Part shown: piece after piece, positions 1 to 64,000 of the stretch | How positions within the stretch are numbered: position 1 is the first letter of the stretch | How the letters are laid out: each line of letters opens with the position of its first letter | Source of the DNA: Acidobacteriota bacterium | GTDB lineage: Bacteria; Acidobacteriota; UBA6911; RPQK01; JADFOI01 | Direction of reading: 5' to 3' | Length of the DNA stretch: 64,000 nt | NCBI GenBank assembly: GCA_963663035.1 | Contig: OY760074.1 | Coordinates: 1,792,001 to 1,856,000, forward strand | Made by a program: the position numbers and the translations under genes | Notes under the pieces: generated by a model | What the model saw: only the letters and a program-made list of their open reading frames with translations | Databases searched by the model: none | Told to the model about the DNA's origin: nothing

Positions 1-2
1 CT

Positions 3-1112
3 CAAACCCACCTCTCAGACATCCATCTCCGAAGACTGCTTCTCATTTTCAGTCTTCCCCTTCTTCTCTGGACGCTGTGGTACCTTCGCGCTTATCTCCA
101 CTACGACCGCTTTGTCCTTGTGAACACCCTGCTCCACATGAACAAGAGGGAGGCCTTTTCCCTCGACCTGATTGGCCTCAAATTTATCAGCCTGATCGTG
201 AACCTGGGCGGAGCATTTCTGTTTCCCCTGGTCTTCTGGTACGGATTCGCGCGCCATGTGGCAACTCGCATTTTCCTGTTGATCTTCCTTCTCAGTTTTG
301 TCCCATTTTACATGGGCTTCCCATGGTCTCAGGAGTGGAGCTGGACTCATGTGCTTCTCTTCTCGCTGTTTCTCTCGACAGGACTTCTCATCCTCAACAA
401 GCTTCTTGCCCTGTTTTTCAATACCGCCAAAAACCTGACTCAAAACTTCGAACTGCATCAAAGTTTCTTACTTCTCTGGCTTCTGGGTATCTTCGCTGCC
501 TATCTCCTGATTTTTTACAGCGGATCTGTACGCTATGCTCTGCTGGCCTTGCCCCCTGTCATTCTTCTGTGGATGAATCACCTGGAAAGACGGTTCAGAA
601 ACCCATTCTCCCGCAGAAATCTGATCTGGCTTGCCGTGTTTCTCACCACCTCCTACTCACTGGCCATTGCCACTGCCGATTACCGGTTTGCAAACCTGTA
701 TCGCAGCAGCGCCAGCGAGCTCAGCTCAGACTATTCTCAACCCGATAGAACGATCTGGTTTGCGGGAGAATGGGGATTCAAGTATTACATGACAAAACAT
801 GGTGCGAAATCGATAACGAGGGCACAGATCGGGCCACGTGCGGGAGACATCATTGTCAAACCCTACCAAGCCCTGCCCTGGGTGACTCTCTACGATGGGC
901 CCTCCTACACCCAGCTGCTCGAGCAGCGCCAGGCTAGCGTGACCGGTAGCGTTCGCATTCTGGACTTTTTCTCACATGCCGGCTTTTACAGCACAGGCTG
1001 GGGTATTCTTCCCTTCAGCATCAGTACTTCAGATCGATGGGAATGGTTCAACGTGTATCTGGTCACACAGGAGTATGACGGACCCATCCCCGAACCCGAA
1101 ACGGCCTGGTAG
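3..1112 (+). CDS. Multi-pass membrane protein, probable GT-C (ArnT/PMT-like) glycosyltransferase; 5'-truncated by window edge
   Basis: Frame is open from position 3 (QTHLSDIHLRRLLLIF...). Many hydrophobic helices, RYALLALPP motif and a soluble C-terminal domain (WFAGEWGFKYY) match GT-C architecture. Confidence 0.55.
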   Translation, partial: QTHLSDIHLRRLLLIFSLPLLLWTLWYLRAYLHYDRFVLVNTLLHMNKREAFSLDLIGLKFISLIVNLGGAFLFPLVFWYGFARHVATRIFLLIFLLSFVPFYMGFPWSQEWSWTHVLLFSLFLSTGLLILNKLLALFFNTAKNLTQNFELHQSFLLLWLLGIFAAYLLIFYSGSVRYALLALPPVILLWMNHLERRFRNPFSRRNLIWLAVFLTTSYSLAIATADYRFANLYRSSASELSSDYSQPDRTIWFAGEWGFKYYMTKHGAKSITRAQIGPRAGDIIVKPYQALPWVTLYDGPSYTQLLEQRQASVTGSVRILDFFSHAGFYSTGWGILPFSISTSDRWEWFNVYLVTQEYDGPIPEPETAW

Positions 1113-1116
1113 GGGA

Positions 1117-1190
1117 GTTCCAGGTTTCAAGTTTGGGATTTGAGATTTGGAATTTGTTTGGGATTTGGAATTTGCGAATTTGGAATTTCC
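1117..1190 (+). repeat. Degenerate heptamer tandem repeat (ATTTGGA/ATTTGAG type)
   Basis: gtttgggatttgagatttggaatttgtttgggatttggaatttgcgaatttggaattt; related tracts at about 7740-7791 and 8688-8727. Confidence 0.75.
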
Positions 1191-1226
1191 CGCTGACACA
1201 GCCGGCAGACCGGCTGTGTCAGCGGG
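1189..1226. terminator. GC-rich hairpin between convergent genes
   Basis: cccgctgacacagccgg-caga-ccggctgtgtcagcggg perfect inverted repeat overlapping the stop codon of the radical SAM gene. Confidence 0.55.
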
Positions 1227-2808
1227 TCAGGTATTTTTTCAACTGGGCTCTATGGAACAGTCCCACATAGAGCCTCTCCATGACTCGAATGAGCGGAATT
1301 TCAGGCATGAAAGCAAAAAACCTCCAGCGCAGCCGCCAGCGCAAATAGTGATAGTAAAGGCTAAAAATCGCCATGAGCAGTGGCTTGAAGCGATGGTCAC
1401 AGAACCTTTCAAAGGCGCGCCGCTCGAAGAATCGACTCATGACATTGATCTTGCTGATAAATTTTTTCTGTCGAGGGGAGAGAAACGGATTATTGTTTTC
1501 ACCAAAGTGAAAGTGGCTCCATCCCTCCAGGGTATCGGGAAACTTCATCCCATAAACGAGACGAGCCTTGTCGTAGAGAGTGGTCCCTGGATAGGGGGTG
1601 TAAATAGCAACGGGAGCGGTGCCGGCATTCGGGTTTGTGCTCAACAACTCCATCATGAAGTCCACCGTTTTCAGGGTTTCTTCACGCTCTTCCTTGGGAA
1701 AACCGGCCATGAATCCATATTTGATGTACACATCTGAACGCGACAGGCGCTGATTGACTTCCCTGACCTGCTCCAGGGTTGTTCTCTTGAGAATCTCCTG
1801 AAGACGTTGCGGGGAACCCGACTCGATGCCCACCCATAGCTCCTTGAAACCTGCCCGGAAGAGCTTATCGATCATCTCATCGTTTTGCCGATACAGGTAA
1901 TCAATCCGGCAAGGGACCTGAATAAGAAGATCGAGCCTCTCCTTGAGCAGAAGGTCACATATCTTCTCGACTCGACCCGGATGCCCGAAAAAGTAATCGT
2001 CCTCAAGGAAAAGGGCCTTCACTGAGAAACGCTCCACCAGGTAAAGGAGGTCCCGGACAACCCGCTCCGCTGAATGGTAGCGGAAACGACGCTCGTTGAA
2101 CTTGAGGTTGTAACAAAACTCACAATCGAATGGACAGCCGCGGCTGGTGACCATTTGAAGCTGGGCTTCACCCGTGGAGGGAGCGCGGGTCACGTATTGC
2201 TCCATCTGGATAAGCCCGTAGTCGGGTGGCGGGATGACATCCAGATCCTGGATGAGTGGCCGGGCAGAGGTAAACCTGAGTTGGTCCCTGGACTTATAGC
2301 CGATACTCTGAACGGAGGCCAGGTCTCCACCTGTGCGAAGGCAGTCAGCCAATTCAATGAGGGTGATTTCACCCTCTCCCATCACCACAAAGTCGCACAA
2401 TTCATCCTTGAGTGTAGAGTCGGGACAGAGGGTAGGATGGACGCCCCCCCAGACAATGGGGAGAGTCGAATCCAGGCGGCGAAGCATGCGAGCGGCGCTT
2501 AACCCTCCACGAAGCTGCATTCCTGTCATGCAGGAGATTCCCGCCAGAAGAGGCTTCTCGCGGGAAATCGAGTGGGCGATGTCCTCCTCAAAAGTCTCGG
2601 TCACCCGTTCATCCAGGATCTCAACTCTGTATCCCGCCTGCTCCAGCACCGTTCCCAGATAGAGGCAGGAGAGTGGTAGTCCGACATTGATCCCATAGAC
2701 ATCCATGCCGGTGATGGGATAGATGAGTAAGATTTTCCCCAGATCGCGCTGGGTTGATCTGAGCCAGGGAAAATTTTTACTGCTCTCCATGAGTGACACC
2801 GTGAGCAC
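1219..2808 (-). CDS. Cobalamin-binding radical SAM protein (class B methyltransferase-like)
   Basis: N-terminal B12-binding domain (WGGVHPT...GEGE) and TSRGCPFDCEFC CxxxCxxC. Alternative start ATG 2790. Confidence 0.9.
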   Translation of the reverse strand: MLTVSLMESSKNFPWLRSTQRDLGKILLIYPITGMDVYGINVGLPLSCLYLGTVLEQAGYRVEILDERVTETFEEDIAHSISREKPLLAGISCMTGMQLRGGLSAARMLRRLDSTLPIVWGGVHPTLCPDSTLKDELCDFVVMGEGEITLIELADCLRTGGDLASVQSIGYKSRDQLRFTSARPLIQDLDVIPPPDYGLIQMEQYVTRAPSTGEAQLQMVTSRGCPFDCEFCYNLKFNERRFRYHSAERVVRDLLYLVERFSVKALFLEDDYFFGHPGRVEKICDLLLKERLDLLIQVPCRIDYLYRQNDEMIDKLFRAGFKELWVGIESGSPQRLQEILKRTTLEQVREVNQRLSRSDVYIKYGFMAGFPKEEREETLKTVDFMMELLSTNPNAGTAPVAIYTPYPGTTLYDKARLVYGMKFPDTLEGWSHFHFGENNNPFLSPRQKKFISKINVMSRFFERRAFERFCDHRFKPLLMAIFSLYYHYLRWRLRWRFFAFMPEIPLIRVMERLYVGLFHRAQLKKYLTR

Positions 2809-3771
2809 TTAGCCAGTCACCTTCATCAACCACTGTTTGTAGAGATTCTCACCCATGGTTGTGAGCCGAGGAAGGTTCTCCTGAAGGTAAGGACGCATTC
2901 GAGCCAGGGGCGCAGTCCAACTTGGATGATTGATGTAATCGCAGCGGGCACAGAGCCCCAGCTTTTGAAAGTTTCTGTTGTACAACCAGCGCCTTTTCTG
3001 GTCAAAAGCCTCCGAGTGCCAGACTTCATAGACGCTTTGCTGCCTGATATCTCCTAACAAGTACTCACCCTCGGAATCAAAACAGCACAGGGCAACCTGG
3101 CCATTCGCCAAAATGGTGATGTAGTGATAAAGGCGCTCACAAAAGTTGATCTTGTTTTGGGAGCGGCCTTTATTCTTCAACCTTCCGGCCCAATTGAAGT
3201 AGACAGAAAACCGCACCTCGTCGGCTTCCCTCCACACCTTTTTCAGCTCTTGGCGGGTATGCCTGTTCTCTGGTACCGTGACCATGGCAATGGACACCGT
3301 GGGTCTTGACTTCCCCAACTGGTTCCTGCGACGGATAAAGTCGAGGACATTGCGTCGTACCTGCTCATACTCCAAACCTATTCGAATACTTTCAAAGGTG
3401 GCCTGATCTCCCCCATCAATGGAGACGATGACGCTGTCCAGAAGGTCTTCCTGCAAGAGGGTCTCGGCCAAATCGCCACACAACTTCGAGCCATTGGTGG
3501 TGAGATTGATATGGGTTTGCCTGGCACCTTCCCTTGCCGTGCGAAAATAATCGACAACTCCAGGAACCAGCAGCGACTCTCCATGCAGAAAAGGCAGAAT
3601 CTTCTTGGCCTTGTAACGCCCACATTCATCCACTATCTTTCGAAACAGCGGCATGGGCATGACCTCGCGCTTGCGCTTCATGGCGGGGGTGGCGCAAATT
3701 GTACAGAGGGCATTGCAGGCGTTGGTGAGCTCGATATACACATGGTCAGGAAAGTCAGGATAGTGGTACAT
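2809..3771 (-). CDS. Radical SAM protein with SPASM/twitch domain
   Basis: ELTNACNALCTIC motif; C-terminal FC...GQVALCC...LGD...W...CARC auxiliary-cluster motif. Confidence 0.9.
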   Translation of the reverse strand: MYHYPDFPDHVYIELTNACNALCTICATPAMKRKREVMPMPLFRKIVDECGRYKAKKILPFLHGESLLVPGVVDYFRTAREGARQTHINLTTNGSKLCGDLAETLLQEDLLDSVIVSIDGGDQATFESIRIGLEYEQVRRNVLDFIRRRNQLGKSRPTVSIAMVTVPENRHTRQELKKVWREADEVRFSVYFNWAGRLKNKGRSQNKINFCERLYHYITILANGQVALCCFDSEGEYLLGDIRQQSVYEVWHSEAFDQKRRWLYNRNFQKLGLCARCDYINHPSWTAPLARMRPYLQENLPRLTTMGENLYKQWLMKVTG

Positions 3772-3777
3772 TTCAGG

Positions 3778-5196
3778 CTAGTTGGTTCGGGAGGTTGCGC
3801 CCCTGATAAAGCGGGGCAGAAAGTGCCGTTCCACGGCTCTAAGGTATCTCTTGCTGGAACGTAGGTCTAACAGTTTGGGCAGCATTTTAAGAAATCTAAA
3901 GCGCGTCAGGAAAAACATCAAATAGGCCTTCCGTTGCAGCCTCTTCAAGGCCCTGAAATCAAAATCGGGTGTCTGAATCCTCCCCACCTGGTGGAGAAGA
4001 TCAGGCTGCTCAGTGAGATCAACCATTCCCTGCTCTACCACCTGCCGGCTCAACTCGCTTCCGGCATAGGGGATGACAATGCTGAAGAGGGCTTCATCCA
4101 GGTCCGTCTGACAAGCGAAGCGAATAGTCATGTTGATCTCTGCTACTGTTTCTGTGGGAAAACCGATCATGAAGAACCCCAGGATGTGGATCTGGTACTT
4201 TTTCGCCCAACCCACCACATCCTTCACCTGATGAAGCTTCAAATATTTTTTGCTCAACCTCTGAATCCGTGGACTGGCTGACTCGATGGCAATACAGATG
4301 TGGTGTGTTCCAGCTGCCGCAAGCTTTTGCATGAGTTCCTCATCGAGCCGCTCCAGGCGAACACCGTTTCCAAACTGAATTCCGATTTCGAGTCCTTCCT
4401 GGACAATCATGTCGCAGATCTTCTTGGCCCGGTCCATGTCGAAGTTAAAGATGTCATCTTCAAACATGAATTCCCGAATGGCGTAGTCGTAGTACAACAT
4501 CTTCAGCTCTTTGAGCACGCTCTCGGGACTGCGCGGCCGGAACTTCTTGCCAAAGAGGTCATGGCAGTAAGTACAGTGCCAGGGACAACCTCGACTGGAG
4601 AAGACCTGAATGGCTCGGCTGTACTTAGGAGGATAGCGGGACGATTGCGCTTCTACATAGCGATCCAGGTCGAGCAGGTGGTAGGCCGGCAAAGGAATCG
4701 CATCCACATCCGCGATGGGAGGACGAGGTGGATTCTTCCTGATTGCCCCACTTTCATCCTTCCAGGCAAGGCCCTGAACCTGAGAGAGGTCTCGAGAGGA
4801 AGCAAGCACATCCAGAAAGTGACCAAAGGTCTCCTCTCCCTCCCCCACACACACGAAATCACAGTACGGCTGGCTCAGGACTTCCTCGGTCACTATGGTG
4901 GGATGCTGACCACCGAAAATGACCTGGATCTCCCGATCAAACCCCTTCACCTTGCGGGCCGTCATCTCCGTCCCTTCAAACTCCGCCGTCATGCAACTCA
5001 GACCCACCAGATTCCACTTTCGCTCTCTCAACTTACCGTACAGAATCGGATCGGGGTCCTCCTCCAGAGCCAAATCAAGGATCTCAACATGATGGTCTCT
5101 CTTTTGGGCCATCGGTGCCACAGAGACCAGCCCGGTGGGAATTCCCACGATCATGTCCGTGTATGTCGGCTTCCCACGGATGAGCAGAATGTTCAT
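3778..5196 (-). CDS. Cobalamin-binding radical SAM protein
   Basis: FGGQHPT...GEGEET B12 domain and SSRGCPWHCTYC motif. Confidence 0.9.
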   Translation of the reverse strand: MNILLIRGKPTYTDMIVGIPTGLVSVAPMAQKRDHHVEILDLALEEDPDPILYGKLRERKWNLVGLSCMTAEFEGTEMTARKVKGFDREIQVIFGGQHPTIVTEEVLSQPYCDFVCVGEGEETFGHFLDVLASSRDLSQVQGLAWKDESGAIRKNPPRPPIADVDAIPLPAYHLLDLDRYVEAQSSRYPPKYSRAIQVFSSRGCPWHCTYCHDLFGKKFRPRSPESVLKELKMLYYDYAIREFMFEDDIFNFDMDRAKKICDMIVQEGLEIGIQFGNGVRLERLDEELMQKLAAAGTHHICIAIESASPRIQRLSKKYLKLHQVKDVVGWAKKYQIHILGFFMIGFPTETVAEINMTIRFACQTDLDEALFSIVIPYAGSELSRQVVEQGMVDLTEQPDLLHQVGRIQTPDFDFRALKRLQRKAYLMFFLTRFRFLKMLPKLLDLRSSKRYLRAVERHFLPRFIRGATSRTN

Positions 5197-5209
5197 TGGG
5201 TGCTTTCTT

Positions 5210-6226
5210 TCATCGGTCTCGGAACAGTGGAAACTTGTAAAAGATGGCCGCCTTCTCCATCTTCGGGATCCACCGACGGACCTTCATCATATCTACCATG
5301 AAGCTTCCCAAAATCACGGGCAGCCGCGGATTTGGCGCATGGCAATTCTGACATTCCGGGTAATCGCCAAGATCCCCATCCAGATGTGCCTGCCGCATCC
5401 GCTGCATCTCGTGAGAGTTCCACAACTCAAAAATAGAACTTTCCTGAACGTTTCCAAGGGGTTTTGATTGCCACATGTGGCAGCACGGGAAAAAATCCCC
5501 TTTATAGTTGATGGTGGCCGGGCCTTGCCAAAGCTGGTGACAAGGATGACGGCGGCGCTGGTGGTGTATCCGCTCCTCTAAAGCTACTTCCGGGATCACA
5601 ATTTCATCTTCCTTAATGCGGATCTCATCGACCCCTTTTAGGGACCACATCTGGTGGAAATCGCGCACCTGGTGTTGGTTATCTGGCAAGCGCACCATCT
5701 GCAGCACCACAAAAAGATCCGCTCCCCTTTCCTGCTTGATTTCCAGAAAGCGCAAAATATTGGCCCGAACCTTGTGGAACTTGGCTCCTTTGCGGTATTT
5801 CTCATAGACTTCCGGCGTGGCTCCATCAAAGGCAATAATCAGACTGTCCAGGCCCGAATCAATGAGTGCATGGCTCCTCTTCTCGTTCAAAAAGGTAGCG
5901 TTGGTGGAGACCACCGTGTAAAGATCCGCATCCTTACAGTAGCGCAGCATCTTGTAAATATCAGGGTTCATCAAAGGTTCTCCGGCACCCCAAGGAAAGA
6001 CCAATTCGGTACGATCTCGAATCTCGTCGATAACCTGCCTGAAGAGACTGAAGTCGAAGTCCTCGGGAGGATAGTAACCGAACTCCCGAGGACACATGGG
6101 ACATTCCAGGTTGCACTTGGTAGTATTCTCCACGATGAGCGTCATGGGATAGGCTTGGAGATCACTGAATCCCGTCAGATACCCTGACAGGAGTTTCCAG
6201 CGGTTCTGAATCTGAGAAAACTTCAT
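5210..6226 (-). CDS. Radical SAM protein with SPASM/twitch domain
   Basis: ENTTKCNLECPMC, GAGEPL, PC...GDFFPCC...LGNV...WNS...CQNC; AGGGAG RBS upstream. Confidence 0.9.
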   Translation of the reverse strand: MKFSQIQNRWKLLSGYLTGFSDLQAYPMTLIVENTTKCNLECPMCPREFGYYPPEDFDFSLFRQVIDEIRDRTELVFPWGAGEPLMNPDIYKMLRYCKDADLYTVVSTNATFLNEKRSHALIDSGLDSLIIAFDGATPEVYEKYRKGAKFHKVRANILRFLEIKQERGADLFVVLQMVRLPDNQHQVRDFHQMWSLKGVDEIRIKEDEIVIPEVALEERIHHQRRRHPCHQLWQGPATINYKGDFFPCCHMWQSKPLGNVQESSIFELWNSHEMQRMRQAHLDGDLGDYPECQNCHAPNPRLPVILGSFMVDMMKVRRWIPKMEKAAIFYKFPLFRDR

Positions 6227-6265
6227 CGTGACTCCCTGAACTAACTGCCTGGTTAGATATACTAG

Positions 6266-7738
6266 ATGATAATGCTGAACAAGAAACAGTGCTACTGTTC
6301 TTTTCTTTTTCTTTTGGTCCTTTTCGCCCTGACCGACTGCGCCAAAAATCCGGTCACCGGAAAACGTCAGATCGTCTTGATTTCAGAACGTCAGGAGATC
6401 GCCTACGGTCAGGAGGCACATCCGCAGGTGCTGGAGGAATTCGGTCGAGTTGAAAACTCCAATCTTCAAAACTACCTCGACCAGGTGGGTCAAAAGCTGG
6501 CCGGCATCTCCCACCGTCCCGAGCTGGAGTGGTATTTTACCGTCGTGGACGTCCCCGTCGTCAACGCTTTCGCCCTGCCCGGAGGCTATATTTATTTCAC
6601 CCGGGAGATTCTGGCCTACATGAACAACGAAGCGGAGCTCGCCAGCGTCCTGGGACATGAGATTGGACACGTCACGGCTCGACATGCGGTTTCGCAAATC
6701 AGCAAGAGTCAACTCTTCGGAGCGGGATTGGGATTGGGCAGCGTCTTTTCACCGACCTTCGCTCAATTAAGCGATGTCGCCCAGCTTGGGGTGGGACTGC
6801 TCTCCCTCAGATACGGTCGTGATGATGAACGGCAGTCTGATGATCTGGGAGTCCAATACATGAGCACTGCCGGCTACGATCCTCGGGAAATGAGCAAGTT
6901 CTTTGTCGTCTTTCAGCAGATGAGGGAGCAATCCGATCAATCCGTGCCCAGCTGGCTCACCAGTCACCCCGAACCTCCGGATCGGATCAGTGCTACCAGG
7001 CAAGCGGCCCAGTCTATCGTTCGTACCCGGCCCGACAGAAGCTGGAACATCGGCCGGGAGACCTTCCTCAGGCAGATCAGCGGCATCGTGTATGGGGAAA
7101 ATCCAAGGGAGGGATTTGAATCAGATGGATGGTTTTCACAGCCTGACCTGAGATTCAGAATTCGCTTTCCGCAGGGCTGGAAGGTACAAAATAGCAAACG
7201 TGCCGTCGTGTTCGCCCCCGAAAGTGGAGACGCTGCCATTCAGTTGACCCTGGCCGAGGCTCCCCGAGGGACCTCTCCGGAAGAGTACGCTAGAAGCCTG
7301 GCCGAGCAGCCAGGTGTGCAACTTGTGGAAGGGCGCAGGAACAGTATCAATGGTAATTCTGCCTATCTGGGCGTCTACCGGATCCAGGATTCCCAGGGAA
7401 ATCAAATCAACGGGATGGGAGCCTTCATTGTGCATGAGGGAAGGCTCTACGAGATTATGGCCCTGACCCCAAGCCAGAAATTCCAGCAATACTCCGCGAC
7501 CTTCGAAAACAGCCTCACCAGTTTTTCTGAATTAACGGACCGGAGAATCCTGAATGTCCAACCCGATCGACTCGAGCTTCGGTCGGCCCGAGCAGGCCAG
7601 ACCCTGCGTTCGATGGCCGATGATGTGAACAACCCACGGGTGAGTGTGGAGGAGCTGTCCCGACTGAATCGTATCGATGCCTATGAGGAACTCAGGGCGG
7701 GCACATTGGTCAAGGTCATCGTGCCGGGAAGAAGGTAG
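6266..7738 (+). CDS. M48 family zinc metalloprotease lipoprotein with C-terminal LysM-like domain
   Basis: Lipobox-like LTDC followed by AKNPVTG, NAFALPGG, HEIGH, E-x-x-x-D, THP-like TSHP; C-terminal GQTL...LNRI LysM-like segment. Confidence 0.88.
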   Translation: MIMLNKKQCYCSFLFLLVLFALTDCAKNPVTGKRQIVLISERQEIAYGQEAHPQVLEEFGRVENSNLQNYLDQVGQKLAGISHRPELEWYFTVVDVPVVNAFALPGGYIYFTREILAYMNNEAELASVLGHEIGHVTARHAVSQISKSQLFGAGLGLGSVFSPTFAQLSDVAQLGVGLLSLRYGRDDERQSDDLGVQYMSTAGYDPREMSKFFVVFQQMREQSDQSVPSWLTSHPEPPDRISATRQAAQSIVRTRPDRSWNIGRETFLRQISGIVYGENPREGFESDGWFSQPDLRFRIRFPQGWKVQNSKRAVVFAPESGDAAIQLTLAEAPRGTSPEEYARSLAEQPGVQLVEGRRNSINGNSAYLGVYRIQDSQGNQINGMGAFIVHEGRLYEIMALTPSQKFQQYSATFENSLTSFSELTDRRILNVQPDRLELRSARAGQTLRSMADDVNNPRVSVEELSRLNRIDAYEELRAGTLVKVIVPGRR

Positions 7739-7791
7739 GTTCCAGGTTTCAGGTTCCAAGTTCCGGATTTCGAATTTGGGAATTGAGATTT

Positions 7792-7880
7792 CCGCCGGCC
7801 AAAGGCCGGCGGTGGTTCCAGGGCCCGTGGGCTAAAGCCCACGGCTCTGACTCCTGACTCCTGACTCCTGCCTCCTGTCT
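7792..7880. repeat. Cluster of REP-like palindromes plus CTGACTC heptamers
   Basis: ccgccggcc-aaa-ggccggcgg (also at about 8728-8748), ccgtgggctaaagcccacgg (also at about 34938), ctgactc x3. Confidence 0.7.
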
Positions 7881-7889
7881 CCTTCTTCC

Positions 7890-8603
7890 TCAGTTAATCC
7901 AGAAATCGTCCTTTGGCTTCCGTTTCTCACCGTCGTAGACCTTGAATCGTTTCCGCATCCGCTTCAGCTTCCAGCGAAAGTAGACCTGACGCGCTCCCGA
8001 AAGTGAAAGCAAACCTTTCATGTAGAGAAAGGCAAACACCATCCCTCCCAGATGGGCCATGTGAGCAATGGGACCACCAGGCGACCTGAGTGCGGAAAGA
8101 AAGGCCAGACCGCCCACAACCGCCACAAAATATTTCACTTTTACGGGAAAGAGAAAATACAGGTAGATCAGGCGCTCGGGAAACATGAACCCAAAAGCAA
8201 TTAAGATTCCATAAATTGAGCCGCTTGCCCCGATGGTGGGGATTTCAGAGAAGGGCTGAAAGACAATCGAGAACACCCCTGCTCCCATGCCGGTGATCAG
8301 GAAAAATTTTAGAAACTCCTTGCTTCCCCAGTGGCGCTCCAGTTCGCAGCCGAACATCCAGAGCGCAAACATATTCACGAACAGATGCCCAAAGCCCCCG
8401 TGAAGAAAAAGATAGGTAACGATCTGCCACAGAAAGAGTTTGCTGAGAACCAGGTAAGGAGTCAGACCGAAGATCTGGACCATCTCTCTGCCAGCACCCA
8501 GCCCCTGCAGCAGGAAAGTCCCCACACAGGCGATAAGGAGATATTTGACCATGGGAGTCAGTTGCGGGCCAATTCTGATCTGGTGTCGAGGGCTGAAACT
8601 CAT
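7890..8603 (-). CDS. Rhomboid family intramembrane serine protease
   Basis: WQIVTYLFLH, HLFVNM, GASG catalytic Ser and AHLGG catalytic His. Start set at ATG 8603 because the longer ORF runs into heptamer repeats. Confidence 0.92.
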   Translation of the reverse strand: MSFSPRHQIRIGPQLTPMVKYLLIACVGTFLLQGLGAGREMVQIFGLTPYLVLSKLFLWQIVTYLFLHGGFGHLFVNMFALWMFGCELERHWGSKEFLKFFLITGMGAGVFSIVFQPFSEIPTIGASGSIYGILIAFGFMFPERLIYLYFLFPVKVKYFVAVVGGLAFLSALRSPGGPIAHMAHLGGMVFAFLYMKGLLSLSGARQVYFRWKLKRMRKRFKVYDGEKRKPKDDFWIN

Positions 8604-8650
8604 TACGCTGATGATAGCATCGCGTGCAAGTTGAGGGAAAGCAGCGAACC

Positions 8651-8748
8651 GCTGACAGCTGACACCTGACACCTGACAGGACTTCTAGGTTCCGAGTTTT
8701 GAATTTAGGATTTGGAATTTTGAATTTCCGCCGGCCTTCGGCCGGCGG
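8651..8748. repeat. CTGACA(C/G) heptamers, ATTTGGA-type heptamers and palindrome
   Basis: gctgacagctgacacctgacacctgacagg, gaatttaggatttggaattttgaattt, ccgccggccttcggccggcgg. Confidence 0.7.
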
Positions 8749-10071
<1,323 letters not shown>

Positions 10072-11253
10072 TCAGACGATGACTGGTTTGGCAGCCATCT
10101 CAGGCAGCTCCGCCTCGCGACGGAGCAGGTCAGCCTTGTCGGTGAGTTCCCAGGTGAAACCTTCCTCTTCTCTCCCAAAGTGACCGTAGGCAGCAGTCTT
10201 CCGAAAAATGGGCTTTCTCAAATCAAGCGAGTCGATGATCCCTTGAGGAGTGAGCTGAAAATGGGATTTGATCAGTTCTGTGATTGTCTCCTCGCTCACC
10301 TGTGCAGTACCAAAGGTATCCACCATCAGGGAGACCGGTTCGGGAATCCCAATAGCATAGGCCAATTGAATTTCCATGCGATCAGCCAGACCCGCAGCCA
10401 CACAGTTCTTGGCGATGTGACGGGCCATGTAAGAGGCCGACCGGTCGACCTTGGATGGGTCCTTGCCTGAAAAGGCTCCGCCGCCATGGCTTCCCACCCC
10501 GCCATAGGTATCGACAATGATTTTGCGTCCTGTCACACCACAATCCCCCTGGGGCCCTCCAATCACAAAGCGGCCAGTGGGATTGATGTGAACCTTGGTG
10601 TTGTTGTCGAGTAATTCTTCGGGAATGACTGGCTTGATCACCTTCTCTAGAATGGTCTCTTCGATCTCATCAGTGCTGACCTGGGGACTGTGCTGGGTGG
10701 CAATCACTACGGCCTCTATCCGGGTAGGCTTTTCCCCATCGTTTTCAACAGTGACCTGTGACTTGCCATCTGGTCGAAGCCAATCAATGATTCCCTCTTT
10801 TCGACACTGTGCCAGCCGCATGACCAATTGATGAGCCAGCATAATGGGCATGGGCATGAGCTGTGCAGTCTCAGAACAGGCATAACCGAACATCAACCCC
10901 TGGTCGCCGGCACCTCCAGTGTCCACTCCCTGAGCGATATCCGAGGACTGACTGTCAATGGAACAGATGATTCCACAGGTTTCGTAGTCGAATCCGAACT
11001 TGGCTCTGGTGTACCCCACATCACGGATAACCTCTCTGGCGACTCGAGCAAAATCCACATAGCCACTAGTGGTGATCTCCCCGGCGATGATCACCAGGCC
11101 TGTCGTCACCAGAGTCTCACAGGCCACCCGTCCTCGCGGCTCCTGTTCCAAGACTGCATCCAGGATAGCATCAGAGATTTGATCGGCAATCTTATCTGGA
11201 TGTCCTTCGGTTACCGACTCCGATGTAAATACGTGTTTACCCTTTCTTGACAT
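10072..11253 (-). CDS. metK: S-adenosylmethionine synthetase
   Basis: [35 protein letters not shown]; GGAGG RBS before ATG 11253. Confidence 0.98.
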
Positions 11254-11295
11254 CACTCCTCCCCACGAAAACACTTCTCTGGAAGATGGGTGCAA

Positions 11296-11324
11296 AACCT
11301 AACACAGCCCTACTGACCTGTCAA
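11296..11324 (-). promoter_or_regulatory. Putative sigma70 promoter of metK-ahcY
   Basis: TTGACA-17 nt-TAGGTT on the minus strand. Confidence 0.55.
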
Positions 11325-11354
11325 TTTGTGCATTCGTGCTGCGGTCTGTCGCCT

Positions 11355-11393
11355 GTTGACAGCTGTCAGTTGTCAGTTGTCAGTCGTCAGTTG
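11355..11393. repeat. TGTCAGT/CTGACAA heptamer tandem repeat
   Basis: ttgacagctgtcagttgtcagttgtcagtcgtcagttg directly after the argF stop. Confidence 0.75.
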
Positions 11394-11394
11394 T

Positions 11395-12357
11395 TTACCC
11401 CTTCCAGGCCGCAAACTTCTCCAGCCGCATGTAGCGACCCAGCTCCTTGGGAGCAAGCAGAAGAAGCAGCAGGGCCTTCTGGACGTGAAGCCTATTTTCC
11501 GCCTGTTCAAAGACCAGTGATTGGGGCGAGTCGATCACCGAATCGGTCACTTCCTGGTTGCGATGGGCAGGGAGACAATGCATGAAATAGGCATTTCTCC
11601 CGGTTGATGCCATCAACTCGGGTGTGACCTGATAGCTCTGTAAAACTTCAATCCGATCCCTGGTTTCTTCTTCCTGACCCATACTCACCCAGGTGTCGGT
11701 GTAGACAACATCCGCTCCTTGAAGCCCGTCAAGAGAATCGGTCCAACGATAGGAGGCTGAGGCGGAAATGGAGAGGTTCTCAAAGTCTTGAGCCGCTTGT
11801 GAGTAGGGTTGATGAGAGCTGGGAGTGACCGCTACAAGGGACATCCCAGACAAGGCGGCAGCATGAATGAGGGATGCGCAGACGTTGTTCCCATCCCCAA
11901 TATAGACAAGGGTTTTGGCTTGAATCTCTCCCCACTTCTCCTGCAGCGTAAAAACATCAGCCAGAGCCTGACAGGGATGTTCAGCATCACTGAGCCCATT
12001 GATGACAGGGACCGAGGCATGCTCGGCCAGCTTGACCGCTGCCTCATGGGAAAAGGTTCGCGCGACAATGCAATCAAACCATCGCTCCAGATTTCGGGCC
12101 ATATCAGTGATCGATTCACGGCCACCCAAACGGGACTCCTGATGGTCGAGGTAAACGGCATCACCTCCCAGCTGTTTCATTCCCAACTCGAAGGTGAGAC
12201 GGGTCCGCAGTGAAGACTTCTCAAAGAGCAGGACCGAGCTCTTCCCCACCAGCATCTGGCGAAAATTGGAGGGCCTCTCCTTGATTTCCGAGCTGGCGTG
12301 AAGCAGCTGGTTCCACAGCTCTACTGTGAGATCTTTCAGGGAAAGAAAGTCTTTCAT
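11395..12357 (-). CDS. argF: Ornithine carbamoyltransferase
   Basis: FEKSSLRTR, HPCQALAD, GDGNN, TDTWVSMG, MHCLP, AENRLH; ATGA overlap with the argH stop. Confidence 0.96.
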   Translation of the reverse strand: MKDFLSLKDLTVELWNQLLHASSEIKERPSNFRQMLVGKSSVLLFEKSSLRTRLTFELGMKQLGGDAVYLDHQESRLGGRESITDMARNLERWFDCIVARTFSHEAAVKLAEHASVPVINGLSDAEHPCQALADVFTLQEKWGEIQAKTLVYIGDGNNVCASLIHAAALSGMSLVAVTPSSHQPYSQAAQDFENLSISASASYRWTDSLDGLQGADVVYTDTWVSMGQEEETRDRIEVLQSYQVTPELMASTGRNAYFMHCLPAHRNQEVTDSVIDSPQSLVFEQAENRLHVQKALLLLLLAPKELGRYMRLEKFAAWKG

Positions 12358-13748
12358 GAGAGATCTCCGATCCGTTCCCTCCAATGGACGATCTGCTGCT
12401 CAATGGACACCAGTCCCGAACTCCCTTTGTGCCAGCGGCGTCTCAAGAAGCTATCCAGCTTGAGGACCTCGCTGACTTCAGGGCCACATTCGGGAGCCAG
12501 CTCCTGAAGCTTCTTCAGAGGCAATTGCTCCAGTGTCAGCCCTTCATCCAGACAGTATGCCACCAGCTTTCCCACCGTCTCATGGGCTACCCGAAAGGGA
12601 GTGCCTCGAGTCACCAGATACTCGGCCAGATCGGTGGCCATGAGAAAGCCCTGTTTCATGGCCGTCTGGACTTTCTCCTGCTTGACCCGAAAGCCCGAAA
12701 CAACCAAGGGAATCACCTCCAGAGTCCCGCTAACGGCATCGATTGTGCCAAAGAGGTGTTCCTTGTCCTGCTGGAGGTCGCGATGATAGGACGTGGGCAG
12801 ACCCTTGATCAGGCAAGCCACCGCAGTAGCGTGACCCAATACTGAGGCGGTTTTACCGCGAGCAAGTTCCAGGACATCCAGATTCTTTTTTTGCGGCATC
12901 ATACTGCTTCCCGTGCAAAGCGAATCTGGCAGCTCAATCCAACTGACCGCGGTACTGGAGAAATAAAGAAAATCCTCAGCCAGACGACTGAAATGCAGCA
13001 TCAGCTGGCAGGCAATTTGAAGGAGTTCGAGAAGAAAGTCCCGATCCCCCACCACGTCATAACTGTTGGCAAAGCTAGCAGAAAAACCGAGTTCCTGAGC
13101 ACTTCGTTCCGGGTCCAGAGGAAGAGTACTCCCGGCCAATGCTCCTGCACCCAAAGGACTGGTCGAGTGGAGCTGCTGATAAAAGGCCAAACGACGATCA
13201 TCCCGCCCCAGCATCTCACCAAAAGCCAGCAAGTAGTGTCCCCAGGAAAGAGGCTGTGCGGCCTGCAAATGAGTCCACCCTGGGAAGAGGTTGCTTTTGA
13301 GTTCCTGAGCTCGCTCCAGCAGTGCTTTTTGAATCTCGAGAATCTGAGCCCGCCAGCCTATCGCCGTCTTCAGACAAAGCAACTTCAGGTCCAAAGCCAC
13401 TTGATCATTCCGGCTTCTGCCGGTATGAATTCGACCTCCTGCTTCGCCCACAATCTCCTGTAGGCGAGATTCAATATTCATATGGATGTCCTCCAGTTCA
13501 TCTCGATAGGGAAACTGACCCGATTCGATTTCCTCCTCGATCTGCCCAAGGGCCTTGAGGATTTGCTCTTCATCCTGGGAGGTGACGAGCCCCTGGGCCG
13601 CCAGCATCCGCACATGAGCTCGACTGCCTTGAATGTCTTCAGGAGCTAGCCGGCTGTCCACATGCACGGAACGAGTGTATTCCTGGACGATGGGATCCAA
13701 CTCGGATTTGAATCGGCCCGCCCAAGGTTTCTTCTTCTTCTCATTCAT
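12354..13748 (-). CDS. argH: Argininosuccinate lyase
   Basis: WAGRF, EDIHMNIE, HTGRSRNDQV, GSSMMPQKKN. Confidence 0.97.
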   Translation of the reverse strand: MNEKKKKPWAGRFKSELDPIVQEYTRSVHVDSRLAPEDIQGSRAHVRMLAAQGLVTSQDEEQILKALGQIEEEIESGQFPYRDELEDIHMNIESRLQEIVGEAGGRIHTGRSRNDQVALDLKLLCLKTAIGWRAQILEIQKALLERAQELKSNLFPGWTHLQAAQPLSWGHYLLAFGEMLGRDDRRLAFYQQLHSTSPLGAGALAGSTLPLDPERSAQELGFSASFANSYDVVGDRDFLLELLQIACQLMLHFSRLAEDFLYFSSTAVSWIELPDSLCTGSSMMPQKKNLDVLELARGKTASVLGHATAVACLIKGLPTSYHRDLQQDKEHLFGTIDAVSGTLEVIPLVVSGFRVKQEKVQTAMKQGFLMATDLAEYLVTRGTPFRVAHETVGKLVAYCLDEGLTLEQLPLKKLQELAPECGPEVSEVLKLDSFLRRRWHKGSSGLVSIEQQIVHWRERIGDLS

Positions 13749-14959
13749 TTCTGCGATTCCGGCTGGCGACGCCTCTCCGCAAGCGAGGCGATCTTCAAGC
13801 GCAGCCCCTGGAGTCGAATAAAACCTTGCGCATCAGCCTGCGTATAGACCTGGTCTGCCTCAAAGGTAGCGTAAGAGGGATCGTAGAGATTCAAGGGTGA
13901 ACTTCGACCCTGTACCACGCAGTTTCCCTTATAGAGCTGCATTTTGACTTTACCCGTGACACGGGCCTGGGAGCTCTTGATCAGCTGCAAGAGGAGCTGC
14001 ATCTCGGGAGCAAACCAAAATCCATAGTAGATCAACTCGGCCATACGGGGAGCCAGTTCATCCTTCAAGTGTTGCACTTCACGATCCAGCGTCAAGGACT
14101 CGAGAGCACGATGTGCCTTGTACAGCACGGTCATGCCTGGAGTTTCATAAACACCACGCGACTTCATACCCACCATCCGATTTTCCACCAGGTCTACACG
14201 ACCCACGCCGTTGCTACCAGCCAGGCGATTCAACTCCTCCAGAAGCCCCACCGGCCCCAACTCCTCGTTGTCCACTCTCACCGGAACGCCCGCCTCAAAA
14301 TCGATGACGACTTCGGTAGGGGAATCAGGGGCTTGCTGTGGCGCTACGCTTCGCAAGAAGAGTTCTTCCGGGGGAGGCTGCCAGGGATCCTCCAAGATAC
14401 CCCCTTCGTAAGAAGTGTGCATAATATTCTGGTCGATACTATAAGGCTTCTCTTGGGTTGAGGTAACAGGAATCCCATTGGACTCGGCATAGCGAATCAG
14501 GTCACTGCGCCCGCTAAACTCCCAGCTTCTCCAAGGGGCAAGAATCTTCACTTCCGGAGCCAGCGCCTGGTAGGTCAATTCAAAACGAATCTGATCATTT
14601 CCCTTGCCCGTCGAACCATGAGCAACGGCGTCAGCACCCCAATCCGCGGCCACTTGCACCTGTTGACGGGCAATCAGGGGCCGCGCCAGGGAGGTTCCCA
14701 AGAGATATTCTCCCTCGTAAAGCGCGTGTGCCTGCATAGCCGGAAAAACGAACTCCTGGACAAACTCCTCTTGCAGGTCGGAAACCACCACCTTCTCGGC
14801 ACCCGTTTCATAGGCCTTCTTTTCAACGGCTTGCAGATCCTCACCCTGGCCCACATCCGCCACAAAGGCCAGGATTGGACACCCATATTTTTCCTTCAGC
14901 CAATGCAGCATGATGGAAGTGTCCAGTCCACCCGAATAGGCCAGAACAATTTTCTTCAC
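13745..14959 (-). CDS. argG: Argininosuccinate synthase
   Basis: LAYSGGLDTS, GTSLARP, HGSTGKGNDQIRF, KSRGVYETPG. GTG start overlaps the argR stop (alternative ATG 14980). Confidence 0.97.
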   Translation of the reverse strand: MKKIVLAYSGGLDTSIMLHWLKEKYGCPILAFVADVGQGEDLQAVEKKAYETGAEKVVVSDLQEEFVQEFVFPAMQAHALYEGEYLLGTSLARPLIARQQVQVAADWGADAVAHGSTGKGNDQIRFELTYQALAPEVKILAPWRSWEFSGRSDLIRYAESNGIPVTSTQEKPYSIDQNIMHTSYEGGILEDPWQPPPEELFLRSVAPQQAPDSPTEVVIDFEAGVPVRVDNEELGPVGLLEELNRLAGSNGVGRVDLVENRMVGMKSRGVYETPGMTVLYKAHRALESLTLDREVQHLKDELAPRMAELIYYGFWFAPEMQLLLQLIKSSQARVTGKVKMQLYKGNCVVQGRSSPLNLYDPSYATFEADQVYTQADAQGFIRLQGLRLKIASLAERRRQPESQK

Positions 14960-15387
14960 TTCGCCTGAACTCCTTTCCATAAATCCTTTCTCACTTTGCG
15001 GGCATCGTGCCCTTCCGCCACCACAACCAGGAGGGTGTCCTCGCCAGCCACTGTCCCCAGAACCCCGGACAGACGGAGGGCATCAATCCTGTAAGCCACA
15101 ATAGCTGCCGTACCAGCCTCCGTGTGCAAGACGAGTAGGTTTCCGCTGACCTCACAGCTGAAGATCTGAAAGCCCGCCCATTCGTTGAGAATCGCATATT
15201 TGTATTCACCCTCTTCACTGGTTGTCTTCACCACATTCAGGTCTTTCAGGTCACGGGACAGAGTCGCCTGTGTCACCTCAAATCCAAGTTTTCCCAGCCT
15301 TTTTCGCAGGTTTTCCTGACTGGAAATATTGACTCGACCCACTAGATCGAGAATCGATTGTTGGCGTTGCTCCTTTTCTCTATACAC
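14956..15387 (-). CDS. argR: Arginine repressor
   Basis: TQATLSRDL DNA-binding helix and GTVAGEDT arginine-binding motif; first gene of argRGHF. Confidence 0.93.
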   Translation of the reverse strand: MYREKEQRQQSILDLVGRVNISSQENLRKRLGKLGFEVTQATLSRDLKDLNVVKTTSEEGEYKYAILNEWAGFQIFSCEVSGNLLVLHTEAGTAAIVAYRIDALRLSGVLGTVAGEDTLLVVVAEGHDARKVRKDLWKGVQAK

Positions 15388-15391
15388 AAAC

Positions 15392-15425
15392 TATGTATAT
15401 TTATACATTCAGGCCTCAATGTCAA
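15392..15425 (-). promoter_or_regulatory. ARG box overlapping the argR promoter
   Basis: Minus strand AATGTATAAATATACATA (palindrome TGTAT-N4-ATACA, 15392-15409) matches the ArgR operator consensus; TTGACA at 15420-15425. Confidence 0.8.
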
Positions 15426-15430
15426 GGGGG

Positions 15431-15512
15431 AAATATGGGGACAAATATGGGGACAGACTACCCGTTCACCTCATTTCAAAATGAGGTGAACGGGTAGTCT
15501 GTCCCCATATTT
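15431..15512. repeat. 34-bp perfect inverted repeat (GGGGACAG...CTGTCCCC REP-like) with 12-bp direct duplication
   Basis: Arms 15443-15476 and 15479-15512; aaatatggggac duplicated at 15431-15442. Confidence 0.85.
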
Positions 15513-15530
15513 CTCGGAGCGCGCTCACCG

Positions 15531-16610
15531 TTAAGCGATTCTGCGATAGGTCTGATAGAGGGTGTCTCTTTGGGCTGGTATGAAACCCGCTTCCTGGATA
15601 ACGCCGATGAGGTCGTCTCGATTGGCGGAGAAGTGAGCACCTGCCGTACTCATGACATTTTCTTCAATCATGATACTGCCCACGTCATTGGCACCAAAGT
15701 GGAGTGCTATCTGGGCAACCTTCAAACCCTGGGTGAGCCAGGAAACCTGGATATTTTGGAAGTTATCCAGGTAGATACGGCTGAGAGCCAGGAGCATGAG
15801 GTATTCCACCGAGCCCACCTGTTTGGAGGTAGAGGCCTGCAAAGGAGTCCCTTCCAGCTGGACGTTCCAGGGAATGAAGGCCACAAATCCACCTGTCTCA
15901 TCCTGCAGTCTGCGAAGACTTTCCAGATGTTCGACGCGTTCTTCCAGCGTCTCCCCTGCGCCGATCATCATGGTGGCCGTGGTGAGAAGACCTTCTTCGT
16001 GAGCGATACGCATGACCTCCAGCCACTCCTTGGCACTGCACTTCCCGGGACTGATTTCCTTGCGCATTCGCTGGACCAGAATTTCGGCGCCGCCTCCCGG
16101 GATAGAAACCAAACCAGCTTTCTTCAGGCGGCATATCGCCTCCCGGATGTCGATCTTACTCAAACGGGCCAGGACCACAACTTCAGGCGGTGAGAAGCAG
16201 TGCAGATGAATGGAGTAGCGCTCTCGGATGGAACTGAGCAGATCTTCATAGTAGTCAATTTTCAGTTCCGGGTGCATTCCTCCCTGCATCAGGATTCCGG
16301 TCCCACCCAGGGCAATGGTCTCTTCGATCTTCTTGAAAATGGTCTCCAAGGGGAGGACGTACCCTCCCTCTTCTCCTGGTTTCCGATAAAAGTTGCAGAA
16401 GCTGCAGCGCGCCACACAGACATTCGTGTAGCTGATATTCCGATCGATCAAGAAAGAGACAACGCCATCGGGACTTTTCTGACGGCGCACGAAGTCGGCA
16501 GCCTCTCCTACCTTGTGAAGCTCCCCGGATCGGAGAAGGGCCAATCCTTCCTCGGAGTCAATCCGCTCCTCACGGTGAACTTTCTGCAGAATTTTCTCGA
16601 CTGACGGCAT
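15531..16610 (-). CDS. mqnC: Cyclic dehypoxanthine futalosine synthase (radical SAM, CofH/MqnC family)
   Basis: DRNISYTNVCVARCSFCNFYR, MQGGMHP, SIPGGGAEIL, GANDVGSIMIEENV; start MPSVEKIL. Confidence 0.85.
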   Translation of the reverse strand: MPSVEKILQKVHREERIDSEEGLALLRSGELHKVGEAADFVRRQKSPDGVVSFLIDRNISYTNVCVARCSFCNFYRKPGEEGGYVLPLETIFKKIEETIALGGTGILMQGGMHPELKIDYYEDLLSSIRERYSIHLHCFSPPEVVVLARLSKIDIREAICRLKKAGLVSIPGGGAEILVQRMRKEISPGKCSAKEWLEVMRIAHEEGLLTTATMMIGAGETLEERVEHLESLRRLQDETGGFVAFIPWNVQLEGTPLQASTSKQVGSVEYLMLLALSRIYLDNFQNIQVSWLTQGLKVAQIALHFGANDVGSIMIEENVMSTAGAHFSANRDDLIGVIQEAGFIPAQRDTLYQTYRRIA

Positions 16611-16629
16611 GGCAGCTATTCTAGCTAGA

Positions 16630-18402
16630 TCACAAATTATAGGTCTGTGCCTGCAAAAGACTGCTGGCGATATCCCTTCGCATCTGGATGGAAGGAAGCA
16701 GGCTGTGTTTGCAAAATCGTCGCAGAGCAGCCAGGTAGGTGCGTTGATCGTCCCCTTCAGAGACCGAGGCCACAACCTTCTTCCCGAAGAGATGGATTTT
16801 TTCGATCGCATCATGGATGTAACACTGGATTATTTTTTCATACAGCTGAACACCCTCAGGCCGGCTTTGAGCAATCTTCAAGACCCTGAGCAGCCCGCTT
16901 TCCATCGCATAAACCTCCATCGTCATGTCAGCCACGGCCATGACGATCTCCTGCTCATCGGTCAGCTCCTCACCATATTTTTGGGCTGCCAGACCCGCCA
17001 CCATCAAAGCGGCGTTTTTGGCATTTTCGACCATTCGCTTCTCTTCCGCCAGTGCCTCTGTCTGATCCAGCTCTTCGGGAAAAGCAGTGAGTTCGGAGAA
17101 GATTCGCTCGGTCGCCTGGATGAGTGCCAGTTCCCCCTTCATCGAACGCCGCAGCAGCATTCCAGTAATCAGAAGACGATTGATTTCGTTGGTCCCTTCA
17201 AAGATGCGATTGATCCGAGAATCTCGATAGTAGCGTTCCACTGGGTATTCCTGGCTATAGCCATTGCCGCCATAGATCTGAACCGCCTCGTCCACCACAT
17301 AGTCCAGCATTTCGGTGCCCCACACCTTGATGATTGAGCACTCTACCGCGTACTGTTCGATGGCCTTCAGGGCCTCGTCTGGCTTGTCCGCATCCACTTC
17401 CTGGAGCTCTCGGTCGATGAGACCCACCGTGCGATAGGCCATGCTTTCTCCAAGCCAGGTGCGGATCGCCATCTCTGCCAGTTTTTCCTGGATGGCCCCG
17501 AATTCGGCGATGGGACGCCCAAACTGCTGACGTTCCAGGGCGTAGCCAAGACTATCGCTGATGGCGGTCTTGGCGGCACCCACGCATCCCGCGCCCAATT
17601 TGAACCGGCCAATATTCAAAATGTTCAAGGCAATTTTGTGCCCCTTGCCTCTCTCTCCCAGGAGATTCTCAACCGGCACCGAAGCGTCCTGGAGGGCCAG
17701 AATGCGGGTTGAGGAGCCTTTGATTCCCAGCTTTTTCTCCTCCTCACCCAGCTTGACTCCCTCGAAATCCCGCTCCACGATAAAGGCACTGAAATCCTTC
17801 CCCTCGATCTGGGCAAAGACGATGAACAGATCGGCAAAACCCGCATTGGTGATCCACAGCTTTTCGCCGTTGAGAACCCAGTGCTTTCCGTCCTCGCTCA
17901 AGACGGCCGTGCTCTTGGCAGCCAGCGCATCAGACCCTGAGCTGGCTTCGGTCAAGGCGTAGGCTGCAAAAAGCTCACCCTTGGCCAGCTTGGGAAGATA
18001 ATTTTGCTTCTGCTCTTCGGTTCCAAAATAGACAATGGGAAGAGTGCCAATACCACAGTGGGCCCCGAAGGAGATGGCGAAGGATCCCACCTGCGACAGT
18101 TTCTCAGCCACGATGGTTGAACTGGGCTTATCCAATCCCAATCCTTCATATTTCTCAGGAACATCGATGGCCAGAAGATCCAGCTCAGCAGCTTTCCGGA
18201 GAAGCTCAACGGTGAGTTTGAGATCCTGATGTTCGATCTGCTCAATGCGGGGGAGTATCTCCTGTTCCACGAAACGCTCTGCCGTGGCGGCGATCATCTG
18301 ATGCTCCTCAGTAAAATCCTCGGGAGTGAAAACATCCTCCGGCTGGCTTGCGCTGATCAGAAATTCCCCACCCTTGAGTCTTGCTTTGCCCTCGGATTCC
18401 AT
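16630..18402 (-). CDS. Acyl-CoA dehydrogenase (FadE-like long form)
   Basis: KGGEFLI, YALTEASSGSDA, NGEKLWITN, RQQFG, YRDSRINRIFEGTNEINR; AAGGAG RBS. Confidence 0.93.
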   Translation of the reverse strand: MESEGKARLKGGEFLISASQPEDVFTPEDFTEEHQMIAATAERFVEQEILPRIEQIEHQDLKLTVELLRKAAELDLLAIDVPEKYEGLGLDKPSSTIVAEKLSQVGSFAISFGAHCGIGTLPIVYFGTEEQKQNYLPKLAKGELFAAYALTEASSGSDALAAKSTAVLSEDGKHWVLNGEKLWITNAGFADLFIVFAQIEGKDFSAFIVERDFEGVKLGEEEKKLGIKGSSTRILALQDASVPVENLLGERGKGHKIALNILNIGRFKLGAGCVGAAKTAISDSLGYALERQQFGRPIAEFGAIQEKLAEMAIRTWLGESMAYRTVGLIDRELQEVDADKPDEALKAIEQYAVECSIIKVWGTEMLDYVVDEAVQIYGGNGYSQEYPVERYYRDSRINRIFEGTNEINRLLITGMLLRRSMKGELALIQATERIFSELTAFPEELDQTEALAEEKRMVENAKNAALMVAGLAAQKYGEELTDEQEIVMAVADMTMEVYAMESGLLRVLKIAQSRPEGVQLYEKIIQCYIHDAIEKIHLFGKKVVASVSEGDDQRTYLAALRRFCKHSLLPSIQMRRDIASSLLQAQTYNL

Positions 18403-18413
18403 GAGTCTCTCCT

Positions 18414-18609
18414 TAGCTGGGATTATGCATAAATTGTCTACTGCAGTGCCGCAATCATCCACGCTGACTGCGTTGTACTTCCTTGGGCTCCTCGGCGCAC
18501 TGCATGAGTACGCCTGCGGGGCCCGACCCGCAAGCGGGTACCCCTGTCCGCCTTGTCATCGCAGCGCCTGCGGCACTTCGTCACGAAAACCTATGCATAA
18601 TACCAGCTA
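18414..18609 (+). mobile_element. MITE-like hairpin element, copy A (long form)
   Basis: Terminal inverted repeats tagctgggattatgcata...tatgcataataccagcta; homologous to 26900, 33439 and 48879. Confidence 0.75.
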
Positions 18610-18614
18610 TGAAG

Positions 18615-19127
18615 CTAGCCTTCGCTGACCCCACCTTCTAATTCCAGCAGCTTTTCTTTGGTAGCAAGGCCCCCGGCAAACCCCACCAGCGAGCCATCCT
18701 GACCAATCACGCGATGGCAGGGGACGACAATCGGCACCGGATTCCTTCCCACTGCGGCCCCCACAGCCTGGCTTGCGCGTGGATTGCCAATTCGGCTGGC
18801 CACTTCCCCATAGCTTACCGTCTCTCCGTAAGGGATCCTGAGCAGCTCATTCCAAACCTGAAGTTGAAAAGGTGTTCCCCTCAGATCCAAGGGCAGCTCA
18901 AAAGCGCCTCTTTTCCCCTCGAAGTACCCGGCGAGTTGTCCGATGGCCTTATGGACGGTCGGCTGCACACCCTTCTCAGGTAAGCAGGAGAAATGTCGAT
19001 TGAACCAAGAGGAGGAGTCAGCCGAAGATTGAACGGAGAAGCAGATTCGGCAGATCCCCTTCGGGCTTCCCGACACCACCAGTGTACCAACCGAACTCTC
19101 CAGCTCTTGAGAGTAAAGCGTGTTCAC
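18615..19127 (-). CDS. ogt: Methylated-DNA-protein-cysteine methyltransferase
   Basis: GTPFQ..VW..L..IPYGETVSYG, NPVPIVVPCHRV active site; GTG 19127 with upstream GGAG. Confidence 0.93.
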   Translation of the reverse strand: MNTLYSQELESSVGTLVVSGSPKGICRICFSVQSSADSSSWFNRHFSCLPEKGVQPTVHKAIGQLAGYFEGKRGAFELPLDLRGTPFQLQVWNELLRIPYGETVSYGEVASRIGNPRASQAVGAAVGRNPVPIVVPCHRVIGQDGSLVGFAGGLATKEKLLELEGGVSEG

Positions 19128-19140
19128 AATCCCTTTCTCC

Positions 19141-20907
19141 CTATTCCGGCAAAGCAAAAACATAAATCGCATTGTGGCCCCGGGGAGGATGGATCTGGGG
19201 GACCATCCGCAGGGGACCGCTGGTACCCGAAGTTCCGTCTCCCGTCAGCACGGCGACGTATTGCCTTCCGTTGACCGAGTAGGTGATGGTGCTCATTTGA
19301 ATGACACCCCCAAGAATCGTTTCCCAAAGAATCTTCCCGCTTTCGGCATCCAAGGCTCGGAGCCTTCGATTCAGATCTCCCCAAAAAATCAGGTCTCCGG
19401 CTGTAGCCAGCACAGCACCATTCCCGGGAATAGGCGCTTCGTAGAATCGCTGGATCTGACCTGTAGCCATGTTCACCTTAGCGATCCCGGCCAAAGTGCT
19501 GGGGTCAGAGCCGGGACGAGCGACCGACGTTCGGAGGTGCCCGTTCAGACTCTGCAGATTGGCGGTTCTATCGGAGCAGACATCGAAGTAGGGGATGTAA
19601 AGAGAATTTTTGCCCGGATGGTAAGCCATGGGCCAGTAGCCCTTGGTATTGTGGTAGCAAATGAGGTGTCTTTCACCGTCCTCTCTCAAGATCTTCTCCC
19701 CGTCGATAAAAGTCTGACCGGTCTCCACGTCGATGTCGGAAATATGGAAGTCAGGGGTGTCGTAGGGGAAGGGTGAGGTCCACAGGAACTGGCCCTGGTC
19801 GCGGTCCAGCACCCATATCCCTCCAGGCTCTCCTACCGAAACCACGATGTCCCGCTCCTGTCCGCGAGGTATCTGGGGGTTGATCCATTTGACCTCCCCG
19901 GGATCAGGTTCAACGGCCGTTCGGAAAAGAATGCGTTCCTGGGTATGATCGGCGTCCCAGTCGTCCCCCGGTATGTGCTGGTAGTACCAGGCCAGCTTGC
20001 CGGTGTCGGGGTCCAGGGCCAGGGTCGAATTGGTGTAAAGCTCCGCTGGCGTTGACAGCGGAACGGCCTCCATGTTCTCACCATGACGTTTGATCCGAGT
20101 GTGCGGCTTGGGATTGGCGGTTCCCCAGAAAACCAGATTGCGCACCGGGTCGTAAGATCCCGGCAGTCCCCAGGGCGAGGTGATCCTTTTCTCCACGGGC
20201 AAACCGGCCCAGGTGTCACCCCCCGGCTCGTTCGGCCCGGGGGTAGTGAAAAACCGCCACAGTTCCTGACCCGTCCGCGCGTCATTGGCCACGATGAAGC
20301 AACGCTCGTTTGGACAGGACCGTCCCGTGATGACCTTCCCCTCCACGACTATGGGCCCTGAGGTGTGCTGCGTGCCGGTCGTGTAGTCCTGCACCCTGGC
20401 TTCCCAGCGCAGCTCGCCCGTCCGCGCGTCCAGGGCCACCACGTAGCCGTCCGGGGCAGAGTAGAAAATGAGGTCCTCATAGATGGCAACGGTGCGGGCC
20501 CGTCCAACGTTGTTAACAAAGTCGCTCAAGTCCTCCGGTAGTGTGCGCCGGTACTCCCAAAGCAGATCTCCGTTGGTGGCATCGAGAGCCTGAACGACGG
20601 CCGTGGGAACGACGAGGTACATGACCCCGCGGTACACGATAGGAATAATCTCCTGAACACCGGGCGCCATTCCCCGTACCCACTCCATTCGGAGGTGCTC
20701 CACATTTTGCCCGTTGATTTGATCGAGCGGACTGAAGCGTTGGTTGTCATAGGTTCGGCTGAACATCAGCCAGTCATCCGGGCTGGGGTTCAGGAGCATC
20801 TCTCGCGTCACCGGAGTAAAGTTCTCGACCTGCGCCAGGGCCTCAGTCGCGATCACTCCGAAAAGGATGGAAGTAATGGAAATCATGAAAACTAAAGTTC
20901 TCAACAT
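19141..20907 (-). CDS. Secreted PQQ-dependent dehydrogenase (beta-propeller quinoprotein)
   Basis: Signal peptide ALA|Q, DWLMFSRTYDNQRFSPLDQIN, ALDA.TG..W repeats, WYYQH..D.WDAD, GRQYVAV; no CxxCH. Confidence 0.88.
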   Translation of the reverse strand: MLRTLVFMISITSILFGVIATEALAQVENFTPVTREMLLNPSPDDWLMFSRTYDNQRFSPLDQINGQNVEHLRMEWVRGMAPGVQEIIPIVYRGVMYLVVPTAVVQALDATNGDLLWEYRRTLPEDLSDFVNNVGRARTVAIYEDLIFYSAPDGYVVALDARTGELRWEARVQDYTTGTQHTSGPIVVEGKVITGRSCPNERCFIVANDARTGQELWRFFTTPGPNEPGGDTWAGLPVEKRITSPWGLPGSYDPVRNLVFWGTANPKPHTRIKRHGENMEAVPLSTPAELYTNSTLALDPDTGKLAWYYQHIPGDDWDADHTQERILFRTAVEPDPGEVKWINPQIPRGQERDIVVSVGEPGGIWVLDRDQGQFLWTSPFPYDTPDFHISDIDVETGQTFIDGEKILREDGERHLICYHNTKGYWPMAYHPGKNSLYIPYFDVCSDRTANLQSLNGHLRTSVARPGSDPSTLAGIAKVNMATGQIQRFYEAPIPGNGAVLATAGDLIFWGDLNRRLRALDAESGKILWETILGGVIQMSTITYSVNGRQYVAVLTGDGTSGTSGPLRMVPQIHPPRGHNAIYVFALPE

Positions 20908-21084
20908 GCCTGCCCTCCACATGGGAACCAGGATAGCCGCCTTTGCGCAACAGGCCCACCCTGTACCACAAATCCGGCGACTCCGAATCCAGTTTTAACA
21001 TGGTGTTTTCTCAACCGGGTTTCACGCTCCGACACATTGTAAGACAGTCATACATTACCCGGCAAGCGACAGGGAAACCGAAGC

Positions 21085-21113
21085 TTGACGTAACCGCTTG
21101 GTACGTGTAGTCT
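21085..21113 (+). promoter_or_regulatory. Putative sigma70 promoter of the amidohydrolase array
   Basis: TTGACG-17 nt-TAGTCT with an extended TG. Confidence 0.5.
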
Positions 21114-21201
21114 GCGGAACAATTCGAGAGGATCAATGGGGAGCTTTGTCAATCACCGGAGGCCTTAAAAGGTAACTTCAACAACCGGGAAGGATCATAC
21201 C

Positions 21202-23070
21202 ATGAAGAAGCACCACTTTTGGATGGCAGCTGCAGCCCTAGCAGCGAGCATCAGTTTCGGCTCTGCCCAGCAGGCTGCGGATACCATTTTGCACAACGGG
21301 AAGGTTCTGACCGTGGACGCGAATTTCAGCATTGCAGAGGCGGTGGCGGTTCGCGGCGACCAGATTCTGGCGGTGGGAACCAACAATGAGATTCTGCGGC
21401 TGGCCGGCCCCGACACGGTCAGGATTGACTTGAAGGGGAGAACGCTGACGCCGGGACTCGTCCATACCCACGTGCATCAGGAGTCCCCAGGGGGTTATGG
21501 CAGCGACCTGACCGCCGCGCAGCGCAAGCGATATCCTATAAACTTCAGACTGGTGAAGACCAAGGACGACGTCCTCAAACAGATCGAGGACATTATTGCG
21601 GCCTTCCCTTTCCAGCCGGGCGAGTGGATCCAGTTCTCCACCAATCCAAGGGGAGATCAGGCTCGGATGCTCTATGACGAGCTGGACCGGTGGGAACTAG
21701 ACAAGGCCGCTCCAGACAATCCGATTGCCTTGTCCATGGGAATACCGATCCTGAACATGGCGCTGGTCAACAGTAAGGCCATTGAAGCACTGTGGGACAG
21801 GTATGGCGACTTTGTTGAAACCTACGGGCGTTACTGGCTCGATTCCTCGGGCAGGCCCGATGGCCACCTGGAGCCTCCCGCCGTCCGCACCCTTGTTCAA
21901 GAGTTTATGCCGGAGCCCGACGTCGAACTCATGGCCCCGCTCTACAAGCAGGCTCTCCAGGAACGGGCAGCATTGGGTGTCACCACCATGTCAGGGGGTC
22001 TCCATGAATTCTCTGTGGACGTCTATCAATGGCTGGACGCCCGCGGTGAAATGCCACTGAGATATGGCTACGGTGTAGCCTGGACGTTTGGGATGCCCGG
22101 CGTGGACATGAAGCAGTATGAAATGGGCGGCGGCACCGATACGGTCTGGATCACTTCGATGAGTCCCCGGGCGATTGACGGGGCGGGCTCCAGAATGTGC
22201 ATTTCGCTCGACAGAGACTCCGACGCAGTGACCGCTGCTGCGGGAGAAGTCAGTGGGATGATGGGACTCTCTGCCATCTCCGAGTGGTGGCCGCGAGGGC
22301 AATGCCACATGGATATCGAGTACAGTGGAGGTTCCCGGGGAGCGAGTCTGAAGGGCAACTATTACCCCGAGTGGTTCAACGAGGTTGCCCAGGACGGTCT
22401 GCGCTCCGCCAATAATCACGTGTCTGGGGATGAGTCCCACTCCCGCTATATTTCGACGCTGGAAAGTATCGACCGGGCCAATCCGGGAGCGGTCAAAGGC
22501 TGGGGCCTGGATCATTGTAATATGATCAATCCCCAGGACATTCCCCGCGCAGCAAAGCTCGGACTGATGTGGAGCTGCAACATGGTAGACGCCATCATGA
22601 CGTCCATAGCCGATGCCTTTGGCGAGCAAGTGCTGCACAACTATGCAGTACCGATCAAGTCGATGCTTGATGCCGGCATTAACGTCTCCCAGGAGGGTCA
22701 GTGGGAAGGCATAGAAACCCTGGTCACGCGAAAAGACGTCAACGGCAAGGTCTGGGGAGCCCATGAACGGGTGGATCGGGAGACCGCCCTGAGGATCTCC
22801 ACCCAGAACGGGGCCAATTATGTTCTGAAAGGGGACAAGCTTGGCTCCATCGAGCCGGGAAAGCTGGCCGACCTGGTGGTCATCGATCGCGATTACCTGT
22901 CGATGCCCGAGGACGATTTTTCTGAAATCCAATCCCTGCTGACCATGCTGGGGGGTAAATTCATTTTCGTGCACACCGATTTTGCCGACGAGCAAAACCT
23001 GAGGCCAGCCGGCGCGCTCATCAGCACCTTGGAGGGTTTGCAGAGCCGCCGACCGGCGAGGACCTTCTAG
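21202..23070 (+). CDS. Secreted YtcJ-like amidohydrolase (Amidohydro_3), array copy 1
   Basis: Signal peptide; NGKVLTVD, IDLKGRTLTPGLVHTHVH, GSIEPGKLADLVV. Confidence 0.9.
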   Translation: MKKHHFWMAAAALAASISFGSAQQAADTILHNGKVLTVDANFSIAEAVAVRGDQILAVGTNNEILRLAGPDTVRIDLKGRTLTPGLVHTHVHQESPGGYGSDLTAAQRKRYPINFRLVKTKDDVLKQIEDIIAAFPFQPGEWIQFSTNPRGDQARMLYDELDRWELDKAAPDNPIALSMGIPILNMALVNSKAIEALWDRYGDFVETYGRYWLDSSGRPDGHLEPPAVRTLVQEFMPEPDVELMAPLYKQALQERAALGVTTMSGGLHEFSVDVYQWLDARGEMPLRYGYGVAWTFGMPGVDMKQYEMGGGTDTVWITSMSPRAIDGAGSRMCISLDRDSDAVTAAAGEVSGMMGLSAISEWWPRGQCHMDIEYSGGSRGASLKGNYYPEWFNEVAQDGLRSANNHVSGDESHSRYISTLESIDRANPGAVKGWGLDHCNMINPQDIPRAAKLGLMWSCNMVDAIMTSIADAFGEQVLHNYAVPIKSMLDAGINVSQEGQWEGIETLVTRKDVNGKVWGAHERVDRETALRISTQNGANYVLKGDKLGSIEPGKLADLVVIDRDYLSMPEDDFSEIQSLLTMLGGKFIFVHTDFADEQNLRPAGALISTLEGLQSRRPARTF

Positions 23071-23104
23071 GGGTATGGGAATAACGAGGTTTGAAGGGAT
23101 CACC

Positions 23105-24973
23105 ATGAAGAAGCACCAGTTTTGGATGGCAACTGCAGCCCTGGCAGCGAGCATCAGTTTCGGCTCTGCGCAACAGGCTGCAGACACGATTTTGCACAAC
23201 GGGAAGGTTTTGACCGTGGACGCGAATTTCAGCATTGCCGAGGCGGTGGCGGTTCGCGGCACCGAGATTCTGGCGGTGGGAACCAACAATGAGATTCTGC
23301 GGCTGGCCGGTCCCGACACGGTCAGGATTGACTTGAAGGGGAGAACGTTGACGCCGGGGCTCATCAATACCCACGTGCATCAAGAATCTCCTGGGGGTTA
23401 TGGCACTGACCTGACCGCACCGCAGCGCGCCCAGTATCCTTTGAACTTCAGAACCGTCAAAACCAAAGACGACGTCCTCAAGCAGATCGAGGACATTATT
23501 GCGGCCTTCCAGATCCCGCCGGGCGAGTGGATTAATTTCTCCACCAATCCGAGGGGAGATCAGGCCAGGATTCTCTATGACGACCTGGACCGGTGGGAAC
23601 TGGACAAGGCCGCTCCAGACAATCCTATTGGTTTGTCCATGGGAATACCGATCCTGAACATGGCGCTGGTCAACAGCTTGGCCATTGAAGCGCTGTGGGA
23701 CAAGTATGGCGACTTCGTTGAGACCTACGGCCGCTACTGGGTGGATGCCTCCGGCCGTCCCGACGGTCACCTGGAGCCTCCCGCCGTGCGCACCCTTGTT
23801 CAAACGTTTATGCCGGAGCCCGACGTCGAACTCATGGCCCCGCTCTACAAGAAGGCTCTCGAGGAACGGGCAGCCTTGGGTGTGACCACCATGTCGGGAG
23901 GTCTTCATGAATTCTCCGTGGATGTCTATCAATGGCTGGACGCCCGCGGTGAAATGCCGCTGAGATATGGCTACGGTGTAGCCTGGACGTTTGGGATGCC
24001 AGGTATGGACATGAAGCAGTACGAAATGGGCGGCGGCAGCGACACGGTGTGGATCACTTCGATGAGTCCCCGGGCGATTGACGGGGCGGGTTCCAGAATG
24101 TGCATTTCGCTCGACAGGGACTCCGACGCTGTGACTGCTGCTGCGGGGGAAGTCAGTGGGATGATGGGACTCTCTGCCATCTCCGAGTGGTGGCCGCGCG
24201 GCCAATGCCATATGGACATCGAGTACGGTGGAGGAACCCGAGGGGCGAGTCTGAAGGGCAACTATTACCCCGAGTGGTTTGCCGAGGTTGCCCGGGACGG
24301 TCTGCGCTCCGCCAATAATCACGTGGATGGGGATGAGTCCCACGCCCGCTATATTTCGACGCTGGAACGTATCGACCAAGCCAATCCGGGATCGGTCAAA
24401 GGATGGGCCATGGACCATTGTAATATGATCAGGCCCGAGGACATTCCACGCGCTGCAAAGCTCGGACTGATGTGGAGTTGCAACATGGATAGAGCTGTCT
24501 CGACGCCCGTGGCCGCGGCCTTTGGCGATGAAATACTGCACACCTATGCTGCACCCATCAAGTCCATGCTGGAGGCCGGCGTTAACGTCTCCCAGGAGGG
24601 GCAGTGGGACGGAATCGAACACATGATCACGCGAAAGGACGAAGATGGCAAGGTCTGGGGAGCCCATGAACGGGTGGACCGGGAGACCGCCTTGAGAGTC
24701 TCCACCCAGAACGGGGCCAATTATGTTCTGAAAGGGGACCAACTTGGCTCCATCGAGCCGGGCAAACTGGCCGACCTGGTGGTCATCGACCGCGATTACC
24801 TGTCGATGCCCGAGGATGATTTTTCTGAAATCCAATCCCTGCTGACCATGTTGGGGGGCAAATTCATTTTCGTGCACACCGATTTTGCAGACGAGCAAAA
24901 CCTGAGGCCAGCCGGCGCGCTCATCAGCACATTGGAGGGTTTGCAGAGCCGCAGACCGGCGAGGAACTTTTAG
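23105..24973 (+). CDS. Secreted YtcJ-like amidohydrolase, array copy 2
   Basis: Paralog of copy 1; MKKHQFW start at 23105. Confidence 0.9.
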   Translation: MKKHQFWMATAALAASISFGSAQQAADTILHNGKVLTVDANFSIAEAVAVRGTEILAVGTNNEILRLAGPDTVRIDLKGRTLTPGLINTHVHQESPGGYGTDLTAPQRAQYPLNFRTVKTKDDVLKQIEDIIAAFQIPPGEWINFSTNPRGDQARILYDDLDRWELDKAAPDNPIGLSMGIPILNMALVNSLAIEALWDKYGDFVETYGRYWVDASGRPDGHLEPPAVRTLVQTFMPEPDVELMAPLYKKALEERAALGVTTMSGGLHEFSVDVYQWLDARGEMPLRYGYGVAWTFGMPGMDMKQYEMGGGSDTVWITSMSPRAIDGAGSRMCISLDRDSDAVTAAAGEVSGMMGLSAISEWWPRGQCHMDIEYGGGTRGASLKGNYYPEWFAEVARDGLRSANNHVDGDESHARYISTLERIDQANPGSVKGWAMDHCNMIRPEDIPRAAKLGLMWSCNMDRAVSTPVAAAFGDEILHTYAAPIKSMLEAGVNVSQEGQWDGIEHMITRKDEDGKVWGAHERVDRETALRVSTQNGANYVLKGDQLGSIEPGKLADLVVIDRDYLSMPEDDFSEIQSLLTMLGGKFIFVHTDFADEQNLRPAGALISTLEGLQSRRPARNF

Positions 24974-25033
24974 AGCTATGGGATTATGAGGTTTGAAAGT
25001 TAAGGGGCACTTCAACGACCGGGAGGGATCACC

Positions 25034-26902
25034 ATGAAGAAGCACCAGTTTTGGATGGCAGTTGCAGCCATTGCAGCGAGTATCAGTTTCGGCTCTGCCC
25101 AGCAGGCTGCGGACACGATTTTACACAACGGGAAGGTTCTGACCGTTGACGCGGATTTCAGCATTGCGGAAGCGGTGGCGGTTCGCGGCGACCAGATTCT
25201 GGCGGTGGGAACCAACAATGAGATTCTGCGTCTGGCCGGCCCCGATACGGTCAGCATCGACTTGAAGGGGAAAACGGTGACGCCGGGAATCATCCATACC
25301 CACGTGCATCAGGAATCCCCTGGGGGTTATGGCAGCAACCTGACCGCCGCGCAGCACAAGCGATATCCTTTGAACTTTAGAACCGTCAGAACCAAGGACG
25401 ACATCCTCAAGCAGATCGAAGACATCATTGCGGCCTTCGACTTCGAGCCGGGCGAGTGGATCTCTTTCACCACCAACCCGACGGGGGATCAGGCCAGGAT
25501 CCTCTATGACGACCTGAACCGGTGGGAACTGGACAAGGCCGCTCCGGACAATCCGATCACCGTGTCCCTGGGAGTACCGATCCTGAACATGCTGCTGGTC
25601 AACGGTAAGGCTATCGATGCGCTGTGGGACAGGTATGGCGACTTTGTTGAAACCTACGGGCGCTACTGGGTCGACGACCGCGGCCGTCCCGACGGTCATC
25701 TGGAGCCGCCGGCCGTCCGTGCTCTGGTTCAAACGTTTGTGCAGGAGCCCGAGGTCGAGCTCATGGCCCCGCTCTACAAAAAGACTCTCGAGGAGCGGTC
25801 AGCAATCGGTATCACGACCCTTTCTGGGGGTCTCCATGAATTCTCAGTGGATGTCTATAAATGGCTCGACGCCCGCGGTGAAATGCCGCTGAGATACGGC
25901 TACGGTGTAGCCTGGACGTTCGGAATGCCAGGCGTGGACATGACGGAGTACGAAATGGGAGGCGGCACCGACACGCTCTGGATCACTTCGATGAGTCCCC
26001 GAGGGATTGACGGGGCGGGCTCCAGAATGTGCATTTCGCTGGACAGAGACTCCGACGCAGTGACCACCGCCGGGGGAGGAGTCAGTGGAATGATGGGACT
26101 CTCTGCCATCTCCGAATGGTGGCCGCGCGGGCAGTGCCACATGGACATCGAGTACAAAGGAGGTGCTCGGGGGGCAAGCATCAGGCGCAACTACTTCCCG
26201 GAGTGGTACACCGAGGTAGCCCGGGGCGGTCAGCGCGCCGCCAATACTCACATGTCTGGGGATGAGTCCCACACCCGCTATATTTCGGCGCTGGAACGTC
26301 TCGACCGGGCCAATCCGGGAGCGGTCAAAGGCTGGGCCATGGACCATTGCAGTATGATCAAGCCCCTCGACATTCCACGCGCGGCAAGGCTCGGACTGAT
26401 GTGGAGCTGCAACATGGCCAGCGCTATCTCGACGCCCCTGGCCGCGGCCTTTGGCGATGAAGTGCTGCACACCTATGCTGCACCCATCAAGTCCATGCTG
26501 GATGCCGGCGTTAACGTCTCCCAGGAGGGGGCGTGGGACGGTATGGAAACCATGATCACGCGCAAGGACGATGAAGGCAAGGTCTGGGGACCCGATGAAC
26601 GGGTGGACCGGGAAACCGCCTTGAGAGTCTCCACCCAGAACGGGGCCAATTATGTCCTGAAAGGCGACAAGCTTGGCTCCATCGAGCCGGGAAAGCTGGC
26701 CGACCTGGTGGTCATCGACAGCGACTACCTGACGATGCCCGAGGAAGATATTTCTGAAGTCCAATCCCTGCTGACCCTGTTGGGGGGCAGATTCATCTTC
26801 GTGCGCTCCGATTTTGCCGACGAGCACAACCTGAGACCGGCCGGCGCGCTCATTAGCACCTTGGAAGATTTGCAGAGCCGCCGCCCGGCCAACAACTTTT
26901 AG
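25034..26902 (+). CDS. Secreted YtcJ-like amidohydrolase, array copy 3
   Basis: Paralog with the same motifs; GGAGG RBS. Confidence 0.9.
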   Translation: MKKHQFWMAVAAIAASISFGSAQQAADTILHNGKVLTVDADFSIAEAVAVRGDQILAVGTNNEILRLAGPDTVSIDLKGKTVTPGIIHTHVHQESPGGYGSNLTAAQHKRYPLNFRTVRTKDDILKQIEDIIAAFDFEPGEWISFTTNPTGDQARILYDDLNRWELDKAAPDNPITVSLGVPILNMLLVNGKAIDALWDRYGDFVETYGRYWVDDRGRPDGHLEPPAVRALVQTFVQEPEVELMAPLYKKTLEERSAIGITTLSGGLHEFSVDVYKWLDARGEMPLRYGYGVAWTFGMPGVDMTEYEMGGGTDTLWITSMSPRGIDGAGSRMCISLDRDSDAVTTAGGGVSGMMGLSAISEWWPRGQCHMDIEYKGGARGASIRRNYFPEWYTEVARGGQRAANTHMSGDESHTRYISALERLDRANPGAVKGWAMDHCSMIKPLDIPRAARLGLMWSCNMASAISTPLAAAFGDEVLHTYAAPIKSMLDAGVNVSQEGAWDGMETMITRKDDEGKVWGPDERVDRETALRVSTQNGANYVLKGDKLGSIEPGKLADLVVIDSDYLTMPEEDISEVQSLLTLLGGRFIFVRSDFADEHNLRPAGALISTLEDLQSRRPANNF

Positions 26903-27096
26903 CCCGCATTATGCATAAATTTTCTGCTACAGTGGCGCAATCATCCGCGCTGACGGCGTTGTCCTTCCTTGCGCTCCTCGGCGTACTGCACGAGTACGCC
27001 TGCGGGACGCGACCCGCAAGCGGGTACCCCTCACACGCCTTGTCATCGCGGCGCTTGCGCCACTTCGCTACGAAAACCTATGCATAGTGCGGGCTA
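26900..27096 (+). mobile_element. MITE-like hairpin element, copy B (long form)
   Basis: tagcccgcattatgcata...tatgcatagtgcgggcta; the left end coincides with the TAG stop of copy 3. Confidence 0.75.
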
Positions 27097-27125
27097 GGGC
27101 ACTTCAACAACAAGGAGCAATCACC

Positions 27126-29006
27126 ATGAAGAAGCACCAGTTTTGGATGGCAGCTGCAGCCCTAGCGGCGAGCATCAGTTTCGGCTCTGCCCAGCAGGCT
27201 GCGGACACGATTTTGCACAACGGTAAGGTTCTGACCGTGGACGCGAATTTCAGCATTGCAGAGGCGGTGGCGGTTCGCGGCGACCAGATTCTGGCGGTGG
27301 GAACCAACAATGAGATTCTGCGGCTGGCCGGCCCCGACACGGTCAGGATTGACTTGAAGGGGAGAACGCTGACGCCGGGACTCGTCCATACCCACGTGCA
27401 TCAGGAGTCCCCAGGGGGTTATGGCAGCGACCTGACCGCCGCGCAGCGCAAGCGATATCCTATAAACTTCAGACTGGTGAAGACCAAGGACGACGTCCTC
27501 AAACAGATCGAGGACATTATTGCGGCCTTCCCTTTCCAGCCGGGCGAGTGGATCCAGTTCTCCACCAATCCAAGGGGAGATCAGGCTCGGATGCTCTATG
27601 ACGAGCTGGACCGGTGGGAACTAGACAAGGCCGCTCCAGACAATCCGATTGCCTTGTCCATGGGAATACCGATCCTGAACATGGCGCTGGTCAACAGTAA
27701 GGCCATTGAAGCACTGTGGGACAGGTATGGCGACTTTGTTGAAACCTACGGGCGTTACTGGCTCGATTCCTCGGGCAGGCCCGATGGCCATCTGGAGCCT
27801 CCCGCCGTCCGTACCCTTATTCAAGAGTTTATGCCGAAGCCCGACGTCGAACTCATGGCCCCGCTCTACAAGAAGACTCTCCAGGAACGGGCAGCAGTGG
27901 GTGTGACCACCATGTCGGGGGGGCTCCATAAATTCTCTGTGGATGTCTATAAATGGCTCGATGCCCGCGGTGAAATGCCGCTGAGATATGGCTACGGTGT
28001 AGCCTGGACGTTTGGGATGCCAGGCATGGACATGAAGCAGTACGAAATGGGCGGAGGTAGCGACACGGTCTGGATCACTTCGATGAGTCCCCGGGCAATT
28101 GACGGGTCGGGCTCCAGAATGTGCGTTTCGATCGAGAGAGACTCCCAGGCAGTGACCGATGTTGCGGGAGAAGTCAGTGGAATGATGGGACTCTCTGCCA
28201 TCTCCGAGTGGTGGCCGCGCGGCCAATGCCACATGGATATTGAGTACAGTGGAGGGACCCGGGGGGCCAGCCTGAAGGGCAACTATTACCCCGAGTGGTT
28301 CGGCGAGGTTGCCGCACAAGGTCTGCGCTCAGCCAACAATCACACCTCCGGGGATGAGTCCCACTCCCGCTATATTTCGACGCTGGAAAGTATCGACCGG
28401 GAGAATCCGGGAGCAGTCAAAGGCTGGGCCATGGACCACTGTGATCTGATCAGGCCCGAGGACCTTCCACGCGCGGCAAAGCTCGGAATAATGTTCAGCT
28501 GCGACATCAGGTTCGGCGTCTCGGAGGGCTTCTCCGATGCCAAGGCCGCGGCCTTTGGCGAGGAGGTGGTACACAACTATGCGGTACCGATCAAGTCGAT
28601 GCTCGACCTGGGCATTAACGTCTCTCAGGAGGGACAGTGGGACGGTGTGGAACTCATGATCACGCGCAAGGACGGACAGGGCAAGGTCTGGGGACCCGAT
28701 CAACGAGTAGACCGCGAGACTGCCCTGAGGATCTCCACCCAGAACGGAGCCAATTATGTCCTGAAAGGCGACAAGCTTGGCTCCATCGAGCCGGGCAAGC
28801 TGGCCGACCTGGTGGTCATCGACAGCGATTACCTGTCGATGCCCGAGGACGATATCGCTGACATTCAATCCCTACTGACCCTGTTGGGGGGCAAATTCAT
28901 CTTCGTGCGCTCCGATTTTGCCGACGAGCAAAACCTGAGGCCAGCCGGCGCGCTCATCAGCACCTTGGAGGATTTGCAGAAGCGACGCCCGGCGAGAAAC
29001 TTTTAA
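27126..29006 (+). CDS. Secreted YtcJ-like amidohydrolase, array copy 4
   Basis: AAGGAG RBS, ATG 27126; 5' part identical to copy 1. Confidence 0.9.
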   Translation: MKKHQFWMAAAALAASISFGSAQQAADTILHNGKVLTVDANFSIAEAVAVRGDQILAVGTNNEILRLAGPDTVRIDLKGRTLTPGLVHTHVHQESPGGYGSDLTAAQRKRYPINFRLVKTKDDVLKQIEDIIAAFPFQPGEWIQFSTNPRGDQARMLYDELDRWELDKAAPDNPIALSMGIPILNMALVNSKAIEALWDRYGDFVETYGRYWLDSSGRPDGHLEPPAVRTLIQEFMPKPDVELMAPLYKKTLQERAAVGVTTMSGGLHKFSVDVYKWLDARGEMPLRYGYGVAWTFGMPGMDMKQYEMGGGSDTVWITSMSPRAIDGSGSRMCVSIERDSQAVTDVAGEVSGMMGLSAISEWWPRGQCHMDIEYSGGTRGASLKGNYYPEWFGEVAAQGLRSANNHTSGDESHSRYISTLESIDRENPGAVKGWAMDHCDLIRPEDLPRAAKLGIMFSCDIRFGVSEGFSDAKAAAFGEEVVHNYAVPIKSMLDLGINVSQEGQWDGVELMITRKDGQGKVWGPDQRVDRETALRISTQNGANYVLKGDKLGSIEPGKLADLVVIDSDYLSMPEDDIADIQSLLTLLGGKFIFVRSDFADEQNLRPAGALISTLEDLQKRRPARNF

Positions 29007-29068
29007 CGTTTGGAAGTCTATAACCACAGCCCTCTGACGGGCACCGAAGAAAACAGGGAGAGATTACC

Positions 29069-30937
29069 ATGAAGAAGCACCAGTTTTGGATGGCGGCTGC
29101 AGCCATAGCAGCGAGCATCAGTTTCGGCTCTGCCCAGCAGCCTGCCGACACGATTTTTCACAACGGCAAGGTTTTGACCGTGGACGCGAATTTCAGCGTT
29201 GCCGAAGCGGTGGCAGTTCGCGGCGACCAGATTCTGGCGGTGGGAACCAACACTGAGATTCTGCGGCTGGCCGGCCCCGACACGGTCAGGATTGACTTGA
29301 AGGGAAGAACGCTGACGCCGGGGCTCATCCATACCCACGTCCATCAGGAATCCCCCGGGGGTTACGGCAGCGACCTGACCGCCGCGCAGCACGCGCGATA
29401 TCCTTTGAACTTCAGAACTGTCACAACCAAAGACGACGTCCTCAAACAGATTGCGGACATTATTTCGGCCTTCCAGATCCCGCCGGGCGAGTGGATTAAC
29501 TTCTCCACCAACCCGAGAGGAGATCAGGCCAGGATGCTCTATGACGAGCTGGACCGGTGGGAGCTGGACAAGGTCTCTCCAGACAATCCTATTGGTTTGT
29601 CCATGGGAATACCGATCCTGAACATGGCGCTGGTCAACAGCTTGGCCATTGAAGCGCTGTGGGACAAGTATGGCGACTTCGTTGAGACCTACGGGCGCTA
29701 CTGGCTTGATTCCTCCGGCCGACCCGACGGTCATCTGGAGCCACCGGCCGTCCGCACCCTTGTTCAAGAGTTTATGCCGGAGCCCGATGTCGAACTCATG
29801 GCCCCACTCTATAAGTTGGCTCTCCAGGAACGGGCAGCCTTGGGTGTCACCACCATGTCGGGGGGTCTTCATAAATTCTCTGTGGATGTCTATCAATGGC
29901 TCGACGCCCGCGGTGAAATGCCGCTGAGATATGGCTACGGTGTAGCTTGGACGTTTGGGATGCCAGGCGCGGACATGACTCAGTACGAAATGGGCGGCGG
30001 CACCGACACCGTCTGGATCACTTCGATGAGTCCACGGGCGGTTGACGGATCGGGTTCCAGAATGTGCATTTCGCTTGACAGAAACTCCGACGCAGTGACC
30101 GCTGCTGCGGGAGAAGTCAGTGGGATGATGGGACTCTCTGCCATCTCCGAGTGGTGGCCGCGCGGCCAATGCCACATGGACATCGAGTACAGTGGAGGTT
30201 CCCGGGGAGCAAGTCTGAAGGGCAACTACTTCCCGGAGTGGTACAACGAGGTCGCCCGGGACGGTCTGCGCACCGCCAATACTCACATGTCTGGAGATGA
30301 GTCCCACACACGCTATCTTTCAGCGATGGAACGAATCGACCAGGCCAATCCGGGATCGGTCAAAGGCTGGGGCATGGACCATTGTGATTTGATCAGGCCC
30401 GATGACATCCCACGAGCGGCAAAACTCGGACTGATGTGGAGTTGCGACCTTGGAGACGCCGTCTCGACGCCTGTGGCCGCGGCCTTTGGCGATCAAGTGC
30501 TGCACACCTATGCCGTACCGATCAAGTCGATGCTGGATGCCGGCATTAACGTCTCCCAGGAGGGGGAGTGGAACGGTATTGAACTCATGATCACGCGCAA
30601 GGACAGAGACGGCAAGGTTTGGGGGCCCGATCAACGGTTGGACCGGGAGACCGCCCTGAGAGTCTCCACCCAGAACGGGGCCAATTATGTCCTGAAAGGC
30701 GACAAGCTCGGCTCCATCGAGCCCGGCAAACTGGCCGACCTGGTGGTCATCGACAGCGATTTCCTGTCGATGCCGGAAGAGGATATTTCTGAAATCGAAT
30801 CCCTGCTGACCCTGTTGGGAGGCAAATTCATTTTCGTGCACTCCGATTTTGCCGACGAACAGAACTTGAGGCCAGCCGGCGCGCTCATCAGCACGTTGGA
30901 GGGCTTGCAGAGCCGACGCCCGGCGAGAGGCTTCTAG
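29069..30937 (+). CDS. Secreted YtcJ-like amidohydrolase, array copy 5
   Basis: Paralog with the same motifs. Confidence 0.9.
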   Translation: MKKHQFWMAAAAIAASISFGSAQQPADTIFHNGKVLTVDANFSVAEAVAVRGDQILAVGTNTEILRLAGPDTVRIDLKGRTLTPGLIHTHVHQESPGGYGSDLTAAQHARYPLNFRTVTTKDDVLKQIADIISAFQIPPGEWINFSTNPRGDQARMLYDELDRWELDKVSPDNPIGLSMGIPILNMALVNSLAIEALWDKYGDFVETYGRYWLDSSGRPDGHLEPPAVRTLVQEFMPEPDVELMAPLYKLALQERAALGVTTMSGGLHKFSVDVYQWLDARGEMPLRYGYGVAWTFGMPGADMTQYEMGGGTDTVWITSMSPRAVDGSGSRMCISLDRNSDAVTAAAGEVSGMMGLSAISEWWPRGQCHMDIEYSGGSRGASLKGNYFPEWYNEVARDGLRTANTHMSGDESHTRYLSAMERIDQANPGSVKGWGMDHCDLIRPDDIPRAAKLGLMWSCDLGDAVSTPVAAAFGDQVLHTYAVPIKSMLDAGINVSQEGEWNGIELMITRKDRDGKVWGPDQRLDRETALRVSTQNGANYVLKGDKLGSIEPGKLADLVVIDSDFLSMPEEDISEIESLLTLLGGKFIFVHSDFADEQNLRPAGALISTLEGLQSRRPARGF

Positions 30938-30970
30938 GAAGGGGCATTTCAACAACAAGGAGCAATCACC

Positions 30971-32851
30971 ATGAAGAAGCACCAGTTCTGGATGGCAGCT
31001 GCAGCCATAGCAGCGAGCATCAGTTTCGGCTCTGCCCAGCAGACTGCGGATACCATTTTTCACAACGGCAAGGTTCTGACCGTTGACGAAAATTCCAGCG
31101 TTGCCGAGGCGGTGGCGGTTCGCGGCACCCAAATACTGGCGGTGGGAACCAACAATGAGGTTCTCCGCCTGGCCGGCCCCGACACGGTCAGGATTGACTT
31201 GAAGGGGAGAACGGTGACGCCGGGGCTGATCCATACCCACGTGCATTCGGAATCACCCGGGGGTTATGGCGGTGACCTGTCTGCCGCGCAGCTCAAGCGA
31301 TTTCCGGTGAACTTCAGAGACGTCACAACCAAGGACGACGTCATCAAGCAGATGAAGGACATTATTGCGGCCTTCCAGATCAAGCCGGGCGAGTGGGTCG
31401 CCTTCACCGGCAATCCGCGGGGAGATCAGGCTAGACTGCTCTGGGACGACCTGAACCGGTGGGAACTGGACAAGGCCGCTCCAGACAATCCGATCTCTCT
31501 GTCGGGGGGTATTCCCGTCGTAAACATGATGCTGCTCAACAGTAAGGCCCTGGACCAGCTGTGGGCCAAGTATGGAGACTTCATTGAAACCTACGGGCGT
31601 TACTGGATCGACGCCTCCGGCCGTCCCGATGGCCACCTGGAGGCTCCGGCCGTCCGTATCCTTCTGGAGGATGATGACTTTGTGCCGAATGCCGCGCCCC
31701 AGGACGTGGGTCCACTCTTCAAGAATGTTCTAGAGGAACGGTCAGCAGCGGGTATCACGACCATTTCAGGGGGCCTACACACCTCCAGCGTCCGGGTCTA
31801 TCAATGGCTCGACGCCCGAGGCGAAATGCCGCTGAGATATGCCTACGGTGTCATGTCGACATTTGGATTCCCAGACAGAGACAACAAGCAGTTCAAAATG
31901 GGCGCCGGCACCGACATGGTGTGGATCAGTTCGATGAGTGCGCGGGCGGTCGACGGGGCGGGCTCCAGAATGTGCATTTCGATCGAGAGAGACTCCCAGG
32001 CATCGGCCGCTGTTGAAGGAGCGGAAGCCTCCTTGATGGGGCTGTCTGCGGTCTCCGAGTGGTGGCCACGAGGCCAATGTTTGATGGACATCGAGTACGG
32101 AGGAGCAACCAAGGGAGCCAGCATCAAGGCCAACTACTTCATGGAGTGGTACAACCAGGTTGCCCGGGACGGTCTGCGCTCCGGAAATGCTCACATGTCT
32201 GGGAATGACTCCCACGCCCGCTTTATTTCCGAGCTGGAGCGTATCGACCGGGCCAATCCGGGAGCGGTCAAAGGCTGGGCCATGGACCATTGCACGCTGA
32301 TCAATCCCGAGGACGTTCCACGGGCAGCCAAGCTGGGACTGATGTGGAGCTGCACTCCGTTGGGCGAAGGGGGCCGCGCCCCCATGATTGGGGCGGCTTT
32401 CGGCGAGGAGGTGGCCCACACCTATGTAGCTCCGATTAAGCACATGCTTGACGCAGGCATCAACGTCTCCCTGGAAGGGGGTTGGTCGGCGATAGAAAGC
32501 CTGATCACGCGCAAGGACGCGGACGGCAATGTGTGGGGGCCTGACGAAAGGGTGGACCGGGCAACCGCTCTGAGAGTTGCCACCCGCAACGGAGCCAATT
32601 ATGTCCTTAAAGGTGACACCCTCGGCTCCATCGAAGCAGGCAAGTTGGCCGACCTGGTGGTCATCGACCGGGATTTCATGACGATGTCTGTGGAAGACAT
32701 TTCTGAAATTCGAACGTTAGTGACCATGATAGGGGGCAAGTTCAAGTTCCTGCATTCCGACTTTGCCAACGAATACAACCTGAGACCGACCGGCGCGCTC
32801 ATCAGCACATTGGAAGATTTGCAAAAGCGCCGCCCGTCGAGGGGCTTCTGA
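30971..32851 (+). CDS. Secreted YtcJ-like amidohydrolase, array copy 6 (most divergent in the array)
   Basis: Paralog; its TGA overlaps the ATG of the next gene. Confidence 0.9.
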   Translation: MKKHQFWMAAAAIAASISFGSAQQTADTIFHNGKVLTVDENSSVAEAVAVRGTQILAVGTNNEVLRLAGPDTVRIDLKGRTVTPGLIHTHVHSESPGGYGGDLSAAQLKRFPVNFRDVTTKDDVIKQMKDIIAAFQIKPGEWVAFTGNPRGDQARLLWDDLNRWELDKAAPDNPISLSGGIPVVNMMLLNSKALDQLWAKYGDFIETYGRYWIDASGRPDGHLEAPAVRILLEDDDFVPNAAPQDVGPLFKNVLEERSAAGITTISGGLHTSSVRVYQWLDARGEMPLRYAYGVMSTFGFPDRDNKQFKMGAGTDMVWISSMSARAVDGAGSRMCISIERDSQASAAVEGAEASLMGLSAVSEWWPRGQCLMDIEYGGATKGASIKANYFMEWYNQVARDGLRSGNAHMSGNDSHARFISELERIDRANPGAVKGWAMDHCTLINPEDVPRAAKLGLMWSCTPLGEGGRAPMIGAAFGEEVAHTYVAPIKHMLDAGINVSLEGGWSAIESLITRKDADGNVWGPDERVDRATALRVATRNGANYVLKGDTLGSIEAGKLADLVVIDRDFMTMSVEDISEIRTLVTMIGGKFKFLHSDFANEYNLRPTGALISTLEDLQKRRPSRGF

Positions 32852-33429
32852 TGAACAAAACTTCCCTTATTGGACTGAGCCTCTGGACAGCCATCGTCAG
32901 CTTGGGCGGACCCTCCTTTACAGCCCATGCTGCCGCGCAGGAAGAGGGCAGGAAAGTCACCAGTTTGGATTTGGGCTATGACGCCAACATTCCGGGCCAT
33001 GAGGCCCTTTTGGCGCTGACTCTGGATGTGGCGGAGGGAGTTCAGGTGAAAACGGTCATCGGCGAGATCACCTTCCCCACTGCGCTGGTCTCATTTGAAG
33101 AGGTCCTGAGCGGGCTGTCGGCTCAGGCATCGGGTGCGGCAGTCAGCGCTGTTGTACAAGTGGATGATCAAAATCCGGAGAACTCTATTGTCACCGTGAC
33201 CGTGTCAACCGAAGGGGAACGGTCTATTCCCAGCGGTGTCATTGCCGATCTCGCTTTCATCATTTCCGAAGATGCTCCCCTTGAGGAGACGGTCACCTTG
33301 GGAACTGTGGCAAGAGCATTGACCACAGATGATCCGCCTGCCCCGGTCGATCCAATCTTAGGGATGGAAGGCGAGATCCTGGTCACTGAAACCCCTCCCG
33401 TCTTCGTTTGCTTCTTCTTCATGCACTGA
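32851..33429 (+). CDS. Secreted cohesin-like beta-sandwich protein with C-terminal CFFFMH motif
   Basis: Signal peptide (AAA|Q). PG..A.L.LTL, I.FP..LVSF..V..G, IPSGVIADLAF.IS..A and G.I.V strands fit the cohesin pattern; ends PPVFVCFFFMH. Confidence 0.65.
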   Translation: MNKTSLIGLSLWTAIVSLGGPSFTAHAAAQEEGRKVTSLDLGYDANIPGHEALLALTLDVAEGVQVKTVIGEITFPTALVSFEEVLSGLSAQASGAAVSAVVQVDDQNPENSIVTVTVSTEGERSIPSGVIADLAFIISEDAPLEETVTLGTVARALTTDDPPAPVDPILGMEGEILVTETPPVFVCFFFMH

Positions 33430-33438
33430 TTTCTGCAC

Positions 33439-33589
33439 TAGCCCGCATTCTGCATAGGTTCTCGTAGCGAAGTGGCGCAAGCGCCGCAATGACAAGGCGT
33501 GTGAGGGGTACCCGCTTGCGGGTCGCACAACGCCGTCAGGGCGGATGATGGCGCCACTGTAGCAGAGAAGTTATGCAGAGTGCGGGCTT
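33439..33589 (-). mobile_element. MITE-like hairpin element, copy C (short form, inverted)
   Basis: tagcccgcattctgcata...tatgcagagtgcgggct; reverse-complement homolog of copy B without the internal module of about 45 bp. Confidence 0.75.
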
Positions 33590-33637
33590 ACGCCTCAGCT
33601 CTCATTGTCAGACACCGGACGTATTCTGACTAGAGGC

Positions 33638-34849
33638 ATGGACTTTACAACAATTATACTGATCATATTGGGGATTCTGTCTGCTCAGGCGCTTTTCTTT
33701 CTGGTCCTGAAGACCAAACTCCGAGAGCTTTTCAATTTCCTGGCCAACGAAGCTCTGGTCCGGAATAACCAGAATTTTGTGGAGATGGCCAGGGCAACGC
33801 TGGAGAAGTTTCAGACTCAAGCACAGGGCGACCTGGCCCTGAAGCAGCAAGCCATACAGGAACTGGTGAACCCCCTGAAGCAAGCCCTCGAAAAACATGA
33901 AAGCCATGTCGTGGAACTGGAGAAAAAGCGCGAACAGGCCTATGGGGGATTGCGCCAGTACCTGGAAGACGTCGTCCAGACCCAGAGCCAACTGCGAAAG
34001 GAAACCGGCAATCTGGCCAAGGCCTTACACACTTCCCACGTGCGAGGGAAATGGGGTGAAATGAGCCTGAAACGGGTTGTCGAAATGGCCGGTCTCCTCG
34101 AGCACTGCGATTTTGAGACTCAGCAATCGATAACTGGGGAGGATTCTCGTCTGAGACCGGACCTGATTGTCTATCTGCCCAACCAGCGCAAGATCGTGAT
34201 TGATGCCAAGACTCCCCTGGATTCCTATCTGAAGGCCATCGAGACGGAAGAGAAGGAAAAGCGAAACCAGCTCATGGCCGATCATTCCCGCCAACTGGAG
34301 CGACACATTTCTTTACTGGGAAGCAAAGCCTATTGGGATCAAGTGGACGGGAGTCCCGAGTTTGTGGTGCTCTATATTCCCCTGGAAAGTCTCTTTAGTG
34401 CAGCTCTTCACCATAATCCGGACCTTCTGGAAAAGAGCACCCGGAAAAAGGTCATCCTGGCGACTCCCACCACCTTGATGGCTCTGCTCAAAGCGGTCGA
34501 GTACGGGTGGAAGCAGGAAAAAATGGCTCACAACGCTGAAGAGATTTCGGCCATGGGAAAGGAACTCTATGACCGGCTGTTCAAGCTTGCCGATCACTTT
34601 TCCAGGCTCGGAACCAGTCTGGATCGAGCGGTTCAGGCCTATAACGAAACCGCCGGTTCGTTTGAGCAGCGCGTTTTCGTGCAGGCCCGGCGCTTTAAAG
34701 AGCTGGGCGTCCCCGCCAAAGAGGATATTTCCGAAATCCCCTGGATCGATCAAACTCCCCGCCAACTTCAGCGGAGTGAGCTCCTGGAGAAAGTGGAGCT
34801 GGAAGAGTTGGAGCTGGAGCAGGTGGAGGATGAGGAGGTCCTGGCCTAA
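33638..34849 (+). CDS. rmuC: DNA recombination protein RmuC
   Basis: N-terminal TM and coiled coil, RGKWGEMSL, RPDLIV.LP, IDAK.P, TPTTLMALL. Confidence 0.93.
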   Translation: MDFTTIILIILGILSAQALFFLVLKTKLRELFNFLANEALVRNNQNFVEMARATLEKFQTQAQGDLALKQQAIQELVNPLKQALEKHESHVVELEKKREQAYGGLRQYLEDVVQTQSQLRKETGNLAKALHTSHVRGKWGEMSLKRVVEMAGLLEHCDFETQQSITGEDSRLRPDLIVYLPNQRKIVIDAKTPLDSYLKAIETEEKEKRNQLMADHSRQLERHISLLGSKAYWDQVDGSPEFVVLYIPLESLFSAALHHNPDLLEKSTRKKVILATPTTLMALLKAVEYGWKQEKMAHNAEEISAMGKELYDRLFKLADHFSRLGTSLDRAVQAYNETAGSFEQRVFVQARRFKELGVPAKEDISEIPWIDQTPRQLQRSELLEKVELEELELEQVEDEEVLA

Positions 34850-34934
34850 AGAAGGAGACAGGAGTCAGGAGTCAGAAGCTGAAATGAGTGAGAGTCACTA
34901 TTTCCTTAAAGTCCTGGTGCGTGTTTAAGGAGTT

Positions 34935-35009
34935 GGCCCGAGGGCTAAAGCCCACGGCTCTGACTGTCCCTCATAAGCTCCATCAGAGCCGCAGGCTAGC
35001 CTGCGGGCC
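34935..35009. repeat. Inverted pair of REP-like palindromes (REPIN-like)
   Basis: ggcccgagggctaaagcccacggctctga ... tcagagccgcaggctagcctgcgggcc; same family as 7821-7850. Confidence 0.65.
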
Positions 35010-35059
35010 TGGAACCTGACCGCTGACAACGGACCAACTTCCCCTCTCTTTCTCTCTCT

Positions 35060-35947
35060 TTACGCGCGCGGATGGTGCCGATCGTAGATCCGTTTGAGCC
35101 ACTCACGGTTCACGTGGGTGTAGATTTGGGTGGTGGAGATATCAGCATGACCCAGCATCATCTGAACGGCTCGCAAATCAGCACCATGTTCCAACAGGTG
35201 GGTGGCAAAGCTGTGCCTTAGCACGTGGGGGCTGATTTTCTTCTCAATGCCAATTTTCCTCCCGTATTTCCTCACCAACATCCAGAAGTATTGACGCGTC
35301 ATCGATTGCCCCTGCTGGGTCACGAACAAAAAGGGGCTGGCCTGACGCTTGCGTAAAAAATGCTGCCTGGACTCTCTCAAGTATCGTTGAACCCATCTCA
35401 AGGCCGAATCACCCAACGGAACAATGCGTTCCTTGGATCCTTTACCGAGTGTCCTCAGGCAGCCAACTTCAAAGTTGATCTCCTCCAACCGCAGTCCGAT
35501 CAGTTCGCTCACTCGTAAACCGGTCGCATAGAGCACTTCCAACATAGCCCGGTCACGCAGGCCGTAGGCCGTGGTCACGTCGGGCTGCTCGAGAAGCTGC
35601 TCGACCTCTTCCTCACTGAGATAGGTGGGTAGGGTCCGCCAGGTCTTTGGAGACTCCAGTGTTTCGGCCGGATCTTCCTTAAGATAGCCATCCAGGAGGA
35701 GAAAGCGGAAAAAAGAACGCAGGCTGGCTATCTTCCGCATCACGGAGCGAGCGGACATTCTTCCGGAAAGATGCTGGATGTAGTCGGCTAGTCCTTGCTT
35801 ACCGACATCTTTCAGCGGCCAGTTCCGGGAACTGACAAAGGAGAGAAATTCGCCAAGATCCCTTCGGTAGGCCTCGATTGTGTTGGAGGCCAGCCCTCTT
35901 TCCACCTGGAGATGATTCAGATAATTTCGAAAGGCTCGTTCCTGCAT
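35060..35947 (-). CDS. xerD: Tyrosine recombinase XerD
   Basis: VERGLASNTIEAYRRDL, LYATGLRVSEL, SPHVLRHSFATHLL, LGHADISTTQIY. Confidence 0.92.
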   Translation of the reverse strand: MQERAFRNYLNHLQVERGLASNTIEAYRRDLGEFLSFVSSRNWPLKDVGKQGLADYIQHLSGRMSARSVMRKIASLRSFFRFLLLDGYLKEDPAETLESPKTWRTLPTYLSEEEVEQLLEQPDVTTAYGLRDRAMLEVLYATGLRVSELIGLRLEEINFEVGCLRTLGKGSKERIVPLGDSALRWVQRYLRESRQHFLRKRQASPFLFVTQQGQSMTRQYFWMLVRKYGRKIGIEKKISPHVLRHSFATHLLEHGADLRAVQMMLGHADISTTQIYTHVNREWLKRIYDRHHPRA

Positions 35948-35958
35948 AAGTGCCGCAT

Positions 35959-37545
35959 CTACGACTTCAGGCGACGGAAGAGATGTCGAATTTCCTCAAT
36001 GCGCAAGAGTTGGCAGAGTCCAAAATACACTGCCATTCCCACCAGGATACAGCTGGTCAAGGACAGTAATTCCTGGCTGAAACTCATCTCTCCCCAGCGC
36101 TCCTGGAAGAACCGGTTGAGAAGGTAGACAATCACTCCCATCACGCCTGCGGCAGCCACCGTTTTCAGGAAAGTGGGGATGACCCGGTAGGCTTGAAGCG
36201 ATCCCAGCCTCCGCTGGAAGCTCTTTGCCAACAAGATGCTGCTCACGGTGACGGACAAGGCCGTTCCAAAAGCCAATCCCACGTAGCGGTACTCCTGGGG
36301 AAGAATGAGAAAAACCAGAATGAGATTAATGGACAGGTTGCTGGCCGCCGCCATGAGACTGATTCGAAGCGGGGTACGGGTATCGTCCAGGGCATAGAAG
36401 GTCGGCACATAGACCTTGATGCAGCTGTAAGCGAACAGCCCAAATGAGTAGAAAATCACGGCATAGGCCGTATAGAGCGTGTCAGCTGGCCTGAACCCTC
36501 CTCTCTCGAAAAGCACACGGACAATCGGGACTGCCAGGACCATCAATCCGACCGAGGAGGGGATGGCCAGAATCGAAATGAGTTTAATCGAATTGGCCAC
36601 CGTCTCTTTCAAGTCCTCCCACTTCCCCTGAGTGGCAGAGAGTGAGACTTCTCGAAGATTGACCACACCCACCGCCACTCCGAACAGACCGATGGGCAAA
36701 TAGATGATCCGAAATGCATAGCTCAACCAGGAAACCGGACCATTTTCCTGAAGAAAGGAAGCAATCTGGGTGTTGACCAGGACGTTGATTTGAACCGCAC
36801 CCACCCCCACAAAGGCAGGCGCGATCAACCGAGCGATCTTGCGCACGCCCTCATGGGCCAGGTCAATGCGAAATTGGAAACGATAGCCGTGTCTGCGCAT
36901 GAGGGGCAGCTGGATGCCGTATTGAAGCACACCGCCCAAGAGCGCCCCCACGCCCATGGCATGAATCGGCAAGATGCCCCACTGCTCAAACTGGGGCGCC
37001 AGAAAGATTCCTGCCAAAATCACAGCTACGTTGAAAAACGCAGGAGCCAATGCCGGGATAAAAAAGTGATTGAGAGTGTTGAGGATAGCCATGCCCACGG
37101 AAGCCATGGCCACCAGCATCAAAAAGGGGGACAGAATCTTCAGAAGATCGGCAGTAATCTCTATCTTTCCCGGAACATCAGCAAAGCCGGCTGCCAGCAG
37201 GTACACAAACGGTTTGGAGAAAATCGATAGAGCAAGCGTGAAACCTCCCAAGAGGACCAGAAGTCCGCTCAAGACCAGGTTGGCTAACACCCAGGCTTCC
37301 GGTCGGCCTTTCTTGTGCAGAAACTCGGTAAAAGTGGGAACAACGGCAGCGCTGAGAGCCCCTTCGGCAAAGAGATCCCTCAAAAGATTGGGGATGCGGA
37401 AGGCCACCAGCCAGGCATCGTTGTAGAGTCCGGCCCCGAAGAGCTTGGCAAAGACCTGATCACGCACCAACCCCAGGATCCGACTGAGGAAAACCGCTAA
37501 GCTAACCTTCCCAGCAGCGCGAGCAGATCGAGCAGCTTGAGCCAT
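35959..37545 (-). CDS. murJ: Lipid II flippase MurJ (MviN)
   Basis: SRILGLVRD, AFRIPNLLRDLFAEGALS, about 14 TM helices. Confidence 0.95.
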   Translation of the reverse strand: MAQAARSARAAGKVSLAVFLSRILGLVRDQVFAKLFGAGLYNDAWLVAFRIPNLLRDLFAEGALSAAVVPTFTEFLHKKGRPEAWVLANLVLSGLLVLLGGFTLALSIFSKPFVYLLAAGFADVPGKIEITADLLKILSPFLMLVAMASVGMAILNTLNHFFIPALAPAFFNVAVILAGIFLAPQFEQWGILPIHAMGVGALLGGVLQYGIQLPLMRRHGYRFQFRIDLAHEGVRKIARLIAPAFVGVGAVQINVLVNTQIASFLQENGPVSWLSYAFRIIYLPIGLFGVAVGVVNLREVSLSATQGKWEDLKETVANSIKLISILAIPSSVGLMVLAVPIVRVLFERGGFRPADTLYTAYAVIFYSFGLFAYSCIKVYVPTFYALDDTRTPLRISLMAAASNLSINLILVFLILPQEYRYVGLAFGTALSVTVSSILLAKSFQRRLGSLQAYRVIPTFLKTVAAAGVMGVIVYLLNRFFQERWGEMSFSQELLSLTSCILVGMAVYFGLCQLLRIEEIRHLFRRLKS

Positions 37546-37650
37546 GTTTTTGTGGAGGAAATCGTAATTCTGTTCCCGGCATTTCCCAACCCCTCCCGTG
37601 TCACGTTATCATTCTGACCTGAAATATTTCCGACAGGAGTCAAAAGAGGC

Positions 37651-38700
37651 ATGAAATTAGGAGAGATTGCCAAAAAACTGGGCTGTCAGCTGCGAGGCTC
37701 CCAAGAGGTTGAGATCAACGGAGTTGCCGGAATTGAAGAGGCAAAAAAGGACGATCTGACATTTGTTTCCAATCCCAAGTACTTACCCCAGATTCAATCG
37801 ACTGGGGCGGGGGCCATCATTCTCTCCGCTGACGCGCCTGCCACTTCTCTTCCCACCTTGATCTCAGAGAATCCTTATCTCACCTTCGCCCGCGCCATTG
37901 AGTTGTTTTACCAGCCTCCCGAACCCGTGGAAGGAATTCATCCCACCGCCAGCATTGCCGAGAGCGCGATCATGGGCGAGAGCTATTCGATTGGAGCAAA
38001 CGTGGTGATCGGAGAAGGAGCTCGACTGGGCAAGAATGCCGTTCTCTATCCGAATGTCACCATTTATCCCCATGCCGAAATCGGGGATGACCTGGTCGCC
38101 CATGCCAACTCCGTTGTTCGCGAGCACTGTAGAGTCGGAAACCGGGTGATTCTTCAGAACGGAGCTGTAGTGGGAGCAGACGGCTTCGGGTTTGCGCCTC
38201 AAAAGGACGGCAGTTACTACAAGATTGCTCAATCAGGCATCGCCGTTTTGGAAGATGACGTCGAGGTGGGTGCCAACTCCTGTATCGACCGTGCAACTGT
38301 GGGCGAGACACGAATCGAGCAGGGGACCAAGATAGACAATCTGGTGCAGGTGGGACACGGTTCACGAGTCGGGCAACACACCATTCTGGCGGGCCAGGTC
38401 GGTCTGGCTGGAAGCACTCGGGTGGGGAGCCATGTCCTGTTAGCCGGCCAGGTGGGAACTGCGGGACACATCTCCATCGGAGATCGCGTCCAGGCCACTG
38501 CACAAACCGGCGTAGCCCGATCGGTGGAGGCTGGAAGAACCATTTCCGGCACTCCGGAAATGGATACGGCCTTGTGGAAGCGAACCTACCTGCTGCTGCA
38601 AAAGCTGCCCGAGCTGGTCCGGACCATCAACCGGCTCAAGAAGGACGTCGAAGAACTCCGGAAAAAGCTGACCGCTGACCGCAAAACCACTGACAACTGA
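37651..38700 (+). CDS. lpxD: UDP-3-O-(3-hydroxymyristoyl)glucosamine N-acyltransferase
   Basis: Hexapeptide repeats, GADGFGF, IDRAT, TKIDNLVQVGH. Confidence 0.96.
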   Translation: MKLGEIAKKLGCQLRGSQEVEINGVAGIEEAKKDDLTFVSNPKYLPQIQSTGAGAIILSADAPATSLPTLISENPYLTFARAIELFYQPPEPVEGIHPTASIAESAIMGESYSIGANVVIGEGARLGKNAVLYPNVTIYPHAEIGDDLVAHANSVVREHCRVGNRVILQNGAVVGADGFGFAPQKDGSYYKIAQSGIAVLEDDVEVGANSCIDRATVGETRIEQGTKIDNLVQVGHGSRVGQHTILAGQVGLAGSTRVGSHVLLAGQVGTAGHISIGDRVQATAQTGVARSVEAGRTISGTPEMDTALWKRTYLLLQKLPELVRTINRLKKDVEELRKKLTADRKTTDN

Positions 38701-38750
38701 CAACTGACAACTGACGGAAACCCTGACACCTGACAGCTGACAACTGACAA
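38668..38750 (+). repeat. CTGACAA heptamer tandem repeat overlapping the lpxD 3' end
   Basis: ctgaccgctgaccg...ctgacaactgacaactgacaactgacgg...ctgacacctgacagctgacaactgacaa. Confidence 0.8.
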
Positions 38751-38772
38751 AAAACAACAGAGAAGAGAGGGT

Positions 38773-40553
38773 CTATTCGGTGTGCCAGCGTGCCCTGACG
38801 ATCAGCGAGACGCTGTTGGAGACTCCACCTGTAGGAGGCGGAGTAAAAACCGTGATGGAAAGGGTTCGATCTCCAAAGATACCCACATACTGATCCGGAC
38901 CAGGGGAACGATAACGGTCTGGTAAAGCTCGCTCCACCATACTTGCCGGGATTGTGGCCTTGAGTTTCCGAGGACTCTCAAATGTTGTGGCCAGGGAAAT
39001 TCCTTCTAACTGCACAACTGACGTCCCCACAAAACCAGCTCCTTCGATCACCAGCTCGAAACTCCCGCTGCCCTCAACTGTCGAGTGGGGAGAAATTGCA
39101 CTGATCTTCGGCAGCGGGGTGGACATGGAGATGGAGACGGGCCTTGTGAACGTGGAAAACTCAGGATGGTATCCAAACTCCAGGAACTTCCCCCCTTTCA
39201 TCACCCGTTCAATCCTCTTGGTGTTGGCGATGTTATCCAAAGGGTTCGCCTCCAGCACCAGCAGATCGGCGAAGTTTCCCTCCTGGATCGAGCCGACCTT
39301 TTGGTTTCCTCGGGCTCCCTGGAAGCCAGCGAACATGTCCGCCGCCCAGGAAGTGGAGGCCTGAAGAGCCTGCAGGGGCGTTAAACCCGCCTCCACCAAA
39401 AGCTCCATCTCGTGATGCATGGCAAGTCCCGGGATGGCCACGCTGGAGGCGTCCGTGCCGGCAATGACCTTACCCCCAAGTTGAACATAGCGCTGGACAA
39501 ATCGCTGTACGTGTGCCGAGCACCCTGGAAAGTCTCCAGATCCCCCGCTGACAACTGAGCCACAAGCGGCAGGTGTTCGTAACGAGAGGAATAACCCTTG
39601 ATCTGCCGGTGGCGGTGCAGCAGCATTTCGGCAAGATTCTGGGGGAAGTAGGAAAGATCCGGGTTGCTCAACAAAAGGTAGCCTTCCTGCTCGCGCTGGA
39701 GGGCATTTGGGCTCAAGGAACCCCATTCGTAAACCAGGGTCGGATTCAGATAAACACCTCGAGCCACGGCCTTCCGGATCATCTCATCCAGCCGGTTTCC
39801 CGGTGTCAAGTAGCTGGCCCAGTGTAAGAATCTGCCCTGCTTGAAGTCCTCCAGTTCCTGTGGGGTCATCAAAGGAAAAGCAAAACCCCAAACATGTTCT
39901 GCCACGTCCAGTCCTGCCTCAATGGCCTGAGAAGCATCCTGGGTATGACTAAAGACCGCCAATCCTGCCCGATGGGCATCCTCCGCCCCCCACCCAAAGA
40001 CTTCCCGGTTATTCTCTATAAACTGTAGAAACCAGGCCACGTCCGGCTCTTTTTTCAAATACTCCTCAATGGTCTGCCCGACCTCTTCTCTGGTCATGGA
40101 AGGGGACAGGCCCGGGTGCCCCGCGGTGTGAAAGACGCGGGGAGTGCTCATGCTGGTTTGAGAGACAAGTCGTTCCTCCTGAGAGACATCCGCTTGAGCC
40201 AGGAGGGAGGTCACGCCGTGATTCATGTAGAGCTCGCCCATCCACTTGCTCCAGTGGACATGGGAGTCAATGAGGCCGGGAATAATAAACTTCCCTCTCA
40301 GGTCCAGGACGGTGACTCCAGCAGGGTAAGCGGAGTCTCCTCCAGAAAGAATGGATGTGATCTCATCTCCTTCAATGACCAGGACGGCATCGGAAAGAGG
40401 AGGATTGCCAAGCCCGTCAATAACCGTGGCTCCCCGGAGAACGATGACACTGCCTGCTGGGCGCTGAGGGTGAGCAATACCAGCGTGAAAGGTACTGATC
40501 AGCAAAGAAGTCAGTAGAAAAGGCAGGACTTTTGGTCTCCTGGATACCTTCAT
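38773..40553 (-). pseudogene. Secreted amidohydrolase with C-terminal IPT/TIG-like domain, frameshifted near 39513
   Basis: The N-half (PGLIDSHVH) is in ORF 39381-40592 and the C-half (AGTD, PGLAMHHEM, GSIQEGNFADL) in ORF 38773-39726. One base is missing at ...GAR|HVQRF. Confidence 0.75.
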
Positions 40554-40682
40554 GACAGATCCTCCTGGGTCAGAAAATACACCAAAGCACAAAAGCAGGA
40601 AAGCACTAAGAAGGTTTGGGAGAGTTCCCCTCCCTGGACAGTCACTTCGCTACCGGATTAAAATGGCAGAGCGAGTCCAACA

Positions 40683-41375
40683 ATGTTCTTTTTTGATCCC
40701 ACCTACCTGTTTTTCATGGCCCCCGCGCTGGCCCTGTCCTTGTGGGCCAGCTGGAGGGTAAAGAGCAGCTTCCGGAAGTACTCCAGGGTCCCATCCTCAC
40801 GGGGGCTCAGTGGGGCTGAGGCGGCAACCGAACTGCTGCGGAGGGCGGGTATCGAAGACGTCAAGATTGTGAGAACTCCTGGCAAGCTCTCCGATCATTA
40901 CAATCCCATCACCAAGACCCTGGCTCTCTCTGAGAACGTCCACGACTCAGCTTCCATTGCAGCTCTTGGCGTGGCCACCCACGAGGCCGGCCATGCCATT
41001 CAGCACGCCCAGCACTATGCACCACTTTGGGTCCGCTCCCTGCTGGTCCCGACGGCCAATATCGGTTCCAGTATCGGCTACATCGTCATGTTCCTGGGCT
41101 TGATCATGAGCTCGACCAATATGGTCCTGGTTGGGGCCGTGCTTTTCTCAGCAGTGCTTCTTTTCCAGGTCGTCACGCTGCCTGTGGAGTTCAACGCTTC
41201 GAGGCGCGCCAAGGCCCTGATCGTCGAACATGGAATCATCACGCGGCAGGAGCGGGTTGGAGTGGATCGCGTCCTCAACGCCGCCGCTCTCACCTACGTT
41301 GCAGCTGCCATCAGCACATTGCTCACCTTACTTTATTTTCTGATGCGCTCCGGGCTTCTGGGCGGGCGCAGATAG
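40683..41375 (+). CDS. Membrane zinc metallopeptidase (YugP-like)
   Basis: LSDHYNP, HEAGHAIQH, TLPVEFNASRRA, AAALTYVA. Confidence 0.92.
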   Translation: MFFFDPTYLFFMAPALALSLWASWRVKSSFRKYSRVPSSRGLSGAEAATELLRRAGIEDVKIVRTPGKLSDHYNPITKTLALSENVHDSASIAALGVATHEAGHAIQHAQHYAPLWVRSLLVPTANIGSSIGYIVMFLGLIMSSTNMVLVGAVLFSAVLLFQVVTLPVEFNASRRAKALIVEHGIITRQERVGVDRVLNAAALTYVAAAISTLLTLLYFLMRSGLLGGRR

Positions 41376-41508
41376 GGTCACTCCAGATCCTCGCCCCAGA
41401 TCCGTTTTTTCCACCTTAGAACATTGACGCATCCTTTGGGATGGGTTAAAAGGACTGTCAAGATACCGACCGGTGGAGTTGGCAGGACAATTAATTGAGG
41501 AGGATAGC

Positions 41509-43365
41509 ATGAAAAGATTTTTCACCCTGTTCGTTATGGGACTCCTGTCCCATGGTTTCGGGCTCTCCCAGCAGATTCCAGATTTGGTAGCCCAGCACGG
41601 CTATGCAGACATGATTCTGGTCAACGGGAAAATAGTCACAATGGATGACTGGAGCGTCGTTCCCAACACGCCTGGGCACATTTTTCAGAGCATGGCCATC
41701 AAAGGGAAGAAAATTATGGCCCTGGGAACCGATGCGGAGATGAGGGCACTGGCTGGACCTCAGACCCGCGTTACGGACGTGCGGGGTAAAACCGTCATCC
41801 CGGGCTTGATTCAGACTCACTACCACCTTTTCGGAGCTGCAGCCGGCCGCTACGGACCTGAGGTTGGTCTGGTGGATCCGAGCGTACGGCTCACCGTGGT
41901 GGCAGAGGATTCGCCGGAAGCCACTTCGAAGAAACTCAGAGATTCAATCGTGAACGCAATCAGGGTGCAAAACATACCCGAAGGAGACTGGATTTCGGTC
42001 AGGCTGCAAGAAGGGCCGGAGAATCTACCCGGCACGAACCGCATTTGGCTTTACGGGAGTTCGATCAATCGAAGAACCATTCAGTTGGATAGTGCCGTAC
42101 CGGACCATCCCACGGTGATTAATGCCGGGCAGTCGGGAATCTTCAACGAGGCTGCAATCAGCGAGATCACAGAGGTATTTCCCGATTGGGCGGAGAGCAC
42201 GGATTTGGAAAATCGGCCGGGAGCAGCCAGGGACGGATACGCAGCCGTTCCCGAACTGCAAGGCATGACCTTCTCCTACTGGTGGAGGAATGAACCCATT
42301 GAAAAGCTGGCCGAAGCGATGCGCTTGCATGGCCTTGAAATACTGAAGTCGGGCCTGACCACGGTCTCCACTCGTATCCTCTTCCCCACGGTCGTCCAGG
42401 CTTATAACCTGCTCAACAGAGAAGGTACCCTGCCTCACCGCTTGTCTTATTACCAGGAACCACAGAGAGGCAACTTTTTCAACACCAAGTCATTTAACGA
42501 GTTTTATAAAGGATCGGGGGCTCCCTGGACCAACCATTCGGGAGGCGGCGAGATGCTGTGGTTGTCCGGAATGTCCAACGAAATTTGGGATTCCAGCCAG
42601 TGGGAGGTGTGTTTGGGACCCGATATCGATGCTCCTGCTGATCTCAAGGAAAGGCAGCGCTGCCCGGGGCCTGGAACCAGACCCTGGGATGTCATCAAGG
42701 CCGCTGTGATGACCGGCTGGCGGCCGGCCGGTGTTCACGGGACTTCCAACCACGGCGTGAGACTCTACATCGAGATGCTCGAAAGTGCGATGAGAGACGC
42801 CAACCTGTCAGTTGAGCACATCAGAAGCCTTCGCACCACCATGGAACACAATCAGCTTCTGGGCGCTTCTCCAGATGTGATGGCCAAGCTGAAAGAGTAC
42901 AACATCCTCCTCAATGTCAATATGCCCTATCTCAACGCTGCCGCGATGCTGATCGATGCCTACGGTGAAGAGCTCAGACCCTTCGCCATGCCGGTCAAGA
43001 CCTGGCTCAATGAGGGCATAAGGGTCACCTTCGAGGCCCAGGGAACCAATTTTTGGAGGCCCATTCACACACTCGTCACCCGCCAGATCACCAATCAAGG
43101 AACAGGTGAACAAGAGATACTCCTTCCAGAGGAGGCTGTGGACCGAGTGACCGCCCTGAAGATGACCACCACCTGGGCATCCTATTACGTTCTGGCTGAG
43201 GACACCCTGGGCACCCTGGAGCCGGGGAAGTACGCCGATTTTGCAGTTCTGGATCAAGACTTCTTCACGGTTCCGGTCGAGGAAATTCCTGACATGGAGG
43301 TCATCATGACCGGACTGGGAGGCGAAGTCGTCTATGATCGCGATCAGTTAGCGGGCGGCAACTAA
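41509..43365 (+). CDS. Secreted YtcJ-like amidohydrolase (divergent member)
   Basis: GAGGAGG RBS, signal peptide, NGKIVTMD, PGLIQTHYH, GTLEPGKYADFAVL. Confidence 0.88.
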   Translation: MKRFFTLFVMGLLSHGFGLSQQIPDLVAQHGYADMILVNGKIVTMDDWSVVPNTPGHIFQSMAIKGKKIMALGTDAEMRALAGPQTRVTDVRGKTVIPGLIQTHYHLFGAAAGRYGPEVGLVDPSVRLTVVAEDSPEATSKKLRDSIVNAIRVQNIPEGDWISVRLQEGPENLPGTNRIWLYGSSINRRTIQLDSAVPDHPTVINAGQSGIFNEAAISEITEVFPDWAESTDLENRPGAARDGYAAVPELQGMTFSYWWRNEPIEKLAEAMRLHGLEILKSGLTTVSTRILFPTVVQAYNLLNREGTLPHRLSYYQEPQRGNFFNTKSFNEFYKGSGAPWTNHSGGGEMLWLSGMSNEIWDSSQWEVCLGPDIDAPADLKERQRCPGPGTRPWDVIKAAVMTGWRPAGVHGTSNHGVRLYIEMLESAMRDANLSVEHIRSLRTTMEHNQLLGASPDVMAKLKEYNILLNVNMPYLNAAAMLIDAYGEELRPFAMPVKTWLNEGIRVTFEAQGTNFWRPIHTLVTRQITNQGTGEQEILLPEEAVDRVTALKMTTTWASYYVLAEDTLGTLEPGKYADFAVLDQDFFTVPVEEIPDMEVIMTGLGGEVVYDRDQLAGGN

Positions 43366-43728
43366 TAGGAGAAGTTCAAAGTATTGGACTCAAGAATTCA
43401 ATTTACCGAACCGCCCAGGCCCAGAAATACTTCATCTGGTATTGGATCGAATGCCATGCCACAAAATAGAGAGTGGAATGGGTCTTGAATTGTTGCTGGC
43501 AGCGAGAGAAAAAGGGGGGTTATCCACTCAGTTTAGTTGTCTCCTTTTGTTCTCGATTTAGTTATTTTTCACTTTGTTAGTTGACAGACCATAGGAGTAA
43601 GGTGTAAAACGGCACAACAAATAAAGCAGCGGAATTTAGCGTAGAACGATTATTTCGGATGTTTAAGACTTATTATCCCCATCAGGGGCAACTTCAACAA
43701 TTCCCGATCACAACGGGGGAGGAATTCC

Positions 43729-46700
43729 ATGTCTAGACTACTACCGATCTTTGTCATCCTGACTATTACAGTCTTTCCAGCCTTGGCGCAGATCACAAGT
43801 GCCACCATCGTGGGAACCATCAAAGATACCACAGGTGCCGTGCTGCCGGGGGCGGAAATAGTGCTGACCAATGTGGCCACCGGAATAACCAGGACCAACA
43901 TCTCCGATGACGAAGGCAGATACACTGCCTCCAGTCTGAGTATAGGAACCTATGAAGTCTCGGCCGGCCTGCCTGGCTTTCAAACCTCGGTCAGGAGCGG
44001 AATCACCCTCACTACGGGAAGAGAAGCCGTGATCGATTTCACCCTCTCCCTAGGAGAGATCACCGAGAGAGTCACGGTTACGGGAGAGGCCGCGCTGGTT
44101 GAGACCACCTCGGGGAGCCTGGGCGGTTTGGTGGACAAACAGACTATTATGGAACTCCCACTCAATGGTCGTGACCTGACCGATCTGATAACGCTGCAGC
44201 CGGGAACCGTCACCATTACTGCGGCCTCGACCTCCAACAACAGTGGCTTTACCCAGAAAATAAGCATTGGCGGAGCTCGACCCCAGGACAATCTGATCTT
44301 GATTGATGGGACGGAAATGAAGTCCACCGATTCAGGTGTGCCTGCCGGGGTCTCAGGTAATTTCATGGGAGCAGAAGCGACTCAGGAATTCAAGATCGAG
44401 ACCAGCGCTTACAGTGCCATCTATGGCGGCAACGCGGGAGGTGTCATCAATGTCATCAGCAAGGGAGGCACCAACGAGTTTCACGGCTCCATTTATGAGT
44501 TTCATCGCAACGATAATCTCGATTCCGCCGACTTCCGTGCCCCCGCAGTAATCGATAGCAATAGCGGGGCCTTTATTGGCAAAGAGAAAGCGGAATTCAA
44601 GCGCAACCAATTCGGGTTCGCTGTTGGGGGCCCGATCATCGAGAACCGGACCTTCTTTTTCTTCAATTACGAAGGAATGCGGGACCGGCGCGGTCGCTCT
44701 GGTACCGTCACCACCTTCGGCCCCAACGCCCGCCTGGGTCTGCTGCCCGATGGGCCGTCTGGATCTCTGGTACAGCACCCCCTGGCGCCTGAAGTGATTC
44801 CCTATTTTGCCCTCTGGCCGAATCCGGTAGGGCTGGAATGGGAAAACCTGGGAGATGGGACATTCCGCAAGGGCACCACTGAACAGAACCCGACCAACGA
44901 GGACTTCTACCAGGGTCGGGTCGATCACCAGATCACCGACAATGATTCCTTCTTTGCGCGGTTCACCTGGAACGACTCCAGAATTGCGGACCCGGCGGCG
45001 TTTCCTCAATGGCAAACAGATCAATACGTCTACAGCAGGCTCTCCACCATGGAATGGAAGAGGATCCAGTCGGCTAACCTGCTCAACACCTTCCGTGTAG
45101 GGGCCAACCGACGGGGCGGCGACAAAGAGACTTTTCAAGACCCCGACGTCGACCCAGCCCTTCCCTTTGTTCCGCTTTCCGCCTGGAGAGCGCCGCTGGG
45201 TGCGGGCTATGTGATGGGCAGTATCAGCGGGACCGGCGCAACGACTGTAGGCGTCTCAAATGGCTGGGCCAGAAACCTGACCAACCGCTTTCAATACATT
45301 GATGATGTCGTCTACAACAAGGGTGCGCACTCCTATAAATTCGGAGTCAACTTCATGCGGATCCAGTACAACGTGGACGGCCCCTCTCGTCCTGCCGGAG
45401 CGTTTAGTTTCGGCGGCATAGAGGACTTTTTAGCAGCTGAGCCCTCCAGTTTCCGCGGCGACATCCTGCCCACGCAGGACAGCCAGCGTGGACTGCGCAT
45501 CAGCCAATGGGGAGTCTACTTTCAGGACGATTGGAAGGTCTTACCAAACCTCACAGTGAACCTGGGCTTGCGCTACGAACTTTTCACCGTACCCCGGGAA
45601 GTCAACGGCAAGTTGGGAAACCTGAAGGATCCCCTCAACGACACCGAAGTCAGCTGCCTGGGCACCGAAGGATGCGACTGGTTTGAGAATCCCTCCTTCA
45701 AGGACTTTATGCCCCGCATCGGCTTTGCCTGGGATCCATTCGGAGACGGGAAGATGGCCCTTCGGTCCGGCTTCGGGATCTTCTACAATCACATGGGACC
45801 CGAGACCTATCGGCAAGCCATCATCCGGATGAAACCCTTTCTGATAGAAACCAACATCCGATCCACGTCCACTTCGAGTGTCCCCTTTGCGGATGTTTTT
45901 GATCAGGTGGTCAACAACAACATCGGAACAGGCGACGTTCACATTTTTCCCTATGACTACGCAAACGATCCCCACGCGCTTCAGTGGAATCTCAACATTC
46001 AGCGCGAGATCATGCCCGGGACCGGTCTAATGGTGGGCTATGCCGGCTCCAGAGGTCTAAACGTCATCAAGAATGTCTACCTGCAGACGCCCGTAGCCCA
46101 GCGCATCAACGGCCGCCTGGTGTTCCCAGACGATCCGGTGGGCGGAGAAACGAGAGATTTACTTCCCAATCAGAACCCTGAATTCCGCAGCCTTAGACTG
46201 CGCAGCCGCGAGCAGTCGGGAGACTCCTGGTATCACAGCTTGCAGATGAGTCTGCAGCGACGCTTTTCGAACGGCTTTCAGACTCAGTTCTCCTATACCT
46301 TCGCCAAGACCATGGACGAAGGGTCCCAGATCAATAACGATTTATCGGGAGCCAGCGACGGGTTCGTCATACCCTACTACCATGAGCCTGATTTGTACCA
46401 GGGGCTCTCGCCCTTTGGTGTGAAGCACGCCTTTGTGAATAATTTCGTCATACAGCTCCCCTTCGGGCAGGGAAGGCAATTCGGCGGCAACATGACTGGC
46501 GTGGCACAGCATATTCTGGGCGGTTGGCAGGTGGGCGGCATTCTCTCCCTCATCTCGGGGCCTCCGGGAACCTACGAACAGAGTGACCGAGGCGTCATGC
46601 GTACTCTTGGGATTGGTAATGACTATCCTGACATTCGTGCGGGTATGTCGCCACAGATCCTGGAAGATCCGGATCAGTGGTTTTCCACCGACGCTTTCGT

Positions 46701-46998
46701 CTGGCAGGGCAGTACTGGCCCGCTCGCTCGAGCCCTTAGTAACTCATCGCGGACGAGCATGAGAGGTCCGGGCGTGGCCAATTTTGACTTTTCCTTGAAC
46801 AAGACCACCAATATTTGGGAGGAAGTGGCGTTGCAGATTCGGTTCGAGTTTTTCAACCTCACCAACAATCCCAGTTTTAGACTGCCCTCCGGCAGGATCT
46901 TTAGTGGGTCGGGGCGCCTATCGTCCAGTGCCGGACGTGTGAGCGGGACCACCCAAACCATGCGTGAGGCCCAAATCGCTCTCAGGATCACCTTCTAG
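43729..46998 (+). CDS. TonB-dependent receptor (Oar-like, N-terminal carboxypeptidase-regulatory-like domain)
   Basis: GTIKDTTGAVLPGA, LPLNGR, SKGGTNEFHGS, YFQDDWKV..NLTVNLGLRYE, PRIGFAWD, C-terminal QIALRITF. Confidence 0.93.
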   Translation: MSRLLPIFVILTITVFPALAQITSATIVGTIKDTTGAVLPGAEIVLTNVATGITRTNISDDEGRYTASSLSIGTYEVSAGLPGFQTSVRSGITLTTGREAVIDFTLSLGEITERVTVTGEAALVETTSGSLGGLVDKQTIMELPLNGRDLTDLITLQPGTVTITAASTSNNSGFTQKISIGGARPQDNLILIDGTEMKSTDSGVPAGVSGNFMGAEATQEFKIETSAYSAIYGGNAGGVINVISKGGTNEFHGSIYEFHRNDNLDSADFRAPAVIDSNSGAFIGKEKAEFKRNQFGFAVGGPIIENRTFFFFNYEGMRDRRGRSGTVTTFGPNARLGLLPDGPSGSLVQHPLAPEVIPYFALWPNPVGLEWENLGDGTFRKGTTEQNPTNEDFYQGRVDHQITDNDSFFARFTWNDSRIADPAAFPQWQTDQYVYSRLSTMEWKRIQSANLLNTFRVGANRRGGDKETFQDPDVDPALPFVPLSAWRAPLGAGYVMGSISGTGATTVGVSNGWARNLTNRFQYIDDVVYNKGAHSYKFGVNFMRIQYNVDGPSRPAGAFSFGGIEDFLAAEPSSFRGDILPTQDSQRGLRISQWGVYFQDDWKVLPNLTVNLGLRYELFTVPREVNGKLGNLKDPLNDTEVSCLGTEGCDWFENPSFKDFMPRIGFAWDPFGDGKMALRSGFGIFYNHMGPETYRQAIIRMKPFLIETNIRSTSTSSVPFADVFDQVVNNNIGTGDVHIFPYDYANDPHALQWNLNIQREIMPGTGLMVGYAGSRGLNVIKNVYLQTPVAQRINGRLVFPDDPVGGETRDLLPNQNPEFRSLRLRSREQSGDSWYHSLQMSLQRRFSNGFQTQFSYTFAKTMDEGSQINNDLSGASDGFVIPYYHEPDLYQGLSPFGVKHAFVNNFVIQLPFGQGRQFGGNMTGVAQHILGGWQVGGILSLISGPPGTYEQSDRGVMRTLGIGNDYPDIRAGMSPQILEDPDQWFSTDAFVWQGSTGPLARALSNSSRTSMRGPGVANFDFSLNKTTNIWEEVALQIRFEFFNLTNNPSFRLPSGRIFSGSGRLSSSAGRVSGTTQTMREAQIALRITF

Positions 46999-47027
46999 CA
47001 GCTGATTCGCACGCGTTAAGTCACATG

Positions 47028-47056
47028 GGGGGTCGGGAGAGACCCGGCCCCCTTCC
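47028..47056 (+). terminator. Hairpin after the TonB receptor gene
   Basis: gggggtcggg-agaga-cccggccccc followed by a pyrimidine run; weak U-tract. Confidence 0.45.
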
Positions 47057-47160
47057 CCTCTCCTCCAGCCGACGCTTCCAGGATTAACAACCCATCATCC
47101 CTGTCGCTTTGCACCATGCCAAGAGCTAGGGAGTTCTGTATGCGGCTCTGGAGTAGTAGA

Positions 47161-48069
47161 ATGAGCCCCATGGACTTTCACTACAAGTACTCTGCCATCG
47201 TTGATCGTAAGCCCCTCAAGTGGCCCCACGGCGCCCGCATCGCCGTCGTCCTCACCCTCAATGTGGAATGCTGGGATCCTGTTCCCGAGCCGGGAAAGCT
47301 CTCCTATCCGGGCGGACCCAACCTGCTCCCCATCCCGCTGCCGGAAGGGGTTCCCGACCTGGTCAATCATACCTGGAGAGAATATGGCCACCGGGTCGGC
47401 ATCTGGCGCATACTGGAAGTCTTTGACCGACACCGGATTCAGGCCACTGCCACCATCAACACCTCACTGGGTAAGCGACTTCCCAGGATCCTCGATGAAC
47501 TCAAGAAGCGAGACTGGGAACTGGTCGCTCACTCCCAGGTCGAAAATGATTTGCTGGTGAATTTTAGCGGGGACCGCGAGGCGGAGAAGGCCTATATCCA
47601 GGCCACCCTGGCGGAGTATGAGGAGGTTGTGGGACGCAAAGCGAAGTGTTGGCTCTCACCCTCGGTCAGCCCCACCGTCAATACGCTGGGGATCCTGGCC
47701 GAGGAAGGCATTGAGTACTTCTGCGACTTTGTCAATGACGATCAACCCTATCCCATTCAGGTGGGAAACAAGCAGATTCTATCCATCCCTTATACCACGG
47801 AAATCAACGATTATCCCCTGTTCATGCGTCACTTCCATTCTCCTCAAACCGTTTTCGAGATTGTCCAAGCCCAATTCGACACCCTCTATCGTGAAGGAGA
47901 AAAGAGCGGGCGCATGATGAACGTGGGGCTGCATCCTCATGTCATGGGTCAGCCTTACCGGATTCCCACACTGGACCGGATCCTGACCTATATGAAGAGT
48001 CAGGAGAAAGTCTGGTTTACCAGTCGCGAGGAGATCGCAGCCTGGTATCGGGACAACTATCTCAGCTGA
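47161..48069 (+). CDS. Polysaccharide deacetylase family protein (PuuE/allantoinase-like, CE4)
   Basis: LKWPHGARIAV, WREYGHRVGIWR, NDDQPY, GLHPHVMGQPYR. Confidence 0.85.
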   Translation: MSPMDFHYKYSAIVDRKPLKWPHGARIAVVLTLNVECWDPVPEPGKLSYPGGPNLLPIPLPEGVPDLVNHTWREYGHRVGIWRILEVFDRHRIQATATINTSLGKRLPRILDELKKRDWELVAHSQVENDLLVNFSGDREAEKAYIQATLAEYEEVVGRKAKCWLSPSVSPTVNTLGILAEEGIEYFCDFVNDDQPYPIQVGNKQILSIPYTTEINDYPLFMRHFHSPQTVFEIVQAQFDTLYREGEKSGRMMNVGLHPHVMGQPYRIPTLDRILTYMKSQEKVWFTSREEIAAWYRDNYLS

Positions 48070-48088
48070 GTCCTTTGGGGCCGTCCAC

Positions 48089-48871
48089 ATGAAGAAGCCG
48101 AAGAGAATTCGGATCGGGAATCTGGTCCTGCCCCTGACGGTCATGGCCGGTGCGATGGGGGTTTGGGAAACCGCTATATGGATTCTCCACACCCCCACTT
48201 ACATTCTCCCGGCCCCCTCGCAAATCTTCCTGGGCCTGATCAGCGATCTGGGTCTTCTCTGGGTCCATGCCCAGGTCACGACCATGGAAATCCTGGTGGG
48301 ATTCGTGATGAGCCTGGCCATTGGCATTCCCTGCGCGATCCTGATCGTTTACTCGAAACCGCTGGAGAGCGCCCTTTACCCCTTGCTGGTCTTCTCTCAG
48401 ATTGTGCCCAAGATCGCGGTGGCACCCCTGTTTCTCATCTGGTTCGGTTTCGGGTGGGCGCCCAAGATTCTGCTGGTGGTCTTGATTGCCATCTTTCCCA
48501 TCATCATCAACACCATCATCGGGCTCAAATCGGTCGATCCCCAGGCGATCTTGATGATCCGATCGATGAACGCCAGCCCGCTGAAGATCTTTTGCAAGGT
48601 CACTTTTCCCAGCGCCCTTCCCAGCATATTTGGCGGACTGAAGGTCGCCATTACCCTGGCGGTCATCGGTGCGGTGGTAGCAGAGTGGGTGGCTTCGGAA
48701 AGAGGGTTGGGTTATCTGCTTCTCTCGGCAGGTGCCAACTTCCAGTCCATTCTTCTCTTTGAAGCGCTGACGGTGGTGACCGTGATTGGTTTTCTGCTGT
48801 TCTTTCTGATCGATGTGCTGGAACGTCGCCTTGTGCCCCAGCGCAGCGGCCAGTCCTGGCTACAAAGCTAG
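48089..48871 (+). CDS. ABC transporter permease (NitT/TauT family)
   Basis: YILPAPS, PKIAVAPLFLIWFGFG, GAVVAEW..S..GLG. Confidence 0.92.
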   Translation: MKKPKRIRIGNLVLPLTVMAGAMGVWETAIWILHTPTYILPAPSQIFLGLISDLGLLWVHAQVTTMEILVGFVMSLAIGIPCAILIVYSKPLESALYPLLVFSQIVPKIAVAPLFLIWFGFGWAPKILLVVLIAIFPIIINTIIGLKSVDPQAILMIRSMNASPLKIFCKVTFPSALPSIFGGLKVAITLAVIGAVVAEWVASERGLGYLLLSAGANFQSILLFEALTVVTVIGFLLFFLIDVLERRLVPQRSGQSWLQS

Positions 48872-48878
48872 CGAGTTT

Positions 48879-49029
48879 CAGCCGGGATAATGCATAAGTT
48901 TTCTACTGCAGTGCCGCAATCATCCACGCTGCCTGCGTTGTGCGACCCGCAAGCGGGTACCCCTTGCACGCCTTGTCATCGTGGCGCCTGCGGCACTTCG
49001 TCACGAAAACCTATGCATAATCCCGGCTA
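48879..49029 (+). mobile_element. MITE-like hairpin element, copy D (short form)
   Basis: cagccgggataatgcata...tatgcataatcccggcta; the right end supplies the TAG stop of the opposite gene. Confidence 0.75.
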
Positions 49030-50070
49030 GGAAAGGAAGTCGTTGGTGAAATATCGCGAGACATCCCATTCCTCCCTCAGGCCCAGATACTGAATTTGTA
49101 AATCCTGAAGGTCCTCCCAGCTCTGCCTGTCGTGATAGCCAAAGACTGCCTGGGTCTGCTCGGGCTGGATCAGCTTGAAAAACCATTGGAGCTGAAGCAG
49201 AGCCACCTGGGTGTCGGTTTCCGGATAAGCCTTTGTGAGAGCGGCCACAGCATCCTCAGGGTCTCTCAGCGAGGCCTCGATGCTCCTCGAAGTCGCCCCG
49301 AGAAAGTCTCGGACCAGCTCAGGATCGTCCTGGAGGAGGTTGTTGTGGGTGACCAGGACATTGGAGATAGGATTGATGCCCCAGTCCGAGTAGGAGAGCA
49401 CATCGATGTCATAACCCTGGGCCTCAAAAGCGGGCGGCTGGGCTGTGATGGAACCGGTCATGGCATCCACTCTTCCCGTCAGCACCAGCCCTTCCTTGGC
49501 CTGGCTGGCGACCTGAACCACCTGCACCCTGGAGAAGTCAGCGCCATTTTTCTGCATGAGGGCGGGCAACAGACTGAGGATCGGATCGTTGACCCCGGTG
49601 GTGGCAGCCAGGAACTTTCCTTCCAGATCCTGGGGGGAGCGGATTCCGCTCTCCTGGAGTGACACAATGCAAAAGGGTGTCTTCTGCTTGACCACCATGA
49701 TCGATTTCAGAGGAGCGCCCTCCTGGATGCTGCGAATCAGAATGCCCGCATCCAGGTAACCAAAGGTTTGGGATCCCGCGGCTACAAGTTGAGCCGTGTT
49801 CCCGGAGCCTTTGCCCCCCTGGATATCCAGTAGAATGTCTGCTGATTCATAGTAGCCCAGTTCTTTTCCCAGAAAATAAGGGGCGTGTTTCCCCACCACA
49901 ACCCAGTCCAGTCGCAGAGACACCTTCCTGCTCTGAGCACTTTGACTGGGCTGACTGGAGGAACAAGCTCCCAGCGGCCCCAGGAATCCCAGGGCAGCAG
50001 TCTGGGCTGCCAGTCCCAGGAAGAGTCGTCGCGTGGTATCGAGGGTCGGCTCAGAGGATATCCACTTCAT
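49027..50070 (-). CDS. ABC substrate-binding protein, NMT1/THI5-like, Tat lipoprotein
   Basis: TRRLFL twin-arginine motif, LGAC lipobox, LRLDW...HAPY, GKGS, ends YFTNDFL. Confidence 0.88.
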   Translation of the reverse strand: MKWISSEPTLDTTRRLFLGLAAQTAALGFLGPLGACSSSQPSQSAQSRKVSLRLDWVVVGKHAPYFLGKELGYYESADILLDIQGGKGSGNTAQLVAAGSQTFGYLDAGILIRSIQEGAPLKSIMVVKQKTPFCIVSLQESGIRSPQDLEGKFLAATTGVNDPILSLLPALMQKNGADFSRVQVVQVASQAKEGLVLTGRVDAMTGSITAQPPAFEAQGYDIDVLSYSDWGINPISNVLVTHNNLLQDDPELVRDFLGATSRSIEASLRDPEDAVAALTKAYPETDTQVALLQLQWFFKLIQPEQTQAVFGYHDRQSWEDLQDLQIQYLGLREEWDVSRYFTNDFLS

Positions 50071-50570
50071 TTCAGCATATCGCTCACTGCCGCGCTCATC
50101 GAGGCCGGAAAGGCGACGATGATGACTCGCTTAATAGCGACTAAATTGTCAATCCCCCACGGGCACTTATCGATGATGGTGAGGAGGACGGCCACGACCA
50201 ACAGGGCAACCCCATAGATCCCCACAACCCGCTTGATGAACTGCCAAGTGTATTCCCTCAAATGAAATCGGTAAAAGTTGAAGTACACAAAGGCTGAGAT
50301 AAACAGCAGGGAAAGAAAAGTAAGAGCGAGGACATTCCGGAGGGGAAGAGTAGTGCCCAGCCCCCAGGTCTCCTCCGTGAACCTTACCGGGATAGCTAGA
50401 ATCGAAGCCCCCACCATCATCTGCATCACGTCTCGGGCTTTGACCTCCACCATGAAAGGGCGAGTAGCGTGGCTAATGACCTTGCCTGTGCTGTCCAGAA
50501 TCGGCACGATCCGGTGCAAGTAACCGCCAATTCGCTGGATCGTGTGATTGGATTTGTGTTCTTCAGGCAT
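50067..50570 (-). CDS. DUF2391-like integral membrane protein
   Basis: DVMQMMVGASILAIP..FTEETW, 4 TM helices, FPASMSAAVSD. Confidence 0.7.
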   Translation of the reverse strand: MPEEHKSNHTIQRIGGYLHRIVPILDSTGKVISHATRPFMVEVKARDVMQMMVGASILAIPVRFTEETWGLGTTLPLRNVLALTFLSLLFISAFVYFNFYRFHLREYTWQFIKRVVGIYGVALLVVAVLLTIIDKCPWGIDNLVAIKRVIIVAFPASMSAAVSDMLK

Positions 50571-50748
50571 GGGCCGGCTCCATCAGTTGCCAAAACTCAC
50601 CTGGTTGAGCTAAGCTTCATCGGTTCTACCTGTCCAGCATACATTAACATGACAATGCTGTTCTCTTTTTCTCTTGCTCAGCTCCAGTGGAACCTCTAGA
50701 ATTGGCCCCCTGACCCGACTTGCACGTCAACAGCAGGCAGGTAACATA

Positions 50749-52620
50749 ATGAAGAAGCACCACCTTTGGATCCTCGCTATAGCGATAGCCGCCAGCATCA
50801 GTCTGGGCTCTGCGCAGCAAGCTGCGGACACGATTTTGCACAATGGGAAGGTTCTGACCGTTGACGCCAATTTCAGCGTTGCGGAAGCGGTGGCGGTCGG
50901 CGACAGCCGGATTCTGGCGGTGGGAACCAACGATGATGTTCTGAAACTGGCCGGGCCCAACACGCTCAAGATTGACTTGAAGGGAAGGACGGTGACCCCG
51001 GGGCTGATCCATACACACGTGCATGTGGAAACACCCAACGACCCTCCCTGGAGTTACGGCGATGACCTGCCCGCCTCGATACGCAAGAAATATCCTTTGA
51101 ACTTTAGACTGGTGAAAACCAAGGACGACGTCCTCAAGCAGATCCAGGACATTATCGAGGCTTTCCAGTTCAAGCCGGGCGAGTGGATCTACTTCCTCAG
51201 CAATCCGAGTGCAGATCAGGCTGGGGTGCTCCTTGAGGAGCTCGACCGGTGGGAACTGGACAAGGTCGCTCCAGACAATCCCATCATTGTCACCACCGGG
51301 GTACCCGTCCTGAACATGCTGCTGATCAACAGCAAGGCCATTGAAGAGCTGTGGAGCAAGCACGGAGACTTTATTGAAACCTACGGGCGTTACTGGATCG
51401 ACGCGTCGGGCAGGCCGGAAGGTCATGTGGAGCCTCCGGCCGTCCGTATCCTTCTCCAGGAGTTTGTGCCTCAGCCTGCGGTAGACGTCGTTGCCCCGAT
51501 CTTCAGGAAAATTCTCCAGGAACGGTCAGCATTGGGTGTCACCACCATCTCAGGGGGTCTCCATGCTGCCGCCCTGGAGGCCTATCAATGGCTCAACTCC
51601 CGAGGCGAAATGCCGATGAGATATGGCTACGGTGTCAGTTGGACGTTTGGGCAGCCAGGAGCGGACATGAAGCAGTTTGAAATGGGGGCTGGCACGGACA
51701 TGCTGTGGGTTGTTGCGATGAGTGCCCGGGCGGCGGACGGGTTGGGCTCCAGAATGTGCATTTCGCTGGAGAGAGACTCCCAGGCAGCGGCCGCTGTTAC
51801 GGGAGAGGCTGCCAGGCTGGTCGGGCTGTCGGCCGTTTCCGAGTGGTGGCCACGAGGCCAATGCCACCTGGACATCGAGTACGGAGGAGCAACCAAGGGA
51901 GCCGGCATCAAGGCCAACTACTTCGCGGAGTGGTACAGCCAGCTGGCCCGGGACGGTCTGCGCTCCGCTAATACCGGCATGTCTGGGGATGAGACCCACA
52001 CCCGCTTTCTCTCGGCACTGGAGAACATCGACCGGGCCATGCCGGGATCGGTCAAAGGCTGGGCCATGGACCACTGCGACTTGATCGATCCGGTGGACAT
52101 TCCGCGGGCAGCCAAGCTCGGACTGATGTGGAGCTGTAGACCCCGAAACATCCTGCGCAACAGTCTGGAGGTGGCTGCGGCCTTTGGCGAGCAGGCTGCC
52201 CATACCTATCCGCTGCCGATCAAGTCGATGGTCGAGGCAGGTATAAACGTCTCCCTGGAGGGGGAGTGGCTGGCCCTGGAAACCCTGATCACGCGAAAGG
52301 ACGACAAAGGCAATGTGTGGGGACCCGATCAACGGATGGACCGGGTAACCGTTCTGAGGATCGCCACCCAGAACGGGGCCAATTACGTCCTCAAAGGGGA
52401 CCAGCTCGGCTCCCTCGAGCCGGGAAAGTTTGCCGACCTGGTGATCCTTGATCGAGACTACATGACCGTGCCGGAAGACGATATTTCAGAAATCCAATCC
52501 CTGATGACCATGTTGGGGGGCAAGCTCATCTTCCTGCGTCCCGATTTGGCCGACGAACTCAACATGAGGCCCGCCGGCGCGTTGATCAGCACCTACGAGG
52601 AATTGCTGGCGCGCCGCTAG
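50749..52620 (+). CDS. Secreted YtcJ-like amidohydrolase, dispersed copy 7 of the array family
   Basis: MKKHHLW start; colinear with the array copies; His-to-Gly at the H-x-SGD site. Confidence 0.9.
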   Translation: MKKHHLWILAIAIAASISLGSAQQAADTILHNGKVLTVDANFSVAEAVAVGDSRILAVGTNDDVLKLAGPNTLKIDLKGRTVTPGLIHTHVHVETPNDPPWSYGDDLPASIRKKYPLNFRLVKTKDDVLKQIQDIIEAFQFKPGEWIYFLSNPSADQAGVLLEELDRWELDKVAPDNPIIVTTGVPVLNMLLINSKAIEELWSKHGDFIETYGRYWIDASGRPEGHVEPPAVRILLQEFVPQPAVDVVAPIFRKILQERSALGVTTISGGLHAAALEAYQWLNSRGEMPMRYGYGVSWTFGQPGADMKQFEMGAGTDMLWVVAMSARAADGLGSRMCISLERDSQAAAAVTGEAARLVGLSAVSEWWPRGQCHLDIEYGGATKGAGIKANYFAEWYSQLARDGLRSANTGMSGDETHTRFLSALENIDRAMPGSVKGWAMDHCDLIDPVDIPRAAKLGLMWSCRPRNILRNSLEVAAAFGEQAAHTYPLPIKSMVEAGINVSLEGEWLALETLITRKDDKGNVWGPDQRMDRVTVLRIATQNGANYVLKGDQLGSLEPGKFADLVILDRDYMTVPEDDISEIQSLMTMLGGKLIFLRPDLADELNMRPAGALISTYEELLARR

Positions 52621-52652
52621 AGGTACCCAGGCACCAACGGAGGTTCATAGTT

Positions 52653-54560
52653 ATGAGAAAAACGCGTTTGGCCGTTCTGGCGGCTTTTGTGGTGGTCCAC
52701 TTTCTTTGTGCAGGCACGGCATGGGCCCAGCAGAGCAGTGACCAAATCTATTACAACGGGAAGATCGTCACAGTAGATGACGCCGCTTTCACTTCCCAGC
52801 TAGGCACCATTGCCGAGGCCATGCATGTCAGAGATGGCAAGATTGTCCAGGTAGGGGCAAACGGGCAGATTCGAGCCCTGGCAGGAGCGGATACCCGGTT
52901 AATCGACCTCAACGGGAGAACGGTCCTTCCTGGCTTCATCTTGACGCACGAGCACCCCTGGGACTGGAACCCGGTGGAGCCGCCCGTACTGAAGAGTATT
53001 CTCAATGACGGCAATGTCGTTGCACGGTATTTAGAGGACAGTCCGGAAGAGAATCTGAAGGCCTTCCCGGGTGTGCTGGCGGAAGCGGTTCAAAAGGCCA
53101 GGCCAGGGCAATGGATCTATATTGTTTTCACTTACGGAAAACACTATGAGTATGCTCCCTGGGGCACGGGACGCTTCGGTCGAAAGGGCCTGGACCCGAA
53201 GTCATTTGATTCTATCGGTGAAGGGCTCATCACCAAGAGCGACCTGGACGCCGCGGCACCCGACAATCCTGTCGTACTGAGAGACGTGTTTGTTTCCATG
53301 CTCCTGAATCAAAGAGCGGTTGAGGAGTCCCGTAAAGTGTATCCGCAAGAGAACATCAACCGTGTCCAGGATGACACGGGACTGGGGGCCAGTTTCCGGT
53401 GGATGTTCCAGGACGTGGTCATGAAGGATCACTATCCGGAACTCGTGGAGTTGATGCGACGTGGACTCGAGTGGTGGGCAGGCTATGGAATGACGACCTT
53501 TGCCTCCAATACGTATGACCCTCTCAACGTCAAGGTCTATAGCGAGCTGGACCAGCAGGGACGAATGCCGGTCCGGCAGATGTGGACCTGGAATTGGCGC
53601 GAGGAAGATTTCCTGAGCGATCCCTACTTTCTCAGTGCCTTCGTGAGTTTCACAGGGGCTGGTTCGGACTACTTCTGGTTTGGTGGGGGAGGAGTGACTC
53701 AGGGGGGCCGGTGCACCTCAGCTCGAACTCTGGAATCCTCCAGGCTCGCCAACACCGAAGACTTGCAGGTATGGAAGCAGGCCCGTGAAATGAATTGCAC
53801 CTTTCTTCCAGACTCGGATAACGCTCGCTTGCTCTACGACTACATCAAGGCAGGAGGACGATTTGCCAACTACCATATGATCGGCGACCGGGATATTGAT
53901 AATGTTCTGAATGTCATCCTTACAGCCAGTCGGGATGCCGGAATGACCGAGCAGGACATTCGTGACAAGCGGCATACGTTCGATCACAGCATCATGTTTC
54001 CTCGTCCCGATCAGGTGGGACTGTTCAAGAGGCTGGGAATCGTTTCCAGCGGCACCCCATTTGAAATTCATCTCGGTTCTCCTGCGGTCCTCGATCTTTA
54101 CGGCGAAGGAGTGCTCACCTGGCTGGTTCCGAAGAAGCGGTTGGTCGAGGCGGGAGTTTACAACACCCTGGAACTGGACCATGCCATTGGAAGCTCTGAC
54201 TTGACGATCTTCTCTGGTCTTTACTGGATGATTACCAGGAAGGCATGGGATGGAAAAATTTACGCCGTCGACCAGGCGGTGGATAGGGAGACGGCGTTGA
54301 AGATCGCGACGACCTGGGGCGCTTATTATGTGTTGCGCGAAGACGTCCTGGGCTCCCTGGAACCGGGCAAGTGGGCAGACTTCATCGTACTGGACAAGGA
54401 TTACCTCACTGTTCCAGTAGACGAAATTGCCGACCTGCGAGTCCTCATGACCGTGAGTGGAGGCAAGGTGGTTCACCTGGTCCCCTCCCTGGCGGGGGAG
54501 ATCGGGATGCAGCCAACAGGCGCACAGGTAACGGTAGGCGGGGCTGCAGCAAATTGGTGA
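52653..54560 (+). CDS. Secreted YtcJ-like amidohydrolase (divergent member)
   Basis: AWA|QQ signal, NGKIVTVD, PGFILTHEH, HMIGD, FDH, GSLEPGKWADFIVL. Confidence 0.88.
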   Translation: MRKTRLAVLAAFVVVHFLCAGTAWAQQSSDQIYYNGKIVTVDDAAFTSQLGTIAEAMHVRDGKIVQVGANGQIRALAGADTRLIDLNGRTVLPGFILTHEHPWDWNPVEPPVLKSILNDGNVVARYLEDSPEENLKAFPGVLAEAVQKARPGQWIYIVFTYGKHYEYAPWGTGRFGRKGLDPKSFDSIGEGLITKSDLDAAAPDNPVVLRDVFVSMLLNQRAVEESRKVYPQENINRVQDDTGLGASFRWMFQDVVMKDHYPELVELMRRGLEWWAGYGMTTFASNTYDPLNVKVYSELDQQGRMPVRQMWTWNWREEDFLSDPYFLSAFVSFTGAGSDYFWFGGGGVTQGGRCTSARTLESSRLANTEDLQVWKQAREMNCTFLPDSDNARLLYDYIKAGGRFANYHMIGDRDIDNVLNVILTASRDAGMTEQDIRDKRHTFDHSIMFPRPDQVGLFKRLGIVSSGTPFEIHLGSPAVLDLYGEGVLTWLVPKKRLVEAGVYNTLELDHAIGSSDLTIFSGLYWMITRKAWDGKIYAVDQAVDRETALKIATTWGAYYVLREDVLGSLEPGKWADFIVLDKDYLTVPVDEIADLRVLMTVSGGKVVHLVPSLAGEIGMQPTGAQVTVGGAAANW

Positions 54561-54591
54561 GTTTGCCCCCAAACACAAGGGAGGATCTATC

Positions 54592-56241
54592 ATGAACCGG
54601 ATAGCATACTGGATGTCGCTATTGTCTACGAGCTCTGTATTGGCTTTGTTCTTAGGCTGCGGCGAATCAGCAACCTTGTCGGAAGCACAAGCCGCTTGTG
54701 AAGCCCTGACGGGGACGCGAAATCTCACCATTACTTTGGCTCAACTGGTGGAGGCCACCGATACGACTCCGCAGTACTGCTATGTCAAAGGAGTCATCTC
54801 ACCCGCCATCGGCTTTCATGTGCAACTTCCCCTCCCTGAGAATTGGAATGGCCGCTTTCTCAATTGGGGGGATGGCGGCAAGGACGGGGATCTGGATTTC
54901 GCTGACTCTCGCCTGGCCCAGGGCTACTCCGTGGCCAACAGCAACCTGGGTCACGACAGTGGGGCGGAACCTGCAGCATCCTTCGGCTTCAACAACCGCC
55001 AGGCGGAAATCGATTTTGGCTACCGGGCGGTGCATCTGACCGTCAACGCGGCCAAGACGGTCATCAACGCCTATTACGATCAGGACCCGCAGTACTCCTA
55101 CCACGAGGGCTGCTCGACCGGTGGTCGTCAGGGATTGATGGAAGCCCAGCGCTTCCCCTATGATTTTGACGGAATCGTTGTGGGTGATCCCGTGAATTTC
55201 TATCAGGCGCTGAACATCAGCCATCTCTGGAAGTTGCAGCGGATGTATCTCAATGACTTTGCGGGCATGTTGGCCTATGACACCGACGGGGACGGCTCCT
55301 TCGACAGCTTAAAAAAACTGGAAACTCTGGCGGAAGCGGTACTGGATAAATGTGACGCTATTGACGGAATCAGCGACGGTGTGATCGACAATCCCCTCCT
55401 CTGTGAATTCGACCCCGACCTGGAATTGGCCGATCTGATGTGCTCCGGTGACGTGAACGCCGATGGCTGTTTCACTACTGCACAGCTGCAAACGATTAAG
55501 GATTTCTATGCCGGGGCTTACGACAGCAATGGGGTCACCGTTCTCAAGGGAAAGGCTTTTGGTACCGAGATGCAATGGGCCGGTCGCTATATCCCCTATG
55601 AAGGGAACTCATTTAACCCATCGATTTTGCGGAATTCGACCAATCACATCAACTATCTCTTTTACGAAACCGATCCCGGTGTCCCCGTGCCGGATCCATC
55701 TGATCTCTCTCATATCCCGGATTCGACAAGCGTGCCGCCTGAAATTGCCTGGTGGGACTTCAATATCGACGATATCACGGCCGGTCTAGGGGACCTCATG
55801 AGCTCCATTACAGACGCCACTGACCCAAACTTAAAGCGATTTTCTCTTGATCACGGCGGCAAACTGATTCTCTACAACGGTTGGGCCGATCCATCGCCTC
55901 CAGGCGAGGTTCTTCTGGATTACTACAACGACGTAGCCGCCACCACTTTCGCTGGTGATATCACCACCACCAGAGAGAATGTACGGTTGTTCCTGGCCCC
56001 GGGGATGGGCACCTGCGGAGGTGGGCCCGGTCCCAATGAGTGGGACAAGCTGGGTCCGCTGGTGGAGTGGGTGGAGAATGGCAATGAGCCTGACTTCGTG
56101 GTAGCGACCCACAGCACGGAGGGTGTGGTGGACAACCAAAGGCGGATTTGTGCTTACCCGGAGGTGGCCGTCTACACCGGTCCTGCTGGCGGGGAAAACG
56201 ATCCTGCCAACTGGGTGGAAAGCAACTTTACCTGTCAGTAA
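54592..56241 (+). CDS. Tannase/feruloyl esterase family lipoprotein
   Basis: LFLGC lipobox, LPENWNGRF, GCSTGGRQG, CDAIDGISDG, GWAD, PGMGTC, ICAYP. Confidence 0.88.
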   Translation: MNRIAYWMSLLSTSSVLALFLGCGESATLSEAQAACEALTGTRNLTITLAQLVEATDTTPQYCYVKGVISPAIGFHVQLPLPENWNGRFLNWGDGGKDGDLDFADSRLAQGYSVANSNLGHDSGAEPAASFGFNNRQAEIDFGYRAVHLTVNAAKTVINAYYDQDPQYSYHEGCSTGGRQGLMEAQRFPYDFDGIVVGDPVNFYQALNISHLWKLQRMYLNDFAGMLAYDTDGDGSFDSLKKLETLAEAVLDKCDAIDGISDGVIDNPLLCEFDPDLELADLMCSGDVNADGCFTTAQLQTIKDFYAGAYDSNGVTVLKGKAFGTEMQWAGRYIPYEGNSFNPSILRNSTNHINYLFYETDPGVPVPDPSDLSHIPDSTSVPPEIAWWDFNIDDITAGLGDLMSSITDATDPNLKRFSLDHGGKLILYNGWADPSPPGEVLLDYYNDVAATTFAGDITTTRENVRLFLAPGMGTCGGGPGPNEWDKLGPLVEWVENGNEPDFVVATHSTEGVVDNQRRICAYPEVAVYTGPAGGENDPANWVESNFTCQ

Positions 56242-56275
56242 ATGTGAGAAATATCGGTCTTTTGGGGAGGTTTCC

Positions 56276-57952
56276 ATGCGGATAAGACGAAAGCAACTCA
56301 TCTGTCTCTTCATCATTGCTGCGACACTTACTTTCTTGAGGCACAGCAGCCAACTGCTATGGGGACAAACTTCAGCCAGCCAGTCCATTTTCTCTTCTGG
56401 TAAAGAATTCATGGTTCCCCAGAAAGAGGTGAACGGGAAACTCATTGGCCAGGAAGATGCCCTGTTGCAGGAATCTGTCGTGACAGATCTCGGTCGCCGC
56501 TATCTGCGAGTGGACGTGGGAGTCACCGGGACTCTGGAGGGGTGGGTGGTCAAGGAAGGTCCCAGAGGCAACCACTTCACCTCTGAGCCGGGTTTTGCTT
56601 TCACTCAGACCGGAAATGAGTATCCACGCTTCCACGGGACATTGAGATACCAGGCCTCCCGGGGTACCGCTATGACCATCATCTATCCGGAGGGCGGGAC
56701 GGGGTGGAACGGAAAACTATTCATCATGGTTCACGGCTCGGGGGGATCCTTTCTGGGGGAGACACTGAAACCCTGGAATCAGAACTTCAAGCGGTCACAG
56801 CCTTGGGAAGATATCAGTAAATACGAGAGACTGATGCTGGATAAGGGCTATGCCATCGCCAAAACAAGACGCAATGCCGGCAGTCCGGGTGACTATGCAG
56901 TGACCTTGGATGATGGGGAAATCCTGCAGGGACGAAATCTCAACGTACACACCGGCTTGATTTTGGGCATGGTGCAATTGGCCGAGAATCTTCTGCAGGC
57001 CCGCTTGGGAGAGAAACCTTCGCGCACCTATTGGTACGGCCATTCCGGTGGTGGAATGAAGGGAAGGATGGTGAACTACCTCCCGGGAGTGAATCGCAAT
57101 GAGAATGGAGAGCCGATCATTGACGGGTTCCTGAACGATGATTCCGGCGGCGGAAGGTACCTTCCCATCTTGGAGAAAAATGGCCGGGATACCCTGCTGT
57201 TAACGGAAAAGGAGCGGCAGCAATTTGCCAAAACCATCGAAATCAGCCATCAACTCTACAATGGCCGACTGAACGTTCCGAGTGTTCCCCCCTGGATGTC
57301 TCAAGTGTATCTCATCAACAAAAGATTGAATGCCCAGGTACTCCAAGAGAAAGGCCTTGGAGAGAAGATACGAATGTATGAGGTGAGAGGGATCAGTCAC
57401 CAGGGTGGCGAATACCTGGAAGAGGGTAGGGACGGAGACATTGTCGTTCTGGACCTGTCGCGAATCATGGACTCCCTGATTGATCTTTTGGACAACTGGG
57501 TGGAAAAGGACAGCGTACCTCCTCCCACCAAATCCGACTGGTTGGAGCTGGGCGACACTGATGGCGACGGCAAGATCGAAAACGAAGCTATCGCCATGCC
57601 CGAGCTTGCCTGTCCTCTGGGGATGTTCTTTCAGTTTCCCCCCAGCATGGAAGAAGGAGGGAGCGGATGGACGGGTTTTGCCCCCTTCGATGGCCAGAGC
57701 CTCGAGCCCCAGGATGGGCGCGGAGTCTTTGTCGATATGAACCTGAACAGATATCAAGATCACCGGGAAAGTGTAGAGGAAGCCTGGCACAGACTCGGCC
57801 TCTTGAAGCCCGCTGAGAAGTTCACTCGTGCCAAATACCAAGCCTGCGTCGAGGCTTCGGTAGCGAAGTTACAGCAGGAGAGGTTCTTCACTGAACAGGT
57901 GGCCAGCCTGTATATCCAGCAGGCATCAGAGACAGATTTCCCAGGGCAGTGA
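56276..57952 (+). CDS. Secreted alpha/beta-hydrolase-domain protein of unknown function
   Basis: Signal peptide, WNGKLFIMVHG, TYWYGHSGG nucleophile elbow, RMYEVRGISH, C-terminal Y...V..L...RFF motif. Confidence 0.65.
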   Translation: MRIRRKQLICLFIIAATLTFLRHSSQLLWGQTSASQSIFSSGKEFMVPQKEVNGKLIGQEDALLQESVVTDLGRRYLRVDVGVTGTLEGWVVKEGPRGNHFTSEPGFAFTQTGNEYPRFHGTLRYQASRGTAMTIIYPEGGTGWNGKLFIMVHGSGGSFLGETLKPWNQNFKRSQPWEDISKYERLMLDKGYAIAKTRRNAGSPGDYAVTLDDGEILQGRNLNVHTGLILGMVQLAENLLQARLGEKPSRTYWYGHSGGGMKGRMVNYLPGVNRNENGEPIIDGFLNDDSGGGRYLPILEKNGRDTLLLTEKERQQFAKTIEISHQLYNGRLNVPSVPPWMSQVYLINKRLNAQVLQEKGLGEKIRMYEVRGISHQGGEYLEEGRDGDIVVLDLSRIMDSLIDLLDNWVEKDSVPPPTKSDWLELGDTDGDGKIENEAIAMPELACPLGMFFQFPPSMEEGGSGWTGFAPFDGQSLEPQDGRGVFVDMNLNRYQDHRESVEEAWHRLGLLKPAEKFTRAKYQACVEASVAKLQQERFFTEQVASLYIQQASETDFPGQ

Positions 57953-57956
57953 GCGG

Positions 57957-59408
57957 TTAATCCTCGGGATCGCTATTGCGAAAGGCATCGGGGATCTTTT
58001 CCAAGCGCTCTTTGGGAATAAAGTCGTGAAGTTTGATGCGCTTCATGTCCTCTTCCGGGAACATGGTGGGGATCAGGAAGGGCTCGGGGGGAGCGGGCCG
58101 GGTGGCGTCGATTCCCGCCTTGGAGCCCCAATGGTGTTCGATGGACGGGTCAACGATGCTGCACATCACGTCCTTGATAATGACCCAATCCTTATCCGGT
58201 TGCGCGCGCGTCCCCACAGCCCAAAACACCATTCGTTCATCGTAGATATCAACGTCATCGTCGACCACGATGACATGCTTGATTCCATAATTGGCGGTCA
58301 GGGCGGCGTGTATGGCCGTTTTGGCCTGGCCCTCGGCTGTTTTCTTGATCTGGATAAAACAAAAGCCTAGACCGTCAACGCCTCCCGCATGGGGCAGCAG
58401 GTAAACCCTAGTCACCTGGGGAACCACCTGCTTGACCATATCGTAGACCTTGAACTCCCGCGCCAGTCCCTGAAAGGCATGATTGCGCCCGATAGCGTAA
58501 TTGGACCACAGCGGATTCTTGCGCTGGGTGATGCAACTGATCTTCATGTAGGGGCACCAACGCTGAGCTCCAATGTGACGGGTGTACTCGCTGTAAGGAC
58601 CCTCCGCGGTGCGCTCCATGGCAAGAATCTCACCCTCGATCACGATCTCCGCATCAGCCGGCACCATGAAATCATCACCCAGGGTCTCAGAGGCGACCAA
58701 TCGCAGCGGTTCACCCAACAGTCCACCGCAGATCTCAAAATGGCTTTCCGGATAACCCATTTTGGTCTGCGAGGCCATGAGCACGTTCGGATGCAGTCCC
58801 TCCACCACAGCGCACTTCATGTTCTTATTGTGCTCCTGTTCGTGCTTATAAAAATTCATGGAGTTGTGGTTATCCGGAGAAAACAGGAAGGCGATCTTGT
58901 CCTTGCCCTGGATTTCACCTCGATGGATCCCCATGTTGTCGACATGGATTTCCGGATGATAGGTGATCATGGGGGCCAGGGAAACGTAGGGATGGGGCAG
59001 CATAAGATACGGTTGATAGGCAGGGTAACGCTGCATATCCACATCATCGCCCTTCAGGATTTCCTCTTTCACCGGTGCCTCGCTTCGATCGACAACGACG
59101 GGCTTTTGCTTGTTTTCGAGGGACAGACGACGCCAGTCGTGGGAGACGGCTTCCCAGGTGGAATTCAAGGCATAGGCCAACTTACTTCGTGAGCCGATCT
59201 CATTCATGATCACTTCGTATTCGGAGGTCTCACCATTGCACAAAATGGGGTTTTTGATGCGCAGCAAGGGAAACTTGCGCTCACGATCCAGGAGATCGAC
59301 CAGAATTCCGATCTCATGCTTGAGACTGATGGGCCTTTCAATCGTGATCACATCTTCGGGATGGTCCCGTTCGTACTCTTTCAAAAAATGACGCAAATCT
59401 TTCGCCAC
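57957..59408 (-). CDS. UbiD family (prFMN-dependent) decarboxylase
   Basis: DLRHFL start, NMGIHR, VPADAEIVIEG, EGPYSE, VVDDDVD, WAVGTR, SKAGIDAT; AAGGAG RBS with GTG start. Confidence 0.93.
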   Translation of the reverse strand: MAKDLRHFLKEYERDHPEDVITIERPISLKHEIGILVDLLDRERKFPLLRIKNPILCNGETSEYEVIMNEIGSRSKLAYALNSTWEAVSHDWRRLSLENKQKPVVVDRSEAPVKEEILKGDDVDMQRYPAYQPYLMLPHPYVSLAPMITYHPEIHVDNMGIHRGEIQGKDKIAFLFSPDNHNSMNFYKHEQEHNKNMKCAVVEGLHPNVLMASQTKMGYPESHFEICGGLLGEPLRLVASETLGDDFMVPADAEIVIEGEILAMERTAEGPYSEYTRHIGAQRWCPYMKISCITQRKNPLWSNYAIGRNHAFQGLAREFKVYDMVKQVVPQVTRVYLLPHAGGVDGLGFCFIQIKKTAEGQAKTAIHAALTANYGIKHVIVVDDDVDIYDERMVFWAVGTRAQPDKDWVIIKDVMCSIVDPSIEHHWGSKAGIDATRPAPPEPFLIPTMFPEEDMKRIKLHDFIPKERLEKIPDAFRNSDPED

Positions 59409-59451
59409 AGTTTCTCCTTATAGATGGTGCGTGGGCGCTAGGCAGTGCGCC

Positions 59452-59616
59452 TCACACTTCGACCCGTTCCGCTTCCTTGGCCGTGAATTCAGCCAGGCAC
59501 CAACAACAGCGGCAAAACGGCTTCGTGCCTGTAGACGGATGAGTTTCCTTGAGCATGAGAAGCTCAACATAAAACCGCTTGTGACATTTTGGACAGGTAA
59601 TCCAGGCAACTTTCAT
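59452..59616 (-). CDS. 54-aa zinc-ribbon protein (not in the ORF track)
   Basis: MKVAWITCPKCHKRFYVELLMLKETHPSTGTKPFCRCCWCLAEFTAKEAERVEV; AAGGGAG RBS; directly upstream of ubiD on the same strand. Confidence 0.8.
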   Translation of the reverse strand: MKVAWITCPKCHKRFYVELLMLKETHPSTGTKPFCRCCWCLAEFTAKEAERVEV

Positions 59617-59645
59617 GACAAAATGCTCCCTTTAGGGCTTCTCTA

Positions 59646-59690
59646 GCTAATAAGGACCTATATGCTAATAGGACCACTCCCGAGAGTCAA
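59646..59690 (-). promoter_or_regulatory. sigma70 promoter with a direct-repeat operator candidate
   Basis: TTGACT-17 nt-TAGCAT; GGTCC(T)TATTAGC occurs twice across and below the -10. Confidence 0.6.
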
Positions 59691-59746
59691 GGACAGGAAT
59701 TGTAGGCGTATCTCTTGTGACCTGCCCCCACGAACGAGTCCACCCT

Positions 59747-60652
59747 CTATGCTAGACCCGGGACCATTTGAAGTCCACTCCAAGGGATTGGATCCAGTGC
59801 CTGCGACCTAGGTAGTTTGGCCTCTGGCGCCGGCGGCCGATAGGCCAAGGCGCTGTGAGGCCGGATCTGATTGTAATCCCTCCGCCAGCGTTCTACCAAC
59901 ACCTTGGCTTCCCCCAGCGTGTCGAAGATCTCCATGTTCAGCAGCTCATCCCGTAGTTTCCCGTTGAAACTCTCAATGTACCCATTCTCCCAGGGGCTGC
60001 CCGGCTCGATGTACAAGGTCCTTACCCCAACAGCCTGCAGCCAGTCCCGGACCGCCTGTGCCGTAAACTCCGATCCGTTATCGGACCGGATAAACTCAGG
60101 CACTCCCCGATCAACGAATAACTCCGCCAGCCGGTCCAACACGTCTTGGTGATTCATCTGCCGTTTCACATCAATGGCGAGGCACTCTCTGGTGTACTCA
60201 TCCAGGATCGTCAATAGCCGAAAGGCTCGCCCATCATGGGTCCGTTCATGCACGAAATCATAGCTCCAGACGTGGTTCTTGCGAGCCGCTCGTAACCGAA
60301 CACAGGAACCGTCATTAAGCCACAGCCTCCTTCGTTTCGGCTGTCTGGACGGGACTTTCAGCCCTTCTTGTCTCCACAGCCTCTCCACCCGCTTAGGATT
60401 CACCTTCCACCCTTCCCCATGAAGTATCGCCGTGACCCGCCGGTAGCCATAACGCCCGTATTGCGTAGCCAACTCCACCATCCGGGCCACCAATCGGGCC
60501 TCATCATCGGGAATTTGCCTTTCCCTTCGCTGGGTCGATCGAACCTGTCCCAGCACTTGGCAGGCCCGACGTTCGGAGACTCGCTCTGCTCCTAATCGCT
60601 CTCGTACCCACATCACCGCTCGTCTCCTGTTCGCCGGGCCTAGAAGTTTCCC
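59747..60652 (-). CDS. IS3 transposase OrfB (DDE integrase core), made by -1 frameshift
   Basis: [29 protein letters not shown]; slippery G-GGA-AAC at 60646-60652. Confidence 0.93.
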
Positions 60653-60918
60653 GAGGACACTTCCTTCAGGATCTGCTTGTCCAAAGACAGATCCGCCACC
60701 AGCTTCTTCAACCGGGTATTCTCCTTCTCCAACACCTTCAACCTCTTGGCCTGGTCCAACCGGAGCCCTCCGTACTCTTTGCGCCACCGGTAGTAGGTCT
60801 GCTCGCTCACCCCCATCTGCTTCGACACCTGTCCCACCCTCTGTCCTTGGGCCAGATCCACCTCTGCCTCACGCAGCTTCATGATGATCTGTTCTGCCCT
60901 AAACCGCTTCCCTGCCAT
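60640..60918 (-). CDS. IS3 transposase OrfA (HTH)
   Basis: [40 protein letters not shown]; AGGAGG RBS. Confidence 0.95.
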
Positions 60919-61022
60919 CCTTGCCTCCTTCCTAAACCGGAAATCCTAACATTCAAACTGGACTCGTTTTAGGGGGCAAGGTCACTTGTTTTCTCCAATC
61001 GAGAAGAACAACAATAGGACCG

Positions 61023-63152
61023 ATGAGACCTCCAACAAGATTCCGCTTCTCTGCTTCTCTACTCTGTTTGATCTTCTTTCTCCCAGGGTGCAGTGACTCT
61101 CCAATGGATCGGCCCACCGGGCTGGACCAAACCGAAATTCTTTGGGATTCGTGGGGAGTGCCGCACATCTTTGCCGCGCAGGAAGGAAACCTGTTCTACG
61201 CAATGGGCTGGGCTCAGGCCAAAAGCCACGGCAATCTGATCTTGAGACTTTATGGCCAGGCACGGGGACGGGGAGCCGAACACTGGGGCCAGGCCTATCT
61301 GCCAACAGACCGTTGGGTCCGGATGATGGGTATTCCCGACCGTGCCAGGACCTGGTATGACGCCCAGAGTGGGGAATGGAAGCAAAATCTGGATTCCTTT
61401 GCCCAGGGTATCAATGCTTACGCTCAGGACCATCCTGATCAAATCTCGGAGGAGTTGAAGGTCATCCTGCCGGTAAACGGGCGGGACGTGCTGGCTCACG
61501 CTCAGCGGGTGATTCTTTTTTCCTTCGTCACCAGTCAGAGGCTTCTTCCCTTTGTCGACCAACAATGGAATCCTGGCCAGTCTGCACAACTCCCCAGGAA
61601 CCCTGGTGGATCCAACGGTTGGGCCATTGGACCCTCCAGGTCAGAAAGCGGAAACGCTCTGCTTCTCGCCAATCCCCATTTGCCCTGGTTCGATCTTTAC
61701 CTCTGGTATGAAACACACCTGGTTGGGCCAGGGATCGACGCCTATGGAGCAGGCCTGGTGGGCATCCCGGTCCTGGGGATAGCCTTTAACGACTATCTGG
61801 GCTGGACCCACACCGTCAACGCCCATGACGGAGATGACCTCTACGAGCTCACACTTACGGACGGCGGTTATCGCTGGAACGGTGGGGTCCAGGAGTTTGA
61901 AACGACCCAGGAGATTCTCACGGTCAAGCAGGAGGACGGCACCCTGAAGGAGGAAAAGCTCATCTTCAGGCAGTCCGTTCACGGTCCTGTGATTGCCGAG
62001 AAGAACGGCAAGGCCCTTGCCTTGAGGATCGTGGGGCTCGATCAGTCGGCCATGCTTTCCGAGTGGTGGGATATGATGCAGGCAAGAGATCTCGAGGAAT
62101 TCGAATCTGTTTTGAGGCGCATGCAGATTCCCATGTTTACGGTGATCTATGCCGACCGGGATGGCCACATCATGCATTTCTTCGGTGGTATCACCCCGAT
62201 ACGCCCGGCAGGAGATTGGGACTGGTCGGGGATCGTCCCGGGCGACACCTCGGAAACCCTCTGGACGGGAACCCATAGTTACGAAGAACTCCCTAAAGTG
62301 GTTGATCCCCAGAGCGGCTGGCTCCAAAACGCCAATGATCCCCCTTGGACGACAACCTTTCCGCCCGTCCTGGAGGCCAGCCAGTTCCCTCCTTACATGG
62401 CACCTCGAAGGATGCGCTTGCGAGCGCAGCGTTCGGCCCACATGCTGATGGAAGATGAGAGTATGACCCTCCAAGAGCTGATCCGCTATAAACATTCGAC
62501 CCATGTGGAACTGGCTGATCGTCTCCTCGATGACCTGTTAGCAGCTGCCCAGCAGAGCACCAGTGACCTGGTCCGCCAGGCCGCCCAGGTTCTGAGTTCC
62601 TGGGACCGCAAGACCGATGCCCAAAGCCGGGGTGCGGTCCTGTTTGAAGCTTTCTTTCAGGAACTCAATCGCTCCCAGTCTGACTCTGGTCTTTTTACCC
62701 TCAACTGGAGTGAGGAGTCTGCATTGGAAACCCCCAAGGGACTGGCTGATCGGGAGGCTGCCCTCAAAGCGCTGGAAATCGCGGCAACTCAAGTCCAGGC
62801 AGACCATGGAACACTGGAGGTGGAGTGGGGAAAAGTCAATCGTCTGCGTATAGCTGACCAAGATCTTCCCGCCAACGGAGGACCGGATAGTCTGGGTATC
62901 TTCCGAGCCCTCAGTTTCCAGGGGATTGGCCAGGGCCTGAGAAGGGCTACCTCGGGAGACTCCTTTGTGATGGCCGTGGAGTTTTCCAACCCGGTTCGGG
63001 CTCGGGCCCTACTGAGCTACGGAAATTCCTCACAACCGGAGTCACCCTTTCTTGGAGATCAACTTGAACTTTTTTCACAAAAGGAGTTACGCCCGGTGTG
63101 GCGAACTCGAGAGGAGATCGAGGCCAACCTGGACTCTAGGAAAGAGTTTTAG
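61023..63152 (+). CDS. Penicillin/AHL/cephalosporin acylase family Ntn-hydrolase lipoprotein
   Basis: LPGC lipobox, WDSWGVPHI, G|SNGWAI autoproteolysis site, LLANPHLPW, QNAN. Confidence 0.92.
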   Translation: MRPPTRFRFSASLLCLIFFLPGCSDSPMDRPTGLDQTEILWDSWGVPHIFAAQEGNLFYAMGWAQAKSHGNLILRLYGQARGRGAEHWGQAYLPTDRWVRMMGIPDRARTWYDAQSGEWKQNLDSFAQGINAYAQDHPDQISEELKVILPVNGRDVLAHAQRVILFSFVTSQRLLPFVDQQWNPGQSAQLPRNPGGSNGWAIGPSRSESGNALLLANPHLPWFDLYLWYETHLVGPGIDAYGAGLVGIPVLGIAFNDYLGWTHTVNAHDGDDLYELTLTDGGYRWNGGVQEFETTQEILTVKQEDGTLKEEKLIFRQSVHGPVIAEKNGKALALRIVGLDQSAMLSEWWDMMQARDLEEFESVLRRMQIPMFTVIYADRDGHIMHFFGGITPIRPAGDWDWSGIVPGDTSETLWTGTHSYEELPKVVDPQSGWLQNANDPPWTTTFPPVLEASQFPPYMAPRRMRLRAQRSAHMLMEDESMTLQELIRYKHSTHVELADRLLDDLLAAAQQSTSDLVRQAAQVLSSWDRKTDAQSRGAVLFEAFFQELNRSQSDSGLFTLNWSEESALETPKGLADREAALKALEIAATQVQADHGTLEVEWGKVNRLRIADQDLPANGGPDSLGIFRALSFQGIGQGLRRATSGDSFVMAVEFSNPVRARALLSYGNSSQPESPFLGDQLELFSQKELRPVWRTREEIEANLDSRKEF

Positions 63153-64000
63153 CCCGTAAGACGGCTCGTTGAATTTTTCCCGTGGGCGTCAGGGGAAGAC
63201 TCTCAACGATCTCCAGTCGCTCAGGCCATTTGAACTTGGCCGTTCCATCTTGTTCAAGCAGGGCACAAAGTTCCTCCAGGGTGGGGGGCGCCTTTCCCTG
63301 AACTGGCACCACAAAGCAGACGGCGCGTTCACCCAGTCGTTCATCGGGCATGCCCACAATAGCCGTCATATACACTGCGGGATGACGGCGGATCACCTCT
63401 TCCACACTTTCCGGGAGGTACTTGGCCCCGCCCCGATTGATTTCCTCCTTGCGACGTCCCAGGATCTGCACATTGCCCGCGGAATCCATTCTGGCCAGAT
63501 CACCAGTTCGAAACCAACCGTCGCTGGTAAAGCTCTCCTGGGTAGCTTCCGGGTTCTTAAAATAGCTCTTGATGCCAAAGGGGGTTTGAATGACAAGCTC
63601 CCCTTTCTGATCAGGGGAAACTGTCTTGTCCTGGTCGTCGCGAAGGGCAATGACGCAGGCACCTGAGACTCGTCCGGCCGTCATCTCAATCACCTCCGCC
63701 CGATCATCCAGACGCGTGTAGAAACCACCTCCGGTTTCGGTCATGCCCCAAAAAACCATCGGCGTGCAATGCTTCAAGGTCTTGCGCAGCTTGCCCACCA
63801 GATCGGGAGAACAGACGCTGCCGGAGAGGGCAAAGAGCCGAAGGCCACCGAGAGCTTCAGGGTTCAAGTCAGAAGAGGCTAGAAGGTCAACGGCATGCAC
63901 GGGAGCCCCAATCACGACCGTTGCCCCACCTTCAGCCAGCCTGGATGGAAAGGTAGTAGGGCGATACTTTTCCAGAAGCACTTGACGGCAACCGTAGATC
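63136..64000 (-). CDS. Acyl-CoA synthetase / AMP-binding enzyme, 5'-truncated by window edge
   Basis: WGMTE, WFRTGDL, GRRKEEINRGG, DERLGE, LPLTPTGKIQR. Confidence 0.92.
   Translation of the reverse strand, partial: IYGCRQVLLEKYRPTTFPSRLAEGGATVVIGAPVHAVDLLASSDLNPEALGGLRLFALSGSVCSPDLVGKLRKTLKHCTPMVFWGMTETGGGFYTRLDDRAEVIEMTAGRVSGACVIALRDDQDKTVSPDQKGELVIQTPFGIKSYFKNPEATQESFTSDGWFRTGDLARMDSAGNVQILGRRKEEINRGGAKYLPESVEEVIRRHPAVYMTAIVGMPDERLGERAVCFVVPVQGKAPPTLEELCALLEQDGTAKFKWPERLEIVESLPLTPTGKIQRAVLRAKTLS

Follow-up and report, generated by a model that had tools for sequence, protein, structure and literature searches.

The window analysed here (the whole stretch of 64,000 nucleotides) contains six tandem amidohydrolase genes and, directly after the sixth, a gene for a small protein with a peculiar C-terminal tail, which raises the question of what this protein does beside the enzymes and what its tail binds (Table 1). 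The ATG of the small gene begins on the last base of the stop codon (TGA) of the amidohydrolase gene before it (TGATG, 32849-32853). From N- to C-terminus, its product consists of a signal-peptide-like start, a cohesin fold, a Pro linker, and the tail PPVFVCFFFMH, the reading frame ending in ...TETPPVFVCFFFMH before the stop codon. The mature part, from residue 28, has a pI of 4.05, with 26 Asp/Glu versus 5 Lys/Arg, and a single Cys. The predicted cleavage site (AHA/A) was read from the sequence by eye, and the N-terminus is comparable in all ten paralogs of the genome; we infer that the protein is secreted, its location probably being the periplasm. Metatranscriptome contigs from three runs in two studies cover parts of the gene (32744-32936, spanning the gene junction, and 33169-33491, spanning the tail); such RNA-library contigs do not prove transcription and were not counted as evidence.

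Table 1. Features of the amidohydrolase array and of the adjacent cohesin-like gene, in coordinates of the window
Feature	Coordinates	Strand	Description	Basis
Amidohydrolase paralog 1	21202-23070	+	first of five further tandem copies	ORF, Pfam
Amidohydrolase paralog 2	23075-24973	+	second of five further tandem copies	ORF, Pfam
Amidohydrolase paralog 3	25034-26902	+	third of five further tandem copies	ORF, Pfam
Amidohydrolase paralog 4	27087-29006	+	fourth of five further tandem copies	ORF, Pfam
Amidohydrolase paralog 5	29069-30937	+	fifth of five further tandem copies	ORF, Pfam
Secreted Amidohydro_3 gene, predicted binding partner	30971..32851	+	626 aa, adjacent, translationally coupled	PF07969, E 3.5e-41
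Cohesin-like protein gene	32851..33429	+	192 aa, stop codon included	ORF list, sequence, homologs
Predicted Sec signal peptide	32851..32931	+	residues 1-27, MNKTSLIGLSLWTAIVSLGGPSFTAHA/A	sequence inspection: hydrophobic core, AHA/A
Cohesin-fold beta-sandwich	32983..33390	+	residues about 45-180	AF2 blocks with pLDDT 84-95, Foldseek
Helix GLSAQA, centre of predicted interface	33115..33132	+	residues 89-94	complex model
Linker TPPVFV	33391..33408	+	residues 181-186; 183-185 touch the enzyme in the model	
C-terminal hexapeptide C-F-F-F-M-H	33409..33426	+	residues 187-192; family consensus C-F-F-Y-M-H	

The AF2 model of the 192-aa protein (mean pLDDT 71) is an eight-strand beta-sandwich, with a core at residues 45-180 mostly above 80 and the tail below 50. 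A Foldseek search against the PDB returned cohesins only among the matches listed, 45 of them at E <= 0.001 (5nrm_A at E 4.2e-6), and together the model and the search assign the protein to the nine-stranded jelly-roll cohesin fold (PF00963). The original prediction of a cohesin-like acidic beta-sandwich with a Pro linker and a tail is thus borne out by the reading frame, the charge and the fold. Pfam gave no match for this protein at E <= 0.1, PF00963 included; the Pfam Cohesin cut-off of 24.1 bits is exceeded by one paralog (L044:8812-9375, 36.6 bits) and by representatives P0264 (31.5 bits) and P0159 (26.7 bits), and five of the 31 homologs found at E <= 0.01 carry a precomputed PF00963 annotation. 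NCBIfam produced no usable match, and no SoxY or sorting-signal model. The family has ten members in this marine Acidobacteriota genome, and in the representative library it forms 573 clusters at 50% identity. Literature searches with the tail strings found no paper carrying the motif, and those on cohesins and amidohydrolases in Acidobacteria gave nothing relevant among the records listed; we regard the CFFYMH-tailed cohesin-like proteins as an undescribed family, large and lineage-restricted, for which no Pfam or NCBIfam model was found. In the ESM Atlas, only clusters of hypothetical proteins were matched, one of them with Cohesin assigned to 18% of its members.

In an alignment of 136 family members, no segment is better conserved than the tail. 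Among the best 150 of the 573 clusters, 149 representatives end in C-x4-H, mostly as [ASG]-C-F-F-Y-M-H. Within these 149 tailed representatives, Cys and His are invariant (149 each), the two Phe occur in 137 and 143, the next position is Tyr in 134 and Phe in 14, and Met is found in 133, with Thr, Ser or Asn taking its place in 13. Upstream, Pro stands at positions -11 and -10 in 66 and 75 representatives, respectively, followed at positions -9 to -6 by [VIL] (123/149), [FIVT...], [ASG] (135/149) and C (149/149). The tail is also kept in 30 of 31 close homologs, in all six members in one genome of a second family (found by profile), and in 41 of 41 members from 36 loci of other genomes, the scan behind the latter having partly used the tail motif as a probe. 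Conservation on this scale goes far beyond chance, and it decisively contradicts the lack of conservation that would have refuted the roles first proposed for the tail. In the genome itself, a six-frame scan of 27,232 ORFs (60 aa or longer) found the tail in 10, each of them cohesin-like.

Codons for the two invariant residues vary among 51 genes (TGC 31 and TGT 20 for Cys, CAC 34 and CAT 17 for His); since synonymous codons vary freely there, selection acts on the tail peptide. The same variation, together with differing downstream DNA, led us to reject the tail as a piece of a repeated DNA element. A selenocysteine instead of the tail Cys was rejected as well: G405:C2, the one match with an internal TGA, has this TGA within the domain and keeps its Cys, for which reason it is probably a broken copy. 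The 136-sequence alignment has no conserved Cys, His, Asp or Glu outside the tail, for which reason a cupredoxin-like metal site completed by the domain was rejected, and the conserved domain positions look like core residues. With only five residues after the Cys, none of them basic, the tail is indeed too short to span a membrane, as had been proposed, and it does not correspond to any recognised sorting signal, having no NCBIfam match, no helix or basic cluster, and a distribution limited to one domain family.

An invariant Cys near the C-terminus of a probably periplasmic beta-sandwich, encoded beside hydrolases, recalls SoxY, which ends in GGCGG. A comparable carrier arm, with a substrate or intermediate held covalently on the tail Cys and presented to the neighbouring hydrolases, is very improbable here: a Gly-rich flexible arm is lacking, the tail being aromatic and bulky, NCBIfam gives no SoxY match, and genes for sulfur oxidation or acyl loading do not recur in the loci. 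The Sox system holds its intermediates on a Cys of the carrier SoxYZ (PMC5336275). SoxY resembles our protein as a periplasmic beta-sandwich with an essential Cys near its C-terminus that serves partner enzymes including a hydrolase, but differs in motif, flexibility and gene context, the loci studied here containing no Sox genes.

The tailed proteins are associated with one type of enzyme. A secreted, non-canonical Amidohydro_3 gene lies within 400 nt of six of the ten tailed copies in the genome (0.9% under random placement), and an Amidohydro_3 ORF within 2 kb of eight (3.8%). In other genomes, 26 of 41 tailed members have an Amidohydro_3 gene within 400 nt, and three of the 15 without a close amidohydrolase sit at a contig end. 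Partner and enzyme diverged together (r = 0.76 for 31 distinct pairs with the tail removed; highest r in 1000 permutations, 0.26), although the adjacency and co-divergence counts are not independent because orthologous pairs from related genomes are included. Both families are present in 13 of 16 genomes tested and both absent from two, and one genome has only a TPR-fused copy, so that no genome has the enzyme subfamily without a tailed partner (0/16). Counting against the pairing, about 18 paralogs of another non-canonical amidohydrolase group and eight canonical ones lack such a cohesin-like neighbour. The real start of the 438-aa L031 ORF probably lies later, since this ORF overlaps an amidohydrolase ORF, and a search for longer fused forms of the tailed protein found none, which is weak evidence.

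The tail is identical beside enzyme groups differing in active-site motifs, and it is present in copies without an amidohydrolase nearby (L037, L041) and in TPR-cohesin-tail fusions (the long representatives P0237 and P0264 and the G412/G413 genes), which lie in MoxR operons. These long forms had been considered as amidohydrolase fusions, which was rejected.

Arrays of three to six tandem amidohydrolases share one partner gene, an arrangement that would suit a clustering device. The tail might accordingly be an oligomerisation tag, joining partner subunits by a Cys-Cys disulfide and/or by docking in the neighbour's beta-sandwich, much like the IxI motif of small heat-shock proteins (sHSPs), and so building multi-enzyme clusters from several amidohydrolase-partner pairs. 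The lone Cys of a probably periplasmic protein and the aromatic, strongly aggregation-prone character of the tail are consistent with such a role. We nevertheless consider it quite improbable, as no conserved surface groove was seen, the conserved domain positions being core-like, and the invariant terminal His would be left without explanation. A disulfide to the enzyme was rejected as a general mechanism, because group B partner enzymes have 0 to 2 Cys in their mature part.

No enzyme family has expanded more in these genomes than the secreted Amidohydro_3 proteins, with about 58 genes in 3.6 Mb. The predicted partner has a PF07969 score of 142.6 bits, above the cut-off, an HxH motif at H90 and H92, and a well-defined AF2 model (pLDDT 93.9) whose Foldseek matches include 3icj/3igh, TrzN, AtzA, and adenosine deaminase homologs. 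The five other copies of the array belong to the same subfamily, with 70-73% identity to the sixth. In an alignment of 58 amidohydrolase paralogs, the strand-4 Lys column has Lys in only eight; the six enzymes of the window have Ser or Ala with an adjacent Arg there, and Glu where the eight canonical paralogs have Asp. We take the aligned Lys and Asp columns to be metal ligands, which in binuclear enzymes are a Lys on strand 4 and an Asp on strand 8.

Prediction of a complex between the 192-aa protein and the 626-aa enzyme gave ipSAE values of 0.66, 0.66 and 0.58, against 0.00 for the best of three controls, with a partner pLDDT of at least 84 and at least 63% of contacts common to the runs. 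Of 157 solved complexes, 116 attain the mark used, as do 2 of 215 mismatched pairs; this calibration applies only roughly here because our own alignments and a riding Zn were used, and the prediction covers one cognate pair. On the partner side, the modelled interface is formed by residues 42-44, 53-55, 84-94, 127-130 and 135 of the cohesin domain and residues 183-185 of the linker, and on the enzyme side by a helical segment, residues 104-152, after the HxH metal motif. Contacts with the least expected error join enzyme residues 135, 134 and 131 to partner residues 93, 90 and 89, respectively, and G88, S90 and A91 of the partner are invariant among close homologs. The cohesin domain is thus predicted to bind the adjacent amidohydrolase. 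Together with adjacency, co-divergence and co-occurrence, this supports the link to the hydrolases assumed in the original prediction.

The model does not support the further proposal that the tail inserts into the hydrolase barrel and replaces the missing Lys bridge. The domain docks, in the one pair modelled, but the distal tail was not confidently placed: Cys187-His192 are absent from the confidently placed contacts even with Zn in the model, and the interface consists of the domain and linker. In its general form, which also takes in the original suggestion of a metal-delivery motif, this proposal holds that after docking the tail enters the barrel, where the Cys thiolate, His imidazole or terminal carboxylate would ligate the catalytic metal. 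The tail would then plug the enzyme in a latent state, as a cysteine switch does, activate it, or serve as a chaperone for metal insertion. Its Cys, Met, His and free carboxylate all belong to the classical metal ligands, with parallels in the C-terminal HCH of Ctr1, in CusF, and in the His-rich tail of UreE. The partner enzymes have no strand-4 Lys and carry the Asp-to-Glu difference, and since every partner subfamily has the metal centre in common, the invariance of the tail could be explained in this way too. In the model, the docking segment directly follows HxH, and the tail could still reach the active site because linker residues 183-185 contact the enzyme beside this segment. We consider the proposal unlikely nonetheless. 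Apart from the missing placement, which is weak evidence, the tail is kept where no amidohydrolase lies nearby and in TPR-fused forms next to MoxR ATPases, metal binding does not need an invariant F-F-Y, and the Met is replaceable. Moreover, the structures closest to the enzyme belong to mononuclear Zn enzymes that function without a bridging Lys; Lys-less amidohydrolases such as TrzN, AtzA and adenosine deaminase are ordinarily mononuclear and need no bridge.

Our preferred, though tentative, reading is that the gene encodes a secreted non-catalytic cohesin-fold subunit of the neighbouring amidohydrolase, with the invariant tail as an envelope tether or docking peptide. The beta-sandwich would be the specificity part, diverging together with its cognate enzyme subfamily and clamping the helical segment 104-152 after HxH, and the [VIL]-x-[ASG]-C-F-F-Y-M-H peptide would hang on the Pro linker as a second module. 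As the tail is the same in every paralog, it should serve one common target rather than the individual enzyme. This target may lie in the cell envelope, at the membrane interface or on an outer-membrane protein, or be a processing enzyme there that cuts or modifies the tail where the small residue meets the Cys. The subunit would then tether or deliver otherwise soluble amidohydrolases close to uptake systems, following a scaffoldin-like logic without dockerins. In favour of a common envelope target, TonB-dependent receptors or DUF5916/CBM9 outer-membrane proteins are found repeatedly in the loci of tailed proteins, among them a TonB-dependent receptor at 43729-46998 and the DUF5916/CBM9 proteins of L038. 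Fold, tail conservation, adjacency, co-divergence and co-occurrence are observed, binding is predicted, and secretion and, above all, the target of the tail are inferred. Against the envelope tether, the analysis found neither a receptor nor a sortase-like enzyme or lipid modification, the tail lacks a transmembrane stretch and a basic cluster and, unlike known sorting signals, is found on a single protein family, and the invariant Cys and C-terminal His suit metal or thiol chemistry better than simple anchoring. Of the functions first suggested for the tail, a new anchoring or processing signal in some form is the one we favour. In a bolder version, which is possible but doubtful, CFFYMH-COOH would be a new kind of C-terminal signal for protein targeting or processing in bacteria. 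Its six residues, from Cys to His and with no transmembrane segment, would be recognised by one envelope component and would pin cohesin adaptors and their cognate secreted amidohydrolases to the surface or outer membrane. Dockerin-independent adaptors and enzymes might thereby form an 'amidohydrolosome' scavenging organic nitrogen in marine Acidobacteriota.

The tethered-subunit reading has partial parallels in several known systems. Cellulosomal scaffoldin cohesins (PF00963) share the fold (Foldseek E 4e-6 to 1e-4, TM 0.67-0.75 on target), and some tailed paralogs pass their Pfam cut-off; in outline, both are non-catalytic modules encoded beside the enzymes predicted to be held. In contrast to scaffoldins, the proteins studied here are single-module and belong to a didermal Acidobacteriota lineage, with predicted contact by a helix and a loop (84-94, 127-130). 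No dockerin (PF00404) was matched at E <= 0.01 in the genome (96.6% complete), and the neighbouring amidohydrolases show only Amidohydro_3/Amidohydro_1 domains. Scaffoldins anchor via SLH domains or sortase signals and are not known to have a counterpart to the hexapeptide.

The PEP-CTERM/exosortase, GlyGly-CTERM/rhombosortase, MYXO-CTERM and LPXTG/sortase signals are likewise short, near-invariant, lineage-restricted C-terminal signatures on many paralogs, and MYXO-CTERM also has an invariant Cys. The exosortase, rhombosortase and sortase signals, however, combine a motif with a transmembrane helix and a basic cluster, are carried by many unrelated protein families of a genome, and are recognised by curated models. 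The tail has neither a hydrophobic helix nor a basic cluster, ends five residues past its Cys, is confined to one domain family, and has no NCBIfam match. As possible modifiers of the tail, a radical-SAM/SPASM cluster and a rhomboid gene 25 kb upstream were set aside, since nothing links them to it. Positions -9 to -6 resemble the bacterial lipoprotein lipobox, [LVI][ASTVI][GAS]C, but a lipobox closes an N-terminal signal peptide and its Cys becomes the first mature residue, whereas the tail is C-terminal, behind Pro-Pro, the N-terminal signal peptide has no Cys, and cleavage before the tail Cys would separate the protein from the lipid. In the IxI motif of sHSPs and in encapsulin cargo-loading peptides, a conserved hydrophobic stretch of fewer than 10 residues, thought to fit one conserved pocket, likewise follows a folded domain by way of a flexible Pro/Gly linker; those systems are cytoplasmic, however, and the invariant Cys and terminal His set our tail apart from them.

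If the pairing is real, it represents cohesin-based enzyme organisation outside cellulosomes and without dockerins, linking a classical fold for protein-protein interaction with the enzyme family that has expanded most in these genomes. Should the tail be a targeting, processing, metal or thiol arm, it would be a very small and sharply defined motif, and a possible tag. The tailed protein also gives a handle on the role and site of the unusual Lys-less amidohydrolases in marine Acidobacteriota.

The open reading frame that the original prediction had read as a cohesin-like protein is present as given and encodes 192 residues. Its hydrophobic N-terminus, ending AHA/A, is read by eye as a Sec signal peptide, and is followed by an acidic body, the Pro-rich stretches DDPPAPVDP and TETPP, and the final VFVCFFFMH (the tail). 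From residue 28 onward the protein has a pI of 4.05, 26 acidic and 5 basic residues, and a single Cys. The ATG of this gene, hereafter the partner gene, overlaps by one base the TGA stop of the amidohydrolase gene before it (TGATG). Pfam and NCBIfam gave no usable match for this copy. Its AF2 model (31-homolog alignment) has a confident beta-sandwich core, with pLDDT below 50 for the first 44 and last 11 residues, and all matches listed by Foldseek against the PDB were cohesins (5nrm_A, E 4.2e-6; 45 matches at E <= 0.001). Some relatives also exceed the Pfam Cohesin cut-off, and the label cohesin-like is therefore correct.

Coordinates of the features discussed (positions without a locus or contig name refer to the window)
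Feature	Position	Strand	Remarks
Cohesin-like tail protein gene	32851..33429	+	ORF list and sequence
Six tandem amidohydrolase paralogs	21202-32851		partner gene follows the last (626 aa)
Other Amidohydro_3 members	41473-43365; 50674-54560
TonB-dependent receptor	43729-46998		CarboxypepD_reg + OMP_b-brl_4
Radical-SAM/M48/rhomboid stretch	1219-6226; 6266-7738; 7890-8672	minus (1219-6226)
Hairpin-forming repeat	33438-33590		terminal inverted repeats; begins at CTAG 9 nt past partner stop
End of second repeat copy	27070-27097	minus	between amidohydrolase genes 3 and 4
Ends of two other own-genome tail genes	C1:2557412; C1:3198419		repeat-like sequence right at TAG stop
DUF5916/CBM9 outer-membrane proteins	L038:2272-5046; L038:13829-16009		own genome
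TPR-cohesin-tail fusion	L045:1160-2839		genome G413
TPR-cohesin-tail fusion	L046:327-2024	minus	genome G412
Degraded tail-family copy	G000:C1:3409096-3409338		own genome; internal TAA; amidohydrolase gene 232 nt away
Degraded tail-family copy	G405:C2:30737-30982		another genome; internal TGA

The pattern P-[VIL]-F-[AVI]-C-[FL]-F-[FY]-[ML]-H ends 30 of 31 close homologs, the remaining one having no tail at all. When 1.84 billion cluster representatives were searched by profile, 573 relatives came up at E <= 0.001 (282 at E <= 1e-10), and 149 of the best 150 end in C-x4-H. In these 149, Cys and His are invariant, the two Phe occur in 137 and 143, and the two positions before the His hold Y (134) or F (14) and then M (133; T 8, S 4); A, S or G precedes the Cys in 135, the residue one place further upstream is hydrophobic in most, and V, I or L occupies position -9 in 123. 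The tail strings listed suggest that Y pairs with M, and F with T or S. The tail is the segment of highest conservation in a 136-sequence alignment, where the domain is conserved only at the apparent core positions G129, F136, L150 and F82 and no conserved Cys, His, Asp or Glu was found outside the tail. In 51 genes synonymous codons alternate at the tail positions (TGC 31, TGT 20; CAC 34, CAT 17; TTC about equal to TTT), and it is therefore the peptide and not the DNA that is constrained. Chemistry beyond hydrophobic partitioning (processing, lipidation, disulfide, metal) is suggested by the invariant Cys, the small amino acid that precedes it and the His at the end; a SoxY-like thiol carrier seems to us a very improbable role for the partner.

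A six-frame scan of the window's genome (3.59 Mb, single contig) found ten motif-ending frames among 27,232 of at least 60 aa. All ten are cohesin-like, about 180-250 aa long, with hydrophobic N-termini, and the tail was found on no other kind of frame in this set. In an even phylum sample the family occurs in 2 of 401 genomes, both from the window's own taxonomic family. Within that family between 1 and 14 matches per genome were obtained in 13 of 15 genomes, and the completeness of the two negatives is 65% and 72%. Eight matches come from one genome of another family in this order, and the six sequences fetched all end CFFYMH; one Binatia MAG was a further match when species genomes were scanned by pattern.

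In the own genome, six of the ten tail genes have an Amidohydro_3-like frame no more than 400 nt away and eight have one within 2 kb, against random-placement expectations of 0.9% and 3.8% (binomial p ~1e-10, the paralogs not being independent). At 36 loci of other genomes an amidohydrolase lies less than 400 nt from 26 of 41 tail genes, in a scan that used the motif itself as one probe and is thus uninformative on tail-less relatives; 3 of the other 15 are at a contig end. The enzyme gene either converges with the tail gene or lies just upstream in the same direction, often only 0-43 nt away. Pairwise distances between partners and between adjacent enzymes correlate (r = 0.76, 31 distinct partners, tail removed; permutation maximum 0.26), a value that combines co-duplication and shared descent. 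Among 16 genomes tested for both families, 13 have both, two neither and one only a TPR-fused copy; the enzyme subfamily occurs without the tail family in none.

We predicted the complex of mature enzyme (23-626, alignment A2), one Zn and mature partner (28-192, alignment A1). The ipSAE was 0.66, 0.66 and 0.58, versus 0.00 in each of the three controls; the partner had a pLDDT of 84 or more, and the runs shared no less than 63% of their contacts. Among solved complexes 116 of 157 attain this mark, as do 2 of 215 mismatched pairs, rates that are only approximate here because the prediction included our own alignments and a small molecule. No solved complex of a cohesin with an amidohydrolase is known to us, and memorisation by the predictor is therefore an unlikely source of the pass. 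The confident interface comprises enzyme residues 104-117, 127-136, 148-152 and 623-624 and partner residues 42-44, 53-55, 84-94 (GLSAQA helix), 127-130, 135 and 183-185. The enzyme segment comes after the HxH motif (H90, H92) and contains helix 121-134. The partner is probably a subunit of the neighbouring enzyme. Partner residues 187-192 are outside the confident contacts, which according to the tool is no evidence against touching. We consider it unlikely that the tail is an active-site or metal arm.

The own genome has 58 Amidohydro_3-like frames with 550 aa or more, the majority of which begin with a signal-peptide-like N-terminus. In their alignment, the strand-4 Lys and strand-8 [GS]-S-D, in columns that we take to hold metal ligands, are retained in eight, several with lipobox-like N-termini. 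The non-canonical paralogs fall mostly into three groups. The window's six tandem paralogs have S or A in the Lys column, with Arg adjacent, and S-x-E-G in strand 8, consistent with the missing Lys of the original prediction under our assignment of these columns; the second partnered group has T-V-Q-V-V-D-G and A-A-E-A-D, and the third (about 18 paralogs, D-G-V-A-S-E-R-W-D-S) never adjoins a tail gene. The enzyme model, which is confident (pLDDT 93.9), resembles YtcJ-like hydrolases (3icj, 3igh), TrzN, AtzA and adenosine-deaminase homologs. The latter three are mononuclear Zn enzymes, a type that does not require a bridging Lys.

Domain and tail behave as separate modules. Paralog domains diverge to about 25% identity and track the cognate enzyme, whereas the tail is unchanged beside enzyme groups differing in active-site motifs, in two copies without a nearby amidohydrolase (L037, L041) and in TPR fusions by MoxR ATPases. 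This is best fitted by a single tail target common to all copies, with the cohesin-like domain as the putative source of enzyme specificity, an arrangement that would follow adaptor or scaffoldin logic without dockerins. The two-module pattern therefore favours tethering or docking in the envelope, although the whole statement, domain-given specificity plus such a tail, is tentative. That the tail is instead an oligomerisation tag appears rather improbable. The protein is a relative of cohesins by fold but departs from them in respect of dockerins, none of which was found in the own genome. Unlike known C-terminal sorting signals, the tail has no helix, basic cluster or curated model and one cargo family only; it resembles a lipobox in four residues only, at the wrong protein end. 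The literature searched gave no match to the tail strings, and we class the protein as a putative cohesin adaptor that would act independently of dockerins and that carries a C-terminal signature not described before.

The TPR fusions (two in the table, and cluster representatives P0237 and P0264) carry TPR repeats and the cohesin-like domain between a signal-peptide-like N-terminus and the tail (ILCFFYMH, LLCFFYIH, TTCFFYMH, TGCYMGMH). In G412 and G413, where context was read, the fusion gene directly follows a MoxR-like AAA ATPase gene identified by eye, and the own-genome tail gene at L040 looks to lie within a split Bat/MoxR-type operon.

The expansion of Amidohydro_3 genes in this 3.6-Mb genome is very large. 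Further neighbours are of various kinds (UbiD-like genes, CN-hydrolases, alpha/beta hydrolases, transporters, TonB-dependent receptors, DUF5916/CBM9 outer-membrane proteins); the last two recur at loci with amidohydrolase and tail-protein genes, which suggests uptake loci centred on amidohydrolases. Four radical-SAM genes, of which two encode a B12-binding domain and two SPASM, form an operon with an M48 peptidase gene and a rhomboid protease gene behind it; this stretch may be a peptide-modification cluster. The repeat behind the partner gene, folded as DNA, has -50.5 kcal/mol (z = -5.7) and looks like a CTAG-targeting IS1380-type MITE. As to the degraded copies, the own-genome fragment is seen as a profile match only, extending to the last position, and the G405 copy, read in sequence, yet retains an intact terminal tail.
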